Assembly: GCA_963666275.2 (NCBI GenBank)
Contig: CAXXOA010000002.1
Location: forward strand, 1,248,001 to 1,312,000
DNA from: Oceanispirochaeta sp.
GTDB lineage: Bacteria; Spirochaetota; Spirochaetia; DSM-2461
Length of the DNA stretch: 64,000 bases
Direction of reading: 5' to 3'
Each line of letters begins with the position of its first letter. Within the stretch, counting starts at the first letter, position 1. Shown one piece after another: positions 1 to 64,000 of this stretch. The position numbers and the translations under genes were made by a program. A model generated the notes under the pieces. It was not told the origin of the DNA, made no database searches, and worked only from the letters and a program-made list of their open reading frames with translations.

Positions 1-640
1 CCAGTTCCCCCAGGGAATACTCCAGTCCTCTGCGGCTGAAGTCATCCTCGATCCAGAAACTCATATCATCATCCAGAACGGGCATCAGGGAATTCCTGGC
101 TTCCAGTATCCTGGTCTGAATCCCCCTCTCCAGGAGGTTTTCCAGAATCTCAAGCCCTATGAATCCAGCTCCGATCACAAGGGCATTTTTAACCTGATGA
201 TGCGTAAGATAGTATTCCAGGGACAGAGTGTCTTCCATGGTTTTCAAGGTAAATACATGGTCTGACGTGGCCCCTTCGATCGGGGGGATTACGGCCCGGC
301 TGCCTGTGGCAAGGACCAACTGATCATACGTTTCATTGATGATTCTACCGGTTTCAAGGTCCTTCACTTCCAGGGTTTTTGTCTCCGCCAGGATCTTCAG
401 GACCTCGTGACCCGTCCGTATATCAATATTGAACCGTTTGGCAAACCACTTGGGGTCCCGCGGTGTCAGATCTTCTGCGGAAATATCCTCCCTGCCAATA
501 AAGTAGGGCATTCCGCAGGTGGAGTAGGAGATATAGCTGCCCTTTTCGAATATCAGGATCTCCCTCTCTTCATCGTTCCGTCTCAGTTTCGCCGCCGCCG
601 ATGTTCCCGCAGCAACTCCCCCGATGATTATGGTTTTCAT
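1..640 (-). CDS. CoA-disulfide reductase / NADH oxidase-family FAD-dependent oxidoreductase (5' part only; the 3' end runs off the window)
   Basis: Not in the ORF track; translated by hand from the ATG at 640: MKTIIIGGVAAGTSAAAKLRR...FEKGSYISYSTCGMPYFIG...YDQLVLATGS...VIGAGFIGLE. Shows the FAD-binding motif, a single redox Cys (SYxxCGMPY) and the NAD(P)H-binding motif. Starts 3 nt after the acr3 stop. Confidence 0.88.
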   Translation of the reverse strand, partial: MKTIIIGGVAAGTSAAAKLRRNDEEREILIFEKGSYISYSTCGMPYFIGREDISAEDLTPRDPKWFAKRFNIDIRTGHEVLKILAETKTLEVKDLETGRIINETYDQLVLATGSRAVIPPIEGATSDHVFTLKTMEDTLSLEYYLTHHQVKNALVIGAGFIGLEILENLLERGIQTRILEARNSLMPVLDDDMSFWIEDDFSRRGLEYSLGEL

Positions 641-643
641 ATT

Positions 644-1693
644 TTATGCCGTCTCCAGCTGGGGATACTGATTCCGCATCCGCTTTGCTATGGCCACAAG
701 ACTCAGCATCACAGGGACTTCCACAAGAACCCCCACAACAGTGGCCAGGGTGGCTCCGGAAGAGAGCCCGAAAAGACTTATGGCAACCGCCACAGCCAGT
801 TCAAAAAAGTTGGAGGCTCCTATCATTCCGGAAGGAGCCGCCACCTGATAGGGAACCTTCCAGAGACGGGACCATCCGAATCCCAGAAAAAAGATAAAAT
901 AGGTCTGTAGAATCAGGGGGATGGCAATTAAAAGGATCGCCAGAGGGTTCGAGAGGATGATCTCGCCCTGAAAGGAGAAGATGATAACAAGAGTCAGCAG
1001 AAGGCCCGCTTCGGTAATGCCGTCGAACTTTTTGCAGAACACATTTTCGAACCAGTCGGTACCATGACTTTTCAGAAGCAGATTCCGTGTTATCACACCG
1101 GCGGAAAGGGGGATCACCACAAAGAGGATCACCGACATCAGGAGGGTGTCCATGGGAACCTGAACATTGTTGACACCCAGAAGAAAAGCAACGATAGGGG
1201 CGAAAGCTAGGAGGATGATCAGGTCGTTTACAGCCACCTGGACAACTGTATATCCGGGATCCCCGTCTGACAGATAACTCCAGACAAAAACCATGGCCGT
1301 ACAGGGCGCCGCACCCAGGAGGACCGCTCCGGCAATATAATCCGTTGCAACCAGATCCGGGATCAGGGCTCTGAAAACCACTTTCAGGAAAAACCAGGCG
1401 ATCAGGTACATGGTAAAGGGCTTTATCAGCCAGTTCACGATAAGGGTGATAATCAGCCCTTTGGGTCGTTTCCCGGCGTTTACAATGCTCTTGAAATCAA
1501 CCTTCAGCATCATCGGATAGATCATCAGCCAGATAAGTACGGCTACGGGTATGGAAACATTGGCGTACTCCAGCCTTCCCAGAAACTCTGGAAACCGGGG
1601 GAACAGGACGCCAATCGCCACTCCGAGAAAAATGCAGACAGCCACCCAGAGGGACAGATATTTTGCAAAGAAACCGATATGTTTTTCTGACAT
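644..1693 (-). CDS. acr3: ACR3-family arsenite efflux transporter
   Basis: About 10 TM helices; motifs LIWLMIYPMM, NWLIKPFTM, APCTAMVFVWS, SNFFELAVAVAI, GVLVEVPVML. Confidence 0.96.
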   Translation of the reverse strand: MSEKHIGFFAKYLSLWVAVCIFLGVAIGVLFPRFPEFLGRLEYANVSIPVAVLIWLMIYPMMLKVDFKSIVNAGKRPKGLIITLIVNWLIKPFTMYLIAWFFLKVVFRALIPDLVATDYIAGAVLLGAAPCTAMVFVWSYLSDGDPGYTVVQVAVNDLIILLAFAPIVAFLLGVNNVQVPMDTLLMSVILFVVIPLSAGVITRNLLLKSHGTDWFENVFCKKFDGITEAGLLLTLVIIFSFQGEIILSNPLAILLIAIPLILQTYFIFFLGFGWSRLWKVPYQVAAPSGMIGASNFFELAVAVAISLFGLSSGATLATVVGVLVEVPVMLSLVAIAKRMRNQYPQLETA

Positions 1694-1727
1694 TGTTTCT
1701 ACTCCGTATAATGTTGTTATTTTGGTA

Positions 1728-1791
1728 ATTTGGCAAAAACGCCAAATAGTGTCAATATCTTATTGACGGAACCGGTATTTTTCACCACATT
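1728..1791. promoter_or_regulatory. Divergent acr3/arsR promoter region with putative ArsR operator
   Basis: Inverted repeat ATTTGGC-N6-GCCAAAT (1728-1747). Back-to-back -35 boxes: TTGACA on minus (1755-1750) and TTGACG on plus (1763-1768), the latter followed by N17-CACATT. Confidence 0.6.
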
Positions 1792-1797
1792 CTAACA

Positions 1798-2133
1798 ATG
1801 GAATATGAAAAGCAGAAAAATCTGGCCTCCTCAAGGGCAAAGGTCATGAAAGCCCTGGCCCATCCCACCCGGATCTTTATGGTTGAGCTTCTGGCAAAAC
1901 AGAGCCTTTCGGTCAGTGAACTCACAAAAGCCGTGGGAGCCGATGTCTCCACTGTCTCCAAACACCTGTCTCTTCTGAAGCAGGCCGGTGTCCTTCTGGA
2001 TCAGAAGGAGGGGAACAAGGTCCTCTATTCCCTGATCTGCCCCTGTATCATGGATTTTATCCACTGCATTGATGATATTATCTATCAGGATGCGGAACGG
2101 GGACTTTCCTGTGTTCTCCCGGGTAAATCCTGA
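1798..2133 (+). CDS. arsR: ArsR/SmtB-family metalloregulator
   Basis: KALAHPTR...VSELT...STVSKHLSLLKQAG HTH; C-terminal CPC-x6-C; divergent from acr3. Confidence 0.92.
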   Translation: MEYEKQKNLASSRAKVMKALAHPTRIFMVELLAKQSLSVSELTKAVGADVSTVSKHLSLLKQAGVLLDQKEGNKVLYSLICPCIMDFIHCIDDIIYQDAERGLSCVLPGKS

Positions 2134-2373
2134 TTGTCAGGACATCCTCATCTGCTTCCCAAGAGTCATTTTCACAGGGGGATACCATGGTTTACTCCCT
2201 GTACCTGTTTTGTCCAGCAGGAAAATCCAGTTAAAAAAATTAAATAATTGACGGGACAGTCTCATCATTACCGGATTTTTCAATTATAATTATCCAAATG
2301 TTTCAGGTCTTCCTGTCGGGATGGGCCGAGACTTATTTTAAAAAAATATTTTAAGATCGGAGTTTCTTTTCCT

Positions 2374-4236
2374 ATGAAAATTCAATACAAACTCTCTCTG
2401 CCTCTGACGGGCATGATCCTTCTGTTTTTTCTTATTATCCAGATATTTCTGACAGCCAGTCTCAGAGGCTATGAAGAATACATAATCCATCTTGAAGAGG
2501 AAACACTTCTCGAGGGGTATCAGAAGGAGTTGAGATCCGCCACAGAGGTAGCGGTTACTCTTATTCAGGATATATATGAAACACCGGGCCTGGGGAATGA
2601 AGAAAAAATGGAGATCGCCCGGAAGGCCGTGCGGCATCTGAGATTCGGCAAGGACGGCTACTATTACGCTTACAGGGCCGGAAGCGGTGAGAACCTGATT
2701 CATGGTCTGACCCCGGCGAATGAGGGGAAATCTTTCTGGGATCTCCAGTCCCCCGATAAAACCCAGTATATAATCCGTGATCTGGATGCAGCAGCCCGGG
2801 AGGGGTCGCTTTTTGTCACATTCTACTGGTCCAAACCCGGCGAAGAGGAAGGACTGGTTTTTCCCAAACTGGGAACGGCTATGATGGTACCCGGTACGGA
2901 TATCTGGGTGGGAACCGGGGCTTATATCGATGACATTGATTCGGTCATACTCTCCCGGAATACTGAACTTGCTGAGAATACCGACAGGATGCGTCTGCGC
3001 CTCCTTATTATCATGATAGGAGCCGCGGTTATTCTTTTTGCTTTCATTCTGCGTCTTATCCATCGTGTGATTGCGCCGGTTGCGAATCTCAGCAGAGTCG
3101 CCATGGCCTCGGAAGGGACGGATTTCTCTGTAATCCCCCAGGTTACGGAAAGGAAATTCTCCGATGAAATCACAATACTGGAAACCAGTTTCAGGGATCT
3201 CTTTCAGAATTTCAGTTCTGTCATTACGGGCATTCAGAAATCAGCCGGAGACTCTCTGGAATCCAGTGCGCGGATGACGGATGCCATAGCTGATATTCAG
3301 GAATCCCTTATAGAATCGGGAGATTCTTTTCAGGGGATTGCGGCAGCAGAGAAGCAGCTTGCTACAGAAGCGGATCTTAATCTTAAACTCAGTAATGATC
3401 TGAAGGATTTTACGGAGAATACAAAGTCTCTGGCACTGAAACAGACTGAGGAAGTGGAGGATGCCGCCCGTTCCATCGGTTCCATGCAGAGAGAAGTAGA
3501 ATCTGTTGCGTCGGGGATAGAATCCTTCCATTCCATAACCGGAGACCTGGACCAGAATGCCCGGGGAGGGGAGGAGAGCATCGGGCAGGCTGTCCGGAGC
3601 CTTGAAAAAGCGGATCAGGCTGCCGGGACCATTCATGAAGCCATTGCCATGATCAATGATCTGACCGAACAGACCAATATCCTGGCAATCAATGCTTCCA
3701 TTGAAGCCGCCCGGGCGGGAAGTGTGGGAGACGGGTTCGGCGTGGTTGCCAATGAAATCAGAACTCTGGCGGAAAATTCCCGCAGTAATATGGAAGATAT
3801 CTCAGCCCAGCTGAAGGATATTGCCCTTTCCATCAGAGTCAGCCGGGATTATACAAATCAGGCTGACAGTACCTTCCGAAAGATCAGGAAACTCTCTGAT
3901 GAGGTCATTCTGGGGACAGAGCAGATTGCCTCCCATACAAGCAGTATCCGTTCGGTCAGTCAGGATGTGGCCAGGCTTCTGCAGAACCTTATTGACGGTT
4001 CCAGTCAGACCAGCGAGTCATCCCTGAATGCTGTGGAAAAAGTACATGATCTGAGTGAGTCTGCCACGGAGCTCTCCCAGCTGGCTCTGAACCTGCAGAA
4101 GACTCTGGAAGCTGTGGAAAGCCGCTACAGGCTGATACAGGATCAGAGCAGCAGTATCCGGGAGGAATCAGATAGGAACACACGCAAAATGGAAGATCTG
4201 TCCCGGTCCGTGTCCTCCTTTAAAACAGGGGCATGA
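2374..4236 (+). CDS. Methyl-accepting chemotaxis protein with periplasmic single Cache domain
   Basis: Two TM segments; Cache-like LRFGKDGYYY...YWSKPG...VGTGAYIDDI; signalling hairpin QTNILAINASIEAARAG..GDGFGVVANEIRTLAE. Confidence 0.93.
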   Translation: MKIQYKLSLPLTGMILLFFLIIQIFLTASLRGYEEYIIHLEEETLLEGYQKELRSATEVAVTLIQDIYETPGLGNEEKMEIARKAVRHLRFGKDGYYYAYRAGSGENLIHGLTPANEGKSFWDLQSPDKTQYIIRDLDAAAREGSLFVTFYWSKPGEEEGLVFPKLGTAMMVPGTDIWVGTGAYIDDIDSVILSRNTELAENTDRMRLRLLIIMIGAAVILFAFILRLIHRVIAPVANLSRVAMASEGTDFSVIPQVTERKFSDEITILETSFRDLFQNFSSVITGIQKSAGDSLESSARMTDAIADIQESLIESGDSFQGIAAAEKQLATEADLNLKLSNDLKDFTENTKSLALKQTEEVEDAARSIGSMQREVESVASGIESFHSITGDLDQNARGGEESIGQAVRSLEKADQAAGTIHEAIAMINDLTEQTNILAINASIEAARAGSVGDGFGVVANEIRTLAENSRSNMEDISAQLKDIALSIRVSRDYTNQADSTFRKIRKLSDEVILGTEQIASHTSSIRSVSQDVARLLQNLIDGSSQTSESSLNAVEKVHDLSESATELSQLALNLQKTLEAVESRYRLIQDQSSSIREESDRNTRKMEDLSRSVSSFKTGA

Positions 4237-4261
4237 CTTAGCCGTCCTTGTTTCTGGCCAT

Positions 4262-4290
4262 GGGGCTCTCCAGGCAGAGCCCCGGCTTTA
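4262..4290 (+). terminator. Putative intrinsic terminator after the MCP gene
   Basis: GGGGCTCT-ccaggc-AGAGCCCC stem followed by a short T tract. Confidence 0.5.
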
Positions 4291-4347
4291 TGCTTAAGTC
4301 AGGTATTTCTTATGTTCATTTTCCCTCCCTTCGACTACATTTAAGTT

Positions 4348-5163
4348 ATGGAATATTTTACAACCAGTCAGTTTATGGATCAGGTGGGCGTCAAATTCAG
4401 TACCCTCCGCTATTTTGAACGGATAGGTCTCCTGAATCCTGAAAAGGACTATGAGAACAACTACAGGCTATACACTGTCAGGGATGCCTTTATTGTCAAC
4501 AAATTCAAACGGCTGCGAGGCATAGGGTTTTCCGCCAAAGAGGCTCTGACCCTTCTTAAAGGGGTCCCTCAGGATGATCACTCCCAGTTCCGGGGGGAGG
4601 AAGCGGAGGAGCTTCTCAGCGTCAGGGAAGAGGAACTGGAGCGGGAGTCGTTTTTCGCTGTAAAGCGACTGGAAGCGATCCGGGAACTCAGGGAGATCCT
4701 TCTCTCCTCTCCGGCGGAACTTGATTTTCAAATCAGAGATCTTCCGGGACTCTATTTTCTACCCGCCTCCTCCGGTAATACATTCGGTTCCTCAAAATAC
4801 AATCAGATCTCCCAATGGATTGATCTGCTCCCCCTGACGATCTACTGCCGCCTGACCGCCTGGGATGATATCGGAAGGGAAGGAGAACCCGACTTCGGCG
4901 TGGCCCTGGAAGAGACCTATATCTTCCTGCTGAAGGGGAAATGGATGCAGGACGCTGTTTCTGTTCCCGGCGGCAAAACCCTGGAGTTCCTATCCTCCAA
5001 TCTGGGGTATCCGAGAATTTCCGCTGATATATTTCACAAGGCCGCATCCTATCTGGATCAGACTCCCTATAAACCGGCGGGACCTGTCTATTTCTACGGT
5101 CTGGATCTGAACCTGGGCAATGCGAGTCTCCAGAAAGTCCGGATCTCTCTGGTAAATAAATAA
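4348..5163 (+). CDS. MerR-family transcriptional regulator with C-terminal effector domain
   Basis: N-terminal STLRYFERIGLLNP...NNYRLY MerR HTH plus coiled coil; a MerR-type promoter lies directly downstream. Confidence 0.9.
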   Translation: MEYFTTSQFMDQVGVKFSTLRYFERIGLLNPEKDYENNYRLYTVRDAFIVNKFKRLRGIGFSAKEALTLLKGVPQDDHSQFRGEEAEELLSVREEELERESFFAVKRLEAIRELREILLSSPAELDFQIRDLPGLYFLPASSGNTFGSSKYNQISQWIDLLPLTIYCRLTAWDDIGREGEPDFGVALEETYIFLLKGKWMQDAVSVPGGKTLEFLSSNLGYPRISADIFHKAASYLDQTPYKPAGPVYFYGLDLNLGNASLQKVRISLVNK

Positions 5164-5179
5164 ATTTTTCTCTTATCCC

Positions 5180-5210
5180 TTGACCATGCACAATGTGCAG
5201 TCTTTAAGAT
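5180..5210 (+). promoter_or_regulatory. MerR-type promoter/operator of the flavin reductase gene
   Basis: TTGACC (5180-5185), 19-bp spacer, TAAGAT (5205-5210). The spacer contains the dyad TGCACA-a-TGTGCA (5187-5199). Confidence 0.85.
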
Positions 5211-5241
5211 CGATAATTATTTACTGATTATGGAGGATAAG

Positions 5242-7125
5242 ATGATCAATTTCAGGAAGTTGAATCTTCTGAAGGCAATTCTGCCTGTATTTTTTCTGAT
5301 GGCTCTGATAAGCTGCGGCGCTGATAAAGGCCAGACCTATACAGCCGGAACTTATACATCAATTCAGGACGGAAGAAACGGACCTGTGGAAGTCGCGGTT
5401 ACTTTTTCAGATAGCAAAATCAAAGCGATTGAGGTGGTGTCCCATTCCGAGACTCCCGGAATCTCCGATGGAGCGATTGAACGGATACCGGCAAGTATTC
5501 TGGAAGAGCAGTCTCTGGCTGTGGATTCTGTCACCGGAGCTTCCTACACATCCAGGGCCATTCTGGACGCTGTCGCCGATGCTGTAAACCAGGCCGGTGG
5601 CAGTACAGACGTCCTTTCCCAGGCTGTGGAGAAGGAAATCACCACGGAAGAGCTGAACTGTGACATTGTCATAGTCGGAGCCGGAGCGGCGGGCCTTTCT
5701 GCGGGTATCAGCGCCAGCGACAGGGGCGCTCATGTCATTGTCATTGAAAAAGGCGCCAACGGCGGCGTCAGCAACGGTGCCAATGCGGGCGGTCCCATAG
5801 CTGTTGGTACCAGAGTACAGGAAGAGGAAGGAGAAGACCTGACTCTGGAACAGCTTTTTACCCATATGTCTGACTTCGGTCACAGTACCATCAATGACAG
5901 TCTCCTGAAAAAAGTCCTTTCTGTGACAGGGAGAACCATAGATTACTTTCAGGATCTGGGAATGACAGTCTACCTCAGACGGGACAGCTACGGTCTCGGT
6001 TTCAGAGCCCGCCACGGGTTCCGGGAACGGGGTGTGGACAGAGCTCAGTTCCTGCTTGACCGGATTGAAGACAACGGAGGAACCATCCTTTTTGAAACAG
6101 CCGGTGAAAGCCTGATTCAGGACGCTTCGGGTGTTGTTACAGGTATCAATGCTGTAAAACCCGGAGGAGACAAAGTTATCATCCATGCCAAAGCGGTTCT
6201 CCTGGCTACGGGAGGGTATCTGGGTGGCCAGGATATCATTGAAGAGAAATTCGGTGATATCAATATCATTCCTCTGGGTAACACCCTTTCTGTAGGAGAC
6301 GGTATCAATATGGCTCTCTCCGCAGGGGGACGGGAAGACAAAAACTGGGGCATCGTGGCCAATGAATTTTCAGCGGCCAATGCCAAAGCCGGCACCTGGT
6401 CTTTCAACTGTAACCAGAATCTGAGATTCGGTATCTACGGGGGACTCCTTGTGAACAAAGAGGGAAACCGGTTTTTCAACGAAGAGATCATGGCGACAGA
6501 ACCCTTAAGCGGAGCGGAAGCCACACTGAGACAGAAGAAATACTACGCAGTTATGGATGATGCCTACTACCAGTCAGTACAGCAGCAGGGAATCTTCAAA
6601 ACACTGGGCAGCCCTGATGAGTGGATTGCCGGTGTGAGAAACCTCTCCGATGCGGCGCCCGATTCCATAGCCCATAAAAAAGTCCTGGATCAGGCGGGAG
6701 CTCAGCTGGAGGAAGCGGTTTCCCAGGGATGGGCCTTTAAGGCCGATACCATTGAGGAACTGGCAGCCCATTTCGGTCTGACAGACCTGGCATCTACGGT
6801 GGAGGAGTACAATGCCATGTGCGCTGCCGGGAAGGATGAGCAGTTCTATAAGGCCGACTACTTTATGGTACCTGTTTCACAGGCTCCCTACTATGTGTTC
6901 GAATACGAACCGAGCGCCTGGTGTACTCTGGGCGGTGTGGTTGTGGATGACTCTCTGAGAGTTGTCGACGGGGCAGCCGAACCCATTCCCGGTCTCTATG
7001 CAGCCGGTCTGGATGCGGGCAGCCTCTATACGGCTCCCTACTACGATAACGAAGGGGCTGCCTTCGGTATCGCTCTGGGGTCCGGTACCCTGGCGGGTGA
7101 AATTATGGCTGAGGCTGTAAAATAA
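5242..7125 (+). CDS. Lipoprotein flavocytochrome-c-type FAD reductase with N-terminal FMN-binding (flavinylation) domain
   Basis: Lipobox ALISC; FMN_bind domain with DSVTGAS; FAD motif IVIVGAGAAG; LATGGY; GLYAAG. ATG 5242 chosen for its GGAGG SD. Confidence 0.9.
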   Translation: MINFRKLNLLKAILPVFFLMALISCGADKGQTYTAGTYTSIQDGRNGPVEVAVTFSDSKIKAIEVVSHSETPGISDGAIERIPASILEEQSLAVDSVTGASYTSRAILDAVADAVNQAGGSTDVLSQAVEKEITTEELNCDIVIVGAGAAGLSAGISASDRGAHVIVIEKGANGGVSNGANAGGPIAVGTRVQEEEGEDLTLEQLFTHMSDFGHSTINDSLLKKVLSVTGRTIDYFQDLGMTVYLRRDSYGLGFRARHGFRERGVDRAQFLLDRIEDNGGTILFETAGESLIQDASGVVTGINAVKPGGDKVIIHAKAVLLATGGYLGGQDIIEEKFGDINIIPLGNTLSVGDGINMALSAGGREDKNWGIVANEFSAANAKAGTWSFNCNQNLRFGIYGGLLVNKEGNRFFNEEIMATEPLSGAEATLRQKKYYAVMDDAYYQSVQQQGIFKTLGSPDEWIAGVRNLSDAAPDSIAHKKVLDQAGAQLEEAVSQGWAFKADTIEELAAHFGLTDLASTVEEYNAMCAAGKDEQFYKADYFMVPVSQAPYYVFEYEPSAWCTLGGVVVDDSLRVVDGAAEPIPGLYAAGLDAGSLYTAPYYDNEGAAFGIALGSGTLAGEIMAEAVK

Positions 7126-7134
7126 CAGAAAAAG

Positions 7135-7165
7135 GAAACAGCCGGGAATGGCCCGGCTGTTTCTA
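7135..7165. terminator. Probable bidirectional terminator
   Basis: 12-bp stem GAAACAGCCGGG-aatgg-CCCGGCTGTTTC between convergent genes. Confidence 0.75.
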
Positions 7166-7244
7166 AGTACAAATCAGTTCTGATGTATACAGTTTCTGTT
7201 CAGAAAAAGCTTCACCCTTCTACGAAGAGGGAAGGCAACGGGAG

Positions 7245-8525
7245 TCACTTTTCTTTGCCCAGTATGAGACCAGCTATAACCATCTCATCAAAATAGATAT
7301 TCCCTATAAAATAGTTAAAGATGTTCATGTCTCTGTTTCTGATGAAGTTATCATGAATGATAAGAAAGTCGGTCGTATCCAGGGGATCAGACTCCCCGAT
7401 CAGGGTGAAATTATCTTCTCCATCCGTTCTATAGGAGAACTGCAGTTCCCCTTCCCGGCGGTTTTCCATTGTTTTCCAGCGGGACTGATCATCATAGGTG
7501 TACAGCTGCCGGATCTGCATAGATCCAATGGGGGTTGATCTGTACTTTACAAGCTCCATGGTATTCCCGTTCAGGATAAGATGGCTTTCCCAGTCTGATC
7601 CCAGATTCCATTTTAAGCTGCTGCTGTTGGGTTCTCTGAGTACTGTCAGGCTGCCGTCTCTGTCATACCGGAAATACTCCATCCTGTTCTCTTCCAGAGG
7701 GGAGAGACTCCGTTCATACCTGTAGTCTATCGAGTCCTGGAAATGATTAAGAAGATAGATATCAATGTTATCAGTTTCAAAGCAGTAACAAATGGTCTGA
7801 AGATAGATATTCCTCTCTTCAAAGTCCAGTTTCAGAAAGTTACGGAATTCCCCTTCTTTGACAAAATAGCTTCTCTTCTGCATGAGAATCCCTTCATCAC
7901 TGGAAAGATAGGATTTGAATGAGTATCCCTCATGAATCGCATTTATATAGTTTTCACTCTCCACAAGCAGTTCGTTCTCTCTGTAATCGTCTGTGACATT
8001 GTGAAGATTTATCTTCTGATCTGGGCGAAAAAATGAGATCTCCGAGATGCATGTGTCATCCCACCGGCTGCCTTTGTAGATTTCTTCTACAATAAACTGA
8101 AGGGTCTGGACAGGCCCCTCTGTAGTCAGGTCCACTTTCTGTATTTCCATGATATCCGGAAAGGACAGTTCAAGGCTTCTTTCATTGTTGATAATCAGTG
8201 TCATTTTTTTTATGCGGTTGTTGGCCTCGTACCATTTCGGATCAAAAAAGCCCGGAGCGATTTCTATTCTTTCAATCTCTATGGGACTTTCAAATGTATA
8301 GAAAAGGAACTCTCCGGAGCTGTCCTGCTCCTTTCCTTCGGCCCAGCAGCTCAGGAGGTCGCCGTCCATCAGACTATTAACACTGTAGCGGCTCACCGTC
8401 CTGTCATCATGCAGTTGGCTTGAGGCCAGAACCATTGCGTTTTCTGCAGAAAGAATCTCACAGCTAAAGAGTCTCAGAAAAAGTCCTATGCAGAAAAAGA
8501 GGAAAGGTGGATTGAATCGAAACAT
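7245..8525 (-). CDS. Exported hypothetical protein with N-terminal discoidin-like (NADase-type glycan-binding) domain
   Basis: Signal-like N-terminus; pattern MDGD..SCWAEG...GEFL...IxIxPGF...NNRIK...EIYKGSRWDDTCISEISF. Confidence 0.65.
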   Translation of the reverse strand: MFRFNPPFLFFCIGLFLRLFSCEILSAENAMVLASSQLHDDRTVSRYSVNSLMDGDLLSCWAEGKEQDSSGEFLFYTFESPIEIERIEIAPGFFDPKWYEANNRIKKMTLIINNERSLELSFPDIMEIQKVDLTTEGPVQTLQFIVEEIYKGSRWDDTCISEISFFRPDQKINLHNVTDDYRENELLVESENYINAIHEGYSFKSYLSSDEGILMQKRSYFVKEGEFRNFLKLDFEERNIYLQTICYCFETDNIDIYLLNHFQDSIDYRYERSLSPLEENRMEYFRYDRDGSLTVLREPNSSSLKWNLGSDWESHLILNGNTMELVKYRSTPIGSMQIRQLYTYDDQSRWKTMENRREGELQFSYRTDGEDNFTLIGESDPLDTTDFLIIHDNFIRNRDMNIFNYFIGNIYFDEMVIAGLILGKEK

Positions 8526-8634
8526 GCTGAAACTCCCTGGTGTCCTTTGTCATCAGAAAGAACTGATCCATTCTATTCTGTGTTTATATTGTATCGGGAT
8601 CCTTTTTTAAAGTCACTGTGTTTATTTATGGCTG

Positions 8635-8871
8635 ATGGGATCACAAGGAATTATTGTGGCTTATGATTCCGTGATTGAAGATAAGGACGGAAATCTCATT
8701 ACCATCCCGGCGGACAGTGTTGTCAGCTGTATCGGGCTCAGGCCCAATCCCTCCATGAGAGAGGATCTGATGTATGCGGGGATAGAAGTTTTTGAAGTAG
8801 GGGATGGAGCGGGAATCGGAAATATCAGAACTGTCATTTCCGATGCCTATGAAATAGCAAGAAATCTTTAA
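8635..8871 (+). pseudogene. C-terminal remnant of an NADH:flavin oxidoreductase (Old Yellow Enzyme / dienoyl-CoA reductase type)
   Basis: Only the terminal part is present (ADSVVSCIGLRPN...VFEVGDG...GNIRTVISDAYEIARNL); no TIM barrel and no SD. Confidence 0.65.
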
Positions 8872-8955
8872 TTGCTCTATTCTGATATACTACTAATATT
8901 TCCATTCAAAACGGTTCCATAGGGAACCGTTTTGATTTTCATCAGGAGGCAATTC

Positions 8956-9417
8956 ATGAGTAAAACCCTCATTGCATTTTTTTCCCATTCGGGGAACACC
9001 CGGCTGATAGCCGAGAGAATCGAAGAAATCACAGGGGGAGATCTTTTTGAGATCACAAGTGTGAATCCCTATCCCCGGGATTACAGGGCATCGGTGGAGC
9101 AGTCCAAGAGAGAGCTGGCTGAGCAGGCCAGACCCGAAATCTCTCATAAAGTTGAGGACTTTTCCTCTTATGAGAACATTGTTCTGGGTTATCCCAACTG
9201 GTGCGGGACCATGCCCATGCCGGTCTGGACCTTTCTGGAACAGTATGATTTTTCTGGAAAGAGAATCTTTCCCTACTGTTCTCATGGCAGTGGAGGCCCC
9301 GGAAGGAGTCAGTTTGATCTAGAAGAACTCTGTCCGGATGCAAAAGTGGAAAAGTGCTTTTCCGTCTACGGAAGGTCCTTTAATGATACATTTCTCAGGG
9401 AATGGGTACAGAAATAG
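8956..9417 (+). CDS. Flavodoxin (flavodoxin_4 type)
   Basis: FFSHSGNT, LGYPNWCGTMP, PYCSHGSGG; AGGAGG SD before ATG 8956. Confidence 0.9.
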   Translation: MSKTLIAFFSHSGNTRLIAERIEEITGGDLFEITSVNPYPRDYRASVEQSKRELAEQARPEISHKVEDFSSYENIVLGYPNWCGTMPMPVWTFLEQYDFSGKRIFPYCSHGSGGPGRSQFDLEELCPDAKVEKCFSVYGRSFNDTFLREWVQK

Positions 9418-9474
9418 ACATTCCAAGGTCATAGATTTCTGTTTTTCATTCGTATTTCGAGTTTCAGGAGCCGG

Positions 9475-9900
9475 CCCCGGGCGGCGATTATCGATCCGAC
9501 CTATACCTTTTCGGTGTCTCCTTTCCATACGGCCTGCGGTATCATTGATATTATATGCCACTCCTATGAGGGCTATTTCAGCCATAGCATAGGAAGTCTG
9601 CAGGACGGCATTGCCGAAGCGGTGAACAGAATCTGTGTGAAATACGGGCGGAAAGTCATGACCTGTCCGAAAGACTATGAGGCAAGAGCCCAGCTGGCCA
9701 TGTGTTCCTTCCTTTCCATTACCCATCTCTACGATTGCGGGCGTGCCTTCGCCGGGAATATCCATGTAACCGAACACGTGCTGAGCGCCTATTTCGATAT
9801 TGCTCACGGGGCGGGGATCGCCATTGTCTCACTGGCTCGGTTCAGATATGTTCTGTCCGATAAAACGGCTCACCGATTTCTGGAGGGGAGGGCGGATTAA
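9475..9900 (+). pseudogene. Internal fragment of an iron-containing alcohol (butanol) dehydrogenase
   Basis: In-frame PRAAIIDPTYTFSV..TACGIIDIICHSYEGYF...DYEARAQL...HVTEHVLSAYFDIAHGAGIAI carries the Fe-ADH metal ligands. The N-terminal half and the C-terminus are missing. Confidence 0.8.
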
Positions 9901-9923
9901 AAGGACCGGTATTCCCTTAAGAC

Positions 9924-10871
9924 TCAGTCTTCAGGAATCCCTTCCTTCCTGAGGATCTCCCGGGAGGTCTCAAAGAAGTCTGTGAAGACACCGTCGGCTC
10001 CCATCTTTGCCGCACTGATAAGCTCTTCGGGACTGTTGATTGTATAGAGCAGGACTTTTAAACCCTCTGCATGGGCCTTTTCAATAAAGTCCTGCCGGAC
10101 CGAGAGGTACCAGAGGTTCACCGAGACGGCTTTCATTTTTCCGGCGGCTTCCAGCAGAGACTCGGAATAGTATTTTCCTGTCAGGCAGTCCTCAATTTCC
10201 TGCCGCAGGCCGTCTCTTATTTTGCCGGGAGGGACAAGTTTTTCTAGGAGCTCTTCATTTTCCAGCATATTTTTGAACCGGGGGAGCATATAGTCCTCTT
10301 CACCGTATGCGAAGAGTTCTGTGTAGTAGGCAGAGCTGCCCGGAAGTCTTTTCATCAGATTTTCCCTGCGGATGGCTCCATCCAGCAGAGCAATGCGAAG
10401 ATCCGGACATACCTTCCCGAGTTCAGCCAGCTCCCGCCAGTTGAAGGAGCTGACGAGTACGTCATCTGCGGTGAGCTTTCCGCTCTCAAGATAGGAACAT
10501 ATCAATTCTCCCGAAGGTTTTCCCGTGGCTTTTCCTTTCAGCTCCAGTTGGATCATAGGCCTGTTCTGCTTTTCAAGACTCGAAAACAGATCCAGCACCT
10601 CCTCCAGAAAGGGTATTCTGTCCCTGCTGCGGGAAGGATCCCCCGCATACAGTTTCCTCAGGGCGGCGCTCTCTGTGCTGGATACTTTTCCGTCTCCTGT
10701 GGACACCATTTTCAGATCCAGGTTATGGACGATAGGCAGGGCTCCGTCACTGCACCTCTGAACATCCAGTTCTATGGCGCTTACCCCCTGTTCAATGACT
10801 TTCCGGAAGGCTCTGAGGGTATTCTGGTTGTATCCGGGGTAACTGCAGCCCCTGTGTCCTATGAGAATCAT
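9924..10871 (-). CDS. Cytoplasmic glycerophosphodiester phosphodiesterase (GDPD family)
   Basis: IGHRG...NTLRAF...IELDV...VHN...LELK...SSFN...YTIN...GADGVFTD; no signal peptide; last gene of the TRAP operon. Confidence 0.9.
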   Translation of the reverse strand: MILIGHRGCSYPGYNQNTLRAFRKVIEQGVSAIELDVQRCSDGALPIVHNLDLKMVSTGDGKVSSTESAALRKLYAGDPSRSRDRIPFLEEVLDLFSSLEKQNRPMIQLELKGKATGKPSGELICSYLESGKLTADDVLVSSFNWRELAELGKVCPDLRIALLDGAIRRENLMKRLPGSSAYYTELFAYGEEDYMLPRFKNMLENEELLEKLVPPGKIRDGLRQEIEDCLTGKYYSESLLEAAGKMKAVSVNLWYLSVRQDFIEKAHAEGLKVLLYTINSPEELISAAKMGADGVFTDFFETSREILRKEGIPED

Positions 10872-10894
10872 ATTCTTTCCTTTTTAATGCTTCG

Positions 10895-12175
10895 TCAGAG
10901 TAAATTCGGCAGAAACATGACAATCGACGGGATATAGGTCACTACAAGCAGGACCAGTACCAGAGCGATTATGAACGGCCAGATCTCCTTCATGAAATCT
11001 CCGACTTTGACATTTGTGATGGTGCAGGTCGTAAACATCATGGAACCGAAGGGCGGAGTGATGCCGCCGATCATGATATTCACAATCAGTACCAGACCGA
11101 AATGCACAATATCTATGCCCATTGTTTTTATAACCGGAACCAGAAGGGGAGCCACAATAATCAGTACGGCCCCGCCTTCCAGAAACATTCCCAGGAACAG
11201 TAGGAATACATTTATGATGACAAGCATCAGCCAGGGAGATCCGGAGAAGGTCATCAGGGCTTTTGTAAGCTGATGGGGAATCCTCTCCCAGCTCATGTAC
11301 TGGCCGAATACCGATGCGGCCACAATGATCAGGACTACCGTACTGGTAGATAGGACCGTATTTTTCAGAATGATGGGAAAGTGTTTCCACTTCAGTTCCT
11401 TATAGAAAAAGACTCCGACAATGGTACAGAAAAGAACCGCAATGGCTCCGGCTTCGGTGGGCGTGAAGACTCCGAAACGGATTCCCAGGATGATGCCGAA
11501 GGGGAGCAGAAGAGCCCAGATCGACTCTCTCAGCTGTTTCAGGATCTCACCGGGAGGAGACATCTTTTCTCTGTTCGGGACATAGCCCCGTTTTCGGGAG
11601 ATCAGATCGACTGTTATCATCAGGGCAATACACATAAGAAGACCCGGCACGTAACCGCCTATGAACATCTTGGCTACCGATGCCTGGGCAATCAGAGCAT
11701 AGATGATCAGGTTGATTCCCGGAGGAATTACCGGCGCAATGGAGGAAGAGGCCGCGGTGATAGCTGTGGAGAAGGCTTTGCCGTATCCTCTTTTCGTCAT
11801 TTCCGGTACGAGTATTTTGGACTGCATGGCCGCATCCGCATTGGCCGAACCGGATATCCCTCCCATCAGCGTACTCAGTACCACATTGACCTGTGCCAGT
11901 CCGCCTCTCATATGCCCTGTCAGAACATCCGCCATCTTCATAAGGCTGGAGCTGATTCCGGAGAAATTCATGATCTCTCCCACCATTATAAAGAAGGGCA
12001 CAGCCAGAAGGGGGAAGGAGGAGGCGGCGGTAATGAACCGCTGGAGGATCAGGTCCGGAGGGGTTCCCACATCTCCGAAGGTGAAATAAGCCAGTGTCGC
12101 CGCCAGCAGAGCAAAGGCAATGGGAATGCTTGAGAAATAGAGAATCATGACTATGATAATGGGAAATATTGACAT
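10895..12175 (-). CDS. dctM: TRAP transporter large permease
   Basis: SFPLLAVPFF, GGISGSANAD, IPPGINLIIY, FTPTEAG, GGITPPFG. Confidence 0.95.
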   Translation of the reverse strand: MSIFPIIIVMILYFSSIPIAFALLAATLAYFTFGDVGTPPDLILQRFITAASSFPLLAVPFFIMVGEIMNFSGISSSLMKMADVLTGHMRGGLAQVNVVLSTLMGGISGSANADAAMQSKILVPEMTKRGYGKAFSTAITAASSSIAPVIPPGINLIIYALIAQASVAKMFIGGYVPGLLMCIALMITVDLISRKRGYVPNREKMSPPGEILKQLRESIWALLLPFGIILGIRFGVFTPTEAGAIAVLFCTIVGVFFYKELKWKHFPIILKNTVLSTSTVVLIIVAASVFGQYMSWERIPHQLTKALMTFSGSPWLMLVIINVFLLFLGMFLEGGAVLIIVAPLLVPVIKTMGIDIVHFGLVLIVNIMIGGITPPFGSMMFTTCTITNVKVGDFMKEIWPFIIALVLVLLVVTYIPSIVMFLPNLL

Positions 12176-12185
12176 ACTGATATCC

Positions 12186-12695
12186 TTAGTTTTCCTGGTT
12201 GGCCGGGGAGTGTTTCAAAGAAGCGCCGAAAAACAGTCGAACCTCCTGAATGAGGAACTGGACGGCGTGAATCGTAATCAGGCAGAATCCGACAGTGATG
12301 GCCGTGTTTACATAAATGGCCGGCACATCCAGAACGGGAGTCCGCTTCAGCCTGTTGGCCTGAATAAAGAGAATACTCAGATAGGTAATATAGGTATTAA
12401 TAATAACCATCAGAAAATTGATGACTATGGAAATGATCTCCCTTATCCGTTCGGGAAAAAGCTTGGTAATAAGGTCTATCCCGATGTGCATTTTATTCCG
12501 GTAGGCACCGGCCGCTCCTATGAAAACGCTCCAGATAAAAGACGTCGTAGCCACTTCCTCTACCCAGAAAAGCCCGCTCTGGAAAAGGTAGCGGAGGATT
12601 ACATTGAGAATTACAACAAGCACCGTCACAGAGAGAAAGGTTCCGCTGAGAACAATTTCAAAATTCCGGAAAGCTTTTTTCATTAAGTTGTGCAT
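12186..12695 (-). CDS. dctQ: TRAP transporter small permease
   Basis: 4 TM; VILRY, WVEE, HIGID motifs; start uncertain (12683/12695/12725). Confidence 0.9.
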   Translation of the reverse strand: MHNLMKKAFRNFEIVLSGTFLSVTVLVVILNVILRYLFQSGLFWVEEVATTSFIWSVFIGAAGAYRNKMHIGIDLITKLFPERIREIISIVINFLMVIINTYITYLSILFIQANRLKRTPVLDVPAIYVNTAITVGFCLITIHAVQFLIQEVRLFFGASLKHSPANQEN

Positions 12696-12781
12696 TATTT
12701 GACCTGCTTTCAAAAAACTGCGCACGGTCCTTGATCAGGACCGTACGTTTTCTATTATATATTAGCTCAAGGAATCCTGGA

Positions 12782-13792
12782 TTATCTCATGGAATCCAGT
12801 TCGGAGAAAATGGATTCAAATACACCGGGGGTCATCCCGGGCTGTTCTTCGTAAAGGGGAGACAGAGCTTCCCTGAAAGCCATGCCGTCCACTTCGTTGA
12901 ACTTGACACCATAGGATTCCAGTTCCTTCACAACATCGCCATGCTGGGATTTCAGCAGGCTGACCATATCGTTGGCGCCTTTGGTGAACTCCTCCTGAAC
13001 GATTTTTCTGTACTCTTCGGGGATCGAAGCCCAGACATCTGTGGAAATATAGACACCGCAGGTTCCCAGAATATGCCTTGTGGTCGCAACATTCTTTGTG
13101 GGTCCTTCATACACTTTGGTTCCCAGGTTGGTAAACTCAGACCCTTCCAGTCCGTCTACAACACCCTGCTGAACAGCGGAAAGGGTTTCTCCCCAGGGGA
13201 GGGGGGTGGCGATAGCACCCATGGCTGTCAGGGTATCAATGTAGGATTTGGAGCCGGGAGTACGTATTTTCATACCGTTCAGATCGGCAGGAGTTGTAAT
13301 GACCTTGCTTGTGATCAGATTTCTGAAGCCGTAGATATAGTCCAGAGCCAGGATTTTGATTCCCTGTTCCTCTGCCTTTGCCATCATATCCTTTACGATC
13401 TGAGTTTTTGTCAGTTCCACATATTCATCAAAGCTTCTGTAGAGCATGGGAGCATAGAGGGCTTTGAAGTCGGGCACATAGTCGCCTATGAAGGAAGGGT
13501 CTTCCACGGAAATGAAATCGGCTCCTCTGACAACCTGTTCCACACCCTCTTTATAGGCCGGGAGCTGGGCCTGGGGAAATGTCTGTATTTCAATGGCCCC
13601 CCCGGTTTTCTCATAAATGCTTTCCGCTACGGCATCCATAGACTTGGTAAGCTGTTCTGCCGGGCTGAAAACATGACTCAGTTTCAGAACCAGTTTGTAA
13701 TCATCGCCCTCTGCGGCTTCCTGCTGGCCTCCGGAAAAAAGAGGCAGCCCAAGCATGGCAATACCGACTATCAGCAATAATCCTTTTTTCAT
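12782..13792 (-). CDS. dctP: TRAP transporter substrate-binding protein
   Basis: Signal peptide; YGFRN, DLNGMKIRTP, WGETLSAVQQGVVDGLE. Confidence 0.94.
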   Translation of the reverse strand: MKKGLLLIVGIAMLGLPLFSGGQQEAAEGDDYKLVLKLSHVFSPAEQLTKSMDAVAESIYEKTGGAIEIQTFPQAQLPAYKEGVEQVVRGADFISVEDPSFIGDYVPDFKALYAPMLYRSFDEYVELTKTQIVKDMMAKAEEQGIKILALDYIYGFRNLITSKVITTPADLNGMKIRTPGSKSYIDTLTAMGAIATPLPWGETLSAVQQGVVDGLEGSEFTNLGTKVYEGPTKNVATTRHILGTCGVYISTDVWASIPEEYRKIVQEEFTKGANDMVSLLKSQHGDVVKELESYGVKFNEVDGMAFREALSPLYEEQPGMTPGVFESIFSELDSMR

Positions 13793-13839
13793 CTGTTACT
13801 CCTTTGATTGAAAAAGATATTCCGGGATCTCTCCATACT

Positions 13840-13914
13840 GATCAATAGCGATCCCTATATGATCGAAAACGATCATATATTTGTAACATTAACGCCGGTA
13901 AACCGAATTGTCAA
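13840..13914 (-). promoter_or_regulatory. dctP promoter with phased GATC operator boxes
   Basis: Minus-strand TTGACA (13914-13909)-N17-TAATGT (13891-13886). GATC at 13840, 13850, 13861 and 13871, including the palindrome TATATGATCG-aaaa-CGATCATATA (13856-13879). Confidence 0.75.
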
Positions 13915-14020
13915 ATTAAAAATCCGTTAGCAAAGGGGCTGAACTCTGTGTTTTGTTAGAAATCTGTTCGATATCGATCATAGTTGGAGGAGGGAGGCCG
14001 GATGGGAAGAGGCAGCAGTT

Positions 14021-14815
14021 CTATGAACTAGTCTGAACGACTTTGATATTCAGGGCTTCAAAATCCTTGATGTATTCTTCATCGGGAAAACGGTCGGTAA
14101 TGAGGGTGTCTATTCTTTCTGCGGGAGCTGTCACGAAATCAGAGACAAGACCGATTTTCCTGTGATCCGCCACAACGATGATATCCCCCCGGGTTCTGTC
14201 TATCATCAGCCGGGATGTCTCGGCGGCATACTCCATGGGCGTCGTAAGACCGAAGCGCCGGCTGATCCCGTGGACTCCCAGAATGGCCTTGCTTGCATTC
14301 ACACGGTTCAGGATTCCGTTGGTAAAACCACCGTAGAAAGCATTCGACTCGGGTCTGTAGAGTCCTCCGGCAAGGATAAGTTCCACTCCCGGATTCTTGA
14401 TCTGCCCGATGCATCCCGCATTGGTTGTAATGATTTTGACATTTTGCTTATTGATATAACGGAAAATATGAAAGGTGGTGGAGCCGCCGTTGATAAAAAC
14501 AGTGTCTCCCTCTTCGATCAGGGAGGCCGCATATCTGGCAATGGCATCTTTATTTTCCAGTTCCAGGTCGGACCGGCTGCTGTAGTTTACCTCTTTGTAT
14601 ACCCGGTTAGTGGTAATCGCCCCGCCATGGGTCCGTTCCAGCTGATTTTTCTCTTCCAGAATGGCCAGGTCCCTGCGGATCGTTATTTCCGAGACCGCCA
14701 GTATTCTGCTCAGTTCGGGGACGCGGACATGGCCGTCTCTCTGGAGGAGCTCCAGAATCCTGCTCTGCCTGTCTGTCTGAGAATGAATCTGTCTGTTCTG
14801 ATCGCCTATCTTCAT
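14021..14815 (-). CDS. DeoR/GlpR-family transcriptional regulator
   Basis: VSEITIRRDL...RTHGGA; FINGGST; ADHRKIG. Confidence 0.95.
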   Translation of the reverse strand: MKIGDQNRQIHSQTDRQSRILELLQRDGHVRVPELSRILAVSEITIRRDLAILEEKNQLERTHGGAITTNRVYKEVNYSSRSDLELENKDAIARYAASLIEEGDTVFINGGSTTFHIFRYINKQNVKIITTNAGCIGQIKNPGVELILAGGLYRPESNAFYGGFTNGILNRVNASKAILGVHGISRRFGLTTPMEYAAETSRLMIDRTRGDIIVVADHRKIGLVSDFVTAPAERIDTLITDRFPDEEYIKDFEALNIKVVQTSS

Positions 14816-14923
14816 GGACCTTCCGATGATTTTAAAAAATCGCTGATACCGGTTTTGAATATTATCCTGTATACTAAACCTGCGAATTGGTTAATGCAAT
14901 ATCAATTTCAGGAGTACTGCTGA

Positions 14924-15895
14924 GTGGGACGGGGTTCCGGTTACGGCAAAACAATTCTTATAGGTGATCAGTTTGTTCTCTGGGGAATCCCCGCCATTCT
15001 GGGGGCCATCCCTTTTCAGACAGACTGTCAGGTAGACCTCCTGGAACATGGCCGGGGCTGGACCCTTGATGACCGGAGGGAGGAAGTTCCGGGATACAAG
15101 GCGGCCAAAAAGGACGACTGTGAAGTGGCGTTCAACAGGATGATCCGTGTGATGGGGCTGGATCTGAGTTCCCGCACACTGAATATCACCCTGGGGGGGA
15201 CACTTCTGGCCGGAAGCGGTGTGGGAGCCAGTGCCGCTCTGTGCGTCTCCTTTGCCAGGGCCTGTAACGAGGAGTTCGCTCTGGGACTGGATATTCTGCA
15301 GATCAATCACGTGGCCTGGCAGGGGGAGTTCGGATTTCATGGCCTTCCCAGCGGTCTGGACAATACGGTATCTGCCTACGGCGGCATTATCAAGTACCGT
15401 ATGGAAGATCATGTAAAGGCCTTCGAGCGTGTTTCTCTCCATAGTCCTGTCGAAATCGTGCTGGGCAATTGCGGTATTACCAATGATACGGCCTCTCTGA
15501 AGGGCTTTCTGGAGGAGCAGGAACATAGGGATCCTCATCTTTTCAACCGCCGTCTGGATCTTATACGAACCCAGGTGGAGGATCTGGGCCGCGCCCTGGA
15601 AAATGGGGCGCTCAAAGAGACAGGCCGTATAATGAATGAAAACCACCGTATCCTGATCGAAATGGGATTATCCCATACCAGGCTTGTGGAAATGTGTCAT
15701 ATGGCCAACTCTCTGGGAGCCTACGGTTCCAAGGTGACAGGCGGAGGCCGGGGGGGATATATGGTGGCATTCACTCCGGGAAGGGATCTCCAGGAAAAGG
15801 TGGCCACAGCTTTTGAAGAGAGGGGTTTCTCCACCGTCCGGGCTGCTCTGGGGAACCTTCCGACAGATCCCGTGAAATCTCAGATACTTATTTGA
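14924..15895 (+). CDS. mvk: Mevalonate kinase-like GHMP kinase
   Basis: GYGKTILIGDQFV; motif II GSGVGASAA; HGLPSGLDNT; motif III SKVTGGGRGG; GTG start with AGGAG SD. The symbol reflects family resemblance only; the substrate is uncertain. Confidence 0.78.
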   Translation: MGRGSGYGKTILIGDQFVLWGIPAILGAIPFQTDCQVDLLEHGRGWTLDDRREEVPGYKAAKKDDCEVAFNRMIRVMGLDLSSRTLNITLGGTLLAGSGVGASAALCVSFARACNEEFALGLDILQINHVAWQGEFGFHGLPSGLDNTVSAYGGIIKYRMEDHVKAFERVSLHSPVEIVLGNCGITNDTASLKGFLEEQEHRDPHLFNRRLDLIRTQVEDLGRALENGALKETGRIMNENHRILIEMGLSHTRLVEMCHMANSLGAYGSKVTGGGRGGYMVAFTPGRDLQEKVATAFEERGFSTVRAALGNLPTDPVKSQILI

Positions 15896-15929
15896 AAAGA
15901 AGAGATCCCCCCGGTTGTCCTCCTCTGAA

Positions 15930-15991
15930 TGATCAGAAATGATCGTTTCTGATTTATTTTGCTTGCAAGAGGCTCTGTTCCTTATCATAAT
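15930..15991 (+). promoter_or_regulatory. Promoter of the second DeoR gene with phased GATC boxes
   Basis: GATC 15931, GATC 15941, GATT 15951 (dyad ATCAGAAA-tgatcg-TTTCTGAT); TTGCAA (15963)-N17-CATAAT (15986). Confidence 0.6.
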
Positions 15992-16008
15992 GGGGCTGAG
16001 GTCTGTAT

Positions 16009-16788
16009 ATGAAAATGGAGATTCCCGCGGAGCGTCATGCCCGTATTCTGCAGCTGCTGAAAGAAAAAGGTGTTGTCCGGGTTGATGAACTCAGCCGGGA
16101 TCTGGAAGTTTCGGTCATCACGGTCCGAAGGGATCTGGCTTCCATGGAAAATGACGGTCTTCTTGAAAGGACCCACGGCGGAGCCATCAGTACAAAGTTC
16201 AAGATCAATGAGCCCAGTTATGATGATAAAGGCCTGCTGAATGTGGATTCCAAGTACAGGATCGCCCTGAAAGCGGTCTCTTTGATTGAAGAAGGGGAGA
16301 CTGTTTTTGTGAACAGCGGATCCACTACGGCCATTGTCATAAGAGAGCTTGTGAAAATCCCCGGGCTCACTGTGATTACCAATAATGTGGGAGCCCTTTA
16401 CAATCTGGATATACCTCAGGAAAGTGAAATCATCCTTACCGGCGGTTATTATCGCCCCGGTACCAGCTGCCTTGTGGGGGAGGATGCGGTTGCCCGGCTC
16501 GAAAAGGTATTTCCTTCTTCCACCATACTGGGAGTGGATGGAATCTCCTTCCGGAAGGGATTGACCTCCCATAATACCCACGAAGCCTCAGTGAGCAGAA
16601 AGATGATCGAACAGACAAGCGGCAGAGCGATCGTTGTGGCAGACTCATCTAAAATAGGATCCCTCTCCCTGCACAGCATTGCTCCTCTCTCCCGGGTGGA
16701 TGCAGTTGTGACAGATCGGCTGCCCGATCCTTCTGTTCAGCAGGATTTTCAGAGCGCGGGAATCGATCTTATCATGACAGATCTGTGA
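16009..16788 (+). CDS. DeoR/GlpR-family transcriptional regulator
   Basis: VSVITVRRDL...RTHGGA; FVNSGSTT; ADSSKIG; paralog of 14021..14815. Confidence 0.95.
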   Translation: MKMEIPAERHARILQLLKEKGVVRVDELSRDLEVSVITVRRDLASMENDGLLERTHGGAISTKFKINEPSYDDKGLLNVDSKYRIALKAVSLIEEGETVFVNSGSTTAIVIRELVKIPGLTVITNNVGALYNLDIPQESEIILTGGYYRPGTSCLVGEDAVARLEKVFPSSTILGVDGISFRKGLTSHNTHEASVSRKMIEQTSGRAIVVADSSKIGSLSLHSIAPLSRVDAVVTDRLPDPSVQQDFQSAGIDLIMTDL

Positions 16789-16845
16789 TCTGATCGGGAA
16801 TGACCGCTTAAATAGCCAATCGGGATAGAATCTCATTTTAATTCA

Positions 16846-16896
16846 AAAACGATCTTTAAAGTTGACAAAACGATCAATCACAATCTAATATGATCA
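16846..16896 (+). promoter_or_regulatory. Promoter of the ldh2-mae-glpK operon with phased GATC boxes
   Basis: AAAACGATC twice (GATC at 16851 and 16872), AATC 16882, GATC 16892; TTGACA 16862-16867 with TAATAT 18 bp downstream. Confidence 0.65.
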
Positions 16897-16915
16897 GTAT
16901 ACAAGGAGTAAAATC

Positions 16916-18046
16916 ATGGGATATGCAGATGCTTATAAAGATTGTGAATGGGTAGAATTCCCTGTGCTGGAAAGTTTTATGACCCAGGTTCTTATAAAAA
17001 GCGGAGTTCCTGAAAAGGACGCGGAGATAGTCAAAGACGTATTGATTGAATCGGATAAGAGGGGGATCGACTCTCACGGGATCGGTCGGCTGAAGCCCAT
17101 TTATATAGACAGACTGGATGCGGGAACCCAGGAGCCGGTGACAAAGGTGGATATTGTGAAAGAAACCGAAACCACCGCCGTGCTGGATGCCAATAACGGT
17201 ATGGGTCATGTGGCAGCCACACAGGCCATGCAGATGGCCATCGACAAAGCCAAAGCCCACGGCATGGGTATGGTGGCCCTGCGGAATTCCACCCATTACG
17301 GTATCGCCGGATACTACACATCCATGGCGACCAAAGCCGGTATGATCGGTATCACCGGTACCAATGCCAGGCCTTCCATCGCTCCGACCTTCGGAACAGA
17401 AAACATGCTGGGAACCAATCCTCTGACCATCGGTCTGCCTACGGATGAGGAGTTTGATTTTAATCTGGACTGTGCCACCTCTGTTTCCCAGAGAGGGAAA
17501 ATCGAAGTCTACGGCCGGGCGGGAAAAGATCTCCCCGCCGGATGGGTCATCGGTGAGGACGGAAAAACCCGTACGGATACGCAGCAGATTCTGGTAGACC
17601 TGACCAAGGGAAAAGCGGCTCTGGCTCCTCTGGGGGGGATCGGAGAGACCACGGCGGGATTCAAAGGTTTCGGCTACTCTACCGTGGTGGAGATCCTTTC
17701 CGCCGCTCTTCAGGACGGCAAGTATCTGAAAGACCTGAACGGCGTGGATGAAAACGGGAAAAAGATCCCCATTCTCCTGGGCCACTTCTTTATCGCCATT
17801 AATACGGATTTCTTTCTGGGGGAGACTCTGTTCCGCAAGGTGGCCGGATCCATACTCCGGGATCTGAGAAACTCCCGGAAAGCTCCCGGAGAAGAGAGGA
17901 TCTATACGGCCGGAGAGAAAGAGTATCTGGCCTGGCAGTACAGAAAAGACCATGGCTGCCCTGTTCCCGAGACGCTTCAGAAACAGATGAGTGAACTCAG
18001 AGACCGCTGGGATCTGGATTTTCACTTTGCCTGGGACAAAAAATAA
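16916..18046 (+). CDS. Ldh_2-family (type-2 malate/L-lactate/ureidoglycolate) dehydrogenase
   Basis: RGIDSHG, LRNSTHYG, MLGTNP, LDCATS, GFKGFG. Confidence 0.92.
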   Translation: MGYADAYKDCEWVEFPVLESFMTQVLIKSGVPEKDAEIVKDVLIESDKRGIDSHGIGRLKPIYIDRLDAGTQEPVTKVDIVKETETTAVLDANNGMGHVAATQAMQMAIDKAKAHGMGMVALRNSTHYGIAGYYTSMATKAGMIGITGTNARPSIAPTFGTENMLGTNPLTIGLPTDEEFDFNLDCATSVSQRGKIEVYGRAGKDLPAGWVIGEDGKTRTDTQQILVDLTKGKAALAPLGGIGETTAGFKGFGYSTVVEILSAALQDGKYLKDLNGVDENGKKIPILLGHFFIAINTDFFLGETLFRKVAGSILRDLRNSRKAPGEERIYTAGEKEYLAWQYRKDHGCPVPETLQKQMSELRDRWDLDFHFAWDKK

Positions 18047-18070
18047 AAAATATAGGATAAGGAAATTGAC

Positions 18071-19354
18071 ATGGATGATATGAAACAAAAAGCTCTGGAG
18101 TATCATGAACTGGAAGGAAAACCGGGGAAACTGGAGGTTATCGCCTCCAAACCCTGCAAGACATCGGCGGATCTGACACTGGCCTATTCTCCCGGTGTGG
18201 CCCATCCGGTTCTGGAAATAGCGGACAATCCGGCAGATGCCTACAGGTATACAAATAAGGGAAACCTTGTGGCTGTTGTTTCCAACGGTACAGCCATTCT
18301 GGGACTGGGAGACAGAGGCGCCCTGGCCAGTAAACCTGTTATGGAGGGAAAAGGAGTCCTTTTCAAAAGGTTTGCGGATATTGATGTGTTCGATATCGAG
18401 CTGGATACAAAGGATCCCAAAAAAATCATTGATATTGTAAAGACCATGGAACCCACTTTCGGTGGGGTCAATCTGGAGGATATCGGTGCGCCCGACTGCT
18501 TTGAAATAGAACAGACCCTGATTGAAGAGTGCAATATTCCTGTTTTTCATGATGACCAGCACGGCACGGCGATCATTGCCACAGCCGGTCTTATGAACGC
18601 CGCTGAGATTCAGGGGAAAAAGATGGCCGATCTGAAGATCGTCGTCAACGGAGCAGGGGCGGCGGGAATCAGCTGTTCTAAGATGTTCCTGAATGCGGGA
18701 GTGAAAAAAGAGAATCTCATCCTTCTGGATTCCAAAGGGGTCATCTACCGGGGACGGCAGATCTCCATGACTCCGGAAAAAGAGGAATTTGCCGCAGATA
18801 CCGACAAAAGGACTCTGGCCGATGCGGTGGCAGGGGCGGATGTTTTTATGGGGCTCTCTGTGGCGGACTGTCTGACCCCTGAGATGCTGAAGTCCATGGC
18901 GCCCAATCCGATTGTGTTTGCCATGGCCAACCCGAATCCCGAAATCAAACCAGAACTGGCTTTTGCCACCAGAGATGACCTTATTATGGGAACCGGCCGG
19001 AGCGACTATCCCAATCAGGTGAACAATGTCCTGGGATTCCCTTTTATATTCAGGGGCGCCATGGATGTGAAAGCCGTGAAAATCTCCGAAGGGATGAAAA
19101 TGGCCGCTGCTAAAGCTCTGGCGGATCTGGCAAGACAGCCTGTTCCCGATGAGGTGCGCAAAGCCTACGGAAGGGATTTTACATTCGGACGAGAGTATGT
19201 GGTTCCCAAGCCTTTCGACCCCAGGGTCATAGAATGGGAAGCCGTGGCAGTCGCCCGGGCGGCGTGTGAAGAAGGCCTGGCAGGTGAACCGATCTCTGAC
19301 TGGGAGGCTTACAAAGCAACTCTCAGAAAGAGAATGGAGAAACACTGGAAATAG
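18071..19354 (+). CDS. NAD(P)-dependent malic enzyme (short type, no PTA domain)
   Basis: [60 protein letters not shown]. Confidence 0.96.
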
Positions 19355-19392
19355 TATTTTAAAAACGCGTTTAAACTTATCCGGGAGTACTT

Positions 19393-20874
19393 ATGGACTA
19401 TATTCTGGCACTTGATCAGGGAACCACCAGTTCCCGGTCTCTTATAATGAATAGAAAAGGGGATATCTGCGCTTCCGCTCAGAGGGAATTCACACAGATT
19501 TATCCTCAGAACCAATGGGTGGAACATGACCCGGAGGAAATCTGGCAGTGTCAGAGTGATATGATTCATGAGGTCCTGGATAAGAGTGGGATCTCTCTGG
19601 AACAGATAAAAGGTATCGGGATTACCAACCAGAGAGAGACCACTGTTTTATGGGAAAGATCCACAGGACAGTCTGTGTATAACGCCATTGTCTGGCAGTG
19701 CCGCAGGACGGCCCCTCTCTGTGAGGAATTGATCCGTCAGGGAAAGAAGGAGCTGTTCCGTAAAAAAACAGGTCTCCCCGTGGATGCCTATTTTTCGGGA
19801 ACCAAAATTCGCTGGATTCTGGACAATGTGCCCGGGGCAAGAGAGAAGGCCGAAGCGGGGGAGTTGTGTTTCGGTACCATTGACTCCTGGCTTATCTGGA
19901 AGCTCACCGGAGGAAAGGTCCATGTCACGGATATGACCAATGCCAGCCGGACTCTTCTTTTCAATATTCATACTCTGGACTGGGATGAGGAACTTCTTGA
20001 TATTCTGGAAATTCCCCGCTCCCTTCTGCCCCGGGTCAGATCCTGCAGTGAAATCCTCGGATATACCTATGAGACGGATTGGGGATTTTCCGTCCCCATT
20101 GCCGGGGTCGCCGGGGACCAGCAGTCAGCACTGTTCGGTCAGATGTGTCTGAATATGGGAGATGTGAAAAACACCTATGGGACAGGCTGTTTCATGCTGA
20201 TGAATACGGGGGAGGCCCCTGTACTCTCGGATAATGGTCTGCTGACCACCATCGCCTGGCATCTCGGGGGCCGGACTGTCTATGCCCTGGAGGGAAGTAT
20301 TTTCATGGGTGGAGCCATCGTCCAGTGGCTGAGGGATAATCTCGGTATCATCGATTCGGCTCCTGAATGCGACCGCCTGGCGGAAGTCCTCAAAAGCAAC
20401 GACGGGGTCTATCTTGTTCCGGCCTTTCAGGGGCTGGGGACACCCTACTGGGAGATGACCGCCAAAGCGGAAATCACGGGCCTGACAAGAGCCTCCGGGA
20501 AAGAGCATATCTGCCGTGCGGCCCTGGAATCCATCGCCTACCGGTCAAAGGATGTGATGGATATCATGCAGAAGGATGCCGGCCTGACTTTAGGGGCTAT
20601 CAAAGTAGACGGCGGTGCCAGCCGGAGCGACGTACTTATGCAGTTTCAGAGCGATCTGTGCCGGACCGATGTGATCAGGCCTCTGAATATAGAAACCACA
20701 GCCATGGGGGCTGCCTATTTTGCAGGCCTTGCGGTGGGTTTCTGGGACTCACTGGATGAAATCAGAAGGATCTGGAAGGAAGACAGGGTTTTTACACCAT
20801 GTATGGATGAGAAAACCAGCTCCCGGTATTATCGGGGATGGCAGAGTGCCGTGAAAAAATGCCTGGAATTGTGA
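19393..20874 (+). CDS. glpK: Glycerol kinase
   Basis: DQGTTSSR, ITNQRETT, VWQCRRT, YFSGTK, TNASRT, GDQQ, KNTYGTGCF, YALEGS. Confidence 0.97.
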   Translation: MDYILALDQGTTSSRSLIMNRKGDICASAQREFTQIYPQNQWVEHDPEEIWQCQSDMIHEVLDKSGISLEQIKGIGITNQRETTVLWERSTGQSVYNAIVWQCRRTAPLCEELIRQGKKELFRKKTGLPVDAYFSGTKIRWILDNVPGAREKAEAGELCFGTIDSWLIWKLTGGKVHVTDMTNASRTLLFNIHTLDWDEELLDILEIPRSLLPRVRSCSEILGYTYETDWGFSVPIAGVAGDQQSALFGQMCLNMGDVKNTYGTGCFMLMNTGEAPVLSDNGLLTTIAWHLGGRTVYALEGSIFMGGAIVQWLRDNLGIIDSAPECDRLAEVLKSNDGVYLVPAFQGLGTPYWEMTAKAEITGLTRASGKEHICRAALESIAYRSKDVMDIMQKDAGLTLGAIKVDGGASRSDVLMQFQSDLCRTDVIRPLNIETTAMGAAYFAGLAVGFWDSLDEIRRIWKEDRVFTPCMDEKTSSRYYRGWQSAVKKCLEL

Positions 20875-20906
20875 AGTTTCAGGATATTCCGGATCCGGTA
20901 AAATCC

Positions 20907-21596
20907 CTAGGGCTGATTGTTTAATTCCGCCCGAACGGCCCGCCATCGGGGATAGAACCTGTCCATGAAACCTTTGAACCGGCCATTGTGGGAGGATTCC
21001 AGAAGGTGCACCATCTCGTGAACCACAAGGTACTCCAGGACATGGGGCGGCTTTTTCGCCATTTCAAGATTCACCCAGATTCGACGGGCCCTGTAGTTGC
21101 AGGTTCCCCAGCGGGTTTTCATTTTCTTCACACCTATCTCAGAAACCTGTACACCCATAAGAGGTTCGTATTTTTTTACATAGAGGGGTACCTCTTTCTT
21201 GAGGTAATCCCTGTAGAACCGATCAACCAGTCGTTTCCGGCTTGCCAGGTCTGCTCCCTCTCTGAGGTAGAGCTGCAGTGTTTTCTCTTTAAGAACCGCC
21301 CGGGCAGCGCCTCCTGCAGGATGGATCTCCAGTTTTACCTGTTCTCCCCGGAAGGGGTGTTCTTCCCCGTGGGTATACTCTTTTACAGCCTCTTCCCGGC
21401 GGGAACGGAACTTTTCCTGATGCCTGCGGATCCAGGATTCCCTTGTCTGAACAAAGTCACTGATCTCGCGCAGCGGCATATGCCGGGGAGCGGATATCCT
21501 GACAGATCCCCCGGGGGCGGACACTTTCAGGTGGAGGTTTTTTATCTTCTTCCGGGTCAATTCAATCTCAAAGCCGGCGATCCGTACTATTTCCAT
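20907..21596 (-). CDS. M48/YgjP (DUF45)-family zinc metallopeptidase-like protein
   Basis: RKKIKNLHL, MKTRWGTC, YLVVHEMVHL...HNGRF; start uncertain (21596 vs 21635). Confidence 0.88.
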   Translation of the reverse strand: MEIVRIAGFEIELTRKKIKNLHLKVSAPGGSVRISAPRHMPLREISDFVQTRESWIRRHQEKFRSRREEAVKEYTHGEEHPFRGEQVKLEIHPAGGAARAVLKEKTLQLYLREGADLASRKRLVDRFYRDYLKKEVPLYVKKYEPLMGVQVSEIGVKKMKTRWGTCNYRARRIWVNLEMAKKPPHVLEYLVVHEMVHLLESSHNGRFKGFMDRFYPRWRAVRAELNNQP

Positions 21597-21665
21597 AGGT
21601 CTGGAAATATTAATGGATGCTCCGGAAAGAGGCAATCATCAGACTGGACTGCTTCCCTATGCTGT

Positions 21666-22666
21666 TCAAATTCCTTCCCCCATATAGAAGGTTCCCTCCT
21701 GCAGGTTCAGGTATACGGTTTCACCTACCTTGAGATCCAGATTCCGGCCTTCATGCTGGGGGAGACTGACTTCAAGAACCTGGGAGTTGTCCTTTCTCTG
21801 AACTTCCACTTTCAGTTTTGATCCCAGCCAGCTCAGGTCCCTGATCACCGATTCCGCATCATTGGGCGCCCGATGCTCCCTGTGTATCAGGATTTCATGA
21901 GGCCGGGCGTATACGGTTTTATCTTCCTGACGGAGATGGAATACATTGACCGTATCCAGAAAGGAGTAGACAAATTCATTGGCCGGCTCCTCGTAGATTT
22001 CCCTTGGTGTTCCATCTGTTCTACATTCCCCTCGTTCATAAGGATTATCTGGTCAGCCACTTCCAGAGCCTCCTCCTGGTCGTGGGTTACCATGATGGTG
22101 GTCACAGGCATCCGGGAGTGGAGCTTTTTCAGCCATCGACGCAGGTCCTTCCTTACATTAGCATCCAGAGCGCCGAAAGGTTCATCCAGCAGAAGGAGGG
22201 AGGGTTTCACCGCCAGGGCTCTGGCCAGGGCCACCCGCTGTTTCTGTCCACCCGACAGCTGGTCGGGAAACTTTTTCTGCTGACCCTCCAGCTGGACAAG
22301 CCCCAGGAGTTCTTCCACCTGGGCTCTTATCTCCTGCTCGGGAAGCCGCTCTTTTTTCGGTTTCGATTTCAGTCCGAAGGCGACATTTTCATACACAGTC
22401 ATATGCCGGAAAAGGGCATAGTGCTGAAAAACAAAGCCTACCTTTCTCTCTTTGGGGTGCACCCCGTTCTGATCAACCCCTTCTATGAGGATCTTTCCCT
22501 CATTGGCCGTTTCCAGGCCTGCAATGGTTCTCAGCAGGGTAGTTTTTCCACATCCCGAAGGGCCCAGAAGGGCATATAATCCTCCGGATTTGAAATTGAT
22601 ATCTATACCATGGAGAACTTCTGTTTCTCCAAAAGATTTTTTCAGGTGACTGACATATACATCCAT
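21666..22666 (-). pseudogene. cysA: Sulfate/thiosulfate ABC transporter ATPase with a 1-nt frameshift (real lesion or sequencing error)
   Basis: Walker [31 protein letters not shown]. After VEQM the conserved (G)[18 protein letters not shown]...ARPHEI and the TOBE-like tail continue in another frame to the stop at 21666. One G is missing at about 22012. Confidence 0.88.
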
Positions 22667-23454
22667 TAGGCTAACTCCTTCCGGGTTTGAACAAACTTTT
22701 TAACTGTAAGGCTTATCAGAGCGAAGACAAAGAAATACGTGGCCGCTCCGTAAGATCTGACGGTCTGATATTCACTGAAATAGATCTGAACCTGAATCGG
22801 AAGTGTTACCGTTTTTCCTCTCAGCAGACCCGATACGACAGAGGCCGCTCCGTACTCTCCCGCCGCTCTGGCCGCGGACAGGATCAGGCCGTAGAAAAGG
22901 CCCCATTTTATTTTGGGCAGGGTTATGCGGAAAAACACCTTCCAGCCCCCCGCTCCCAGGAGAAGGCCGGCCTCTTCTTCATTGTGACCCTGCTCTTCCA
23001 GCAGAGGAATGATCTCTTTGGCCACATAGGGGAATGTCACAAACAGTGTGGCCAGAAAGAGACCGGGCCAGCTGAAAATGATAGCCACTCCCAGACTGTC
23101 GAAGAACCCTCCGATAGGGGAGTTCTTTCCGTAGGCGAGGATCAGCATCAGACCCGCCACAACCGGACTGATTGTCAGGGGCAGATCCAGGGCTGCTCTG
23201 AGAACTTTTTTTCCCGGAAAGGTAAAGTTGGCAAGAACCCAGGCCGCCGCCAGGCCGAATACCGCATTGACCGGCAGGGAGACGGCAATCAGGCTCAGGC
23301 TGAGCAGCAGGGCCTGTATTGTATCTCTGTGAAAGAGTCCTTCCGCCCAGGTGCCCACGCCTCTGCTGAAACCTCCTGTGAGGAGGGAAAACAGGGGGAA
23401 CACAATAAAAATCAGAATATAGGATACGGATATACCTATGAAAAGCTTTCTCAC
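22666..23454 (-). CDS. cysW: Sulfate ABC transporter permease
   Basis: [40 protein letters not shown]. Confidence 0.93.
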
Positions 23455-24284
23455 TGTCCGTTCCTCCTGTTGACTTTGCTCTGTATGAGGTTGAAAACAA
23501 CCAGAGTGACCAGGCTTACAGCCAGGATCACAAGGGAAAGCGCCGCCGCTCCTTCGGTGTCGTAGGTATCGATCTTGTTGTAGATCACCTGGGTGAGCAC
23601 TTCAGATTTGAACGGGAGGTTCCCTGCTATGAATATCACAGTACCGAATTCCCCGATTCCCCTGGCGAAGGCCATGATGAAACCGCTGAACAGACCGGGC
23701 AGCAGGGCCGGGAGAATCACATGGATAAAGGTTTTTACCCCGGAGACTCCCAGGAGCATACTGGCTTCCTCCTCCTGCCGGTCCAGTCCCTCAATCAGGG
23801 GCTGCAGGCTTCGAACCACAAAGGGCAGGCCCACAAAGGTCAGGGCTATGAATATACCTGTAGGGGAGTAGGACAGCTGGATATCAAACTTTCCCAGCAA
23901 TGTCCCCAGCAGGCTTTTGGCCCCGAAAAATGAGGCAAGGGCCACCCCACCTACCGCTCCGGGGATGGCAAAAGGCAGATCCAGTACACTGTCCAGCAGG
24001 GATTTCCCCGGGAAGTCGTACCGTACCAGGACCCATGCCGTGATCAGACCCAGAATTAGATTGAACAGCGCCGCCAGAGCGCTGATCCCTGCGGTTAAGC
24101 GGGTGGCATAGAGGGTCGCCGGCGTCAGAATCGTCCGGGTGATCCCCTGGAATCCCAGTTCAGATCCCTTGAAAACAAGGGCGGCCAGGGGAATAAGGAG
24201 GACTATGGATGCATGGATCAGAACAATAGTCAGACTGAGAGTTTTCCCCGGCAGTAAATGTGTCTCCTGTTTCTTTGCAGGCAT
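23451..24284 (-). CDS. cysT: Sulfate ABC transporter permease
   Basis: AWVLVRYDFPGK, DLPFAIP, LPFVVRSLQP, GEFGTVIFIAGNLPFKSE; ATG 24284 has a GGAGG SD. Confidence 0.93.
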   Translation of the reverse strand: MPAKKQETHLLPGKTLSLTIVLIHASIVLLIPLAALVFKGSELGFQGITRTILTPATLYATRLTAGISALAALFNLILGLITAWVLVRYDFPGKSLLDSVLDLPFAIPGAVGGVALASFFGAKSLLGTLLGKFDIQLSYSPTGIFIALTFVGLPFVVRSLQPLIEGLDRQEEEASMLLGVSGVKTFIHVILPALLPGLFSGFIMAFARGIGEFGTVIFIAGNLPFKSEVLTQVIYNKIDTYDTEGAAALSLVILAVSLVTLVVFNLIQSKVNRRNGQ

Positions 24285-24301
24285 AGTCTCCTCCTCAACT
24301 T

Positions 24302-25348
24302 CTACTGGTTGTTGCCCAGTTCTTCCTGAATCTGGTCGTAGCTGCCGCCCTGGGCAAAATGGACCTCTTTGGCTTTTGTCCATCCGCCGAAGACTTCATC
24401 TACATCAAACAGATCCAGTGTCGGCAGCTGGTCCGCATACTCTGCGGCCACCTTCTGATCGTAGGGGCGGTAATAGCTCTGGGCTATAATTCTCTGGCCC
24501 TCTTCGGTATAGAGAAAGTCCCAGTAGGCCCTGGCTGCTTCCAGATTGCCCTTTTCTGTGGCATTCCTTTCCACCACAACCACGTACATTTTGGCATCGA
24601 TGCCGTAGGAGGGAACCACCACTTCGAAATCTCCGTCACCCAGATCCCGGGCGATAAGGTTTACCTCGGACTCGAAGGTCAGAAGGACATCTCCCAGACC
24701 GTCCGAAACAAAGGCGTTGGTGGCAGCCCGGCCTCCTGCTGCCTGCAGAATGGTCTGACCCAGTACCTGTTTGACATACTCCCGGGCCAGATCCTGATCT
24801 CCCCCATTCTCTTTCAGTCCCCAGGCCCAGGCGGAAAGATAGCTGAACCGGCCGTTTCCTGTGGATTTGTAGTTGGGAGCCACGATCTCAATGTCCTCTC
24901 TGGTCAGATCCGACCAGTCCCGGATGTTCTTGGGATTCCCTTTTCTGACCACGAAAGCCATGGTGGAGGAGTAGGGGTTGGAGTTGTTGGGATACCGGGT
25001 GTACCAGTCCTCGGGAATCAGACTCCCCTTGGGATCGTCTTTTGTTTCCTGATAGAGCAGGTCAATGTCCAGAAACTGGTTCATGGAAACCAGATCAGCG
25101 GGAACTCCGTCCACTACAGACCGGGCCTGCCGGGAGGATCCCGCATGACTCTGTTCCACATGAACAGCTATGCCTGTCTTCTCTTCGTACCAGGGCTCAT
25201 ACGAGGCATTCTCATTTTTGAAAATCTCCCTGGCAATATCGTAGCTCACATGAAGGAGCTCCTTGTTCTGATCATCTGCTTTTTTGCTGCAGCTCATAAA
25301 CAGGGCCGCCGCTGCGAGTAATAGTAAGATGGAATTTCTTCGTTTCAT
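24302..25348 (-). CDS. sbp: Sulfate/thiosulfate-binding lipoprotein
   Basis: Lipobox FMSC; LLHVSYD, QSHAGSSRQA, RKGNPKNIRDW, GDVLLTFESE, VFGGW. Confidence 0.94.
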   Translation of the reverse strand: MKRRNSILLLLAAAALFMSCSKKADDQNKELLHVSYDIAREIFKNENASYEPWYEEKTGIAVHVEQSHAGSSRQARSVVDGVPADLVSMNQFLDIDLLYQETKDDPKGSLIPEDWYTRYPNNSNPYSSTMAFVVRKGNPKNIRDWSDLTREDIEIVAPNYKSTGNGRFSYLSAWAWGLKENGGDQDLAREYVKQVLGQTILQAAGGRAATNAFVSDGLGDVLLTFESEVNLIARDLGDGDFEVVVPSYGIDAKMYVVVVERNATEKGNLEAARAYWDFLYTEEGQRIIAQSYYRPYDQKVAAEYADQLPTLDLFDVDEVFGGWTKAKEVHFAQGGSYDQIQEELGNNQ

Positions 25349-25646
25349 TTTCGCCTCCTGTCTGCGAATGCTTATTAAATTACTAAGGAATATAGAGAAT
25401 ATCTGAATTAATGTAAAGTAATACGATCGAAATAGTAGTAATTAAAAGCCTTTTTTTGCATATATAAGTCTCTTCTGCCGTTTTAAGGCGGTTTTAGGGC
25501 CCTTTTAAGGTACAGCTATGAGGATTTATCCGCTTTTTCAGAGAAACAACAGATGGATTAAGACTTTTTAAAGGCAGCTTTTTAGAATCATTCAGGCGGA
25601 TCTCCCACGGAGACTATCCTCATCCGCAGGAAAACACATGGAGTTT

Positions 25647-27635
25647 TCAGCTGTAATAGGGCTGTAGAAGCTCAAAGATAGCCGCATCGTTTTCTTCCCA
25701 GTATTCCAGTGGGGTCTGTCCCGTTGTCTCCTCGGCGTCAAGGTCGGCACCCTGTTCGACAAGGAGGCGGATCATCTGTTTCTGCAGATCCTGAATCTCC
25801 CTGTCTTCAAGAGGTTTATCGTCCCGTTTGAAACCCCTTCCGTTTCCTATGAGATGGAGGACCGAGGCCTTTTCATTTGTCTGGGAAGGGTCCGCAAAAG
25901 TGGTATGAATATCGCTCCCCCGGTTTAGCAGCATTCTGGTACTTTCTACAGCCAGAGAGTCTATGCACTCATAGAGGAGCCAGTCGGAGATCTGTTTCCG
26001 GGTCTCCTCTTCAGGAAAGGGGTAATGATCCAGAAGATAGGCCAGGACCTCAGAGTGATCTTCCCGGAAGGTGAAAAGGAAAAGATCCCAGCCGTTCTGA
26101 TCCTTCGATTCCAGCGAGGCCCCTGCATTTACAAGCATATCCATCATTTCGGATGAGTCTGCGTACCGGGCCGCCGCCACCAGAGGATTGTGAGCCATAT
26201 TCCCTGTATTACCGGGCAGAGCTTTTCCTCTCCTGTTAAGAAGATCCTGTACCAGAGAGACATTCCCGTCGGAAACGGCTCTTTCCAGAACGGTCAGAAA
26301 GGGGCCTTCCTCCATCTCTTCCCAGGAGGCATAGGGGATCAGTGCTTCCTGAACCTCCGGGGAGCCGTACTTCAGAGCTGCCTTCAGGATCCCCGGTGTG
26401 ACAGTAAAATCCCTTTCCAGCAGAAAGGCCGTCCTCTCGAGATCTTCCATTAGAACCGCTTCTTCCAGAGGCGAGGAATCTTCATCATTTCCGGCTCCCC
26501 GGTCCAGCATTGCCTCCAGCAGGAAGAGGCTCCTCTGACGGGATACCGCCAGAGTCAGGGGAGATCTTCCGGTTCCGTTGCCCTGTATATCCGCCCCCTG
26601 ATCCAGCAGAAACAGAACCGCTCTGTCACTGCCGGATTTCAAAGCCAGGCTGAGGGGGGTGTCGCCGTTTTCGTCTGGAAAATCAATGATAATCCTCCCC
26701 TCTTTCAGCAAGCGCTGCATTTCGGAGATATTGCTCTCTTCCGCCGCCTTGTGGAGCGGGGTCTGTTCTATAGAGTTCAGTTCTATATCCCAGGCACCGT
26801 TCTGAAGGAACAGTTCCCGCATTTTTTCATGACCATATCTGTCCAGCAGCATGAGAGGAGTCCTTCCCCGTACCGTCAGAGGGTTTACATCGCAACCTCG
26901 GGCGATCAGCAGCTCTGCGATCTCTCTGTTTCCTTTTTCAGCCGCATAATGGAGAGGGGTCCAGCCGTTTACCCGGTTCGGGTCATTCCCATCCATTCCC
27001 GCCTCCAGAAGGGCAGGGACCAGGTCTGAGTACTGTTCCTGAATGGCCTTATGGAGAATATTCATACCATTGTCATTGAGAACCGTCAGGTCGGGTTTGT
27101 ATTCCAGGACTTTCAGAAAGGATGCGGGTTTATCCCAGAAAAGAGTATATTCCAGCGCCGTATTGCCGGCCCAGACATTCCCGTTGATATCGGCTCCCTT
27201 TTCAATCAGCAGACCGATCAGCTCAAGATGTTCTTCCAGCAGTGCTCCTTCCAGAGCCCACTGAAGGTTCAGGTTTTCAGCACCGTACTTTTCAAGAAGA
27301 CGCACAACCCTTTCCCGTTCCCCCTGGAGGGCGGCTTTATGAAGCTGATGGCTGCTGTTCCTCTCCCAGGAGAGCCAGCTGATTCCTGCGGAAGCCAGAA
27401 TAAAGATTAAGACTCCTGCGGGGGCTATAGAGAGTAGTACTTTAAACTTCCGGGCATTCTCTCCCAGTTTGGCAGCGCCAATCATACCCAGAGTCATTAC
27501 TCCCATTCCCAGGGTATAGACAATGGCTGCATCGCTGTCACCGGAGTGAAAGAGAGGGATAATCCTGACCAGGTAAAAGATCATCACCGCGATGACCCAA
27601 AGGACCAGGAAAAATTTTCTGTTTTCGTTTGTCAT
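25647..27635 (-). CDS. Membrane-anchored ankyrin-repeat protein
   Basis: Three N-terminal hydrophobic segments followed by many ANK repeats (GNTALEY, GWTPLHYAA, GRTPL, QTPLHKAA, GDTPLSLA, GQTPL). Confidence 0.9.
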   Translation of the reverse strand: MTNENRKFFLVLWVIAVMIFYLVRIIPLFHSGDSDAAIVYTLGMGVMTLGMIGAAKLGENARKFKVLLSIAPAGVLIFILASAGISWLSWERNSSHQLHKAALQGERERVVRLLEKYGAENLNLQWALEGALLEEHLELIGLLIEKGADINGNVWAGNTALEYTLFWDKPASFLKVLEYKPDLTVLNDNGMNILHKAIQEQYSDLVPALLEAGMDGNDPNRVNGWTPLHYAAEKGNREIAELLIARGCDVNPLTVRGRTPLMLLDRYGHEKMRELFLQNGAWDIELNSIEQTPLHKAAEESNISEMQRLLKEGRIIIDFPDENGDTPLSLALKSGSDRAVLFLLDQGADIQGNGTGRSPLTLAVSRQRSLFLLEAMLDRGAGNDEDSSPLEEAVLMEDLERTAFLLERDFTVTPGILKAALKYGSPEVQEALIPYASWEEMEEGPFLTVLERAVSDGNVSLVQDLLNRRGKALPGNTGNMAHNPLVAAARYADSSEMMDMLVNAGASLESKDQNGWDLFLFTFREDHSEVLAYLLDHYPFPEEETRKQISDWLLYECIDSLAVESTRMLLNRGSDIHTTFADPSQTNEKASVLHLIGNGRGFKRDDKPLEDREIQDLQKQMIRLLVEQGADLDAEETTGQTPLEYWEENDAAIFELLQPYYS

Positions 27636-27662
27636 GATTACTCCCGTTGTCTGTTATGTCTT

Positions 27663-30284
27663 TTACTGATAGCTCACAGGTTCGGGGACAGGGAAATCCA
27701 GCCCCCCTGCTGTATGGAGGGTTATGTAATAGGCCGTCCCTTTTTTAAGACCCGCATGGGAAAACCTCTGGTTGTTGATGACAATGGGATCTTCCATCTC
27801 ACCGATGCGGAAACCTTCCATCAGGGCCGCAGAGGATTTTCTGTCGGGAGTCTCAAAGAACTCCAGGGTAACGTCCTCTTTCGGATCCAGATCTTTGACA
27901 ACCAGGGACAGGATGGCGGGATCTCCTGAAGCGGCCCGGTCGCAGTACCAGAAGGATTCCTGAATTTCAGGATAGGTTACCCGGACCGGTTCTCCCGTCA
28001 GAGGGGCTGTGTAGGAGGAATCTATGGTATAGACGAACCAGAGGTCCGAGATCTCATTGGCTTCTCTTGTATCAACGGGACTCCAGGTCAATTCCGCCTT
28101 TCCTCCGTTTACGGGGGCTGTCAGGTTCCCCACAGCTTCTTTCACAAGATCTCCCTGTGAATTGCACTGGTTTATCCGGACTTCCAGAACTGTGCCGTCG
28201 GGTATGTTTTCTGTCCCGCAGAGGATCTTAAGAACCGGCTTTTCCCCTTCTGTCCGGAACTCCCAGCGGGACTCGCGTATTCCCGGCACCGGTCGGGTCC
28301 GGGCCAGAAAGAGCCGGTCCTCTTCTTCTATATGACCGTAGAAGTTCGGGGACACTTCTCCCCGGGAGGGCTTGAGGACCAGGGCGGACTCTCCCAGAGG
28401 ATAGGAGAGGAACTTCCACTTGTCGTTGATTTTTGTCCAGTGGCAGAGGGCTCCCGTCTCGTTGGTAAAAAGGAGCTGCCGCCCGTACCTTTTATCGGTA
28501 ATGGAGAGGCGGGAAATCAGATGATCTCCCGTCTCAATTTCATGGGTCAGTTCATAGCTGTTCCAGTCGAAATAGAGGAGACGTCCGTCCGAGGTCCCCG
28601 CGGCCAGAACAGATGCTTCAGAGGAGAGGTCGGCGGACAGGAGAAAACTGCGATGCCCGAAGTTCCCCAGTTCCGCTGATTCAGCCAGGACTCCCGGGGA
28701 TGTCTCTCTGTAGATTCTGCCGTCCGCCTTGATAAGAAGAAATTTTCCCTCTTCCATGGCGTAATAGATGTCCCGCTTTGTGGAGACAGACTCTTTTCTC
28801 TCCCACACTCTGGTTCGTTCATTCATATCATAGCACTCATAAAAATCATTCCCGTCTGTCAGGAGCAGGTGGGTTTCATCCAGGGAATACAGAGCATCAT
28901 TGCGATAGCCCTTTTCTACAGAAACACTCTCAATCGGACTGTCCTTCTTCTTCCACTGCCAGATTTTCAGACTCTGTTCGGTATTGGTATATTCGTAGCT
29001 CACAAGGGCATCCAGAGCCTCCGAGTAGGCCATCCCCCGGATCTCTCCCTCCGCCTCTCTGCGGTTTTTTTCAGTCATGGAAGATGTATTTACAACCCGC
29101 AGGGATTTTTCGGTTCCCACAAAAAGGGTGTCCTGGGCCTTATTCAGAGAGAGGAAACGGACCGGTTCATCCAACTCATAAATTTTCCGGGGATTGCCGT
29201 TGCTTGTCTGCCAGGACCGGACTGTCTTTCCTCCCTTCTGGGCTGTGAAAAATTGGCCTTTCCTGTCCGCAGATACCATAAGATCGGTCTGTGAAATTTT
29301 TACCTCACCCAGAACCAGGGGGAGGGAATCTTCTGCTGAAGGGTCTGCATAAAAATAGAGATCTCCCCTGGAGGATGTCACAGCCAGGGTTTCCCGGTCG
29401 GGGAAGAAAATCTTTCTCCCACTCTCTGCCAGCAGATCCGGATGGAGTGTATTTACCTCTTTCAGCTCCCTGTCAAAGAGATGGACTGCATCATTTGTGA
29501 CCGCAAAATAGGAGCCGCCGGTGAAGTGAATTTCTCCCCTCAGATCGGAAAAGCGGGTCATCCCCGTGTCAGCCGCGGTGTAATAGAACATGTCCCTGTA
29601 CTCGTTGTTCAGCACCAGATCCTTATCCAGCGGCCAGAGGTAATCTCTATAGCCTATTGCTTCCATACTCAGGTTCCGGACATCCAGGGTACCGTCTGAA
29701 AGGTTGATCCATCCTATGCTCTTTCCGTCGGTAAAAAGAAGCTGATCATCCTTCCTTGTGACATGCCAGTCATGTCCCCAGCTTTCGGGAAAAACTTTAT
29801 CCATTTCCACGAGCCAGATCTTCTCCATGGTTTCCGTATTCAGGGCCAGGACATACTTGTTGTTGATGAGGATCATTTGGGATCCCCATAAAAAAGGTTG
29901 GCATCCGGACAGATAGGTCTGGAAGTGTTCCTTGGACTCTGCCACAGTCAGGCCGCTCGCCACATCCACCTTGAAAATCCTGTCGGAAGAGTCTGTGACA
30001 AGGAGATTTCTCCCGTCTTCGGTCAGAAGAGCGCTGGTAAGGTTCTGTCTGAATGAAAAGGCGTCTATGAGCTCACCCGTCTCCAGGTTCCAGAGTCTGA
30101 TCGTCTTATCCGATGAGGAGGATACCAGTGTGTTCTTCTGACGGGTTACAGAATTGATAGTTCCTGTATGACCTGTTTTCAGAAGGTAGGTATCAAAGAT
30201 ATCCGGATTCTCTGAATCAGCGAAAACAGAAAGCAGACTGGTTAGGGATAGCAGCAGGGGCAGGAGAATTTTCTTTACAAACAT
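27663..30284 (-). CDS. Secreted WD40/beta-propeller protein with C-terminal beta-sandwich repeats
   Basis: Signal peptide; GHTGTINSV...VSSSSDKTIRLWNLETGE; further degenerate blades. Confidence 0.8.
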   Translation of the reverse strand: MFVKKILLPLLLSLTSLLSVFADSENPDIFDTYLLKTGHTGTINSVTRQKNTLVSSSSDKTIRLWNLETGELIDAFSFRQNLTSALLTEDGRNLLVTDSSDRIFKVDVASGLTVAESKEHFQTYLSGCQPFLWGSQMILINNKYVLALNTETMEKIWLVEMDKVFPESWGHDWHVTRKDDQLLFTDGKSIGWINLSDGTLDVRNLSMEAIGYRDYLWPLDKDLVLNNEYRDMFYYTAADTGMTRFSDLRGEIHFTGGSYFAVTNDAVHLFDRELKEVNTLHPDLLAESGRKIFFPDRETLAVTSSRGDLYFYADPSAEDSLPLVLGEVKISQTDLMVSADRKGQFFTAQKGGKTVRSWQTSNGNPRKIYELDEPVRFLSLNKAQDTLFVGTEKSLRVVNTSSMTEKNRREAEGEIRGMAYSEALDALVSYEYTNTEQSLKIWQWKKKDSPIESVSVEKGYRNDALYSLDETHLLLTDGNDFYECYDMNERTRVWERKESVSTKRDIYYAMEEGKFLLIKADGRIYRETSPGVLAESAELGNFGHRSFLLSADLSSEASVLAAGTSDGRLLYFDWNSYELTHEIETGDHLISRLSITDKRYGRQLLFTNETGALCHWTKINDKWKFLSYPLGESALVLKPSRGEVSPNFYGHIEEEDRLFLARTRPVPGIRESRWEFRTEGEKPVLKILCGTENIPDGTVLEVRINQCNSQGDLVKEAVGNLTAPVNGGKAELTWSPVDTREANEISDLWFVYTIDSSYTAPLTGEPVRVTYPEIQESFWYCDRAASGDPAILSLVVKDLDPKEDVTLEFFETPDRKSSAALMEGFRIGEMEDPIVINNQRFSHAGLKKGTAYYITLHTAGGLDFPVPEPVSYQ

Positions 30285-30302
30285 CAATACAGTTCCTTTT
30301 TT

Positions 30303-31490
30303 TTATTGTTGTGGCCTGGGCATTCTGATAAGCACATAGGCTCTCTGGGTATTCTGGTCGTAGAAAGATTCGGCAATCTCATAGTCGACAGCTTCTTTCG
30401 ATGATTCTGTGATCCTGTCCTGCAGGACCCGGGTGGAGTCGTCTTCTCTGTCCAGAAACTCCGACTGTACTCTTACATTTATCTGGCTGGACAGGACGGA
30501 GGCGGCAATGGTTTCCGCCATTTTCAGAGCTCCGTTTCTGTCCGGCAGGGTCCGGCATCCCGCAGCATACCACCACTGGGGATCAGAAGGAGGATTTATA
30601 TACCAGTCCGGATAGGATCTGGAGGCCCTGTCCGATTCAGCCCGGCTTTTCAGGGTCACCGTAAAATCCTCATAGGAGGCCTCATTGACCAGAGACATCT
30701 CCTGAGTGTTCAGAACCGTACCGCTGAAGGAGGTCTTCGGCTGTATCTGGCCCTCCCTGGTCTGGGCGAAATCGTCATAGAAGGAGATATTAATACTACC
30801 GTCGGCATTGATTTTTCCTTCTGTCACAATAGCCGCGTTGTGTAGGGCCTGGACAATCGGAGGTGCATCGGTCTGTCCTGTAATAACTTCCGTGGCAATT
30901 TCCAGCGAAGAGAGGAAGGTACCGTCCGGATTGACCATAAGGGGCCAGCCCTCATAGGGGGATCCTTCACTGACTTTGAGTTTCAGAAGCAGGAACCCGT
31001 CCTGAAAAGACGCTGTCATCTCATCTCCCCGGCTGTTCTCAAGCTGATAGACCAGGCTGCTGTCCATGGCTGCCCTATCCCGGCGGCCTGTTTTTTCAAG
31101 GATTCCAGAAAAAATTGTGTATTTCAGCTGACCGTAGTGTTCCAGGTAGCCGGTCCAGCTGAGTTCTCCCGACCGTCTATTGAAAAGGCCTGTCACCGTG
31201 GGGTTTTCCCGGCAGGAAATTTCCCCTTTTCTGCTGATGTCAAAGGAGAGCAGTTCCACAGGGTCCATAAAACTGTCCTCTTCAATATTTATAACCACTC
31301 CTTTATAGGTTTCTACAGTCTGCTGCCGTATATCCAGACCCACAGACGCGTACTGCTGTTCCATTTCGGGAAAGGAAGTGGTTTTAGAATAGTCCAGAAC
31401 ATAGATGCCGTCGGACAGGGCGAAAAGGGGCAGGGACAATCCGCATAAAAGGATCAGGCAACAGGGAAGGGTGTATTTCAGATATCTCAA
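30303..31490 (-). CDS. Exported protein with C-terminal LPP20-like domain
   Basis: Signal peptide; C-terminal YPDWYINPP...WYAAG...A...LSSQINVRVQS...YVLIRM pattern; TTG start with GGAG SD. Confidence 0.6.
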   Translation of the reverse strand: MRYLKYTLPCCLILLCGLSLPLFALSDGIYVLDYSKTTSFPEMEQQYASVGLDIRQQTVETYKGVVINIEEDSFMDPVELLSFDISRKGEISCRENPTVTGLFNRRSGELSWTGYLEHYGQLKYTIFSGILEKTGRRDRAAMDSSLVYQLENSRGDEMTASFQDGFLLLKLKVSEGSPYEGWPLMVNPDGTFLSSLEIATEVITGQTDAPPIVQALHNAAIVTEGKINADGSINISFYDDFAQTREGQIQPKTSFSGTVLNTQEMSLVNEASYEDFTVTLKSRAESDRASRSYPDWYINPPSDPQWWYAAGCRTLPDRNGALKMAETIAASVLSSQINVRVQSEFLDREDDSTRVLQDRITESSKEAVDYEIAESFYDQNTQRAYVLIRMPRPQQ

Positions 31491-31705
31491 TAGGGTCTCC
31501 AGTATTTTCTTACTCGGTAGATAACTGTATGTTTCACTGCAGAACAGAAATCGTTTTTCTGCAGAAAAAGATAAAACAGGGAATTAATACAAAACAATAA
31601 TTTACGTATAGTGTCAATCGGTTTGAAGGGAAAATGGGTTTGAAGCGGGGTGTGGATTGTATCTTCTGGATTACTGATGAATAATAACCTCAGGAGAATG
31701 AAAAT

Positions 31706-32002
31706 ATGGAAAAAGAATTTGTTGTCATTGCTGAGTTTTTTATTAAGCCAGGCAGCATGGAAAAATTCCTTGAGCTGGCTCTGGAAGATTCGAAAAAGTC
31801 TGTAGGGAATGAAGAAGGCTGTCTGGGATTTGATGTGCTTGTTCCCCGGAACAAGGAAAACGTGGTCATCTTATATGAGACATATAAAAATAAAGAGGCC
31901 TTTGAAGTTCATAAAACCATGCCCCATTACAAACCCTTTGTGGAGGGGATCCCTTCGCTCCTTTCAAAGGAACGGACTGTCCGGTTTCTGTCGGAGTATT
32001 AG
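31706..32002 (+). CDS. Antibiotic-biosynthesis monooxygenase (ABM)/quinol monooxygenase-family protein
   Basis: IKPG...F...EEGCLGFDV...LYETY...AFEVHKTMPHY; AGGAG SD. Confidence 0.9.
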   Translation: MEKEFVVIAEFFIKPGSMEKFLELALEDSKKSVGNEEGCLGFDVLVPRNKENVVILYETYKNKEAFEVHKTMPHYKPFVEGIPSLLSKERTVRFLSEY

Positions 32003-32415
32003 GACGTTTCAGAATTCCTTTCCCTGCAAACAGTATCTCATTACACAATCCAGGGTTTTAACCGGAACACCTGATAGAGAGTCCCGGATAAACCAGGCAT
32101 TACCGACCTGAGATCTCTCCTTCCATAGAGATATTTCCCAGGCATGGCTGTGAAAGCCGGCAGAGCCCGGGGGGGGAATCTCTCCGTCTCCCCAGAACAC
32201 AGAGGCTCCATACTTACATTCCAGTTCGCCCGCACAGATTCTGCATCCTTCAGGATGTCCTCATCCTGTGATACTTTTTTCCATCAGAAGGGAATTGAAT
32301 TGTCTTTAATGGATAAATATATAAAATAAATTTGTACCTTACAGCCAGTGACTTGAGGTCCTCTGTCTTCTAAAATCGGTAAATATATATCTATAAATAA
32401 GTATTGGAGAAAGCA

Positions 32416-34305
32416 ATGAAATCTATTTTAAGGAGCTTAGCCGTTCTGCTTCTGACAGCGGCTGTATTTTCCGGCTGCAGCAGCGGAAAGATGAAAGATG
32501 GTACCTATGTTTCATCGGCAGATGGCCATAATGGACCTATAAAAGTTGAAACAGTGATCAAAGACGGCGCCATATCAGAAATACATATTCTGGAGCATAA
32601 GGAAACTTCCGGTATAAGCGATGGAGCAATCGAGAGGATTCCCCATGCAATCATAGAAAATCAATCTCTGGCGATTGATACTGTTTCCGGAGCGACCATG
32701 GTCAGCAAAGGTATCATTGCGGGTGTTGCCGAAAGCATCAGAAAAGCCGGCGGTGATGTAGACAAGCTTATGGTGCCTCTTTCGAAACAAGATGTAAAGA
32801 CTGAAGAGTTCGAGGCAGATGTTATTGTTATCGGAGCTGGAGGAGCGGGAGCTGCCGCAGCTGTTACTGCTGCAGAAGGAGGTAAGAAAGTTCTTCTCCT
32901 TGAAAAAGCGGGCAATCCCGGTGGTACGACAATCATGGCGTCCGGCTTGTTCGCAACGGATTCCTATCAGCAGAAAGCCATGGGTATTTCCGTTCCCACG
33001 GATGAGGTCTATCAGGAATGGCAGGAGTATTGCAGTTGGTTGAATGATCCGGTGCTGACCTGGAACTTCTTCAAAAAATCTGCTTCCACTATCGAATGGC
33101 TGGAAGAACGGGGGTATGAACTGGAGCTGGTAGCCAATGTTCAGAAGGTTCATGAAGGACAATGGCAAACTTATCATGCCTTTAAAGATGAAACCAAAAA
33201 AATGGACTACCTGAAAAACCTTCTTTCCCTGGTTGAAAAGAATGGTGGAACCATAATGTATGAAACCCGTGCGCTTAGATTGCTTCAAACCGATGGTATT
33301 GTTACTGGAGTTGAGGCGCAGAAAGCAGACGGAACAGTTCTGTATGCAAATGCTGAAGCTGTAGTTCTGGCTACAGGCGGTTTCGGCGCCAGCGTGGAAG
33401 TCATGAACCGGGTTACCGGTGGAGCCCATTTCAGCCTGCTGAATTCAGGAACACAGACTGGTGATGCTATTGCAATGGCTACATCGGTAGGAGGTGATGA
33501 CCTTGCCGGTGCTTTTCCTCACTCTCATGGCGTGGACATGCCCTTCGATATTATCAATGCAGCCGGCATAATTGATGACAGGGGAGCCCGGGGAGGCATA
33601 GAATCGGTGAACCACTTTGCCAACTACCCGGGTGCTCTCTGGGTCGGAACTGGTAGCAGGCGGTTTGCTTCTGAAGCTATTTGCTATGATAGTGCTCTGG
33701 TTGCAAATGCTACCTATGCGGCCGGGGGAAACTACTATGTTATCGTCGATCAGAAAAGTGTCGATGCCCTGGAAGAAGGCGGCTCTGGTATGCTTGGCAT
33801 CAATATGAGTCCTGAACGTCTGGCCGGTCAGGAATTGGCTCCCACCAGAACTCCCTGGACAGATTTGACAAAACAGTTCGAGACAGCCATTGAACTGGGC
33901 GGTGCCTTCAAAGGGAACTCCATAAAAGAGCTGGCTGAAGCGATCGGGATAGATGCGGAAACTTTGGAAAAAACTGTGGACAGCTACAATGAAATCTGCA
34001 AATCAGGTGTTGATGAACAGTATCAGAAAGATCCGATGTATCTGATCCCTGTCTCTGAAGGTCCTTACTATGCAGTAAAAGGGCAGACTGTCGCACTGGG
34101 AGGATTGGGTGGTATTAGAACGAATTCCCGTCTCAATGTAACCAGAGCCGACGGAAGTATTATTCCGGGCCTATACGCCGCGGGCAATGATGTTAATGAA
34201 ATCTATAATAATGTTTATCCTCTTATCGAGGGAGTTACCTGTGGTTGGGCATTCAACTCCGGCCGTATGGCGGGAGAAGCCCTGCTGGAAGATTTATCCA
34301 AATAA
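32416..34305 (+). CDS. Second lipoprotein flavocytochrome-c-type FAD reductase with FMN-binding (flavinylation) domain
   Basis: Lipobox FSGC; DTVSGAT; VIVIGAGGAG; LATGGF; GLYAAGND. Confidence 0.9.
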   Translation: MKSILRSLAVLLLTAAVFSGCSSGKMKDGTYVSSADGHNGPIKVETVIKDGAISEIHILEHKETSGISDGAIERIPHAIIENQSLAIDTVSGATMVSKGIIAGVAESIRKAGGDVDKLMVPLSKQDVKTEEFEADVIVIGAGGAGAAAAVTAAEGGKKVLLLEKAGNPGGTTIMASGLFATDSYQQKAMGISVPTDEVYQEWQEYCSWLNDPVLTWNFFKKSASTIEWLEERGYELELVANVQKVHEGQWQTYHAFKDETKKMDYLKNLLSLVEKNGGTIMYETRALRLLQTDGIVTGVEAQKADGTVLYANAEAVVLATGGFGASVEVMNRVTGGAHFSLLNSGTQTGDAIAMATSVGGDDLAGAFPHSHGVDMPFDIINAAGIIDDRGARGGIESVNHFANYPGALWVGTGSRRFASEAICYDSALVANATYAAGGNYYVIVDQKSVDALEEGGSGMLGINMSPERLAGQELAPTRTPWTDLTKQFETAIELGGAFKGNSIKELAEAIGIDAETLEKTVDSYNEICKSGVDEQYQKDPMYLIPVSEGPYYAVKGQTVALGGLGGIRTNSRLNVTRADGSIIPGLYAAGNDVNEIYNNVYPLIEGVTCGWAFNSGRMAGEALLEDLSK

Positions 34306-34319
34306 TTTTTTGTAAATCC

Positions 34320-34352
34320 GCAGGCAGGAACTCTTGCTCCTGCCTGCGCTTC
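34320..34352 (+). terminator. Hairpin/terminator after the reductase gene
   Basis: GCAGGCAGGA-N8-TCCTGCCTGC. Confidence 0.55.
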
Positions 34353-34371
34353 TCTATAGGTTTTAATCAGT

Positions 34372-35592
34372 ATGAATTCTGATCAACCACCATCCGATTC
34401 TCAGATGCATAAGGCTGGGGAGATATTCCTCAATTGTCTTGCACAGGGAGTTGGAATCAAAGGTCTTTTAAAAAGTGCTTTTGAACTTTTACAAATGCCC
34501 ATGCATATTCTGGATCCATCTTTTCTTGAACTTGAAAGGATCGGAGGGGAAGATCTTCAGGATCTCCGCTGGCTGGAATACCGTGATACCGGCTATATTT
34601 CAGAAGTTCAACTCAGGCGTCTCAGAACCTCCGGTTTTCTTGAAAAGGTACAGACTGCCGGCGAACCCGTAGTCGATAAAAGCATTCCGGGAATGGATGT
34701 GATAGGATGCGATGTTTATGCACGGGGTAAGCTGCTGGCACGATTGGGGATATGGTGTATCCGGCCCTACACACAGGACGACCTTGCCATTGTGAAGGTT
34801 TTCGGTAAAGCGCTTTCAGCGGAACTGCAGAAAAGCCATCCGTCCTACCTGGATCTGAACAGGCAGAGCGAATACTTTCTGAATAAAATTATATCAAACC
34901 AAATCGAGACGGATGATATGGTCAACGCTCTGGCGGAACGCTACAATGTGAAAAAAACTCCACAGATGAGACTTTTCCTTGTCCGACAGGAAACCGGAGG
35001 GGATGGTGTCAGCACTCCAGAGTATCAGAAAAACCGTCTGGGACGGCAGAGGTTTGCCCTTATGGCTTCCAGCCTGAGAGGACTCGTTGCCGTTGTTATC
35101 GATAATAAAGGGTTTTCAACCTGGATGGAGTCCTTCCCTTTTTCTCCTCACTTCGGGGAGCTTCTATGTGGTATCAGCAGAGAGTTTCACAGTCTCGAGA
35201 GCCTCTTTGAAGCCTACAGGGAAGCAGAGGCCGCTTTACGGTTCGGAGAGGGCAAACAGGTTTGCACATTGTATGATGAGGTTTTCTTTTTTGATCTTCT
35301 CTCTTTGAGCGGCAATACAAGAGGAGATATACAGAAATTATGCTCTCCCAGTATATTAAAGCTCAAGGAGAGAGACGATTCCACAGGTAGTTCTTTAATG
35401 GAAACTCTTGAGGTATATATTCTGAACTCCGGGAATATGAAAAAAACAGCGGAGTCCTTGAACATCCATTACAATACGATGAAATACAGGATGGAAACTA
35501 TTAAGCAGACTCCTGGACTAGAGTCTTTGTCCTATCTGGAACTGTTTAAAGCCTATCTTTCCATACTCATGCTGAAAAAGAATTCAGGGTAA
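34372..35592 (+). CDS. PucR/CdaR-family transcriptional regulator
   Basis: CGIS...AYREA..AL; C-terminal LMETLEVYI...KTAESLNIHYNTMKYRM HTH. Confidence 0.9.
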   Translation: MNSDQPPSDSQMHKAGEIFLNCLAQGVGIKGLLKSAFELLQMPMHILDPSFLELERIGGEDLQDLRWLEYRDTGYISEVQLRRLRTSGFLEKVQTAGEPVVDKSIPGMDVIGCDVYARGKLLARLGIWCIRPYTQDDLAIVKVFGKALSAELQKSHPSYLDLNRQSEYFLNKIISNQIETDDMVNALAERYNVKKTPQMRLFLVRQETGGDGVSTPEYQKNRLGRQRFALMASSLRGLVAVVIDNKGFSTWMESFPFSPHFGELLCGISREFHSLESLFEAYREAEAALRFGEGKQVCTLYDEVFFFDLLSLSGNTRGDIQKLCSPSILKLKERDDSTGSSLMETLEVYILNSGNMKKTAESLNIHYNTMKYRMETIKQTPGLESLSYLELFKAYLSILMLKKNSG

Positions 35593-35761
35593 AGGTTCTG
35601 ATACAGTCCCGGGTTTACAGGATTGGAATCAATAATCTGGTGAGAGGGGAAAATTAAGACAGCTCCGTTCTGAATCAGCGTCGGAGATATCCCCGGTTCA
35701 ATATTGAACTAAGCGGTTAAATAGGATAAAAAGACCTTTAAACCATTTTCCGGAGCGTCCC

Positions 35762-36355
35762 ATGCAAACCAGTCTTTTCGCCTCAATCATTCAGCTGTTT
35801 TTTATCTTTACCCCCTTCTTTGTTCTGTCTATGTTCCTGTCCATGACGGCTCATCTGGATAAAAGAGAGAAGATTATCCTGATTATGAAAACAACTTTTT
35901 CGGTTGAGGTGATCTGCCTGATCATCATTTTCGGGGGAAGAACAATTTTCTCCCTTTTCGGAATTACTGTGGATGCCTTTAAAACCGGTGCCGGGGCGAT
36001 CCTGTTCTTAAGTGCCGTGGACCTTGTTCAGGGCAAGAATGCCCAGTCCAAAACCATCGATAACGATGATATTTCTGTTGTTCCTCTCTCCATTCCCATC
36101 ATCGTGGGACCGGCGACCACCGGTACTCTGATGGTAATGGGGTCCACCTACAAGACTTCGGGAGATTACATTACAGGATTTATTGCTGTATCCATAGCTG
36201 TTTTTCTGGTGGGACTGATCCTTCTGATTTCCCCCTGGCTGGAAAAGGTTCTGAAGAAAAAAGGGATTACCATACTGAGCCGCCTGACGGGACTGATCCT
36301 GTCGGCTCTGTCGGCACAGATGGTTTTTACAGGGGTTCGGAATCTTCTGAATTAA
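35762..36355 (+). CDS. marC: MarC-family membrane protein
   Basis: FGITVDAFK.GAGAILF, VVPLSIPIIVGPA, SRLTGLILSALS. Confidence 0.92.
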   Translation: MQTSLFASIIQLFFIFTPFFVLSMFLSMTAHLDKREKIILIMKTTFSVEVICLIIIFGGRTIFSLFGITVDAFKTGAGAILFLSAVDLVQGKNAQSKTIDNDDISVVPLSIPIIVGPATTGTLMVMGSTYKTSGDYITGFIAVSIAVFLVGLILLISPWLEKVLKKKGITILSRLTGLILSALSAQMVFTGVRNLLN

Positions 36356-36481
36356 GCGGCCGGGTTGTTTTCAGTCATAGACCGGAGTATTTCTGTACGT
36401 CCCTGTAAGAAACTCATGTAATAGTTTTGATTGGAAAATAGTTGTTCTTTATTAAAAGATGCAGAATCGCAGCATATTAAT

Positions 36482-36510
36482 TTGCACCTTAAAAATCTGA
36501 TCATTAGAAT
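36482..36510 (+). promoter_or_regulatory. sigma70-like promoter of glgC, 7 nt from the ATG
   Basis: TTGCAC (36482-36487)-N17-TAGAAT (36505-36510); ATG at 36518 with no SD. Confidence 0.65.
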
Positions 36511-36517
36511 TATTGAT

Positions 36518-37762
36518 ATGAAAGGAAGAGATCTTGATGCTCTTGTTGTTGTCCTGGCCGGCGGAGAGGGGCAACGGTTAAAACCTCTTACTGAAAAACG
36601 CTTGAAACCTGCTGTTCCCATAGGAGGGAAATTCCGTCTCATTGATATTCCCCTCAGCAATGCCTATCATTCCCGATTCAGGAAAATCCTTATTTTGTCT
36701 CAGGGAAAAGACCGATCTCTGCACAGGCATATAAAGGATACCTGGTCTACAGATGAAAAATCGGACAGTTTTGTGAATTATCTGTCTCCCCAGACTCTGG
36801 GAACCAGTTATGCCGGAGACGCCGACGCTGTGAGGCAGGCTCTGGAGGATATCCAGTATTACGACCCGGATTATGTTCTGGTCGTTCCCGGGGACCATCT
36901 GTTAAGGATGCAGTATTACGATTTCCTGAAGTATCTGGCTGATAATAAAGGGGATGTCCTTATCAGCGTTATTCCCCAGTCTATGGAGAAGGCCGCGGAT
37001 TTCGGTTCTATTCAGATAGGTGAAAACTCCCGTATCATCTCCTTCCGGGAAAAAGACATAAATACCCCCTGGCGGATCGAAGGGACGGATACTTTTTATG
37101 CTTCCATGGGAATTTACGCCTTTAAAAAGGATATCCTGATAGAGGCACTTAAGCATCCGGGAGATCTGTTCGGAAAGAATCTGCTGCCGGAACTGCTTCA
37201 GGACTACAAGGTTTTGGCCTATGATTACTGCAGGCATAATCATATTCCCGAAATCGTCCTTGCGGAACAGGAGGGGCAACTGAAGGAAGTCCGGGAAAAT
37301 TCCAGCAGAGACAGTTGTTACTGGAGAGATGTGGGAACCATCGGAGAATATTTCAGAGCGAATATGGATCTGGTTTCTACCTTCCCCAAATTCAATCTTT
37401 ATAATAGGGAGTGGCCCTTTTTTTCCATGAACAATCATCAGGGGCCGGCCAAGGTGATTAATCCCAATGGGAAAGGTCTGGTGGAAAGCGCCATAATCTG
37501 TGAGGGATCCTTCCTCAGCGATGTGAGAGGAAAGGACCTTGTCATCTCTCCTTCCGTATACATTTCCAATTCTGATCTTGATCAGGTGATCTGTTTCAAC
37601 CGTTGTATTATAAAGGATTGCCGGATTAAACGTACCATTATCGATAAGAATGTAAATATTCAGGGGCTGGAAATCGGCTTTGATGAAGAGGCAGACAGAG
37701 CCCGGGGTATTTACATTGACCCGGATTCGGGCGTTCGGGTTATCAGGATGTTTTTTTCATAA
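36518..37762 (+). CDS. glgC: Glucose-1-phosphate adenylyltransferase (divergent)
   Basis: LAGGEGQRLKPLT..KPAVPIGGKFRLID, GDH, ASMGIY, YWRDVGT, IIDKN. Confidence 0.85.
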   Translation: MKGRDLDALVVVLAGGEGQRLKPLTEKRLKPAVPIGGKFRLIDIPLSNAYHSRFRKILILSQGKDRSLHRHIKDTWSTDEKSDSFVNYLSPQTLGTSYAGDADAVRQALEDIQYYDPDYVLVVPGDHLLRMQYYDFLKYLADNKGDVLISVIPQSMEKAADFGSIQIGENSRIISFREKDINTPWRIEGTDTFYASMGIYAFKKDILIEALKHPGDLFGKNLLPELLQDYKVLAYDYCRHNHIPEIVLAEQEGQLKEVRENSSRDSCYWRDVGTIGEYFRANMDLVSTFPKFNLYNREWPFFSMNNHQGPAKVINPNGKGLVESAIICEGSFLSDVRGKDLVISPSVYISNSDLDQVICFNRCIIKDCRIKRTIIDKNVNIQGLEIGFDEEADRARGIYIDPDSGVRVIRMFFS

Positions 37763-37798
37763 TCAATATCTGATTTTATGATATATTGGGACTCTGCC

Positions 37799-37857
37799 AG
37801 AAAAAGCCCCGGAGACTGTCAGGGAAATAATCCCGTCTCGTCTACAAGGCTTTTTCT
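37799..37857. terminator. Bidirectional terminator-like hairpin between convergent glgC and OmpA genes
   Basis: AGAAAAAGCC...GGCTTTTTCT arms enclosing GAGAC/GTCTC and GGGA/TCCC pairings. Confidence 0.5.
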
Positions 37858-37877
37858 ATCTATTACCGGTAAGAACT

Positions 37878-40316
37878 CTATTTGACCAGGATGAACTCAA
37901 CTCTCCGGTTTTTCCAGCGGTTGGTTTCGTCACTATGGGGAACAATCGCCTGGTACCCGCCGAAGCCTACAGCAGACATCCTGCCGGCGCTGATTCCTCT
38001 TCTCACAAGGGCTTCCAGGATTTTTTCGGCCCTTTCCTGAGACAGGGGCAGGAGAACCTCATCTTCTTCGTTCTTCCATCTCTTCTCATCATTCCAGAAG
38101 ATTCGGACCGCATGACCTTCCAGGCGGATATTATACTGGGAATATTTTTTCAGTATAACTGCAAGCCTGTCCAGGGTTGCCAGGTTCCGTTCTCTCAGAT
38201 CCTTTTCCACCGAGAGGTAGTCCGCTGTATAGGGCTTGAAGTAAATGCTGGAGATTATGATTTTCAGCCGGTCTCCCTCTTTCAGTACCAGAATATCCAC
38301 AGGAAGGGTCAACGTTTCGGTATGCCTGTTGCCGACCATATCGACTGCGGACACTTCCAGCCTGTAGTCGGAAGCTGACTGAACCAGTTCTCCCCGCTTG
38401 TCCCGTCCATTCCAGGTAAAAACTCCATTCTTCATGCTGGTCTGGTCGAATGTGACAAAAAGATTGCCTGCGGGATCAAGAATCCGGCCGCTCCAGGAAC
38501 GGATCCCGGAATCATCACTTGGTTCGACACTGATATTCAGGCGGTCATTCGCCCCGTCTCCGTCAGGAGAAAATGGGAGAGGTGATGCGGACAGCTTCAC
38601 AGCCGGCGCAGTCAGGTCCACAATAAAGGGGGCAACCGTCACAGCGGTTCCCAGATTCCCCTTTTCATACTCTACAAACAGAGAGGCATTGAATTTGCCT
38701 TCCTGCAGAGCTCCCTCTTGATTATGGCCGTCCCAGAAAAGGGTCTCTGGTACGACAGCATTCTGGCCGCTGACGGAATAAACCGTATTTTCAACGCTGT
38801 CGGTGATCAGGAATTCCCAGCCGGTGATTCCGGTAGAGACTTCAGGTTTCAGCTCAAAGGCGATCAGGTCCGCATCACCGTCCTGATTCGGGCTGAAAAC
38901 ATTGCTCGAGGGGGTGAGTCTCACAGGCGTGGGAGTTGTATCCACCCGGAACAGGGAGGACAGGAAGAATGCGGTATTGCCGGCGCTGTCTGTAGATGAA
39001 AGTCTGTACTGATAGTTGTCATCAGGAACGACCGCTCCGGTCTGGTCCCTTCCATCCCACTGTACCGGAACAGCCCGTACTTTCCATTCCCAGGTGCGCA
39101 GGATTCTGCCGCCGGACTGGATCTGGCCCTTCCATACAGGTTCAGGACTTGTTGTCTGAAAAATCTCTGTTTCATCTTTCCTACCGTCTCCGTCAGGAGA
39201 AAAAACGGTATAGAGACTTTTTATAACAGCCTGGGGAGGGGTAATATCAAGGTTCAGTCTATCGGATACGGCTTTCTGCCTGTCTCCGTTTTTGTAAAGA
39301 ACATCCACAAAAGCATAATAGTAACCCTCAGGAAGAACAGTCCCGGCAGATTTTCCATTAAAGAAATACAGGTTCGGACCATTTTCAGTCAGGGAGGATA
39401 CAACAGCTCCTTCCATGTTGATGATGCCCATTTTCAGGGTCTGAATTCTGGTTCTGTCCCCTAATGTTATCTGAATATCTACCGTATCTTTCACCCCGTC
39501 ACCGTTTGGACTGAAATCCGGCGAAGACAGCAGAGTCATACCTACCGGATAGACCGTGTTGTCTATCTGGATTTTATCAACAATCAGAGAGGTTCTGTTG
39601 CCGGCTTCATCAACCGAATCCAGGTGGTAGGAGAAGAGACCTTCCAGTACCGGTGCCCCCGTTTCATCCAGTCCGTCCCAGGAGAAATCCTGAACCGGGC
39701 CTATCCAGGTATATGACCGGACCTGGTTACCCGTTTCATCTAGAATGGTACCGGTCCACAGGGACTCGGATGAGGAGTGCAGCTGATACACATCGAGAGT
39801 GTCCTGACTGCCGTCACCGTTTGGAGAAAAAATTGTATAGGGCAGGTAAATTTCTGCATTGGGAGCGGTATTGTCCACACGGATCGTCAGAGGTCCATAA
39901 CTGCCGCTGTTTCCGTTACCATCCTTTACATCTGCAAAAAGCATATAGGGACCGTCGGGAGCCCATGAACCATCAGGGAGTCTGCCGTCCCATGAAAGGT
40001 CCTCTGGTAAAGTCACTCCCTTCTTCCTTTTAAAGAATCCCTTCTTCTCTTCTTTCTGTTCCGCCAGAAAAGCAATCTCATCCTTTTCTGAAAGGATTCT
40101 GATGCTGTACTCCTGCAGTTTCAACCCTTTTATATGAGGAACATAAAGATTTAAAGAGACCTCATCCATCACCCCGTCCTGATTCCTGGGGGAAAGATAG
40201 ATCTCTTCCATTTCAGATTCTAACGGGATGTCCCCTTTAAAAGTAGCACATCCTGCCGCCACAAAGATCACTGTCAGAATAACAGATGCTTTCAGTGTAC
40301 GCAAAAACCTCTTCAT
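37878..40316 (-). CDS. OmpA-family lipoprotein with tandem FlgD-Ig/'FSPNGDG' repeat domains
   Basis: Lipobox AAGC; six (F/L)SPx(G/Q)DG repeats, most followed by WDG; C-terminal IRLEGH...LSQERA...NRRVEF. Confidence 0.9.
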   Translation of the reverse strand: MKRFLRTLKASVILTVIFVAAGCATFKGDIPLESEMEEIYLSPRNQDGVMDEVSLNLYVPHIKGLKLQEYSIRILSEKDEIAFLAEQKEEKKGFFKRKKGVTLPEDLSWDGRLPDGSWAPDGPYMLFADVKDGNGNSGSYGPLTIRVDNTAPNAEIYLPYTIFSPNGDGSQDTLDVYQLHSSSESLWTGTILDETGNQVRSYTWIGPVQDFSWDGLDETGAPVLEGLFSYHLDSVDEAGNRTSLIVDKIQIDNTVYPVGMTLLSSPDFSPNGDGVKDTVDIQITLGDRTRIQTLKMGIINMEGAVVSSLTENGPNLYFFNGKSAGTVLPEGYYYAFVDVLYKNGDRQKAVSDRLNLDITPPQAVIKSLYTVFSPDGDGRKDETEIFQTTSPEPVWKGQIQSGGRILRTWEWKVRAVPVQWDGRDQTGAVVPDDNYQYRLSSTDSAGNTAFFLSSLFRVDTTPTPVRLTPSSNVFSPNQDGDADLIAFELKPEVSTGITGWEFLITDSVENTVYSVSGQNAVVPETLFWDGHNQEGALQEGKFNASLFVEYEKGNLGTAVTVAPFIVDLTAPAVKLSASPLPFSPDGDGANDRLNISVEPSDDSGIRSWSGRILDPAGNLFVTFDQTSMKNGVFTWNGRDKRGELVQSASDYRLEVSAVDMVGNRHTETLTLPVDILVLKEGDRLKIIISSIYFKPYTADYLSVEKDLRERNLATLDRLAVILKKYSQYNIRLEGHAVRIFWNDEKRWKNEEDEVLLPLSQERAEKILEALVRRGISAGRMSAVGFGGYQAIVPHSDETNRWKNRRVEFILVK

Positions 40317-40481
40317 TGTATCTCTCCATTATCCATTTACGCAGGAATACTCCATTGCCTCATAAATGGATTTCAAATGTAACTGTGCGAAATCCTTGGT
40401 AAAGAGGAATCTCATCTTTTATCAAGGAAAGCAAAATGACTTTAAAAGAGAATGATTTATAGAATTTCAGAAATAGTTCCA

Positions 40482-40685
40482 TCATGTCTCTCTTTTCTCG
40501 AATCTTAGAATCTCAAGCCCCATATCGCGGAGTATATTGATAATTCCGTATACAGCACTCTGGTCTTTTAAAGAGCCTGACAGTCTGGTTGTTCCGTTTT
40601 GCTGCTGTTCCAGTTTCAACCCCTGGAACGCCGACTCCCTGTATCCTGCCATTTCACCTTTCACAATGATTTCATAGAATCCCAT
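40482..40685 (-). CDS. Small conserved hypothetical protein (YEIxVxG...LSG.L.DQSA..G....RD.GL type) divergent from a MalT-like regulator
   Basis: 67 aa with a GGAG SD; pattern recalled from small proteins next to MalT-like LuxR genes. Confidence 0.7.
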   Translation of the reverse strand: MGFYEIIVKGEMAGYRESAFQGLKLEQQQNGTTRLSGSLKDQSAVYGIINILRDMGLEILRFEKRET

Positions 40686-40825
40686 ATTGTCCCGCTCCGT
40701 TTTACTGAAAATATAGGCTTTCCGGCTGTTTTATACCCCTTACTAAAGTCAGGTTTCTGGTAAGGTTTTTGTTGTGGTAATGGTGATGATGATGTAAAAT
40801 TTCTTACTGTTTGGAGAGTCCTTCT

Positions 40826-43447
40826 ATGGCATTACTGAATTCCTTCATGGAAGCAAAAATCTCACTTCCCGAGCCGCCGGGGAACTGTCTGGATCGTAAA
40901 AGAATCCATTCCATTCTGGACGAAAGCTTCCGCCGCTGCCCTCACCTCACAATCCTTCCGGCTCCGCCGGGATATGGAAAAACCAGTGCAATTTCAAGCT
41001 GGATTTCTGAAAAAAATATTTTTGCGTCCTGGCTGTCCCTGGATAAAGGGGATAATCAACCCCTTAGATTCCTTGCCTATCTAAGCTATTCCATCGAAGC
41101 AAAGGCTTCTGATTTCGGAAGTTCCCTGAAACAGTATCTCTCCCTGCCGGTGCTCCCCCCTTCAGAGTTTATCGCTGCAGCCTTCATACAGGAAATCGAA
41201 ATTTTAAACCGACCGATTTCTGTTGTCCTGGACGATTACCACGTTATTGACAATGAGTATATCCACTCATTGTTTCAGTATGTTTTCCGGTTTTTTCCCC
41301 GGAATCTGCATTTGGTCATTGCCTCAAGGCATGACCCGCCCTTTCAGCTGGGAAAGTTGAGGCTGGAGTCCCGCGTAACGGAACTGCGCATGGATGAATT
41401 GAGGTTTGATACAGAAGAAATACACCATTTTCTGAGGAGCAGACTGGAGCACCGTTTCAGTCAGAATAATCTGAGACTAATCGAAGAGAAAACAGAAGGA
41501 TGGATTGCGGTTCTTCAGCTCTTTGTTTTATCAGCGGAAAAACTGGATTCCGGAAAAACAGATCTGTTTATAGGGGATTTCAGCGGTACCAGTAGATTCG
41601 TCATCGATTATCTTCTGGAAGAATTTCTTTCCCAAATGGATCAGGATACTATCCATTTCCTCTCAACCGTTTCTCTGCTGGAGAGATTCTGCATAAGCCT
41701 CTACGAATATATAACAGAAAACCGGAAGGGCCGGAAGATCCTGGAGAATCTGGACGTAAATGGTCTCTTTTTAATCGATATGGATGGAACCGGGCAATGG
41801 TTCAAGCTGCACAATCTGGTTTCAGGTTTTTTTACTGCCAGATACCCTCTGGAAAACAGGGAGGCATTACTGAAAAAAGCTTCTGAGTGGTTTGAAAAAC
41901 AGGGACTCATCCCGGAAGCCATAAAATATTCTCTGATGAATCCGGAAGAAAGTGAAAATGCCCGGCTTATTAAACTGGAAGCCGATAAAGCATTCCGGAG
42001 CGGCCAGTTCGGTCTGCTGAATGATCTGTTTGTGAAATATGGACATAGGGGAGAAAACAACTCCTATCTATTAATATTGAAAAGCTGGAGCTGTTTACTG
42101 CAGGGAGACTTTGAAGGTTTTGAAAACACAATTGAGATACTGGACCGAAAAGTTTTAGATGGATCTAACGGGTACGACAGAAAGAATCTGCAGCTCCTTA
42201 AAGCTCTGAAATACAGCCTTGAAGGTAAATCCTCAATCCTGAAACAGTTTGATGAGCCCTCCTCCTTAACCTGGCAGCAGGAAGAAACTATAACCCTGAT
42301 AACCCTGCTTGTATCGGGAATCATCAAATACAGTACGAACCATCTTACCGATGCTTTATATACGCTGGAAAAAGCGTTCTCTCCGGCAAAGGATACGGGG
42401 AATCTTTTTCTGCTCTATTGTATCGTCAGCAGCATGGCTTACATTCTGCTGGATAGGGGAGAGATCCGTAAGGCAGAGACTCTCTGCAGAGAGGCTGAGA
42501 ATGATTTTTCCGACAAAAAAGGAATTGAACTGCCCCTTGCCGGCCTGCTATATATTCCTCTCTCTTATTGCCGCTATCATGCCGGGGACTTCGAAACAGC
42601 CCTTGAGCTGGCAGAAAAAGGGTATCAGTATTGTTCTCAATTAAAAATCCACCATTTGATCAGGGATGACGGAACTCTGATCCTATCCAGAATATGGCAG
42701 GAGAGGGGAAGGCCGGATAGTGCGGCGGAAATTCTTTCCAGAACAGTGACCAGGGGAACATGGGAGTATCTGACACGTTTCAGCGGAAACGTGTCAGCCA
42801 TGAAAGCCCTTATCCATTTGAAAAAGAATGAACTTGAACCGGCACAAACCTGGATGATGAGCATGGGAAAGAGTCAGGATCTGTCGGGGATTTCCCACTT
42901 TGAAATGGAAGTTCATGTGTACGGACTGATTCTTTCTGGTTCTTTCAGTGCAGCCCGAAAGATCCTTGATATCCATATTGAACAATCCATGGAAAAGGAA
43001 CTTAACGGCCGGTTACCGGGGCTATATGTTTTATTGTGTGCACTGTTCTTGAGACAAAAGGATGAGGATCGTGCTTTCTCTGCGCTGAGAAAAGCTCTCG
43101 ATCTTTCAGATGAATCGGGATTTATCAGTCCTTTTCTTGAATACTTCAGTGATATCCATACTCTGCTCCCCGGATTGGCCAGAACAAGTCAGAAACCTGT
43201 GGATCGAATACGGAATGCCTATTACGAAAAAACGTTGGTCAAAGAGAAAAAACTATCCGGTTTTAATGAACTGAGCCGCAGAGAAAAGGAGATCCTGAAG
43301 CTGATTGACAAAGGCTTTTCCAATGGGGAAATTGCGGAAAACCTGTTTATCAGTACAGGGACAGTGAAATGGCATGTAAGCAATATTTTTGTCAAACTTG
43401 ATGTTAAAAACAGAACCGAGGCTGCAGCTGCAGCGAGGGGGTTCTGA
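40826..43447 (+). CDS. MalT-like ATP-dependent LuxR-family (STAND) regulator
   Basis: APPGYGKT, WLSLDKGDN, VLDDYH, TEGW, DYLLEE, TPR-like middle, LSRREKEIL...SNGEIA..LFISTGTVKWHVSNIFVKL. Confidence 0.94.
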   Translation: MALLNSFMEAKISLPEPPGNCLDRKRIHSILDESFRRCPHLTILPAPPGYGKTSAISSWISEKNIFASWLSLDKGDNQPLRFLAYLSYSIEAKASDFGSSLKQYLSLPVLPPSEFIAAAFIQEIEILNRPISVVLDDYHVIDNEYIHSLFQYVFRFFPRNLHLVIASRHDPPFQLGKLRLESRVTELRMDELRFDTEEIHHFLRSRLEHRFSQNNLRLIEEKTEGWIAVLQLFVLSAEKLDSGKTDLFIGDFSGTSRFVIDYLLEEFLSQMDQDTIHFLSTVSLLERFCISLYEYITENRKGRKILENLDVNGLFLIDMDGTGQWFKLHNLVSGFFTARYPLENREALLKKASEWFEKQGLIPEAIKYSLMNPEESENARLIKLEADKAFRSGQFGLLNDLFVKYGHRGENNSYLLILKSWSCLLQGDFEGFENTIEILDRKVLDGSNGYDRKNLQLLKALKYSLEGKSSILKQFDEPSSLTWQQEETITLITLLVSGIIKYSTNHLTDALYTLEKAFSPAKDTGNLFLLYCIVSSMAYILLDRGEIRKAETLCREAENDFSDKKGIELPLAGLLYIPLSYCRYHAGDFETALELAEKGYQYCSQLKIHHLIRDDGTLILSRIWQERGRPDSAAEILSRTVTRGTWEYLTRFSGNVSAMKALIHLKKNELEPAQTWMMSMGKSQDLSGISHFEMEVHVYGLILSGSFSAARKILDIHIEQSMEKELNGRLPGLYVLLCALFLRQKDEDRAFSALRKALDLSDESGFISPFLEYFSDIHTLLPGLARTSQKPVDRIRNAYYEKTLVKEKKLSGFNELSRREKEILKLIDKGFSNGEIAENLFISTGTVKWHVSNIFVKLDVKNRTEAAAAARGF

Positions 43448-43473
43448 ATTCATAGAGGAAGTGAGATGAGGAT

Positions 43474-44751
43474 ATGAACTGGGAAAAGAGACGATTGAAT
43501 ATCGGTTTTGTATCGACCCGATTTGCCGGAACAGACGGTGTTTCTCTGGAAACGGAAAAATGGGAGAAAATCTTCGAAAGTTTCGGCCATGTTAACCATT
43601 GGTTTGCCGGTGAGCTGGACAGAGATCCTGATAGGAGTCTTCTGGTGGAGGAGGCCTTTTTCAATAACAGGGAGAATCTTTCTCTGAATAAACTCATTTT
43701 CGGGTCTGTTCTAAGATCACGATCTGTTACCGATTTAATTCATGAAAAGAAAGAATATCTGAAGGACAAACTCTATGAATTTATCAATAGATTCGGAATC
43801 GATATTCTCATTGCCGAAAACTGTCTGGCCATCCCCATGCATATTCCTCTGGGACTGGCTCTGACTGAGGTTATTGTAGAAACCCAACTGCCTGTGATCG
43901 CCCATCATCACGACTTTTACTGGGAACGCAGCCGGTTTCTGATTAATGCCGCGGGAGATATTCTCTCTTCATCATTTCCTCCTGAACTGCCTTCCATAAA
44001 GCATGTGGTAATCAATTCGATGATTCAGAAGGATCTTGCCGCAAAAAGGGGAATCTCCTCCACAGTGATTTATAATGTGATCGACTTTGATAAGAGTCTC
44101 AATGGCATCGATGATTTCAACAGGGATTTCCGCTCTGCCCTGGGTTTTGATGAGGAGGATATTCTCATTTTACAACCTACCAGGATTGTCTCGAGAAAAG
44201 GGATCGAACATGCTTTGAACCTGGTAAAGAGGCTGGATATGCCGAGAGTGAAACTTATCATCTCCCATTCGGCCGGTGATGAAGGGGATGAGTATTTCAA
44301 CTGGGTCAGGGAAACCGCTGAGCAAATGTCCATACCTGTATTCTTCATCTACAATCACCTCTTCGACAGGAGAAAATACGATGAAGAAGGGAAGAAACTG
44401 TATTGTCTCTGGGATGTCTATCCCCATGTGGATCTGGTGACGTATCCCAGCCTTTATGAGGGTTTCGGGAATGCCTTCCTCGAAGCCGTCTATTTTAAAA
44501 AACCTCTGCTTGTGAATCGTTATTCCGTCTATATCACTGATATAGAACCGAAAGGTTTTGATGTTGTTGCCATAGACGGATATCTGACGCAGAACACGGT
44601 AGATGATATTCGGGATGTTCTGGTGAATAAAGACAGACGGGATCGCATGGTGGAAAAGAATTTCACTTTAGGGAAAAAATATTTTTCCATGAACCTGCTC
44701 AGAAGAAGATTGAGTACCATTCTTGACAGCATTTATGGAGAAGAAAGCTGA
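43474..44751 (+). CDS. GT4-family glycosyltransferase (mannosylglucosylglycerate-synthase-like)
   Basis: STRFAGTDGVSLE, HHHDFYWER, QPTRIVSRKGIE, YPSLYEGFGNAFLEA. Confidence 0.85.
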   Translation: MNWEKRRLNIGFVSTRFAGTDGVSLETEKWEKIFESFGHVNHWFAGELDRDPDRSLLVEEAFFNNRENLSLNKLIFGSVLRSRSVTDLIHEKKEYLKDKLYEFINRFGIDILIAENCLAIPMHIPLGLALTEVIVETQLPVIAHHHDFYWERSRFLINAAGDILSSSFPPELPSIKHVVINSMIQKDLAAKRGISSTVIYNVIDFDKSLNGIDDFNRDFRSALGFDEEDILILQPTRIVSRKGIEHALNLVKRLDMPRVKLIISHSAGDEGDEYFNWVRETAEQMSIPVFFIYNHLFDRRKYDEEGKKLYCLWDVYPHVDLVTYPSLYEGFGNAFLEAVYFKKPLLVNRYSVYITDIEPKGFDVVAIDGYLTQNTVDDIRDVLVNKDRRDRMVEKNFTLGKKYFSMNLLRRRLSTILDSIYGEES

Positions 44752-44803
44752 AAGATTATTTTAAGAGTCTTTTAAACTGCACTTCTCACTGATTTTTGAA
44801 ATA

Positions 44804-44827
44804 TGGGGATCCAGAAGCAGATCCCCA
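44804..44827. terminator. Hairpin between convergent genes
   Basis: TGGGGATC-N8-GATCCCCA. Confidence 0.45.
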
Positions 44828-44835
44828 AAGGAGTT

Positions 44836-45762
44836 TTATCCCAACACATCCAGGATGTTCCGGACGGCGGATTCTGTGGCCCGGTCGACGCTCTCGGAGG
44901 TAAAACCGCCAATATGGGATGTCAGGATAACCTTGGGATGCATAAGCAGGGGAGTCAGGGCAGGCGGTTCTGATTCAAACGCATCCACCGCGTATCCCGA
45001 AACACTGCCGCTGTCCAGAGCGCTCAGAAGGGCTTTCTGGTCAACAAGCTGAGCCCTTGCGGTGTTCACGAGATAGCATCCCTTTTTCATTCTTTTTATA
45101 ACCTCCTCATCAATAAGAGGTTTCTCTCCTGCCGGACAGTGGAGGGTTATGATATCGCTTTTTGAAAGAACCTCTTCCAGAGCGGCATAACGGAAAGAAG
45201 GAATCCTTTCGGGCAGAGTTTCATCAGGATAGAGGTCGTACCCCAGAATATTCATATCCATTCCGGCTGCCATCTTTGCCACATACCGGCCTATCTGTCC
45301 GGTACCGATAATGCCCAGTGTTTTACCTTCCGCTTCAATACCCTTGGCCCTTTCCCAGCCGCCGTTTTTAATAGAAAGGCTGGTCTGGGGAACAGACCGG
45401 ATCAGAGTCAGCATCAGCGTAATTGCCAGTTCCGCCACGCCCCGGGAGTTCGCCCCTCTGGCGACCTGCAGGGCTATTCCCATCTCTTCAGCGGCTTTTC
45501 TGTCCACATTGTCTATCCCCACACCGTTCCGGCTGATTACTTTCAGGTTCGGGCACTGTCTCAAAACCCGGGAGCTTACTTTCTCGACTCCCGCCAAGTA
45601 CCCGATACAGCCGGGGAGGACTCTGGCTAGATCCTCTTCTCCCGGCTGCTTTCCGGGAAAAGGGGTCAATACTTCGTATCCCGCTTTTTCCAGTTCCTTC
45701 AGATAGGGATGGCCGTTCTTACTCAGAGACCGGGGGGTTACCAGGATCTTTCCTTTGCTCAT
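44836..45762 (-). CDS. D-isomer-specific 2-hydroxyacid dehydrogenase (phosphoglycerate dehydrogenase-like, no ACT domain)
   Basis: ISRNGVGIDNVD, GIIGTGQIG, LHCP, VNTAR, DAFESEP, TSHIGG. Confidence 0.92.
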   Translation of the reverse strand: MSKGKILVTPRSLSKNGHPYLKELEKAGYEVLTPFPGKQPGEEDLARVLPGCIGYLAGVEKVSSRVLRQCPNLKVISRNGVGIDNVDRKAAEEMGIALQVARGANSRGVAELAITLMLTLIRSVPQTSLSIKNGGWERAKGIEAEGKTLGIIGTGQIGRYVAKMAAGMDMNILGYDLYPDETLPERIPSFRYAALEEVLSKSDIITLHCPAGEKPLIDEEVIKRMKKGCYLVNTARAQLVDQKALLSALDSGSVSGYAVDAFESEPPALTPLLMHPKVILTSHIGGFTSESVDRATESAVRNILDVLG

Positions 45763-45772
45763 AAAAGTCCTC

Positions 45773-46357
45773 TCAGTTTCCCCATTTCGGGTTATCTACA
45801 ACCGCCCAGCTGCCGTTTTTCTCAATCACCAGCTTCCGGAATCCTTTTTCTTTGATGGAGCCGTAGTCGTGGCCTGCATCGGCCCGGAAGACATAGAATG
45901 TGATCAGAGTCTCTGTATCGGAAAGGTTGATGCTTCTGTGAGCGTATCGGCCGGGTACATAGACTGCCTGGCCGGGACGCATCTCCTTGTAGATCACGTC
46001 CCCTTCGGGGCTTTCCATCATCATCATGCCGTATCCGGCCTGGCAGTAGTAAATTTCTGCGGTATCAAGAATCGTATGGAAGTGGCCGTTGGTCATGTGG
46101 TATTCGTCTCCCACTTTCCCGGGGTAGACAATACTGGTTCCGAAGCAGAGATCGCCCTCTTTTTCAGGAACTCCAAAATCATAAAAACGGTAGATCAGTT
46201 TATTCCCATTCTCTTCCAGCTTCTGCCTGGCTTCTTCATCAAAGTACATATTTTTCATATCCGAGCAGCGTCTTTCCAGAGGATAGATACTGTCGGCCAG
46301 TCCCGTGACGGGATCAAAGTGGGTCGGGGTAACGACATAATCGGGAAAATTCATCAT
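45773..46357 (-). CDS. Cupin-type (archaeal-like) glucose-6-phosphate isomerase family protein
   Basis: YPGKVGDEYHMTNGHFH, AEIYY, YVPGRYAHRSIN, ADAGHDYG. Confidence 0.9.
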   Translation of the reverse strand: MMNFPDYVVTPTHFDPVTGLADSIYPLERRCSDMKNMYFDEEARQKLEENGNKLIYRFYDFGVPEKEGDLCFGTSIVYPGKVGDEYHMTNGHFHTILDTAEIYYCQAGYGMMMMESPEGDVIYKEMRPGQAVYVPGRYAHRSINLSDTETLITFYVFRADAGHDYGSIKEKGFRKLVIEKNGSWAVVDNPKWGN

Positions 46358-47308
46358 TCAGCTCCTTGTTGAGGCGGCGATATCCGAAAGCTTTTCGAAC
46401 TCCGGTCCGCTGGTGGGGATATCAATGTGGAAGACTTCGGCAATGACTCTGGTCCATCCGTGTATGAAATAGAACCATCCGTCTTCAATGCGGAGATTCT
46501 TCTTTGTCTTCTGGGCTTTGGCCTGGTCAAGAAAAATCAGATCTCCCCTGTAGTTGAAGTCCCAGACAACCGCTTTTTCGGGAAAATCAACCTTATCAGT
46601 GAGTGGAGAACCGGGACGGTCCTTACCGAGGCCGGTGGCATTGGCTATGAGGGATCCCGGTTTCAGTTGGGCAACAACTTTATCGTTATCCGAAGGGGAG
46701 GGACAGAGATAGTAGTCAAAGCTGATATCCGTACCCAATTTTCTGTGAATCTCCTTCATTTCATTTAAACGTGGTTCAGACCGGTTGCTTATGATGATCC
46801 TGGCCGGGACGGTACCGCCGTTTTTTTTCTTGTTAATCAGGTAGAGAGTCAGAGCCAGTGAGGATCCTCCGGCACCCAGTATGTGCAGGTCCGCCCCGGA
46901 CTCCTTCCAGTAGGCATCGTCTGCAATGGCGTCCAGGGAAAGCCCGCTTGTAATGGGATCCTTGGCATGGGCCCAGAGTTCTTTTCCCCTTTTGGATAGG
47001 GAACTGGCTTCATCCAGCAATTGGGCGTATTCGCCCCTGCCCTCAAAAAGGTCTCCACAGGCTTTGAGCAGATCCAGCTTGTGGGTCGTTACAAGGGCAC
47101 CCAGGGACAGTTCATCTTTTTTAATGAATTCCACAGCTTCCCTATATTGCTCCGGAGCAGAGTGGGGTTCGAAATCGAAGCCTTTGATAACCGCGTTGAG
47201 TCCAAGGTGCTCCGCCCACTTGGGGAATACTTTCATAATGGAAGATTTACCGGTAGTGACGCCTATGAAGTACATGGTCCTTTCTTTTGCCGGTGTGTAA
47301 TCGTTCAT
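46358..47308 (-). CDS. Shikimate dehydrogenase-like oxidoreductase (non-AroE subfamily)
   Basis: LVTTHK, AKDP, GAGGS, NATGLG, WDFNY, DGW; lacks the AroE HSxSP and NTD motifs. Confidence 0.75.
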   Translation of the reverse strand: MNDYTPAKERTMYFIGVTTGKSSIMKVFPKWAEHLGLNAVIKGFDFEPHSAPEQYREAVEFIKKDELSLGALVTTHKLDLLKACGDLFEGRGEYAQLLDEASSLSKRGKELWAHAKDPITSGLSLDAIADDAYWKESGADLHILGAGGSSLALTLYLINKKKNGGTVPARIIISNRSEPRLNEMKEIHRKLGTDISFDYYLCPSPSDNDKVVAQLKPGSLIANATGLGKDRPGSPLTDKVDFPEKAVVWDFNYRGDLIFLDQAKAQKTKKNLRIEDGWFYFIHGWTRVIAEVFHIDIPTSGPEFEKLSDIAASTRS

Positions 47309-47333
47309 GTAACACTCCTGTTCTTTCTGTTGT

Positions 47334-47467
47334 CATTTGATATCGATATTTGTTAGATACTGGAATGTTACACCCCTTGTTTTAGCATGTCAACAATAAA
47401 TGATAACAAATGCTTGACAAATGATAATGTTGAGCCTATCCTGCTAATAGGAAATAATAGCAAATAA
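47334..47467. promoter_or_regulatory. Back-to-back promoters with phased CAAATG repeats
   Basis: Plus TTGACA (47414)-N17-TATCCT; minus TTGACA (47393-47388)-N17-TAACAT. (C/T)AAATG at 47397, 47407 and 47418; an inverted copy at 47334-47339. Confidence 0.7.
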
Positions 47468-47485
47468 TAATAAGTGGAGAATGAA

Positions 47486-48106
47486 GTGGATATTTTTTCC
47501 CGTTTAGAAGAAGAACGTCTTGTCCCGGTTATTAAGCTGGAGACCCCGGAACAGGCATTGCCTCTCGTGGATGCCCTCTCCGCCGGTGGAATTAACGTCG
47601 CCGAAGTGACATTCAGAACCGATGCAGCCGCTGCATCCATTAAAGCAATCCGTAAAAACCGGCCTGATATCCTTGTGGGGGCCGGCACAGTTCTGGCTCT
47701 GGCTCAGCTTGATGCGGCTCTCGAAGCGGAGGCGTCGTTTATTGTGGCTCCCGGATACAATCCAGCCATTGTGGCCGCCTGTATCAAAAAAGGGGTTCCC
47801 ATCGTACCCGGTGTAACCAATCCTTCCCAGATTGAAGTCGCTATGCATGCAGGGCTGAAGGTTCTGAAGTTTTTCCCAGCCTCACTGTCGGGGGGGATCC
47901 CCATGCTGAAGGCTTTTGGCTCAGTCTATAATGCCCGGTTCATGCCCACAGGCGGTTTGAATGCGGATAATTTTACAGACTATCTGGCTCTTCCCAATGT
48001 GGTTGCCTGTGGAGGCAGCTGGATGGTGAAGGCGGAATATATCAATAAGGGGCAGTACGGGAAAATAACCGAACTCAGCGCTGCTGCAAAAGCGAGGATC
48101 AAATGA
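47486..48106 (+). CDS. eda: KDPG/KHG aldolase
   Basis: AEVTFRT, VGAGTV, PGVTNPSQI, LKFFPA, FMPTGG, ACGGSW; GTG 47486 has a GGAG SD (alternative start 47474). Confidence 0.94.
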   Translation: MDIFSRLEEERLVPVIKLETPEQALPLVDALSAGGINVAEVTFRTDAAAASIKAIRKNRPDILVGAGTVLALAQLDAALEAEASFIVAPGYNPAIVAACIKKGVPIVPGVTNPSQIEVAMHAGLKVLKFFPASLSGGIPMLKAFGSVYNARFMPTGGLNADNFTDYLALPNVVACGGSWMVKAEYINKGQYGKITELSAAAKARIK

Positions 48107-49119
48107 AGTCACAGGTGAATGTTGCTGTCATAGGAAGCGGTCGGGCCGGGATGATTCATGCCCGGAATTTCGCCCGTTCCATATCGGGAGGAAGGCTGGT
48201 TGCCATGATAGACCCGGTAGAAGATGCCGTCAGAGCGGCTGTGGATGAGCTGGGCATAGACAAATACTATCTGGATTACAGGGAAGCTCTGGCAGATAGG
48301 GATATTGATGCTGTCGTTGTTGTCACACCCACAGCCTATCATAGAGATATCGTCGTAAATGCGGCCTCTGCAGGGAAGCATATCCTTTGTGAAAAGCCCA
48401 TGGCCATGACTGAACAGGAGTGCCGGGACATGATTACTGCCGCAGATAAAGGAGGGGTGAAACTCCAGCTGGCTTTTATGCGCCGGTTTGACGAGAGCTT
48501 CCGCCATGCCAAAGAACGGATTGATGCCGGAGAGATCGGCGATGTGGTCTGTGTCAAATCCCTGACCCATGGTCCCAGCATTCCCCGTCCCTGGATGTAC
48601 GATATCCGGAAGAGCAACGGTCCTCTGGCGGAAGTGAGTTCACACGATATCGATGCCCTACACTGGTACAGCGGCAGTTATATCAAAGAGGTTTATGCCA
48701 TTGCGGGGAACTACAGATGTCCTGATGCAGAAGAGGAATATCCTGATTTTTATGACAATGTCCTCATGAACTGCCGTTTCAAAAACGGGGCTCAGGGAAT
48801 GGTGGACGGAGCTCAGGGCGTATTGTACGGCTACGATTCCCGAGTGGAGATTCTGGGTACCAGAGGGATTATCCATGTGGGGAAAAATCAGAACTTCAGT
48901 GTCTTGACCTGCACTCCCGAGGGAATTCACACCCCTTTTGTGAAAAGCTGGCAGAATCTCTTTATAGATGCCTATCGAGGGGAGGATAAAGCTTTTGTGG
49001 ACTGTATTCTCAATGATACAGAGCCTGAGGTTACGGGAAGGGACGGTCTGGAAGCTGTAAAGGTTGTTAATGCGGGAAACAGGTCTATCATCGAAAAGCG
49101 GCCTGTCATTCTGGAATGA
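48103..49119 (+). CDS. Gfo/Idh/MocA oxidoreductase (inositol 2-dehydrogenase-like)
   Basis: GSGRAG, CEKP, FMRRFD, SHDID, YGYDSRVE. Confidence 0.9.
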   Translation: MKSQVNVAVIGSGRAGMIHARNFARSISGGRLVAMIDPVEDAVRAAVDELGIDKYYLDYREALADRDIDAVVVVTPTAYHRDIVVNAASAGKHILCEKPMAMTEQECRDMITAADKGGVKLQLAFMRRFDESFRHAKERIDAGEIGDVVCVKSLTHGPSIPRPWMYDIRKSNGPLAEVSSHDIDALHWYSGSYIKEVYAIAGNYRCPDAEEEYPDFYDNVLMNCRFKNGAQGMVDGAQGVLYGYDSRVEILGTRGIIHVGKNQNFSVLTCTPEGIHTPFVKSWQNLFIDAYRGEDKAFVDCILNDTEPEVTGRDGLEAVKVVNAGNRSIIEKRPVILE

Positions 49120-49156
49120 TGAAACTTTCTTTTAGAAGAAATCAAGGAGAGAATAG

Positions 49157-50194
49157 ATGAAAGCAGCACGACTGTATGGTATAGAGGATATCAGAGTGGA
49201 GGATCTCGCTGTACCTGAAATAACAGAGGAGGAAGTTCTTATCAGAGTAAAAGCCTCTTTTATCTGCGGGACAGATGTGAGATTTTTTAAAACCGGTAAA
49301 CCCGGTGCTTCCGATCAGCCGCTGGTAGCAGGCCATGAAATTGCAGGAGTTATCGAGAAGGTGGGCGCCAATGTGACCGGGTACTCTGTGGGCATGCGGG
49401 TGGGAGTGGCTCCCAATTACGGATGCGGAGTCTGTGATCTGTGTACCAGCGGGAATTCTCATATGTGCCTGGAATCCGAGGCTCTGGGGGTAACCGTTGA
49501 CGGCGGCTTTGCGGAATATATGAAAGTCCCCGCCCGGGCAGTGGCTCAGGGAAACATCTCTCCTCTGGAGGAGAGCATCAGTTTTGAGGAAGCTGCCCTG
49601 GCTGAGCCTCTCTCCTGTGTTTATAATGCCTATGAGAAAATCGGGATTTATCCGGGAGATCATGTCCTGGTCATCGGAGCCGGTCCTATCGGTCTTATGC
49701 ACATCAAGGTGGCCTTTCTGGCAGGGGCATCTGCAGTCTATGTGACAGATCTCAGTGAGGAGCGCCTGGCATTAGCCAAATCCCTTGTTCCGGATGTTCA
49801 GATTCTGAGTAATGAGGGTCTTATGGATTCTGTTAAAAAGGTCACCGGCGGACGGCTGATGAACCTTGTTATTACAGCTGCTTCTGTTCCGGTGATCCAG
49901 GAAAATGCTTTTAAATACGTCGGTCTTGATGGACGGGTAATGTTTTTCGGCGGTCTGCCCAAAGGAAAGTCGGAAGTGAAACTGGATACCAATGAGATCC
50001 ATTACAAACAGCTTACCGTAGCGGGAACAACCCGGCAGAGCCTGCGGCAGTACCGAACCTGCCTTAAACTGATCGCGTCGGGACGTCTGAAAGTGTCAGA
50101 TCTGGTGACATCTTCGTCACCTCTGGAGAATCTCAGCGACGTTATTGCCAATGTGGCCGCAGGAAAAGGCCTGAAAAGCGTAATTAAGGTATAA
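49157..50194 (+). CDS. Zn-dependent (MDR) polyol dehydrogenase
   Basis: ICGTD, GHE, C-x2-C-x2-C-x7-C structural Zn site, EPLSC, GAGPIG. Confidence 0.92.
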   Translation: MKAARLYGIEDIRVEDLAVPEITEEEVLIRVKASFICGTDVRFFKTGKPGASDQPLVAGHEIAGVIEKVGANVTGYSVGMRVGVAPNYGCGVCDLCTSGNSHMCLESEALGVTVDGGFAEYMKVPARAVAQGNISPLEESISFEEAALAEPLSCVYNAYEKIGIYPGDHVLVIGAGPIGLMHIKVAFLAGASAVYVTDLSEERLALAKSLVPDVQILSNEGLMDSVKKVTGGRLMNLVITAASVPVIQENAFKYVGLDGRVMFFGGLPKGKSEVKLDTNEIHYKQLTVAGTTRQSLRQYRTCLKLIASGRLKVSDLVTSSSPLENLSDVIANVAAGKGLKSVIKV

Positions 50195-50218
50195 TAATCA
50201 GAAAAGGAGCCAGCCATT

Positions 50219-51739
50219 ATGGGCAAGGGATTACTGCTGGGGGTGGATATCGGTACCCAGGGAGTCAAGAGTTCTCTATTTGATCTGGACGGCAATTGTC
50301 TGTCCTCGGGGTTTATTGCTTCAAAACTGTATCAGCCGGAACCGGGGATTACAGAAGAAGATCCGGAGTTTCAGCTCGATTCGGTCTGCCGTTCTATCTC
50401 TTCCTGTCTGGAGGATGCTTCCGGTGTGAACCCGGAGGATCTCAAGTGTCTGGCCATAGACGGGCAGATGGCGGGAGTGATCGGAGTAGGAAAGGATGGA
50501 ATGAATGTGACTCCCTACGACTCCTGGCTGGATACCCGCTGTGCTCCCTATATACAACTGATGGAAGAGAAGGCCGGCGAAGAGATCATCCGCAAAACCG
50601 GTAATCCTCCGAGCTTTAATCATGGCCCGAAGATCCTCTGGTGGAAGCATGAGAGACCGGAGGTATACAAAAAAATTGCAGGCTTTGTTCAGCCGGCGGG
50701 TTATGCGGCCATGCGTCTGTGCGGGCTGAAAGGAAAGGATGCTTTCATTGATACAACCTATCTGCATTTTTCAGGCTTTGCGGATAACAGGAACAGTACC
50801 TGGGACAAAGGCCTTTTAAATCTTTTCGGGATCAGTGAAGAGATACTCCCCCGAATCGTCTCTCCGTCAGATATTATCGGACATCTTACGGATGAAATGG
50901 CAGCCCGGTGCGGACTTGCCGGACCGGTTCCGGTCGCCGCAGGCTGCGGGGATACGGCCGCGTCATTTCTCTCCTGCGGTGCGGTCGAGCCGGGTATCTG
51001 TGTTGACGTGGCCGGAACAGCCAGCGTCTTTGCGGCAACAACAGACGAGTTCTGCTGTGATACCGATACCAGGGTCATGGGCTGCGGGGCTTCCGTGACC
51101 GAAGGGCTCTGGCACCCCTATGCCTATATCAACGGCGGCGGGATGAATATCGAGTGGTTCCTCTCTGAAGTGATGGGGAGGGACCGGGGTGACAGGGACA
51201 GGTTTGAAGGCATGGAAAAGGACTCTCTGGAACCCCGGGACAGTGATCCTGTTTTCATTCCCCATATGGCCGGACGTGTCAGTCCCAGTCAGCCCTCGCT
51301 GAAAGGAACTTTTGCCGGTCTCAGCTGGAATCATACCCGGCAGGACATGTTCATGGCCATTATGGAGAGTGTCGCCCTTGAGTACGGGGTATACAGAAAG
51401 TCTCTTATGGGAATGTACGATGATTTGAGCCTTACAGAGCTGAGAATTACAGGTGGTGGAGAAAACAGCAGGATCTGGAAAGAGATGAAGGCGGGAGTTC
51501 TCCAGGTTCCGGTTGTGTCCATTGAACAGAATTTTGGAGCCCCCATGGGCGCTGCTATTGTCGCCGGAATTGCTTCGGGAGTTTTCTCATCCACCCTGGA
51601 GGCTGCAGGAAAGTGGATCAATACGAAAGATTCTGTTTTCTGCCATTCCAGGCTGTATGGACATTTTGAGAACCGTGTCGGCCGGTATGAATCTCTGCTG
51701 ACCCATATGAATCGCTACTATACAGGAGCGGAAGAGTGA
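50219..51739 (+). CDS. FGGY-family (xylulokinase-like) carbohydrate kinase
   Basis: GVDIGTQGVK, WLDTR, GCGDT, AGTAS, TGGG. Confidence 0.92.
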   Translation: MGKGLLLGVDIGTQGVKSSLFDLDGNCLSSGFIASKLYQPEPGITEEDPEFQLDSVCRSISSCLEDASGVNPEDLKCLAIDGQMAGVIGVGKDGMNVTPYDSWLDTRCAPYIQLMEEKAGEEIIRKTGNPPSFNHGPKILWWKHERPEVYKKIAGFVQPAGYAAMRLCGLKGKDAFIDTTYLHFSGFADNRNSTWDKGLLNLFGISEEILPRIVSPSDIIGHLTDEMAARCGLAGPVPVAAGCGDTAASFLSCGAVEPGICVDVAGTASVFAATTDEFCCDTDTRVMGCGASVTEGLWHPYAYINGGGMNIEWFLSEVMGRDRGDRDRFEGMEKDSLEPRDSDPVFIPHMAGRVSPSQPSLKGTFAGLSWNHTRQDMFMAIMESVALEYGVYRKSLMGMYDDLSLTELRITGGGENSRIWKEMKAGVLQVPVVSIEQNFGAPMGAAIVAGIASGVFSSTLEAAGKWINTKDSVFCHSRLYGHFENRVGRYESLLTHMNRYYTGAEE

Positions 51740-52596
51740 AAAAGAGTATTTCTCTTTCCCAAGAGAACATAGATATCTCCGCCTATGGGAGCTGGCAGGG
51801 GCAGGGGGTGGCTCTCTGGTGGCTGGGGCAGGCAGGTTTTCTTATCTGTTCAGGCAATCTGAAGATTCTTGTGGATGCCTACCTGTCCGATGCCCTTGCC
51901 GAAAAATACAGGGGGCAAATGTTTCCGCACATAAGGATGATGGCTCCTCCGCTTTCCATGGAATCTCTGGATGATATCGATTTCTGTATAAGTTCTCACG
52001 CCCATTCGGACCACCTTGATCCGGGACTGCTGCCGGTTTTAAGCAGAGTCAGTCCTGCCTGTCGATTTATTGTGCCCGAAGCGGCACTTTCCACAGCCCT
52101 TGAAAGAGGGGTCCCCGGGGATCGCCTGATTGGTATGGATGCAGGATCTTTTCTCTCCCTGGGAGACAATGCGGAGATCCGGGCTGTCCCGGCTGCTCAT
52201 GAGGAGCTGCTACTTGATGATGGGGGGAGACATTTCTTTCTGGGTTATATTCTGGAACTGGGAGATTTCAGGATCTATCATCCCGGAGACTGCATTCCCT
52301 ACGACGGACTTGATCAATGGCTGGAAAACCGAAATATAGATCTGGCTCTTATGCCTGTAAACGGACGAAGGGAAGATCTCAGTAGCCGGGGGATTGCAGG
52401 GAATTTCTCTCTGGAGGAAGCCTATCAAATAGTTCTGGACCATGATATAACTTATCTGATCCCCCACCATTACGGTATGTTTGATTTCAACACGCTGTCC
52501 AGGGAAAAACTTGATGAGTTCATACAGGTCAGGAATACGGGCCAGCGTGTTCATCCCGCCGAAACAGGGGTAATGTACAACCTAATCAGGATTTAA
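51736..52596 (+). CDS. Metallo-beta-lactamase-fold hydrolase, UlaG (ascorbate-6-P lactonase)-like
   Basis: WWLGQAGF, SHAHSDHLD, YHPGD, PVNG, IPHHYGMF. Confidence 0.85.
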   Translation: MKKSISLSQENIDISAYGSWQGQGVALWWLGQAGFLICSGNLKILVDAYLSDALAEKYRGQMFPHIRMMAPPLSMESLDDIDFCISSHAHSDHLDPGLLPVLSRVSPACRFIVPEAALSTALERGVPGDRLIGMDAGSFLSLGDNAEIRAVPAAHEELLLDDGGRHFFLGYILELGDFRIYHPGDCIPYDGLDQWLENRNIDLALMPVNGRREDLSSRGIAGNFSLEEAYQIVLDHDITYLIPHHYGMFDFNTLSREKLDEFIQVRNTGQRVHPAETGVMYNLIRI

Positions 52597-52598
52597 CT

Positions 52599-53399
52599 AT
52601 GAGTAACCAGAATGGAACAACCCTCTTTGCGGAGGAGCGGAAAAAAAGGATCGTAGAGTATATCAATGAAAAAAGAAGGGTGACCGTACCCGAACTCTGT
52701 TCCGCGTTTTCCGTTTCCGGTGCCACCATGAGAAATGATCTTCGCGAACTGGGAGAAACCGGTCTTATCACCCGTACCCATGGCGGGGCTATAAGAAAAT
52801 CCCGTACAGGATACGAACCTGTGATGGATATCCGTTCCGAAAAGAATCTGGATGCCAAAAAACTGATAGCCCTGGCTGCCCTGGGTGAAGTGGAGGATGG
52901 AGATACCATCATTCTGGATACAGGAACCACTGTGAAGGAACTGGCCGGACTTCTGGGGGAGAAAAAGAACCTGACTGTTGTTACCAACGATATAAAGGTA
53001 GCGGCGCTCCTGGAGGAATTCTCTTCCTGCGAGGTGCTTGTTATCGGTGGATTGCTCAGAAAGGGGTTTCACTGCACTGTGGGGTATAGAATGTTTACCA
53101 GCCTTGAATCCCTTTCGGTGGATAAGGCCTTTCTGGGGGCAAACTCCTTTTCTGCAGGGAAAGGCGCCAGCACTCCTGATATTTCCCAGTCCGAAATCAA
53201 GCAGCATATGATTAAGATCGCCGCAAAAGTTATTATTCTCTGCGATCAGACCAAGCTTGAAACCGATTCTTTCATCAATTTTGCCTCACCTGAGCAGGTG
53301 GATCTGCTTGTCACCGATTCTATTTCAGAAGACTTGCGGAAGCTCTATGAAGATCTTGATATCAATGTCCTCAGTGCTGAGAATACCAGTAAACAGTGA
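52599..53399 (+). CDS. DeoR-family transcriptional regulator
   Basis: VSGATMRNDL...RTHGGA, LDTGTT. Confidence 0.95.
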   Translation: MSNQNGTTLFAEERKKRIVEYINEKRRVTVPELCSAFSVSGATMRNDLRELGETGLITRTHGGAIRKSRTGYEPVMDIRSEKNLDAKKLIALAALGEVEDGDTIILDTGTTVKELAGLLGEKKNLTVVTNDIKVAALLEEFSSCEVLVIGGLLRKGFHCTVGYRMFTSLESLSVDKAFLGANSFSAGKGASTPDISQSEIKQHMIKIAAKVIILCDQTKLETDSFINFASPEQVDLLVTDSISEDLRKLYEDLDINVLSAENTSKQ

Positions 53400-53516
53400 T
53401 AATGAGCTGAAATCATCTTTTCCTCCCCTATAGGTCGGGACTCCCTTCCATTCTCCAGCGTTGAAGTTTCTCAGAGCCTATGATATCGTTGTAGATATTT
53501 TTGAAAGGATAGAGAA

Positions 53517-53534
53517 AACCTAAACGTTTTAGAT
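53517..53534 (+). promoter_or_regulatory. LacI-type operator upstream of the lacI-family gene (autoregulation)
   Basis: AACCTAAACGTTTTAGAT; matches the operators at 54601-54639. Confidence 0.65.
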
Positions 53535-53539
53535 TTGAT

Positions 53540-54547
53540 ATGGCCAATTTGAAAGATGTTGCTAAACTAGCCGGTGTTTCCGTCGCTACTGCCTCACAGG
53601 CGCTAAACGGAAAAAGTGTGAATGAAAAAACCCGGCAGAAAGTTCTCGAATGCGCGGACAAGCTGAATTACGTCCCCAACCGGGGGGGCAGGACCCTTAT
53701 CACCGGGAAGAGTAATTCTATCCTTCTGGTCATTATCAATTCCACCAAATATACGGATCTTATCAAGGAAAATACCTTTTTCTATAACTATATGATGGGC
53801 ATCCTGACGGAAGTGCAGAAAAGGGATTACAACTTTCATCTGGAAGTGAAAAGCTGGGATGATCCGGAGCTTCTGTCCTTTTTTCGAAACCGCTGCCGTG
53901 ACAGGTCTTCTGATGGTATGATTATCATTCCCCAGTATATCAGGTCCTATGGATTCCTTCCGTTTATAGAAAAATTCCCCCATGTGGTGCTGAACCCCTG
54001 TATTCAGGATCCCAAAATGAATTTTGTTATGGTTGAGCATGACTATGGCGGTCAGATTGTGGCAGATCTTGTTATGGAGAAAGGTTTTAAGAATATCGGA
54101 GTTATTCATGGTCCTCAGGATCATTTTGATGCGGAGTGCAGAAAGGAAGGTTTTATGAACCGCCTGATGAGCCGCGGGATATTCCTCCCCGAAGATAGGC
54201 AGTTCTATAGTGATTTCACTATAATGAGCGGCTATGAGGGAGCCGCGAAAATCCTGACAGCCAACCCCGATCTGGATGTTCTTGTCTGCTGTAACGATTT
54301 TGTCGCCTCCGGAGCAATCAAATACGCCTGGTATGCCGGATTGAATGTTCCCGGGGATCTTGCTGTCATCGGCTATGATAACGTGGATATCTCCCGGGCG
54401 GTGACTCCCGGAATAACAACCGTTGATGCCAGACTTCAGGAAGTCGGCGGAGCCATGGCAAGACTGCTGTTCAGGCAGATCGAAGAGGGGGAGACTCATC
54501 TGAGAGAGTATATCCGCCCCGAACTGGTTCTCCGGGAATCTGTATAA
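53540..54547 (+). CDS. LacI-family transcriptional regulator
   Basis: LKDVAKLAGVSVATASQALNG...LNYVPN; VPGDLAVIGYDN. Confidence 0.96.
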   Translation: MANLKDVAKLAGVSVATASQALNGKSVNEKTRQKVLECADKLNYVPNRGGRTLITGKSNSILLVIINSTKYTDLIKENTFFYNYMMGILTEVQKRDYNFHLEVKSWDDPELLSFFRNRCRDRSSDGMIIIPQYIRSYGFLPFIEKFPHVVLNPCIQDPKMNFVMVEHDYGGQIVADLVMEKGFKNIGVIHGPQDHFDAECRKEGFMNRLMSRGIFLPEDRQFYSDFTIMSGYEGAAKILTANPDLDVLVCCNDFVASGAIKYAWYAGLNVPGDLAVIGYDNVDISRAVTPGITTVDARLQEVGGAMARLLFRQIEEGETHLREYIRPELVLRESV

Positions 54548-54569
54548 TCCCCTGTATCTGAATTAATTC

Positions 54570-54639
54570 TTGACAAACAGAGAGGCTGTGCTATTATAAA
54601 ATCTGAAACGTTTTAGATTATCTGAAACGATTCAGATAA
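54570..54639 (+). promoter_or_regulatory. Promoter with tandem LacI operators
   Basis: TTGACA (54570)-N16-TATTAT with an extended TG. Operators ATCTGAAAC|GTTTTAGAT (54601-54618) and TTATCTGAAAC|GATTCAGATAA (54618-54639), each a one-mismatch palindrome centred on CG. Confidence 0.8.
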
Positions 54640-54665
54640 AGGACTGTTTTTAAAAGGAGAAACCG

Positions 54666-55541
54666 ATGAAAATAGGAATTGACAGCTACTGTTTCCACCG
54701 TCTTTTCGGGGAAGTGTACGATGATCAGAAAGCCCCTTCCAACAAAATATCCCTCGAGTGGTTTATAAAACGGGCCCATGAACTGGGTGTGGACGGAGTC
54801 TCTCTGGAGTCCTGCTTCATTCCCCGCTTTGACGGCAGCTATCTCAGTGAGATCAGGGGAATGCTTGATGAATACGGAATGGACCGTGTGTATGCCTGGG
54901 GGCATCCCGACGGACTGGAAGGCGGAGGTAATGAAGCCGCCTGGGATGACATGATGAAGCATATGGAGTACGCCGAGGCGATCGGAGCCGATGTTATGAG
55001 GGTCTGCGGTTCGAGCCTGATGTTCCGCTTCGGAGATCATGAAAAGCAGCTGGAACTCCTGACTAGGATGTTTCAGAATGCCATGCCTGCAGCCGTATCA
55101 AAAGGGATTAAAATTGCGGATGAAAATCATATTGATTACAACTCGGATGAAATGCTCCGTCTGATCCATCAGGTCAACTCTCCCAACTTTGGAATCAACT
55201 TTGATACAGGGAATTTCATGAGAGTCCTGGACGACCCGGTGGAGGGCATGAAAAAGCTGGCACCCTATGTTTTTTCCACCCATATCAAAGACCTCAAACC
55301 CCAGGCGAACTGCGGTGTGGGCAGCTGGCATTTCTTTGCCTGTACGCCCACCGGTGAAGGGCTTGTGGACAATCTGGCTCTGGCGAGGATGCTGAAAGAT
55401 GTGGACTACAAGGGGTTCCTGGCTATGGAAATTGATTATCTGCATGAGGACTTCAGAAACAACTGGTCTGATGATGATGAAGATAAGGCTGTTGCTGCCT
55501 CTGTCGCGGAATTGAAAAGGATTGTAAAGGAAGTCGGCTGA
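54666..55541 (+). CDS. Sugar-phosphate isomerase/epimerase (xylose-isomerase-like TIM barrel, IolE/AP-endonuclease-2 family)
   Basis: ADENH, NFDTGN, THIKD, GEG, LAMEID metal ligands. Confidence 0.88.
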   Translation: MKIGIDSYCFHRLFGEVYDDQKAPSNKISLEWFIKRAHELGVDGVSLESCFIPRFDGSYLSEIRGMLDEYGMDRVYAWGHPDGLEGGGNEAAWDDMMKHMEYAEAIGADVMRVCGSSLMFRFGDHEKQLELLTRMFQNAMPAAVSKGIKIADENHIDYNSDEMLRLIHQVNSPNFGINFDTGNFMRVLDDPVEGMKKLAPYVFSTHIKDLKPQANCGVGSWHFFACTPTGEGLVDNLALARMLKDVDYKGFLAMEIDYLHEDFRNNWSDDDEDKAVAASVAELKRIVKEVG

Positions 55542-55602
55542 TCTCTGTTCTCAGGAAAAGTCAGACACTTTTCCGGACTTCAGCAATACCAAAGGATAAG
55601 AT

Positions 55603-56757
55603 ATGAAAAAATTGAATATAGCCCTTATCGGCTACAAGTTTATGGGGAAGGCCCATAGCAATGCCTGGAAAAAAGCGCCGTTATTTTTTGATATGGAAAC
55701 AGTTCCGGTGCTGAAGGTCGTTTGCGGTCGTCACAAAGAGCCTCTGCAGGAGTTCGCCGACAGGTGGGGTTGGGAAGAGGTTGAAACCGACTGGCGGAAA
55801 GTAATTGCCCGGGATGATATCGATGTGGTTGATATTTCCGTCCCCCAGCACCTTCACTACGAAATAGCAAAAGAGGCTGTAAAAGCGGGAAAGCATGTTT
55901 TTTTGGAAAAACCTATGGCCATGAATACTGAACAGGCCCGGGAATTGTATGAACTGGTAAGGAATGCCAACATCACTCACTACGTCAATCATAATTACAG
56001 ACGCTGCCCTGCCGTGAGGCTGGCAAAAAAACTGATCGATGAAGGGAAAATCGGACAGATCTTTCACTGGAGAGGAGCCTACCTCCAGGACTGGATTGTA
56101 GATCCCGAGTTCCCTCTGACCTGGCATCTGAAAAAGGAAACAGCGGGCATGGGACCCCAGGGGGATCTCAACTCTCACAGTGTTGACCTGGCAAGATATC
56201 TGGTTGGAGAAATCTCCTCTGTGAGCTGCATGACCACCAATTTTATCAAAGAGCGGACTCTGCCGGATGAAGAAGCTTCGGGAACCTTCAACGGAAAATC
56301 CGCCGGAACCGCCAAAGGGGAAGTCACCGTGGAGGATGCAGCTTTCATGATCTGCAGATTCGAAAACGGAGCCCTCGGTTCCTTTGAGACAACCCGCTTC
56401 GCTCCGGGAAGAAAAAATTATAACTACTTTGAGATCTACGGAAGCAAGGGGAGCCTGATTTTCGATCTGGAACGGATGAATGAGCTTCAGTATTTCAACA
56501 GGGAAGATCCTGCAGGAGAGCAGGGGTTCCGTACGATCATGGCCACCGAAGCCGAACATGATTACATTGCCAACTGGTGGCCCCCCGGACATATCATCGG
56601 TTATGAACATGAATTCGTCCATGCGGTTGTGGATTTCTGCGAAGCCGTCCGGACAGGACGGGAAATCAGGCCGAACTTCTATGACGGATTAAAAGAGATG
56701 CAGGTCCTTGAGGCAGGCCTGGATTCTGCCGAGAAAGGCCGGGAAATTTCAATCTGA
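55603..56757 (+). CDS. Gfo/Idh/MocA oxidoreductase (levoglucosan-dehydrogenase-like clade)
   Basis: IGYKFMGKAHS, LEKP, NYRR, YLQDW, DLNSH, WWPPGH. Confidence 0.9.
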   Translation: MKKLNIALIGYKFMGKAHSNAWKKAPLFFDMETVPVLKVVCGRHKEPLQEFADRWGWEEVETDWRKVIARDDIDVVDISVPQHLHYEIAKEAVKAGKHVFLEKPMAMNTEQARELYELVRNANITHYVNHNYRRCPAVRLAKKLIDEGKIGQIFHWRGAYLQDWIVDPEFPLTWHLKKETAGMGPQGDLNSHSVDLARYLVGEISSVSCMTTNFIKERTLPDEEASGTFNGKSAGTAKGEVTVEDAAFMICRFENGALGSFETTRFAPGRKNYNYFEIYGSKGSLIFDLERMNELQYFNREDPAGEQGFRTIMATEAEHDYIANWWPPGHIIGYEHEFVHAVVDFCEAVRTGREIRPNFYDGLKEMQVLEAGLDSAEKGREISI

Positions 56758-56771
56758 TAGTATCTGCCCCT

Positions 56772-56802
56772 GGCGGTTCCCTGCCCTGAGGAGGGAGCCG
56801 CC
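56772..56802 (+). terminator. Intra-operon stem-loop
   Basis: GGCGGTTCCCT-N9-AGGGAGCCGCC with no U tract. Confidence 0.4.
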
Positions 56803-56825
56803 TATAATTCATTAAGGACAAAGTC

Positions 56826-57806
56826 GTGAACAGAGTAAACAAAGGCGCCCTCACTATGGAGCGTCTGAAACAGGGGCCTATCCCGCTGGGACTCTATGGT
56901 GCCCTCGGCGGGATTGTTGTCATTGCGATAATCATCAATATGACCATAGGCGTGAATTTTTTTAATCCCGGAAATCTATTGAATGTGGGACGGAACTATT
57001 CCATGGTGGCCATTGCCGCTATGGGGCAGACATTTGTTATTATTTCGGGAGGTCTGGATCTCTCTGTGGGAGCCGTCATTTCCACATCCAATGTTGTAGC
57101 CGCCACCTATATGGTTTCCAACAGCATGATTTTCCCGGTTCTGCTTCTCTGCCTGCTTCTGGGAACCCTTGCGGGACTTATCAACGGATACCTTGTAACT
57201 AAGCGGAATGTTCCGCCCTTTATAGCCACCCTGGGGGTCTCCATAATCATAAACGGGCTCCGTCTTATCTGGACCAATGGAATGCCCAGAGGGTCTATTC
57301 CTGACGGCCTCAAAGCCTTCAGTACAGGGAACAGCCTCGGTGTTTTTCCCAATCTGTTTCTGCTGTTTCTGGTTCTGGGAGTGATTTATTCGGTTATCCT
57401 GGGGCGTTCGGGATACGGGCGGCGACTCTATGCGATCGGTAACAATAAGAGGGTCGCCTACCTCAGCGGGGTCAGGACAGACAGGGAAGTTATCATTGCT
57501 TATGTGATCTGCTCAACAGCCGCGGCGGTGGTGGGAATCCTTCTGGGCGGATATACGGGACTTTCTGATAACTGGGTCGGAAAAGGATATGATCTGGATT
57601 CCATTGCCTATGCGGTTCTGGGCGGAGCTGTTATCGGGGGTGGTTCGGGCACCATACAGGGAACCATGCTGGGGGGCTTCATAATGCTTATGATTACCAA
57701 CCTGGTCCTGCTGGCGAGTATGCCCCTGGAAAGCCAGCTTATCATTCGGGGCCTGGTCATTATTGTTGCGCTTTACCTGTCGAACAGGAAGAGGAATACA
57801 GCCTGA
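56826..57806 (+). CDS. Monosaccharide ABC transporter permease (RbsC-type)
   Basis: GGLDLSVG, PPFIATLG, GRRLYAIGNN, IAYAVLGG. Confidence 0.94.
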   Translation: MNRVNKGALTMERLKQGPIPLGLYGALGGIVVIAIIINMTIGVNFFNPGNLLNVGRNYSMVAIAAMGQTFVIISGGLDLSVGAVISTSNVVAATYMVSNSMIFPVLLLCLLLGTLAGLINGYLVTKRNVPPFIATLGVSIIINGLRLIWTNGMPRGSIPDGLKAFSTGNSLGVFPNLFLLFLVLGVIYSVILGRSGYGRRLYAIGNNKRVAYLSGVRTDREVIIAYVICSTAAAVVGILLGGYTGLSDNWVGKGYDLDSIAYAVLGGAVIGGGSGTIQGTMLGGFIMLMITNLVLLASMPLESQLIIRGLVIIVALYLSNRKRNTA

Positions 57807-57833
57807 GTTCAGGCAAAAAGAAGGAGAAAAGTT

Positions 57834-58853
57834 ATGCGTAATCTTAAAAGGATGGTAGGGGTTCTTCTGATGATGCTGTGTGCTGCAGCCGTTTTCGGAG
57901 AAGGACAGAAAGACGGCGGGCAGGCCGCCCCGAAGACAGATGACATTGTTGTCGGCTTCAGCTGCGCCGGGATGGGAAATTCCTGGAGGATGTTCATGAA
58001 AGCCAATTTCGATGCGGAAGTGGCAAAACACCCCGAAATTTCAAAAGTCTATTTTACCAATGCCGATGAAAAGCCGGAGAAACAGGCTGCCGATATAAGC
58101 GATCTGCTGGCCAAGGGGGTGGATCTTCTGATCATACAGCCTTCCATCGGCGCTGCCATAGTTCCGGCAGTGGAGGAAGCCTACAATACGGGAATTCCCG
58201 TTATTGTATTTGACGGAACAGTTCCCACAGACAATATTACCGCCTATGTAGGACAGGATATGAAGAAACTGGGAGCCCATTATGCGGAAGCCCTGATCGA
58301 TATGATGGGCGAAGAAGGCAAGATTGTTCTTATGAGCGGAATTGCCGGTCAGATGTCTGTGGAATTGAGGCTTGAAGGGGCCAAAGAAGTTTTTGCCAGA
58401 TATCCCGGGATTGAAATTCTGGGAACCCAGTATACAGGCTGGTCCATTCCAAAGGCCAAGGAGATTATGCAGGGCTTCCTTCAGGCCTATCCCGAGATCG
58501 ACGGTATCTGGGCCGATTCAGGGCTGATGTCCTTTCCGGCTCTTGAAACCATGAAGGAAGCGGGTCGGCCTCTGGTTCCCACCACGGGAGACCATCTTAA
58601 CGGTTATGCGAAATTCCTGGTGGCCAACGATGTTCCGGGATATATCGAGCCTTATTCAACAAGGCAGGGTGCCTGGGCCCTTGTGGAAGGACTCAAGGCG
58701 GTTAAGGGAGAGACTATCCCGTCTAGGATTCTCAAGGATCCCGATACCTATGATTTCGAGAAGATCAAACAGTTCGTGGATATGGAAAAGTCCGACTGGT
58801 GGTGGCTGGGTGATGATCAGATTCCGGCCGAGTTTCTGCCTGAAATTGACTAA
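57834..58853 (+). CDS. Monosaccharide ABC transporter substrate-binding protein (RbsB-type)
   Basis: Signal peptide; NSWR, GVDLLII, GIPVIVFD. Confidence 0.93.
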   Translation: MRNLKRMVGVLLMMLCAAAVFGEGQKDGGQAAPKTDDIVVGFSCAGMGNSWRMFMKANFDAEVAKHPEISKVYFTNADEKPEKQAADISDLLAKGVDLLIIQPSIGAAIVPAVEEAYNTGIPVIVFDGTVPTDNITAYVGQDMKKLGAHYAEALIDMMGEEGKIVLMSGIAGQMSVELRLEGAKEVFARYPGIEILGTQYTGWSIPKAKEIMQGFLQAYPEIDGIWADSGLMSFPALETMKEAGRPLVPTTGDHLNGYAKFLVANDVPGYIEPYSTRQGAWALVEGLKAVKGETIPSRILKDPDTYDFEKIKQFVDMEKSDWWWLGDDQIPAEFLPEID

Positions 58854-58862
58854 ATAAAATAT

Positions 58863-58890
58863 AGCCGGCCGCTTTGATACGGCCGGTTTA
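58863..58890 (+). terminator. Stem-loop after the binding-protein gene (mRNA stabiliser or partial terminator)
   Basis: AGCCGGCCG-N8-CGGCCGGTT. Confidence 0.55.
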
Positions 58891-58907
58891 GACAAATGGA
58901 GATTGTT

Positions 58908-60440
58908 ATGTCCGAAATACAGCCCCTATTGGAGTTCAGGAATATTTCAAAGTCTTTTCCGGGTGTCAAAGCTCTCAATAATGTGAATATGAATTTCAGA
59001 AAAGGGGAGGTGCATGCGCTCGTGGGAGAGAACGGAGCGGGCAAATCTACGCTGATGAAGATCCTTTCCGGAGTGTATCAGCCAAGCAGTGGGCAGATTG
59101 TCTACAACGGGGAGGACGTCCAGATCAGAAATCCCCATGAAGCCCAATTGATGGGGATATCCATCATATTCCAGGAATTCAGCCTGATCAGTCATCTGGA
59201 TGTGGTTTCCAATGTATTCCTGAACAGGGAACCGGTTGGATTCGGCGGATTCAAAGATAAAAATCTGGCTAAGCGGAAGACTCTTGAACTTTTTGAGCGG
59301 ATGGGAGTCGAAGTGGATACCGGTAAATTGATTTCGGAACTGAGCGTGGTGGAGCAGCAGCTCGTGGAGATTGCCAAAGCCCTTTCGGTCACTTCCCGGG
59401 TGCTTATCATGGACGAGCCTTCCGCGCCTCTGACAGACAAGGAACTTACCAAACTTTTTGCTATCATCCGCTCCCTCAGAAAAGAAGGAGTTACGGTTAT
59501 TTACATTTCCCATATGCTTGAGGAGGTGTTTGAAATAGCCGACAAAGTCACTGTGCTGAAAGACGGAGAAGTCACCCACACCGATGACGTCGCTAATATG
59601 ACCAAAGACCTTCTGGTTCAAAAGATGGTAGGCAGGGAGATCGGCGATATTTATCCTGATCCGGGTACCCCTTTGGACAGGGCTCTTCTGGAAGTGGAAA
59701 ATCTCAGCTGTGGAAAAAAGATTCAGGACGTCAGTTTTACCCTGAGAAAGGGGGAGATCCTCGGGCTGGCCGGAATGGTCGGTTCCGGAAGGTCAGAAGT
59801 CATCAAGGCTCTGATGGGACTGTTGAAAAAAGAGGACGGCAGAATTTCAGTTAACGGGAAAGATGTTTTCAACAATACTGTCCGGGAAGCCATTGCCAAC
59901 GGTTTCTACTATATACCATCCGATAGAAAGAAAGAGGGCATCATCGCCCCGATGAATATAAAAGAGAATACGACCATTGCCAATCTGGATGCCTATCTTA
60001 AAAGAGGGCTCATTAACAGGAAAACAGAAAATTCCGCGGCGTCTCAGGAAAACAGCAGGCTCAAGACAAAAACGTCATCCATGAGTGAGCTTATAAGAAA
60101 TCTCAGCGGCGGGAATCAGCAGAAAGTCCTTCTCGCAAGAGCTCTGCTGACCAACCCGGAAATTTTCTGCATTGTCGAGCCCACCAGAGGAATCGATGTG
60201 GGAGCCAAGCACGAGATATATAAAATCCTCAGAGACCTCTGTGAAGAGGGGAACTCAGTCATAATGGTTTCCTCCGAGCTCCCGGAGGTGATCGGCATGG
60301 CCGACAGGATCCTTGTTATGAAACAGGGCCGGGTTGCCGGAATTATTGATCAGTCCGGGGGGAAGGCTACAGAGGAGCAGGTCCTCTCTCTCGCCGTGGG
60401 CCATGAATACCGCCTGCATAAGAAGGAGGGAGCAAAATGA
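58908..60440 (+). CDS. Monosaccharide ABC transporter ATPase (RbsA-type, two ABC domains)
   Basis: GENGAGKST, MDEPS, LSGGNQQK, EPTRGIDVGAK, SSELPE. Confidence 0.96.
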   Translation: MSEIQPLLEFRNISKSFPGVKALNNVNMNFRKGEVHALVGENGAGKSTLMKILSGVYQPSSGQIVYNGEDVQIRNPHEAQLMGISIIFQEFSLISHLDVVSNVFLNREPVGFGGFKDKNLAKRKTLELFERMGVEVDTGKLISELSVVEQQLVEIAKALSVTSRVLIMDEPSAPLTDKELTKLFAIIRSLRKEGVTVIYISHMLEEVFEIADKVTVLKDGEVTHTDDVANMTKDLLVQKMVGREIGDIYPDPGTPLDRALLEVENLSCGKKIQDVSFTLRKGEILGLAGMVGSGRSEVIKALMGLLKKEDGRISVNGKDVFNNTVREAIANGFYYIPSDRKKEGIIAPMNIKENTTIANLDAYLKRGLINRKTENSAASQENSRLKTKTSSMSELIRNLSGGNQQKVLLARALLTNPEIFCIVEPTRGIDVGAKHEIYKILRDLCEEGNSVIMVSSELPEVIGMADRILVMKQGRVAGIIDQSGGKATEEQVLSLAVGHEYRLHKKEGAK

Positions 60441-61408
60441 GTCTGAATGTTATGAATCTCAAGAAAAATCTGAACCCGAAAGAACTGGTTAAGCCGGGCA
60501 AATTCGTCTGGCTCCTGTTTGCCCTTCTCTTTCTGGCCAGTGCCGTCTCCTCGCCCATTTTTCTGACCTACAGAAATTTGAGGAATGTGTTTCTGGTACA
60601 GCCCATCGGTCTGGGAATTGCAACCCTGTCCCAATCGGTCGTTATGATATCAGGAAACATCGATATGTCTATCGGTGCAGCGGTTTCGCTTATGACCACA
60701 ATGGCGGCGGGATTGTTCCGGGATATCCCGGGGATCAGTCCGGTTTTTGTCTGTCTGGTTGTCATTCTGACTGGGATCGTCATCGGAGGCTTTAACGGCT
60801 TTCTGGTTGTCAGGCTGAGGATTCCCGCGTTTATGGCCACCCTGGCCACAATGTCCCTGCTGCAGGGAGCTATTTTCTTCTACACCAAGCGGCCTATTGG
60901 AGGAATTCCCAAATCCTTCCGTTTCCTGGCTTCCTACAGGCTGGGAGGAATTCCCGTCAGCATCTTCTACTTTATTCTGATTTTTCTGCTGGTTCTTCTT
61001 GTTGTCAGGAAACACCGCTTCGGAAACCATCTCTATGCTGTAGGTTCGGATTCCTTTATCGCCGGCATCTCGGGAATCAATGTAAACAGGGTAAAAATCA
61101 TGGCCTATCTTCTGGGAGGCGCCCTTGTTGCCCTGGCATCCCTTTTCCTGTCTTCCAGAATGGGAGGGGGAGGACCTACCACCGGTGACGGCTACGAACT
61201 GGATACCATAACGTCCGCTGTTATCGGAGGAGTCTCTCTCGCCGGAGGCGAAGGCAGGCTCCTGGGGGCTGTCGGCGGAGTTTTGATTCTTACAATTTTT
61301 TCCAATTTTATGAACCTTCTCGATATTAATCCCTATATCCAGATGTTCCTGAAAGGTCTGATCCTGATTCTGGCTGTTTCTTTTTATGCCAGGAAGGAAT
61401 CGGAATAA
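60437..61408 (+). CDS. Monosaccharide ABC transporter permease
   Basis: GNIDMSIG, PAFMATLA, YELDTITSAVIGGVSLAGG. Confidence 0.94.
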   Translation: MSLNVMNLKKNLNPKELVKPGKFVWLLFALLFLASAVSSPIFLTYRNLRNVFLVQPIGLGIATLSQSVVMISGNIDMSIGAAVSLMTTMAAGLFRDIPGISPVFVCLVVILTGIVIGGFNGFLVVRLRIPAFMATLATMSLLQGAIFFYTKRPIGGIPKSFRFLASYRLGGIPVSIFYFILIFLLVLLVVRKHRFGNHLYAVGSDSFIAGISGINVNRVKIMAYLLGGALVALASLFLSSRMGGGGPTTGDGYELDTITSAVIGGVSLAGGEGRLLGAVGGVLILTIFSNFMNLLDINPYIQMFLKGLILILAVSFYARKESE

Positions 61409-61428
61409 ACAATGCAATGGAGTTTGAT

Positions 61429-62751
61429 ATGAAAGCACGATTAGTTCCCGTTTACTTCAAGTCTGAAAGGTCAGACCGCTTCAATGTTCAGTTGAACCGT
61501 CTGAAAGATCTTCTGTCGGATATGGCGGAGATTCTTGAAGAGCAGGCTCTGGGGGAGGATCTGCCTGATTGCGAGGCAGTCCTTTTTCCCGAAATCCTGG
61601 GAGAGGCCTACCGGTCTGCTGATGCCTTCCGGGGACTTGATAAGCCTCTCCTCATTATTACTTCCGAGTTTGCCACTGTTTCCATGTGGGACTGGGAAAT
61701 CGGAAATTTCCTCAGAGGTAAGGGAGTGGATCCCATTATGCCCTATAGCCTGGAGGATGTCCGGACCATCTGCAGAGTTCTTTCTACAAAGAGAAAAATG
61801 GCGCAATCGAAATTTCTGATCTTCCAGGATAATCCCGGAGAAGGGTTTCAACCGGAAATTTTCAAATCTTTCTACTGGTGGGAAGATGAGTGTACGAAGA
61901 CAATACGGGACAGATTCGGAACGGGTATTGAGAGAAGAAGCCTGAAAGCTCTTGGAGAAAAAGCAGGCCGGGTTCCTGATGCGGAAGCTGAAAAAGTATG
62001 GAACAGCTGGAACTATCCCAAGGAGGAAGGATTTGAAAAAATCCGGGGGATCAATGCGGCAAAGTTCTATATTGCCATGCAGGGAGAACTGGACAGTGAT
62101 GATATCATAGGGGTTGGGTCGAACTGTCTCAATGAATCCCGTTATTGCAGGACCACTCCGTGCCTTACCTGGGACAGGCTGCTGGAAGAAAAGGGCCTGC
62201 TATGGGCCTGTGAAGGCGATACGGCAACCTTAACAACCAAATATCTTCTTTATGAGTCTATCGGAGCGCCTCTTTTCATGACCAATATCTATCCATTCCT
62301 TATGGGAAATGCGGCTCTGAAACATGAGAAGATTCCTTCTTTTCCTGAAATAGTGGATGACCCGCAAAATCATATCCTCCTGGGGCACTGCGGCTATTTC
62401 GGGCTGCTTCCCAGAAAATTCAGCAGCAGCTGGACTTTGAGAAAGAAACAGCTCGCCATTGTTGATGAAAATTCCCATATGTTTGATGCCCGGATGAACA
62501 CCGGTGATGTGACTGTCGTTAAACTTGATGCGGCCATGAAGAAGATAATGTGTGTACAAGGGCAGCTGAAAGGTTATGTTCAATATGGAGAGGAATCTGA
62601 CGTCAGAAACGGGGGAATCCTGAGAGTTCCTGATGGAAGGAATCTTATGGATAATGTGTATTCCCATCATGTCATTGTGATGGAAGGGGATCATTCCTAT
62701 GAAATAAAAACAATCGCTAAGATTATGAATCTTGAGTTGGAAGTGCTATAA
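61429..62751 (+). CDS. L-fucose/L-arabinose isomerase-like protein
   Basis: C-terminal motifs TPCL, ACEGD, GHCG and SHH resemble FucI/AraA-family metal ligands. Confidence 0.6.
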   Translation: MKARLVPVYFKSERSDRFNVQLNRLKDLLSDMAEILEEQALGEDLPDCEAVLFPEILGEAYRSADAFRGLDKPLLIITSEFATVSMWDWEIGNFLRGKGVDPIMPYSLEDVRTICRVLSTKRKMAQSKFLIFQDNPGEGFQPEIFKSFYWWEDECTKTIRDRFGTGIERRSLKALGEKAGRVPDAEAEKVWNSWNYPKEEGFEKIRGINAAKFYIAMQGELDSDDIIGVGSNCLNESRYCRTTPCLTWDRLLEEKGLLWACEGDTATLTTKYLLYESIGAPLFMTNIYPFLMGNAALKHEKIPSFPEIVDDPQNHILLGHCGYFGLLPRKFSSSWTLRKKQLAIVDENSHMFDARMNTGDVTVVKLDAAMKKIMCVQGQLKGYVQYGEESDVRNGGILRVPDGRNLMDNVYSHHVIVMEGDHSYEIKTIAKIMNLELEVL

Positions 62752-62774
62752 AGCAGATCCATTGAGCGGGTTTC

Positions 62775-62797
62775 AGGGGCCGGAGGCCCCTTCTTTT
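62775..62797 (+). terminator. Intrinsic terminator at the end of the sugar operon
   Basis: AGGGGCC-gga-GGCCCCT followed by TCTTTT. Confidence 0.6.
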
Positions 62798-63560
62798 ACT
62801 GAAAAAGCCCTTTATGCCTGTATTCCAGGGGGCTCAGACCTGCTTCCTTTTTAAACACTCTGCTGAAATAGTTCTGATCCGTGTAGCCGATAAAGCTGGA
62901 TATCTCTTTCACTTCCATATCCGCATACTGCAGGAGAAGACGTTTGGCAAGATTTATTCTCTGATCCTGGATGTATCGTGTTGGTGTCATGCCGTAGATC
63001 TCTTTAAATGTACGGGATAAATAGGTCGGGTTAATATGGAAATTCTCTGCAATTTCCTGAATCATGAGATTTTCTCTGAATCTTTTTCTTATATATTCCG
63101 CCGTTTCTACCGCCAGATCCCTTCTCGCCCTGTCTTCAAAGTGTTCAATTTTCTGATCAATCAGTTTTTCCCGGTTTTTAATAATCTGATGCAGTTTGAT
63201 GAGAGTGCCTTCAAGCTGGGCCATGTCGATCGGTTTCAGAAGATAGTCGGTGACTCCGGACTGTATGCTCTTCTGCATGTAATCAAAATCACTATATCCC
63301 GATATAACGACTATAAGGATTTCCGGATAGTGGCTGTTCAGGTAGGTCATCAGCTCCATTCCGTTCAATCCCGGCATCCGTATATCTGTAAAGACAACCT
63401 CAGGCTGTTTCTCCTTCACCAGTTCCAGTACCCGGCTTCCTCCGGATGCTTCTCCCATAAGGATAAAATTTTCATCAAGAGCGGAAATCTTTTTTATGAG
63501 ATTTTCCCGGATGGGAGGTTCATCTTCTGCAAGAATGTAGTGAATCCTGTTATTTTCCAT
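62796..63560 (-). CDS. Response regulator with AraC-type output (YesN-like)
   Basis: AEDE, TDIRMPG, SGY, YLLKP, C-terminal GYTDQNYFSRVFKK; ATG 63560 with GGAGG SD. Confidence 0.93.
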   Translation of the reverse strand: MENNRIHYILAEDEPPIRENLIKKISALDENFILMGEASGGSRVLELVKEKQPEVVFTDIRMPGLNGMELMTYLNSHYPEILIVVISGYSDFDYMQKSIQSGVTDYLLKPIDMAQLEGTLIKLHQIIKNREKLIDQKIEHFEDRARRDLAVETAEYIRKRFRENLMIQEIAENFHINPTYLSRTFKEIYGMTPTRYIQDQRINLAKRLLLQYADMEVKEISSFIGYTDQNYFSRVFKKEAGLSPLEYRHKGLFQ

Positions 63561-64000
63561 TTCTTGTTCCTCCGAGGATAACCTGGGAACCTCCTTCCGG
63601 CAGATTGCGGGCTTCAAAACGGTATTGACTGCCATAATACAGGAAATAGCGGGCACAGATATTTATCAGTCCCATTCCGCTTATCTGGTTGGAAAGCTGC
63701 TTTCGGGGATTCTGAACACCCTCCCGTATCCTGAGAAGCAGATGCTCCAGTTCGTCTTCTGAAAATCCAGGGCCATTATCTCTTGCTTTTATACACCAGT
63801 TTTCAGAATCCAGCTCCATGGATAAGGTAATCCTGCAGGGGGGATTCTCGGGCATCCCGTATTTGATTGAATTTTCAAGAAGAGGAATAATGGAGTGCTT
63901 TGGAATTTTCAGATTCTCAAGATTTTCAGGCAGGACGAATGTGAATTCCACGGCTTCGCCGAATCTATAGGAGATACACTCCATATAATGCCTTGCCATC
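63550..64000 (-). CDS. Sensor histidine kinase (YesM/LytS-like), C-terminal part; 5' end lies outside the window
   Basis: PLLENSIKYG, DNGPG, GMGLINI; overlaps the response regulator start. Confidence 0.9.
   Translation of the reverse strand, partial: MARHYMECISYRFGEAVEFTFVLPENLENLKIPKHSIIPLLENSIKYGMPENPPCRITLSMELDSENWCIKARDNGPGFSEDELEHLLLRIREGVQNPRKQLSNQISGMGLINICARYFLYYGSQYRFEARNLPEGGSQVILGGTRNGK

What the first reader, a model, noticed from the sequence alone, without database searches (positions are those of the whole stretch)
44836..53399. Candidate new polyol/sugar pathway: Entner-Doudoroff-type aldolase with no dehydratase
Seen: two divergent operons sharing one control region encode a Gfo/Idh/MocA dehydrogenase, a Zn polyol dehydrogenase, an FGGY kinase, an archaeal-type cupin sugar-P isomerase, a non-AroE shikimate-DH-like enzyme, a UlaG-like lactonase, a 2-hydroxyacid dehydrogenase, a KDPG aldolase and a DeoR. 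No IlvD/Edd, UxuA or enolase-type dehydratase is present. I know no described pathway with this set. Inference, one consistent order: polyol to ketose, to ketose-P, to aldose-P (cupin), to lactone-P (SDH-like or Gfo), to aldonate-P (lactonase), to 2-keto-aldonate-P (hydroxyacid DH), then aldol cleavage. That would give the SDH-like family a sugar-phosphate role.
Basis: partly seen in the sequence, partly recalled or inferred. Interest (0 to 1): 0.75.

Follow-up and report, generated by a model that had tools for sequence, protein, structure and literature searches.

The report
Widespread dehydratase-free sugar breakdown route
This intact gene cluster carries six enzymes that travel together in many unrelated bacteria and likely break an unusual six-carbon sugar, most likely a 3-deoxy one, down to pyruvate by a variant of the Entner-Doudoroff route that I could not find described.

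Summary
All nine genes are real, intact and divergently arranged as described. Six of them (FGGY kinase, cupin isomerase, shikimate-DH-fold enzyme, metallo-lactonase, 2-hydroxyacid DH, Eda) form a conserved core: all six occur in 29 of 47 well-flanked loci, including S. meliloti. The SDH-fold protein is not AroE: it keeps the catalytic Lys/Asp, but five shikimate-binding residues are replaced family-wide, and the genome has a separate AroE. A downstream TIM-barrel, a second Gfo, an ABC transporter and an AraA/FucI-fold isomerase (53540-62751) co-occur with this subtype. The aldolase looks ordinary: cluster copies are not one clade (AU p 0.005), have no diagnostic residues, and are often missing. 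That points to KDPG as product, hence a 3-deoxy hexose substrate needing no dehydratase (about 40%). The main rival is a D-psicose/altritol-series sugar cleaved to hydroxypyruvate. It is supported by psicose 3-epimerases in some loci and a binding-protein homologue that I recall bound to D-talitol. The substrate is unproven. Ten literature searches found no description. The scan noted this core before on other DNA.

The parts
44836..45762 (-). D-2-hydroxyacid dehydrogenase (SerA-like, no ACT domain); core; predicted aldonate-6-P 2-dehydrogenase
   Evidence: PF02826/PF00389; in 45 of 47 well-flanked loci; family-conserved TPRS, RNG, NTAR, EPP, H motifs
45773..46357 (-). Cupin-type phosphoglucose-isomerase homologue; core; predicted ketose-6-P/aldose-6-P isomerase
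   Evidence: PF06560; 1J3P E 1.8e-55; metal-site His, Glu, His invariant in 73 of 73; 46 of 47 loci; genome has a classical PGI motif elsewhere
46358..47308 (-). Shikimate-DH-fold oxidoreductase of a separate family; core marker; predicted NADP-linked aldose-6-P 1-dehydrogenase
   Evidence: fold; catalytic Lys/Asp kept, five binding residues replaced; at least 7994 relatives
47309..47473 (.). Shared divergent control region with two promoter-like sites and imperfect inverted repeats
   Evidence: consensus matches only
47474..48106 (+). KDPG/KHG aldolase (Eda), likely start 47486; ordinary active site
   Evidence: over NCBIfam cut-off; E45, R49, K133, T161, S184 as in E. coli Eda; 36 of 47 loci
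48103..49119 (+). Gfo/Idh/MocA oxidoreductase (IolG-like, below cut-off); type-A front end
   Evidence: 281 of 355 bits; in 21 of 27 type-A loci and none of the other loci
49157..50194 (+). Zn-dependent polyol dehydrogenase; front end of types A and C
   Evidence: 23 of 27 type-A loci
50219..51739 (+). FGGY kinase, type A (own subfamily, below XylB cut-off); predicted ketose 6-kinase
   Evidence: some FGGY kinase in 41 of 47 loci
51736..52596 (+). Metallo-beta-lactamase-fold hydrolase; core; predicted 6-phospho-lactonase
   Evidence: 39 of 47 loci; PTE-type or SMP-30-type proteins stand in some loci that lack it
52599..53399 (+). DeoR regulator
   Evidence: orthologues beside the core in relatives
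53540..54547 (+). LacI regulator of the accessory operon; a palindrome at 54601-54637 follows a promoter-like site at 54570
54666..55541 (+). AP_endonuc_2 TIM barrel (epimerase, dehydratase or eliminase not resolved); accessory, co-conserved
   Evidence: PF01261; IolE model only 37 bits; 14 of 27 type-A loci
55603..56757 (+). Second Gfo/Idh/MocA, closest model levoglucosan dehydrogenase (393 of 650 bits); accessory
   Evidence: 11 of 27 type-A loci
56826..61408 (+). Monosaccharide ABC transporter (permease, binding protein, ATPase, permease)
   Evidence: syntenic in G004 and G008
61417..62751 (+). Orphan protein with L-arabinose/L-fucose isomerase fold; predicted aldose-ketose isomerase; accessory
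   Evidence: no Pfam hit; Foldseek 4F2D E 1.6e-21, TM 0.70; E266, D268, H324, H417, H418 invariant in 17 of 17; 14 of 27 type-A loci; in 8 of the 9 searched spirochaete genomes (own included) that have the SDH-like gene

Best explanation
The six core genes, which occur together in many phyla, likely form an oxidative Entner-Doudoroff-like route for a 3-deoxy hexose, predicted to run 3-deoxy-D-fructose to its 6-phosphate (FGGY), to 3-deoxy-glucose-6-P (cupin), to the lactone (SDH-fold enzyme, NADP), to 3-deoxy-gluconate-6-P (lactonase), to KDPG (2-hydroxyacid DH), to pyruvate plus glyceraldehyde-3-P (Eda). No dehydratase would be needed because C3 already lacks its hydroxyl. The Gfo, Zn-DH, TIM-barrel and AraA-fold genes would be interchangeable feeders that convert polyol, aldose or dicarbonyl forms into the kinase's ketose. 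Shown: gene content, folds, residues, co-occurrence, aldolase phylogeny. Inferred: every reaction and the substrate. I put the order of the core steps at about 0.7 and the 3-deoxy identity at about 0.4.
For: Core co-occurrence in 47 loci with at least 8 kb on each side of the SDH-like gene: cupin 46, HADH 45, FGGY 41, MBL 39, Eda 36, all six 29. The aldolase is ordinary. Cluster Edas are rejected as one clade (48 against 24 rows, p-AU 0.0046). No column separates 48 cluster from 23 other Edas, and the T161 position (recalled as the KDPG stereo-determinant) is kept in 47 of 48. Eda is the core gene most often missing (11 of 47) and is present in only 10 of 27 type-A loci. In G005 the cluster eda has lost residues 26-140 in place while neighbours stay 58-88% identical, and two full Edas lie elsewhere. 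The rhizobial-type regulators score best against HexR (244-284 bits, cut-off 296), recalled as a KDPG sensor. Lactone step: loci lacking the MBL carry a PTE-type (L074, L076, L062) or SMP-30-type (L056) protein. In G051 the cluster has no SDH-like gene and carries an aldehyde:ferredoxin oxidoreductase-like gene. No glycerate-kinase family was hit among 118 scanned neighbours. 3-Deoxyfructose is a real metabolite of 3-deoxyglucosone (PMC9960799, passage).
Against: D-psicose 3-epimerase-type genes sit in 3 of 84 loci (L052 over cut-off; inside the operon in L059), and a related TIM barrel sits in 5 more. A C3-epimerase has nothing to do on a 3-deoxy sugar. The rhizobial-type binding protein (11 loci) matches PDB 4RY9 at E 2.8e-105, next hit 5e-37; I recall its ligand as D-talitol, which has a C3 hydroxyl (not verified). 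One Desulfobacterales lineage has an enolase-family protein and a DeoC-like aldolase where HADH and Eda are missing, as expected if the aldonate still needs dehydrating. All 6 core-bearing genomes tested have a glycerate kinase elsewhere, so hydroxypyruvate could be disposed of. The window's genome has two IlvD/Edd-like, two UxaA/GarD-like and two enolase-like genes elsewhere. I know no abundant natural 3-deoxy hexose in marine habitats. G005 is a 360-contig assembly, so its broken eda may be an assembly error.
Confidence: 0.4

Rival explanations
1. First reader's chemistry on a fully hydroxylated D-ribo sugar: D-altritol/allitol, D-altrose or D-allose is funnelled to D-psicose, then psicose-6-P, allose-6-P, 6-P-allonate and 2-keto-allonate-6-P, which Eda would cleave to hydroxypyruvate plus glyceraldehyde-3-P.
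For: Psicose 3-epimerase-type genes in 3 loci, FucI-like (L052) and RhaA (L059) isomerases, and the AraA/FucI-fold accessory protein; these families are recalled to interconvert altrose, allose and psicose. Binding-protein homologue 4RY9, ligand recalled as D-talitol. C4/C5 configuration fits the T161-type Eda. Glycerate kinase is present in 6 of 6 tested genomes.
Against: Eda shows no special residues, is polyphyletic and is often absent, whereas a hydroxypyruvate-forming aldolase should be specialised and kept. A psicose 3-epimerase would make the oxidative route unnecessary for psicose. No glycerate kinase among 118 neighbours.
Confidence: 0.22
2. The substrate has a C3 hydroxyl, and the core delivers an aldonate(-6-P) that a dehydratase outside the operon, or the accessory TIM barrel, turns into KDG(P). 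The 2-hydroxyacid DH would serve C2 epimerisation or redox balancing.
For: Fits the ordinary Eda. An enolase-family gene replaces HADH and Eda in L146/L147. Enolase-type genes lie near L068 and L070 and an IlvD near L003. Ldh_2-family genes occur in L059 and L001. Several dehydratase families are present in the own genome. The TIM barrel at 54666 is untyped.
Against: No dehydratase family recurs in the 84 loci. The TIM barrel is absent from types B and C. HADH is kept in 45 of 47 loci without a recurring partner of opposite stereochemistry.
Confidence: 0.13
3. L-series route (L-sorbose, L-tagatose or 3-deoxy-L-threo sugar): the same steps end in L-glyceraldehyde-3-P, which HAD, GldA, AKR and a GlpK-like kinase would recycle through glycerol.
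For: HAD in 11, GldA in 8 and a GlpK-like kinase in 12 of 84 loci. The lactonase resembles the L-ascorbate-6-P lactonase fold.
Against: The GlpK-like kinase has F270 changed to Ser/Thr in 12 of 12, so it is probably not a plain glycerol kinase, and it is the only kinase in those operons. Type A has none of these genes. An ordinary Eda favours D-GAP.
Confidence: 0.07
4. Branched-chain sugar route (hamamelose/hamamelitol type): a glycerol-like branched end is phosphorylated and the final cleavage would give DHAP.
For: The type-C kinase keeps R83, E84, Y135 and D245 but has F270S/T (these five are the GlpK signature residues, PMC3245297 passage). Kinases in split-transketolase operons, recalled as apulose kinases, also have Ser there.
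Against: An unmodified Eda is unlikely to take a tertiary C4. The other kinase types are xylulokinase-like. F270S could equally admit a longer linear chain.
Confidence: 0.06

Closest known systems
Entner-Doudoroff pathway (Zwf, Pgl, Edd, Eda)
   Same: Predicted sugar-6-P oxidation, lactone hydrolysis and KDPG cleavage by an Eda over the family cut-off.
   Different: No Edd in the cluster. An SDH-fold enzyme stands where Zwf would, an MBL where Pgl would, and a 2-hydroxyacid DH where Edd would. The genome has its own Zwf elsewhere.
Shikimate dehydrogenase family (AroE, YdiB) and its sugar-acting member 5-ketofructose reductase (PDB 7COK/7COL)
   Same: Same fold (TM 0.69-0.74), catalytic Lys and Asp, NADP-type N-R-S motif.
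   Different: 14-20% identity. S16, N59, N86, T101 and Q244 are replaced by I, L, S, K and G across the family, with a new Arg after the conserved Tyr. It lies in sugar-phosphate operons. KFR reduces a free diketo-sugar (PMC7954740 passages).
Cupin phosphoglucose isomerase of Thermococcales (PDB 1J3P, 1QXJ)
   Same: E 1e-52 to 1e-55, metal ligands invariant.
   Different: Not the housekeeping PGI: a classical PGI motif is in the genome. In S. meliloti a pgi mutant has no PGI activity although pgiA1 and pgiA2 are present (PMC10433430 section 16). That L001's cupin is pgiA1 is recalled.
Pseudomonas 2-ketogluconate (kgu) route and PdxB step (recalled)
   Same: A D-2-hydroxyacid DH interconverting an aldonate phosphate and its 2-keto form.
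   Different: Below the GhrB and PdxB cut-offs. Predicted direction is oxidative and feeds an aldolase directly.
D-altritol/galactitol and D-apiose pathways of rhizobia (Gerlt laboratory; recalled, papers not held)
   Same: ABC binding protein, polyol DH and ketose kinase as the entry.
   Different: Those end in tagatose-6-P epimerisation or transketolase; none is recalled to use cupin, SDH-fold, lactonase, hydroxyacid DH and Eda.

Membership tests
AroE shikimate dehydrogenase | SDH two-domain fold | tested here: met
   Foldseek E 1.7e-16, TM 0.70
AroE shikimate dehydrogenase | Catalytic Lys65/Asp102 dyad | tested here: met
   K77 and D117 in 85 of 85 (Lys register from the HMM alignment)
AroE shikimate dehydrogenase | Shikimate-binding S14, S16, N59, T61, N86, T101, Y215, Q244 (list recalled) | tested here: not met
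   S14, T61, Y215 kept; S16>I 80 of 85, N59>L, N86>S 85 of 85, T101>K 70 of 85, Q244>G 83 of 85
AroE shikimate dehydrogenase | Family HMM score | tested here: not met
   no Pfam or NCBIfam hit; separate AroE at C1:989140
AroE shikimate dehydrogenase | Activity on shikimate or quinate | not testable with these tools
   needs an assay
KDPG/KHG aldolase (Eda) | Family score and E45, R49, K133, F135, T161, G162-G163, S184 | tested here: met
   over cut-off; all present in the window protein
Classical Entner-Doudoroff pathway | 6-phosphogluconate dehydratase Edd linked to Eda | tested here: not met
   Edd hit in 1 of 84 loci, on the opposite strand
Cupin PGI | PF06560 and metal ligands | tested here: met
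Cupin PGI | F6P/G6P as physiological substrate | not testable with these tools
   context argues against it (PMC10433430)
UlaG L-ascorbate-6-P lactonase | Equivalog score | tested here: not met
   37.8 bits against 306; fold-level relative only
Myo-inositol (iol) pathway | IolG, IolE over cut-off; IolD, IolB, IolC present | tested here: not met
   IolG 281/355, IolE 37/290; no IolD, IolB or IolC among the 16 genes scanned
Levoglucosan / glycoside 3-keto pathway | LgdA-type 3-dehydrogenase plus eliminase and hydratase | tested here: inconclusive
   second Gfo 393/650 bits; one untyped TIM barrel
AraA/FucI aldose-ketose isomerases (61417-62751) | Fold and metal-ligand-like residues | tested here: met
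   invariant Glu, Asp, His; 9-14% identity and no Pfam hit, so a separate family

The most novel reading that the evidence does not exclude
The core is a cross-phylum salvage route for the products of non-enzymatic sugar damage (3-deoxyglucosone, 3-deoxyfructose, metasaccharinate-type sugars). It uses a third, SDH-fold kind of hexose-6-phosphate dehydrogenase and reaches KDPG by oxidation instead of dehydration. The scattered psicose epimerases, aldose isomerases, GldA/AKR reductases and DeoC-like aldolases would handle co-products of the same chemistry.
Probability: 0.25. Interest if true: 0.8.

Novelty: new variant of a known kind. Interest (0 to 1): 0.6.

Why it matters
These labels are probably wrong and mislead metabolic models. 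The locus exists in S. meliloti, so it can be tested directly. If right, it adds an Entner-Doudoroff variant that bypasses the Fe-S dehydratase, gives the SDH fold a sugar-phosphate reaction, and may show how bacteria use 3-deoxy sugars. A second orphan family (AraA/FucI fold, no Pfam) is attached.

Tried and rejected
True AroE: rejected. Housekeeping PGI: rejected (PMC10433430). Inositol pathway: rejected. Glycyl-radical enzyme as the missing dehydratase: a GRE follows the MBL in 1 of 84 loci (L019; closest solved relative glycerol dehydratase 1R8W). Of 51 metagenome loci found with it, only 3 near-identical ones carried core genes. It is at most a local feeder. My motif scan missed this GRE and Pfam found it. 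Absence of glycerate kinase as an argument: weakened, since 6 of 6 tested genomes have one elsewhere. Three untyped AP_endonuc_2 neighbours mean hydroxypyruvate isomerase is not excluded; 46 of 164 selected neighbours were not scanned. First ORF clustering chained through shadow ORFs and was redone. MAFFT misregistered two stretches of AroE, so the HMM alignment was used there. The careful Eda tree did not finish; quick trees were used. For one search I relabelled L118 as cluster after seeing its context and the first tree, and dropped a duplicate and a second L014 copy. PDB sequence searches for the SDH-like and AraA-fold proteins found nothing significant. ESM Atlas gave only generic names. 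Sequencing runs: no RNA holder listed. The profile search of representatives never returned. The ligand of 4RY9 could not be verified. Literature searches found no description of this gene set; the library lacks most subscription papers, and four papers I wanted (apiose, altritol, cupin-PGI, Thermotoga kinome) were not held. No supplements were read; fitness or transcriptome tables for the S. meliloti locus may exist there.

Full report
Observation. The nine ORFs are present and intact at the stated coordinates. The cupin matches archaeal cupin PGI at E 1.8e-55. The SDH-like protein hits no Pfam or NCBIfam model, but its AlphaFold model (pLDDT 92) matches shikimate dehydrogenases at TM 0.70 and 19% identity, with 5-ketofructose reductase at rank 9. 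Gene spacing and two back-to-back promoter-like sites in the 165-nt gap fit two divergent operons. The closest relatives of these proteins are from Spirochaetales records.

A conserved core with three front ends. Four plasmid-collection loci were added (4 of 15 hits). In the 47 of 84 loci with at least 8 kb on both sides, the cupin was present in 46, the 2-hydroxyacid DH in 45, an FGGY kinase in 41, the MBL in 39 and Eda in 36; all six were present in 29. The entry genes vary. Type A, the window's type (27 loci), has Gfo, Zn-DH and its own kinase. Type B (rhizobia) has SDRs, GldA, HAD, a xylulokinase-like kinase and a HexR-like regulator. Type C (actinobacteria, some rhizobia) has an SDR, two Zn-DHs and a GlpK-like kinase. 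Among 61 spirochaete genomes (own included), the SDH-like gene was found in 9 and the cupin in 10, the same 9 plus G051. These are kin and not independent.

The TIM barrel (54666), second Gfo (55603) and orphan 444-aa protein (61417) occur in 14, 11 and 14 of 27 type-A loci and in no type-B or type-C locus. In several planctomycete loci they are interleaved with the core in one gene string. The orphan folds like L-arabinose/L-fucose isomerase (E 1.6e-21) with invariant Glu, Asp and His residues. It is present in 8 of the 9 genomes with the SDH-like gene and in 4 without. In the window the module has its own LacI and promoter-like site, and in G004 it lies on another contig, so it is an accessory feeder. 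The TIM barrel could not be typed.

The SDH-fold enzyme. It keeps the catalytic Lys and Asp in 85 of 85 sequences and an NADP-type Arg in 84 of 85. It replaces S16, N59, N86, T101 and Q244 with I, L, S, K and G and adds an invariant Arg after the Tyr equivalent to Y215 (the list of AroE binding residues is recalled). The genome has its own AroE. By inference, a pyranose 6-phosphate overlays shikimate with the phosphate at the carboxylate site and the anomeric carbon at C3, which would make it an aldose-6-P 1-dehydrogenase. Two natural substitutions fit a lactone-forming step. Loci without the MBL sometimes carry a PTE-type or SMP-30-type protein. G051 has an aldehyde oxidoreductase-like gene in the cluster, no SDH-like hit, and only a 49-residue MBL match. 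A sugar role in the SDH family is already known for 5-ketofructose reductase (PMC7954740, passages), so only the sugar-phosphate role would be new.

What the aldolase says. If the pathway cleaved a fully hydroxylated 2-keto-aldonate phosphate, Eda would release hydroxypyruvate and should be specialised. It is not. The window's Eda groups with ordinary spirochaete and firmicute Edas (quick tree). One clade of cluster Edas is rejected (p-AU 0.0046; one row relabelled and two dropped, see Tried and rejected). No column separates 48 cluster from 23 other Edas, and all tested active-site residues match. Eda is the most often missing core gene. In G005 it carries an internal deletion while two full copies lie elsewhere, though that genome is fragmented. 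Type-B regulators are closest to HexR but below its cut-off. The simplest reading is that the product is KDPG. With a 2-hydroxyacid DH and no dehydratase, that means the substrate already lacks the C3 hydroxyl.

Results against. D-psicose 3-epimerase-type genes lie in 3 of 84 loci and a related TIM barrel in 5. FucI-like and RhaA isomerases lie in L052 and L059. The type-B binding protein has one very close solved relative, 4RY9, whose ligand I recall as D-talitol; I could not verify this, and a screening ligand can be an analogue. One Desulfobacterales lineage has an enolase-family protein and a DeoC-like aldolase and lacks HADH and Eda in the locus. Glycerate kinases exist elsewhere in 6 of 6 tested core-bearing genomes, and several dehydratase families exist in the window's genome. 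The type-C kinase has F270S/T in 12 of 12, shared with presumed apulose kinases, which leaves a branched substrate open. A glycyl-radical enzyme lies beside the core in only one lineage here.

Literature. Ten full-text searches found no description of this set. I read passages of PMC7954740, PMC3245297, PMC9960799 and PMC12525153, and one passage and section 16 of PMC10433430. That section shows that an S. meliloti pgi mutant has no PGI activity although pgiA1 and pgiA2 are present. The apiose, altritol, cupin-PGI and Thermotoga kinome papers were not held; what I say of them is recalled. Most subscription papers are outside the library, and no supplements were read.

Verdict. A real, widespread sugar-catabolic module that I could not find described, best read as a dehydratase-free Entner-Doudoroff variant. 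Order of core steps about 0.7; 3-deoxy substrate about 0.4; psicose/altritol series with hydroxypyruvate release 0.22; external dehydratase 0.13. It is a new variant of a known kind. Interest 0.6: every part is from a known fold and the substrate is unproven, but the module is common, probably mislabelled in databases, and testable in a model organism with one decisive assay (KDPG reduction by the hydroxyacid DH).

Noticed in passing
window 61417-62751 (+): A 444-aa family with no Pfam or PDB sequence hit folds like L-arabinose/L-fucose isomerase. It also occurs beside an MFS gene in G032 and G035, where the core was not found.
   Followed up: partly
L146:1301-11195 and L019: Desulfobacterales variant: enolase-family gene, DeoC-like aldolase, kinase, SDH-like, cupin, MBL, glycyl-radical enzyme and activase, with no HADH or Eda in the locus.
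   Followed up: partly
L001:21654-23952, L070, L078, L146: A DeoC-like aldolase with an altered first motif (IDISAVQ) travels with one kinase subclade across alphaproteobacteria and Desulfobacterales.
   Followed up: partly
L077:8485-9984 and 11 other loci: GlpK-like kinases over the glycerol-kinase cut-off carry F270S/T in 12 of 12, as do kinases in split-transketolase operons (L142, L143); the GlpK label is probably wrong.
   Followed up: partly
L137:3418-5283 (G051); L100:3089-4921 (G058): An aldehyde:ferredoxin oxidoreductase-like gene sits inside the cluster; in G051 the SDH-like gene was not found.
   Followed up: partly
L138 (G005:C6:17826-18100): Cluster eda with an internal deletion inside an otherwise intact operon.
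   Followed up: yes
L060:19414-20915, L061:1276-3071: A second, divergent SDH-like plus MBL gene pair lies next to the main cluster in two Microbacteriaceae.
   Followed up: no
window 43474-44751 (+): Glycosyltransferase resembling mannosylglucosylglycerate synthase (261 of 640 bits), with two paralogues in the genome; not conserved beside the core except a 37% homologue in G037.
   Followed up: no
L001 (CP090106.1): The record is titled pSymB but is 3.7 Mb, the size I recall for the S. meliloti chromosome; probably a mislabelled replicon.
   Followed up: no
G000:C2:1313499-1314494, just past the window: A second binding protein 52% identical to the one at 57834, behind a sensor kinase/response regulator pair; same order in G004.
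   Followed up: no
window 53515-53536 and 54601-54637: Related palindromes (core AAACGTTTT) lie before lacI and before the TIM-barrel gene; candidate LacI operator.
   Followed up: no
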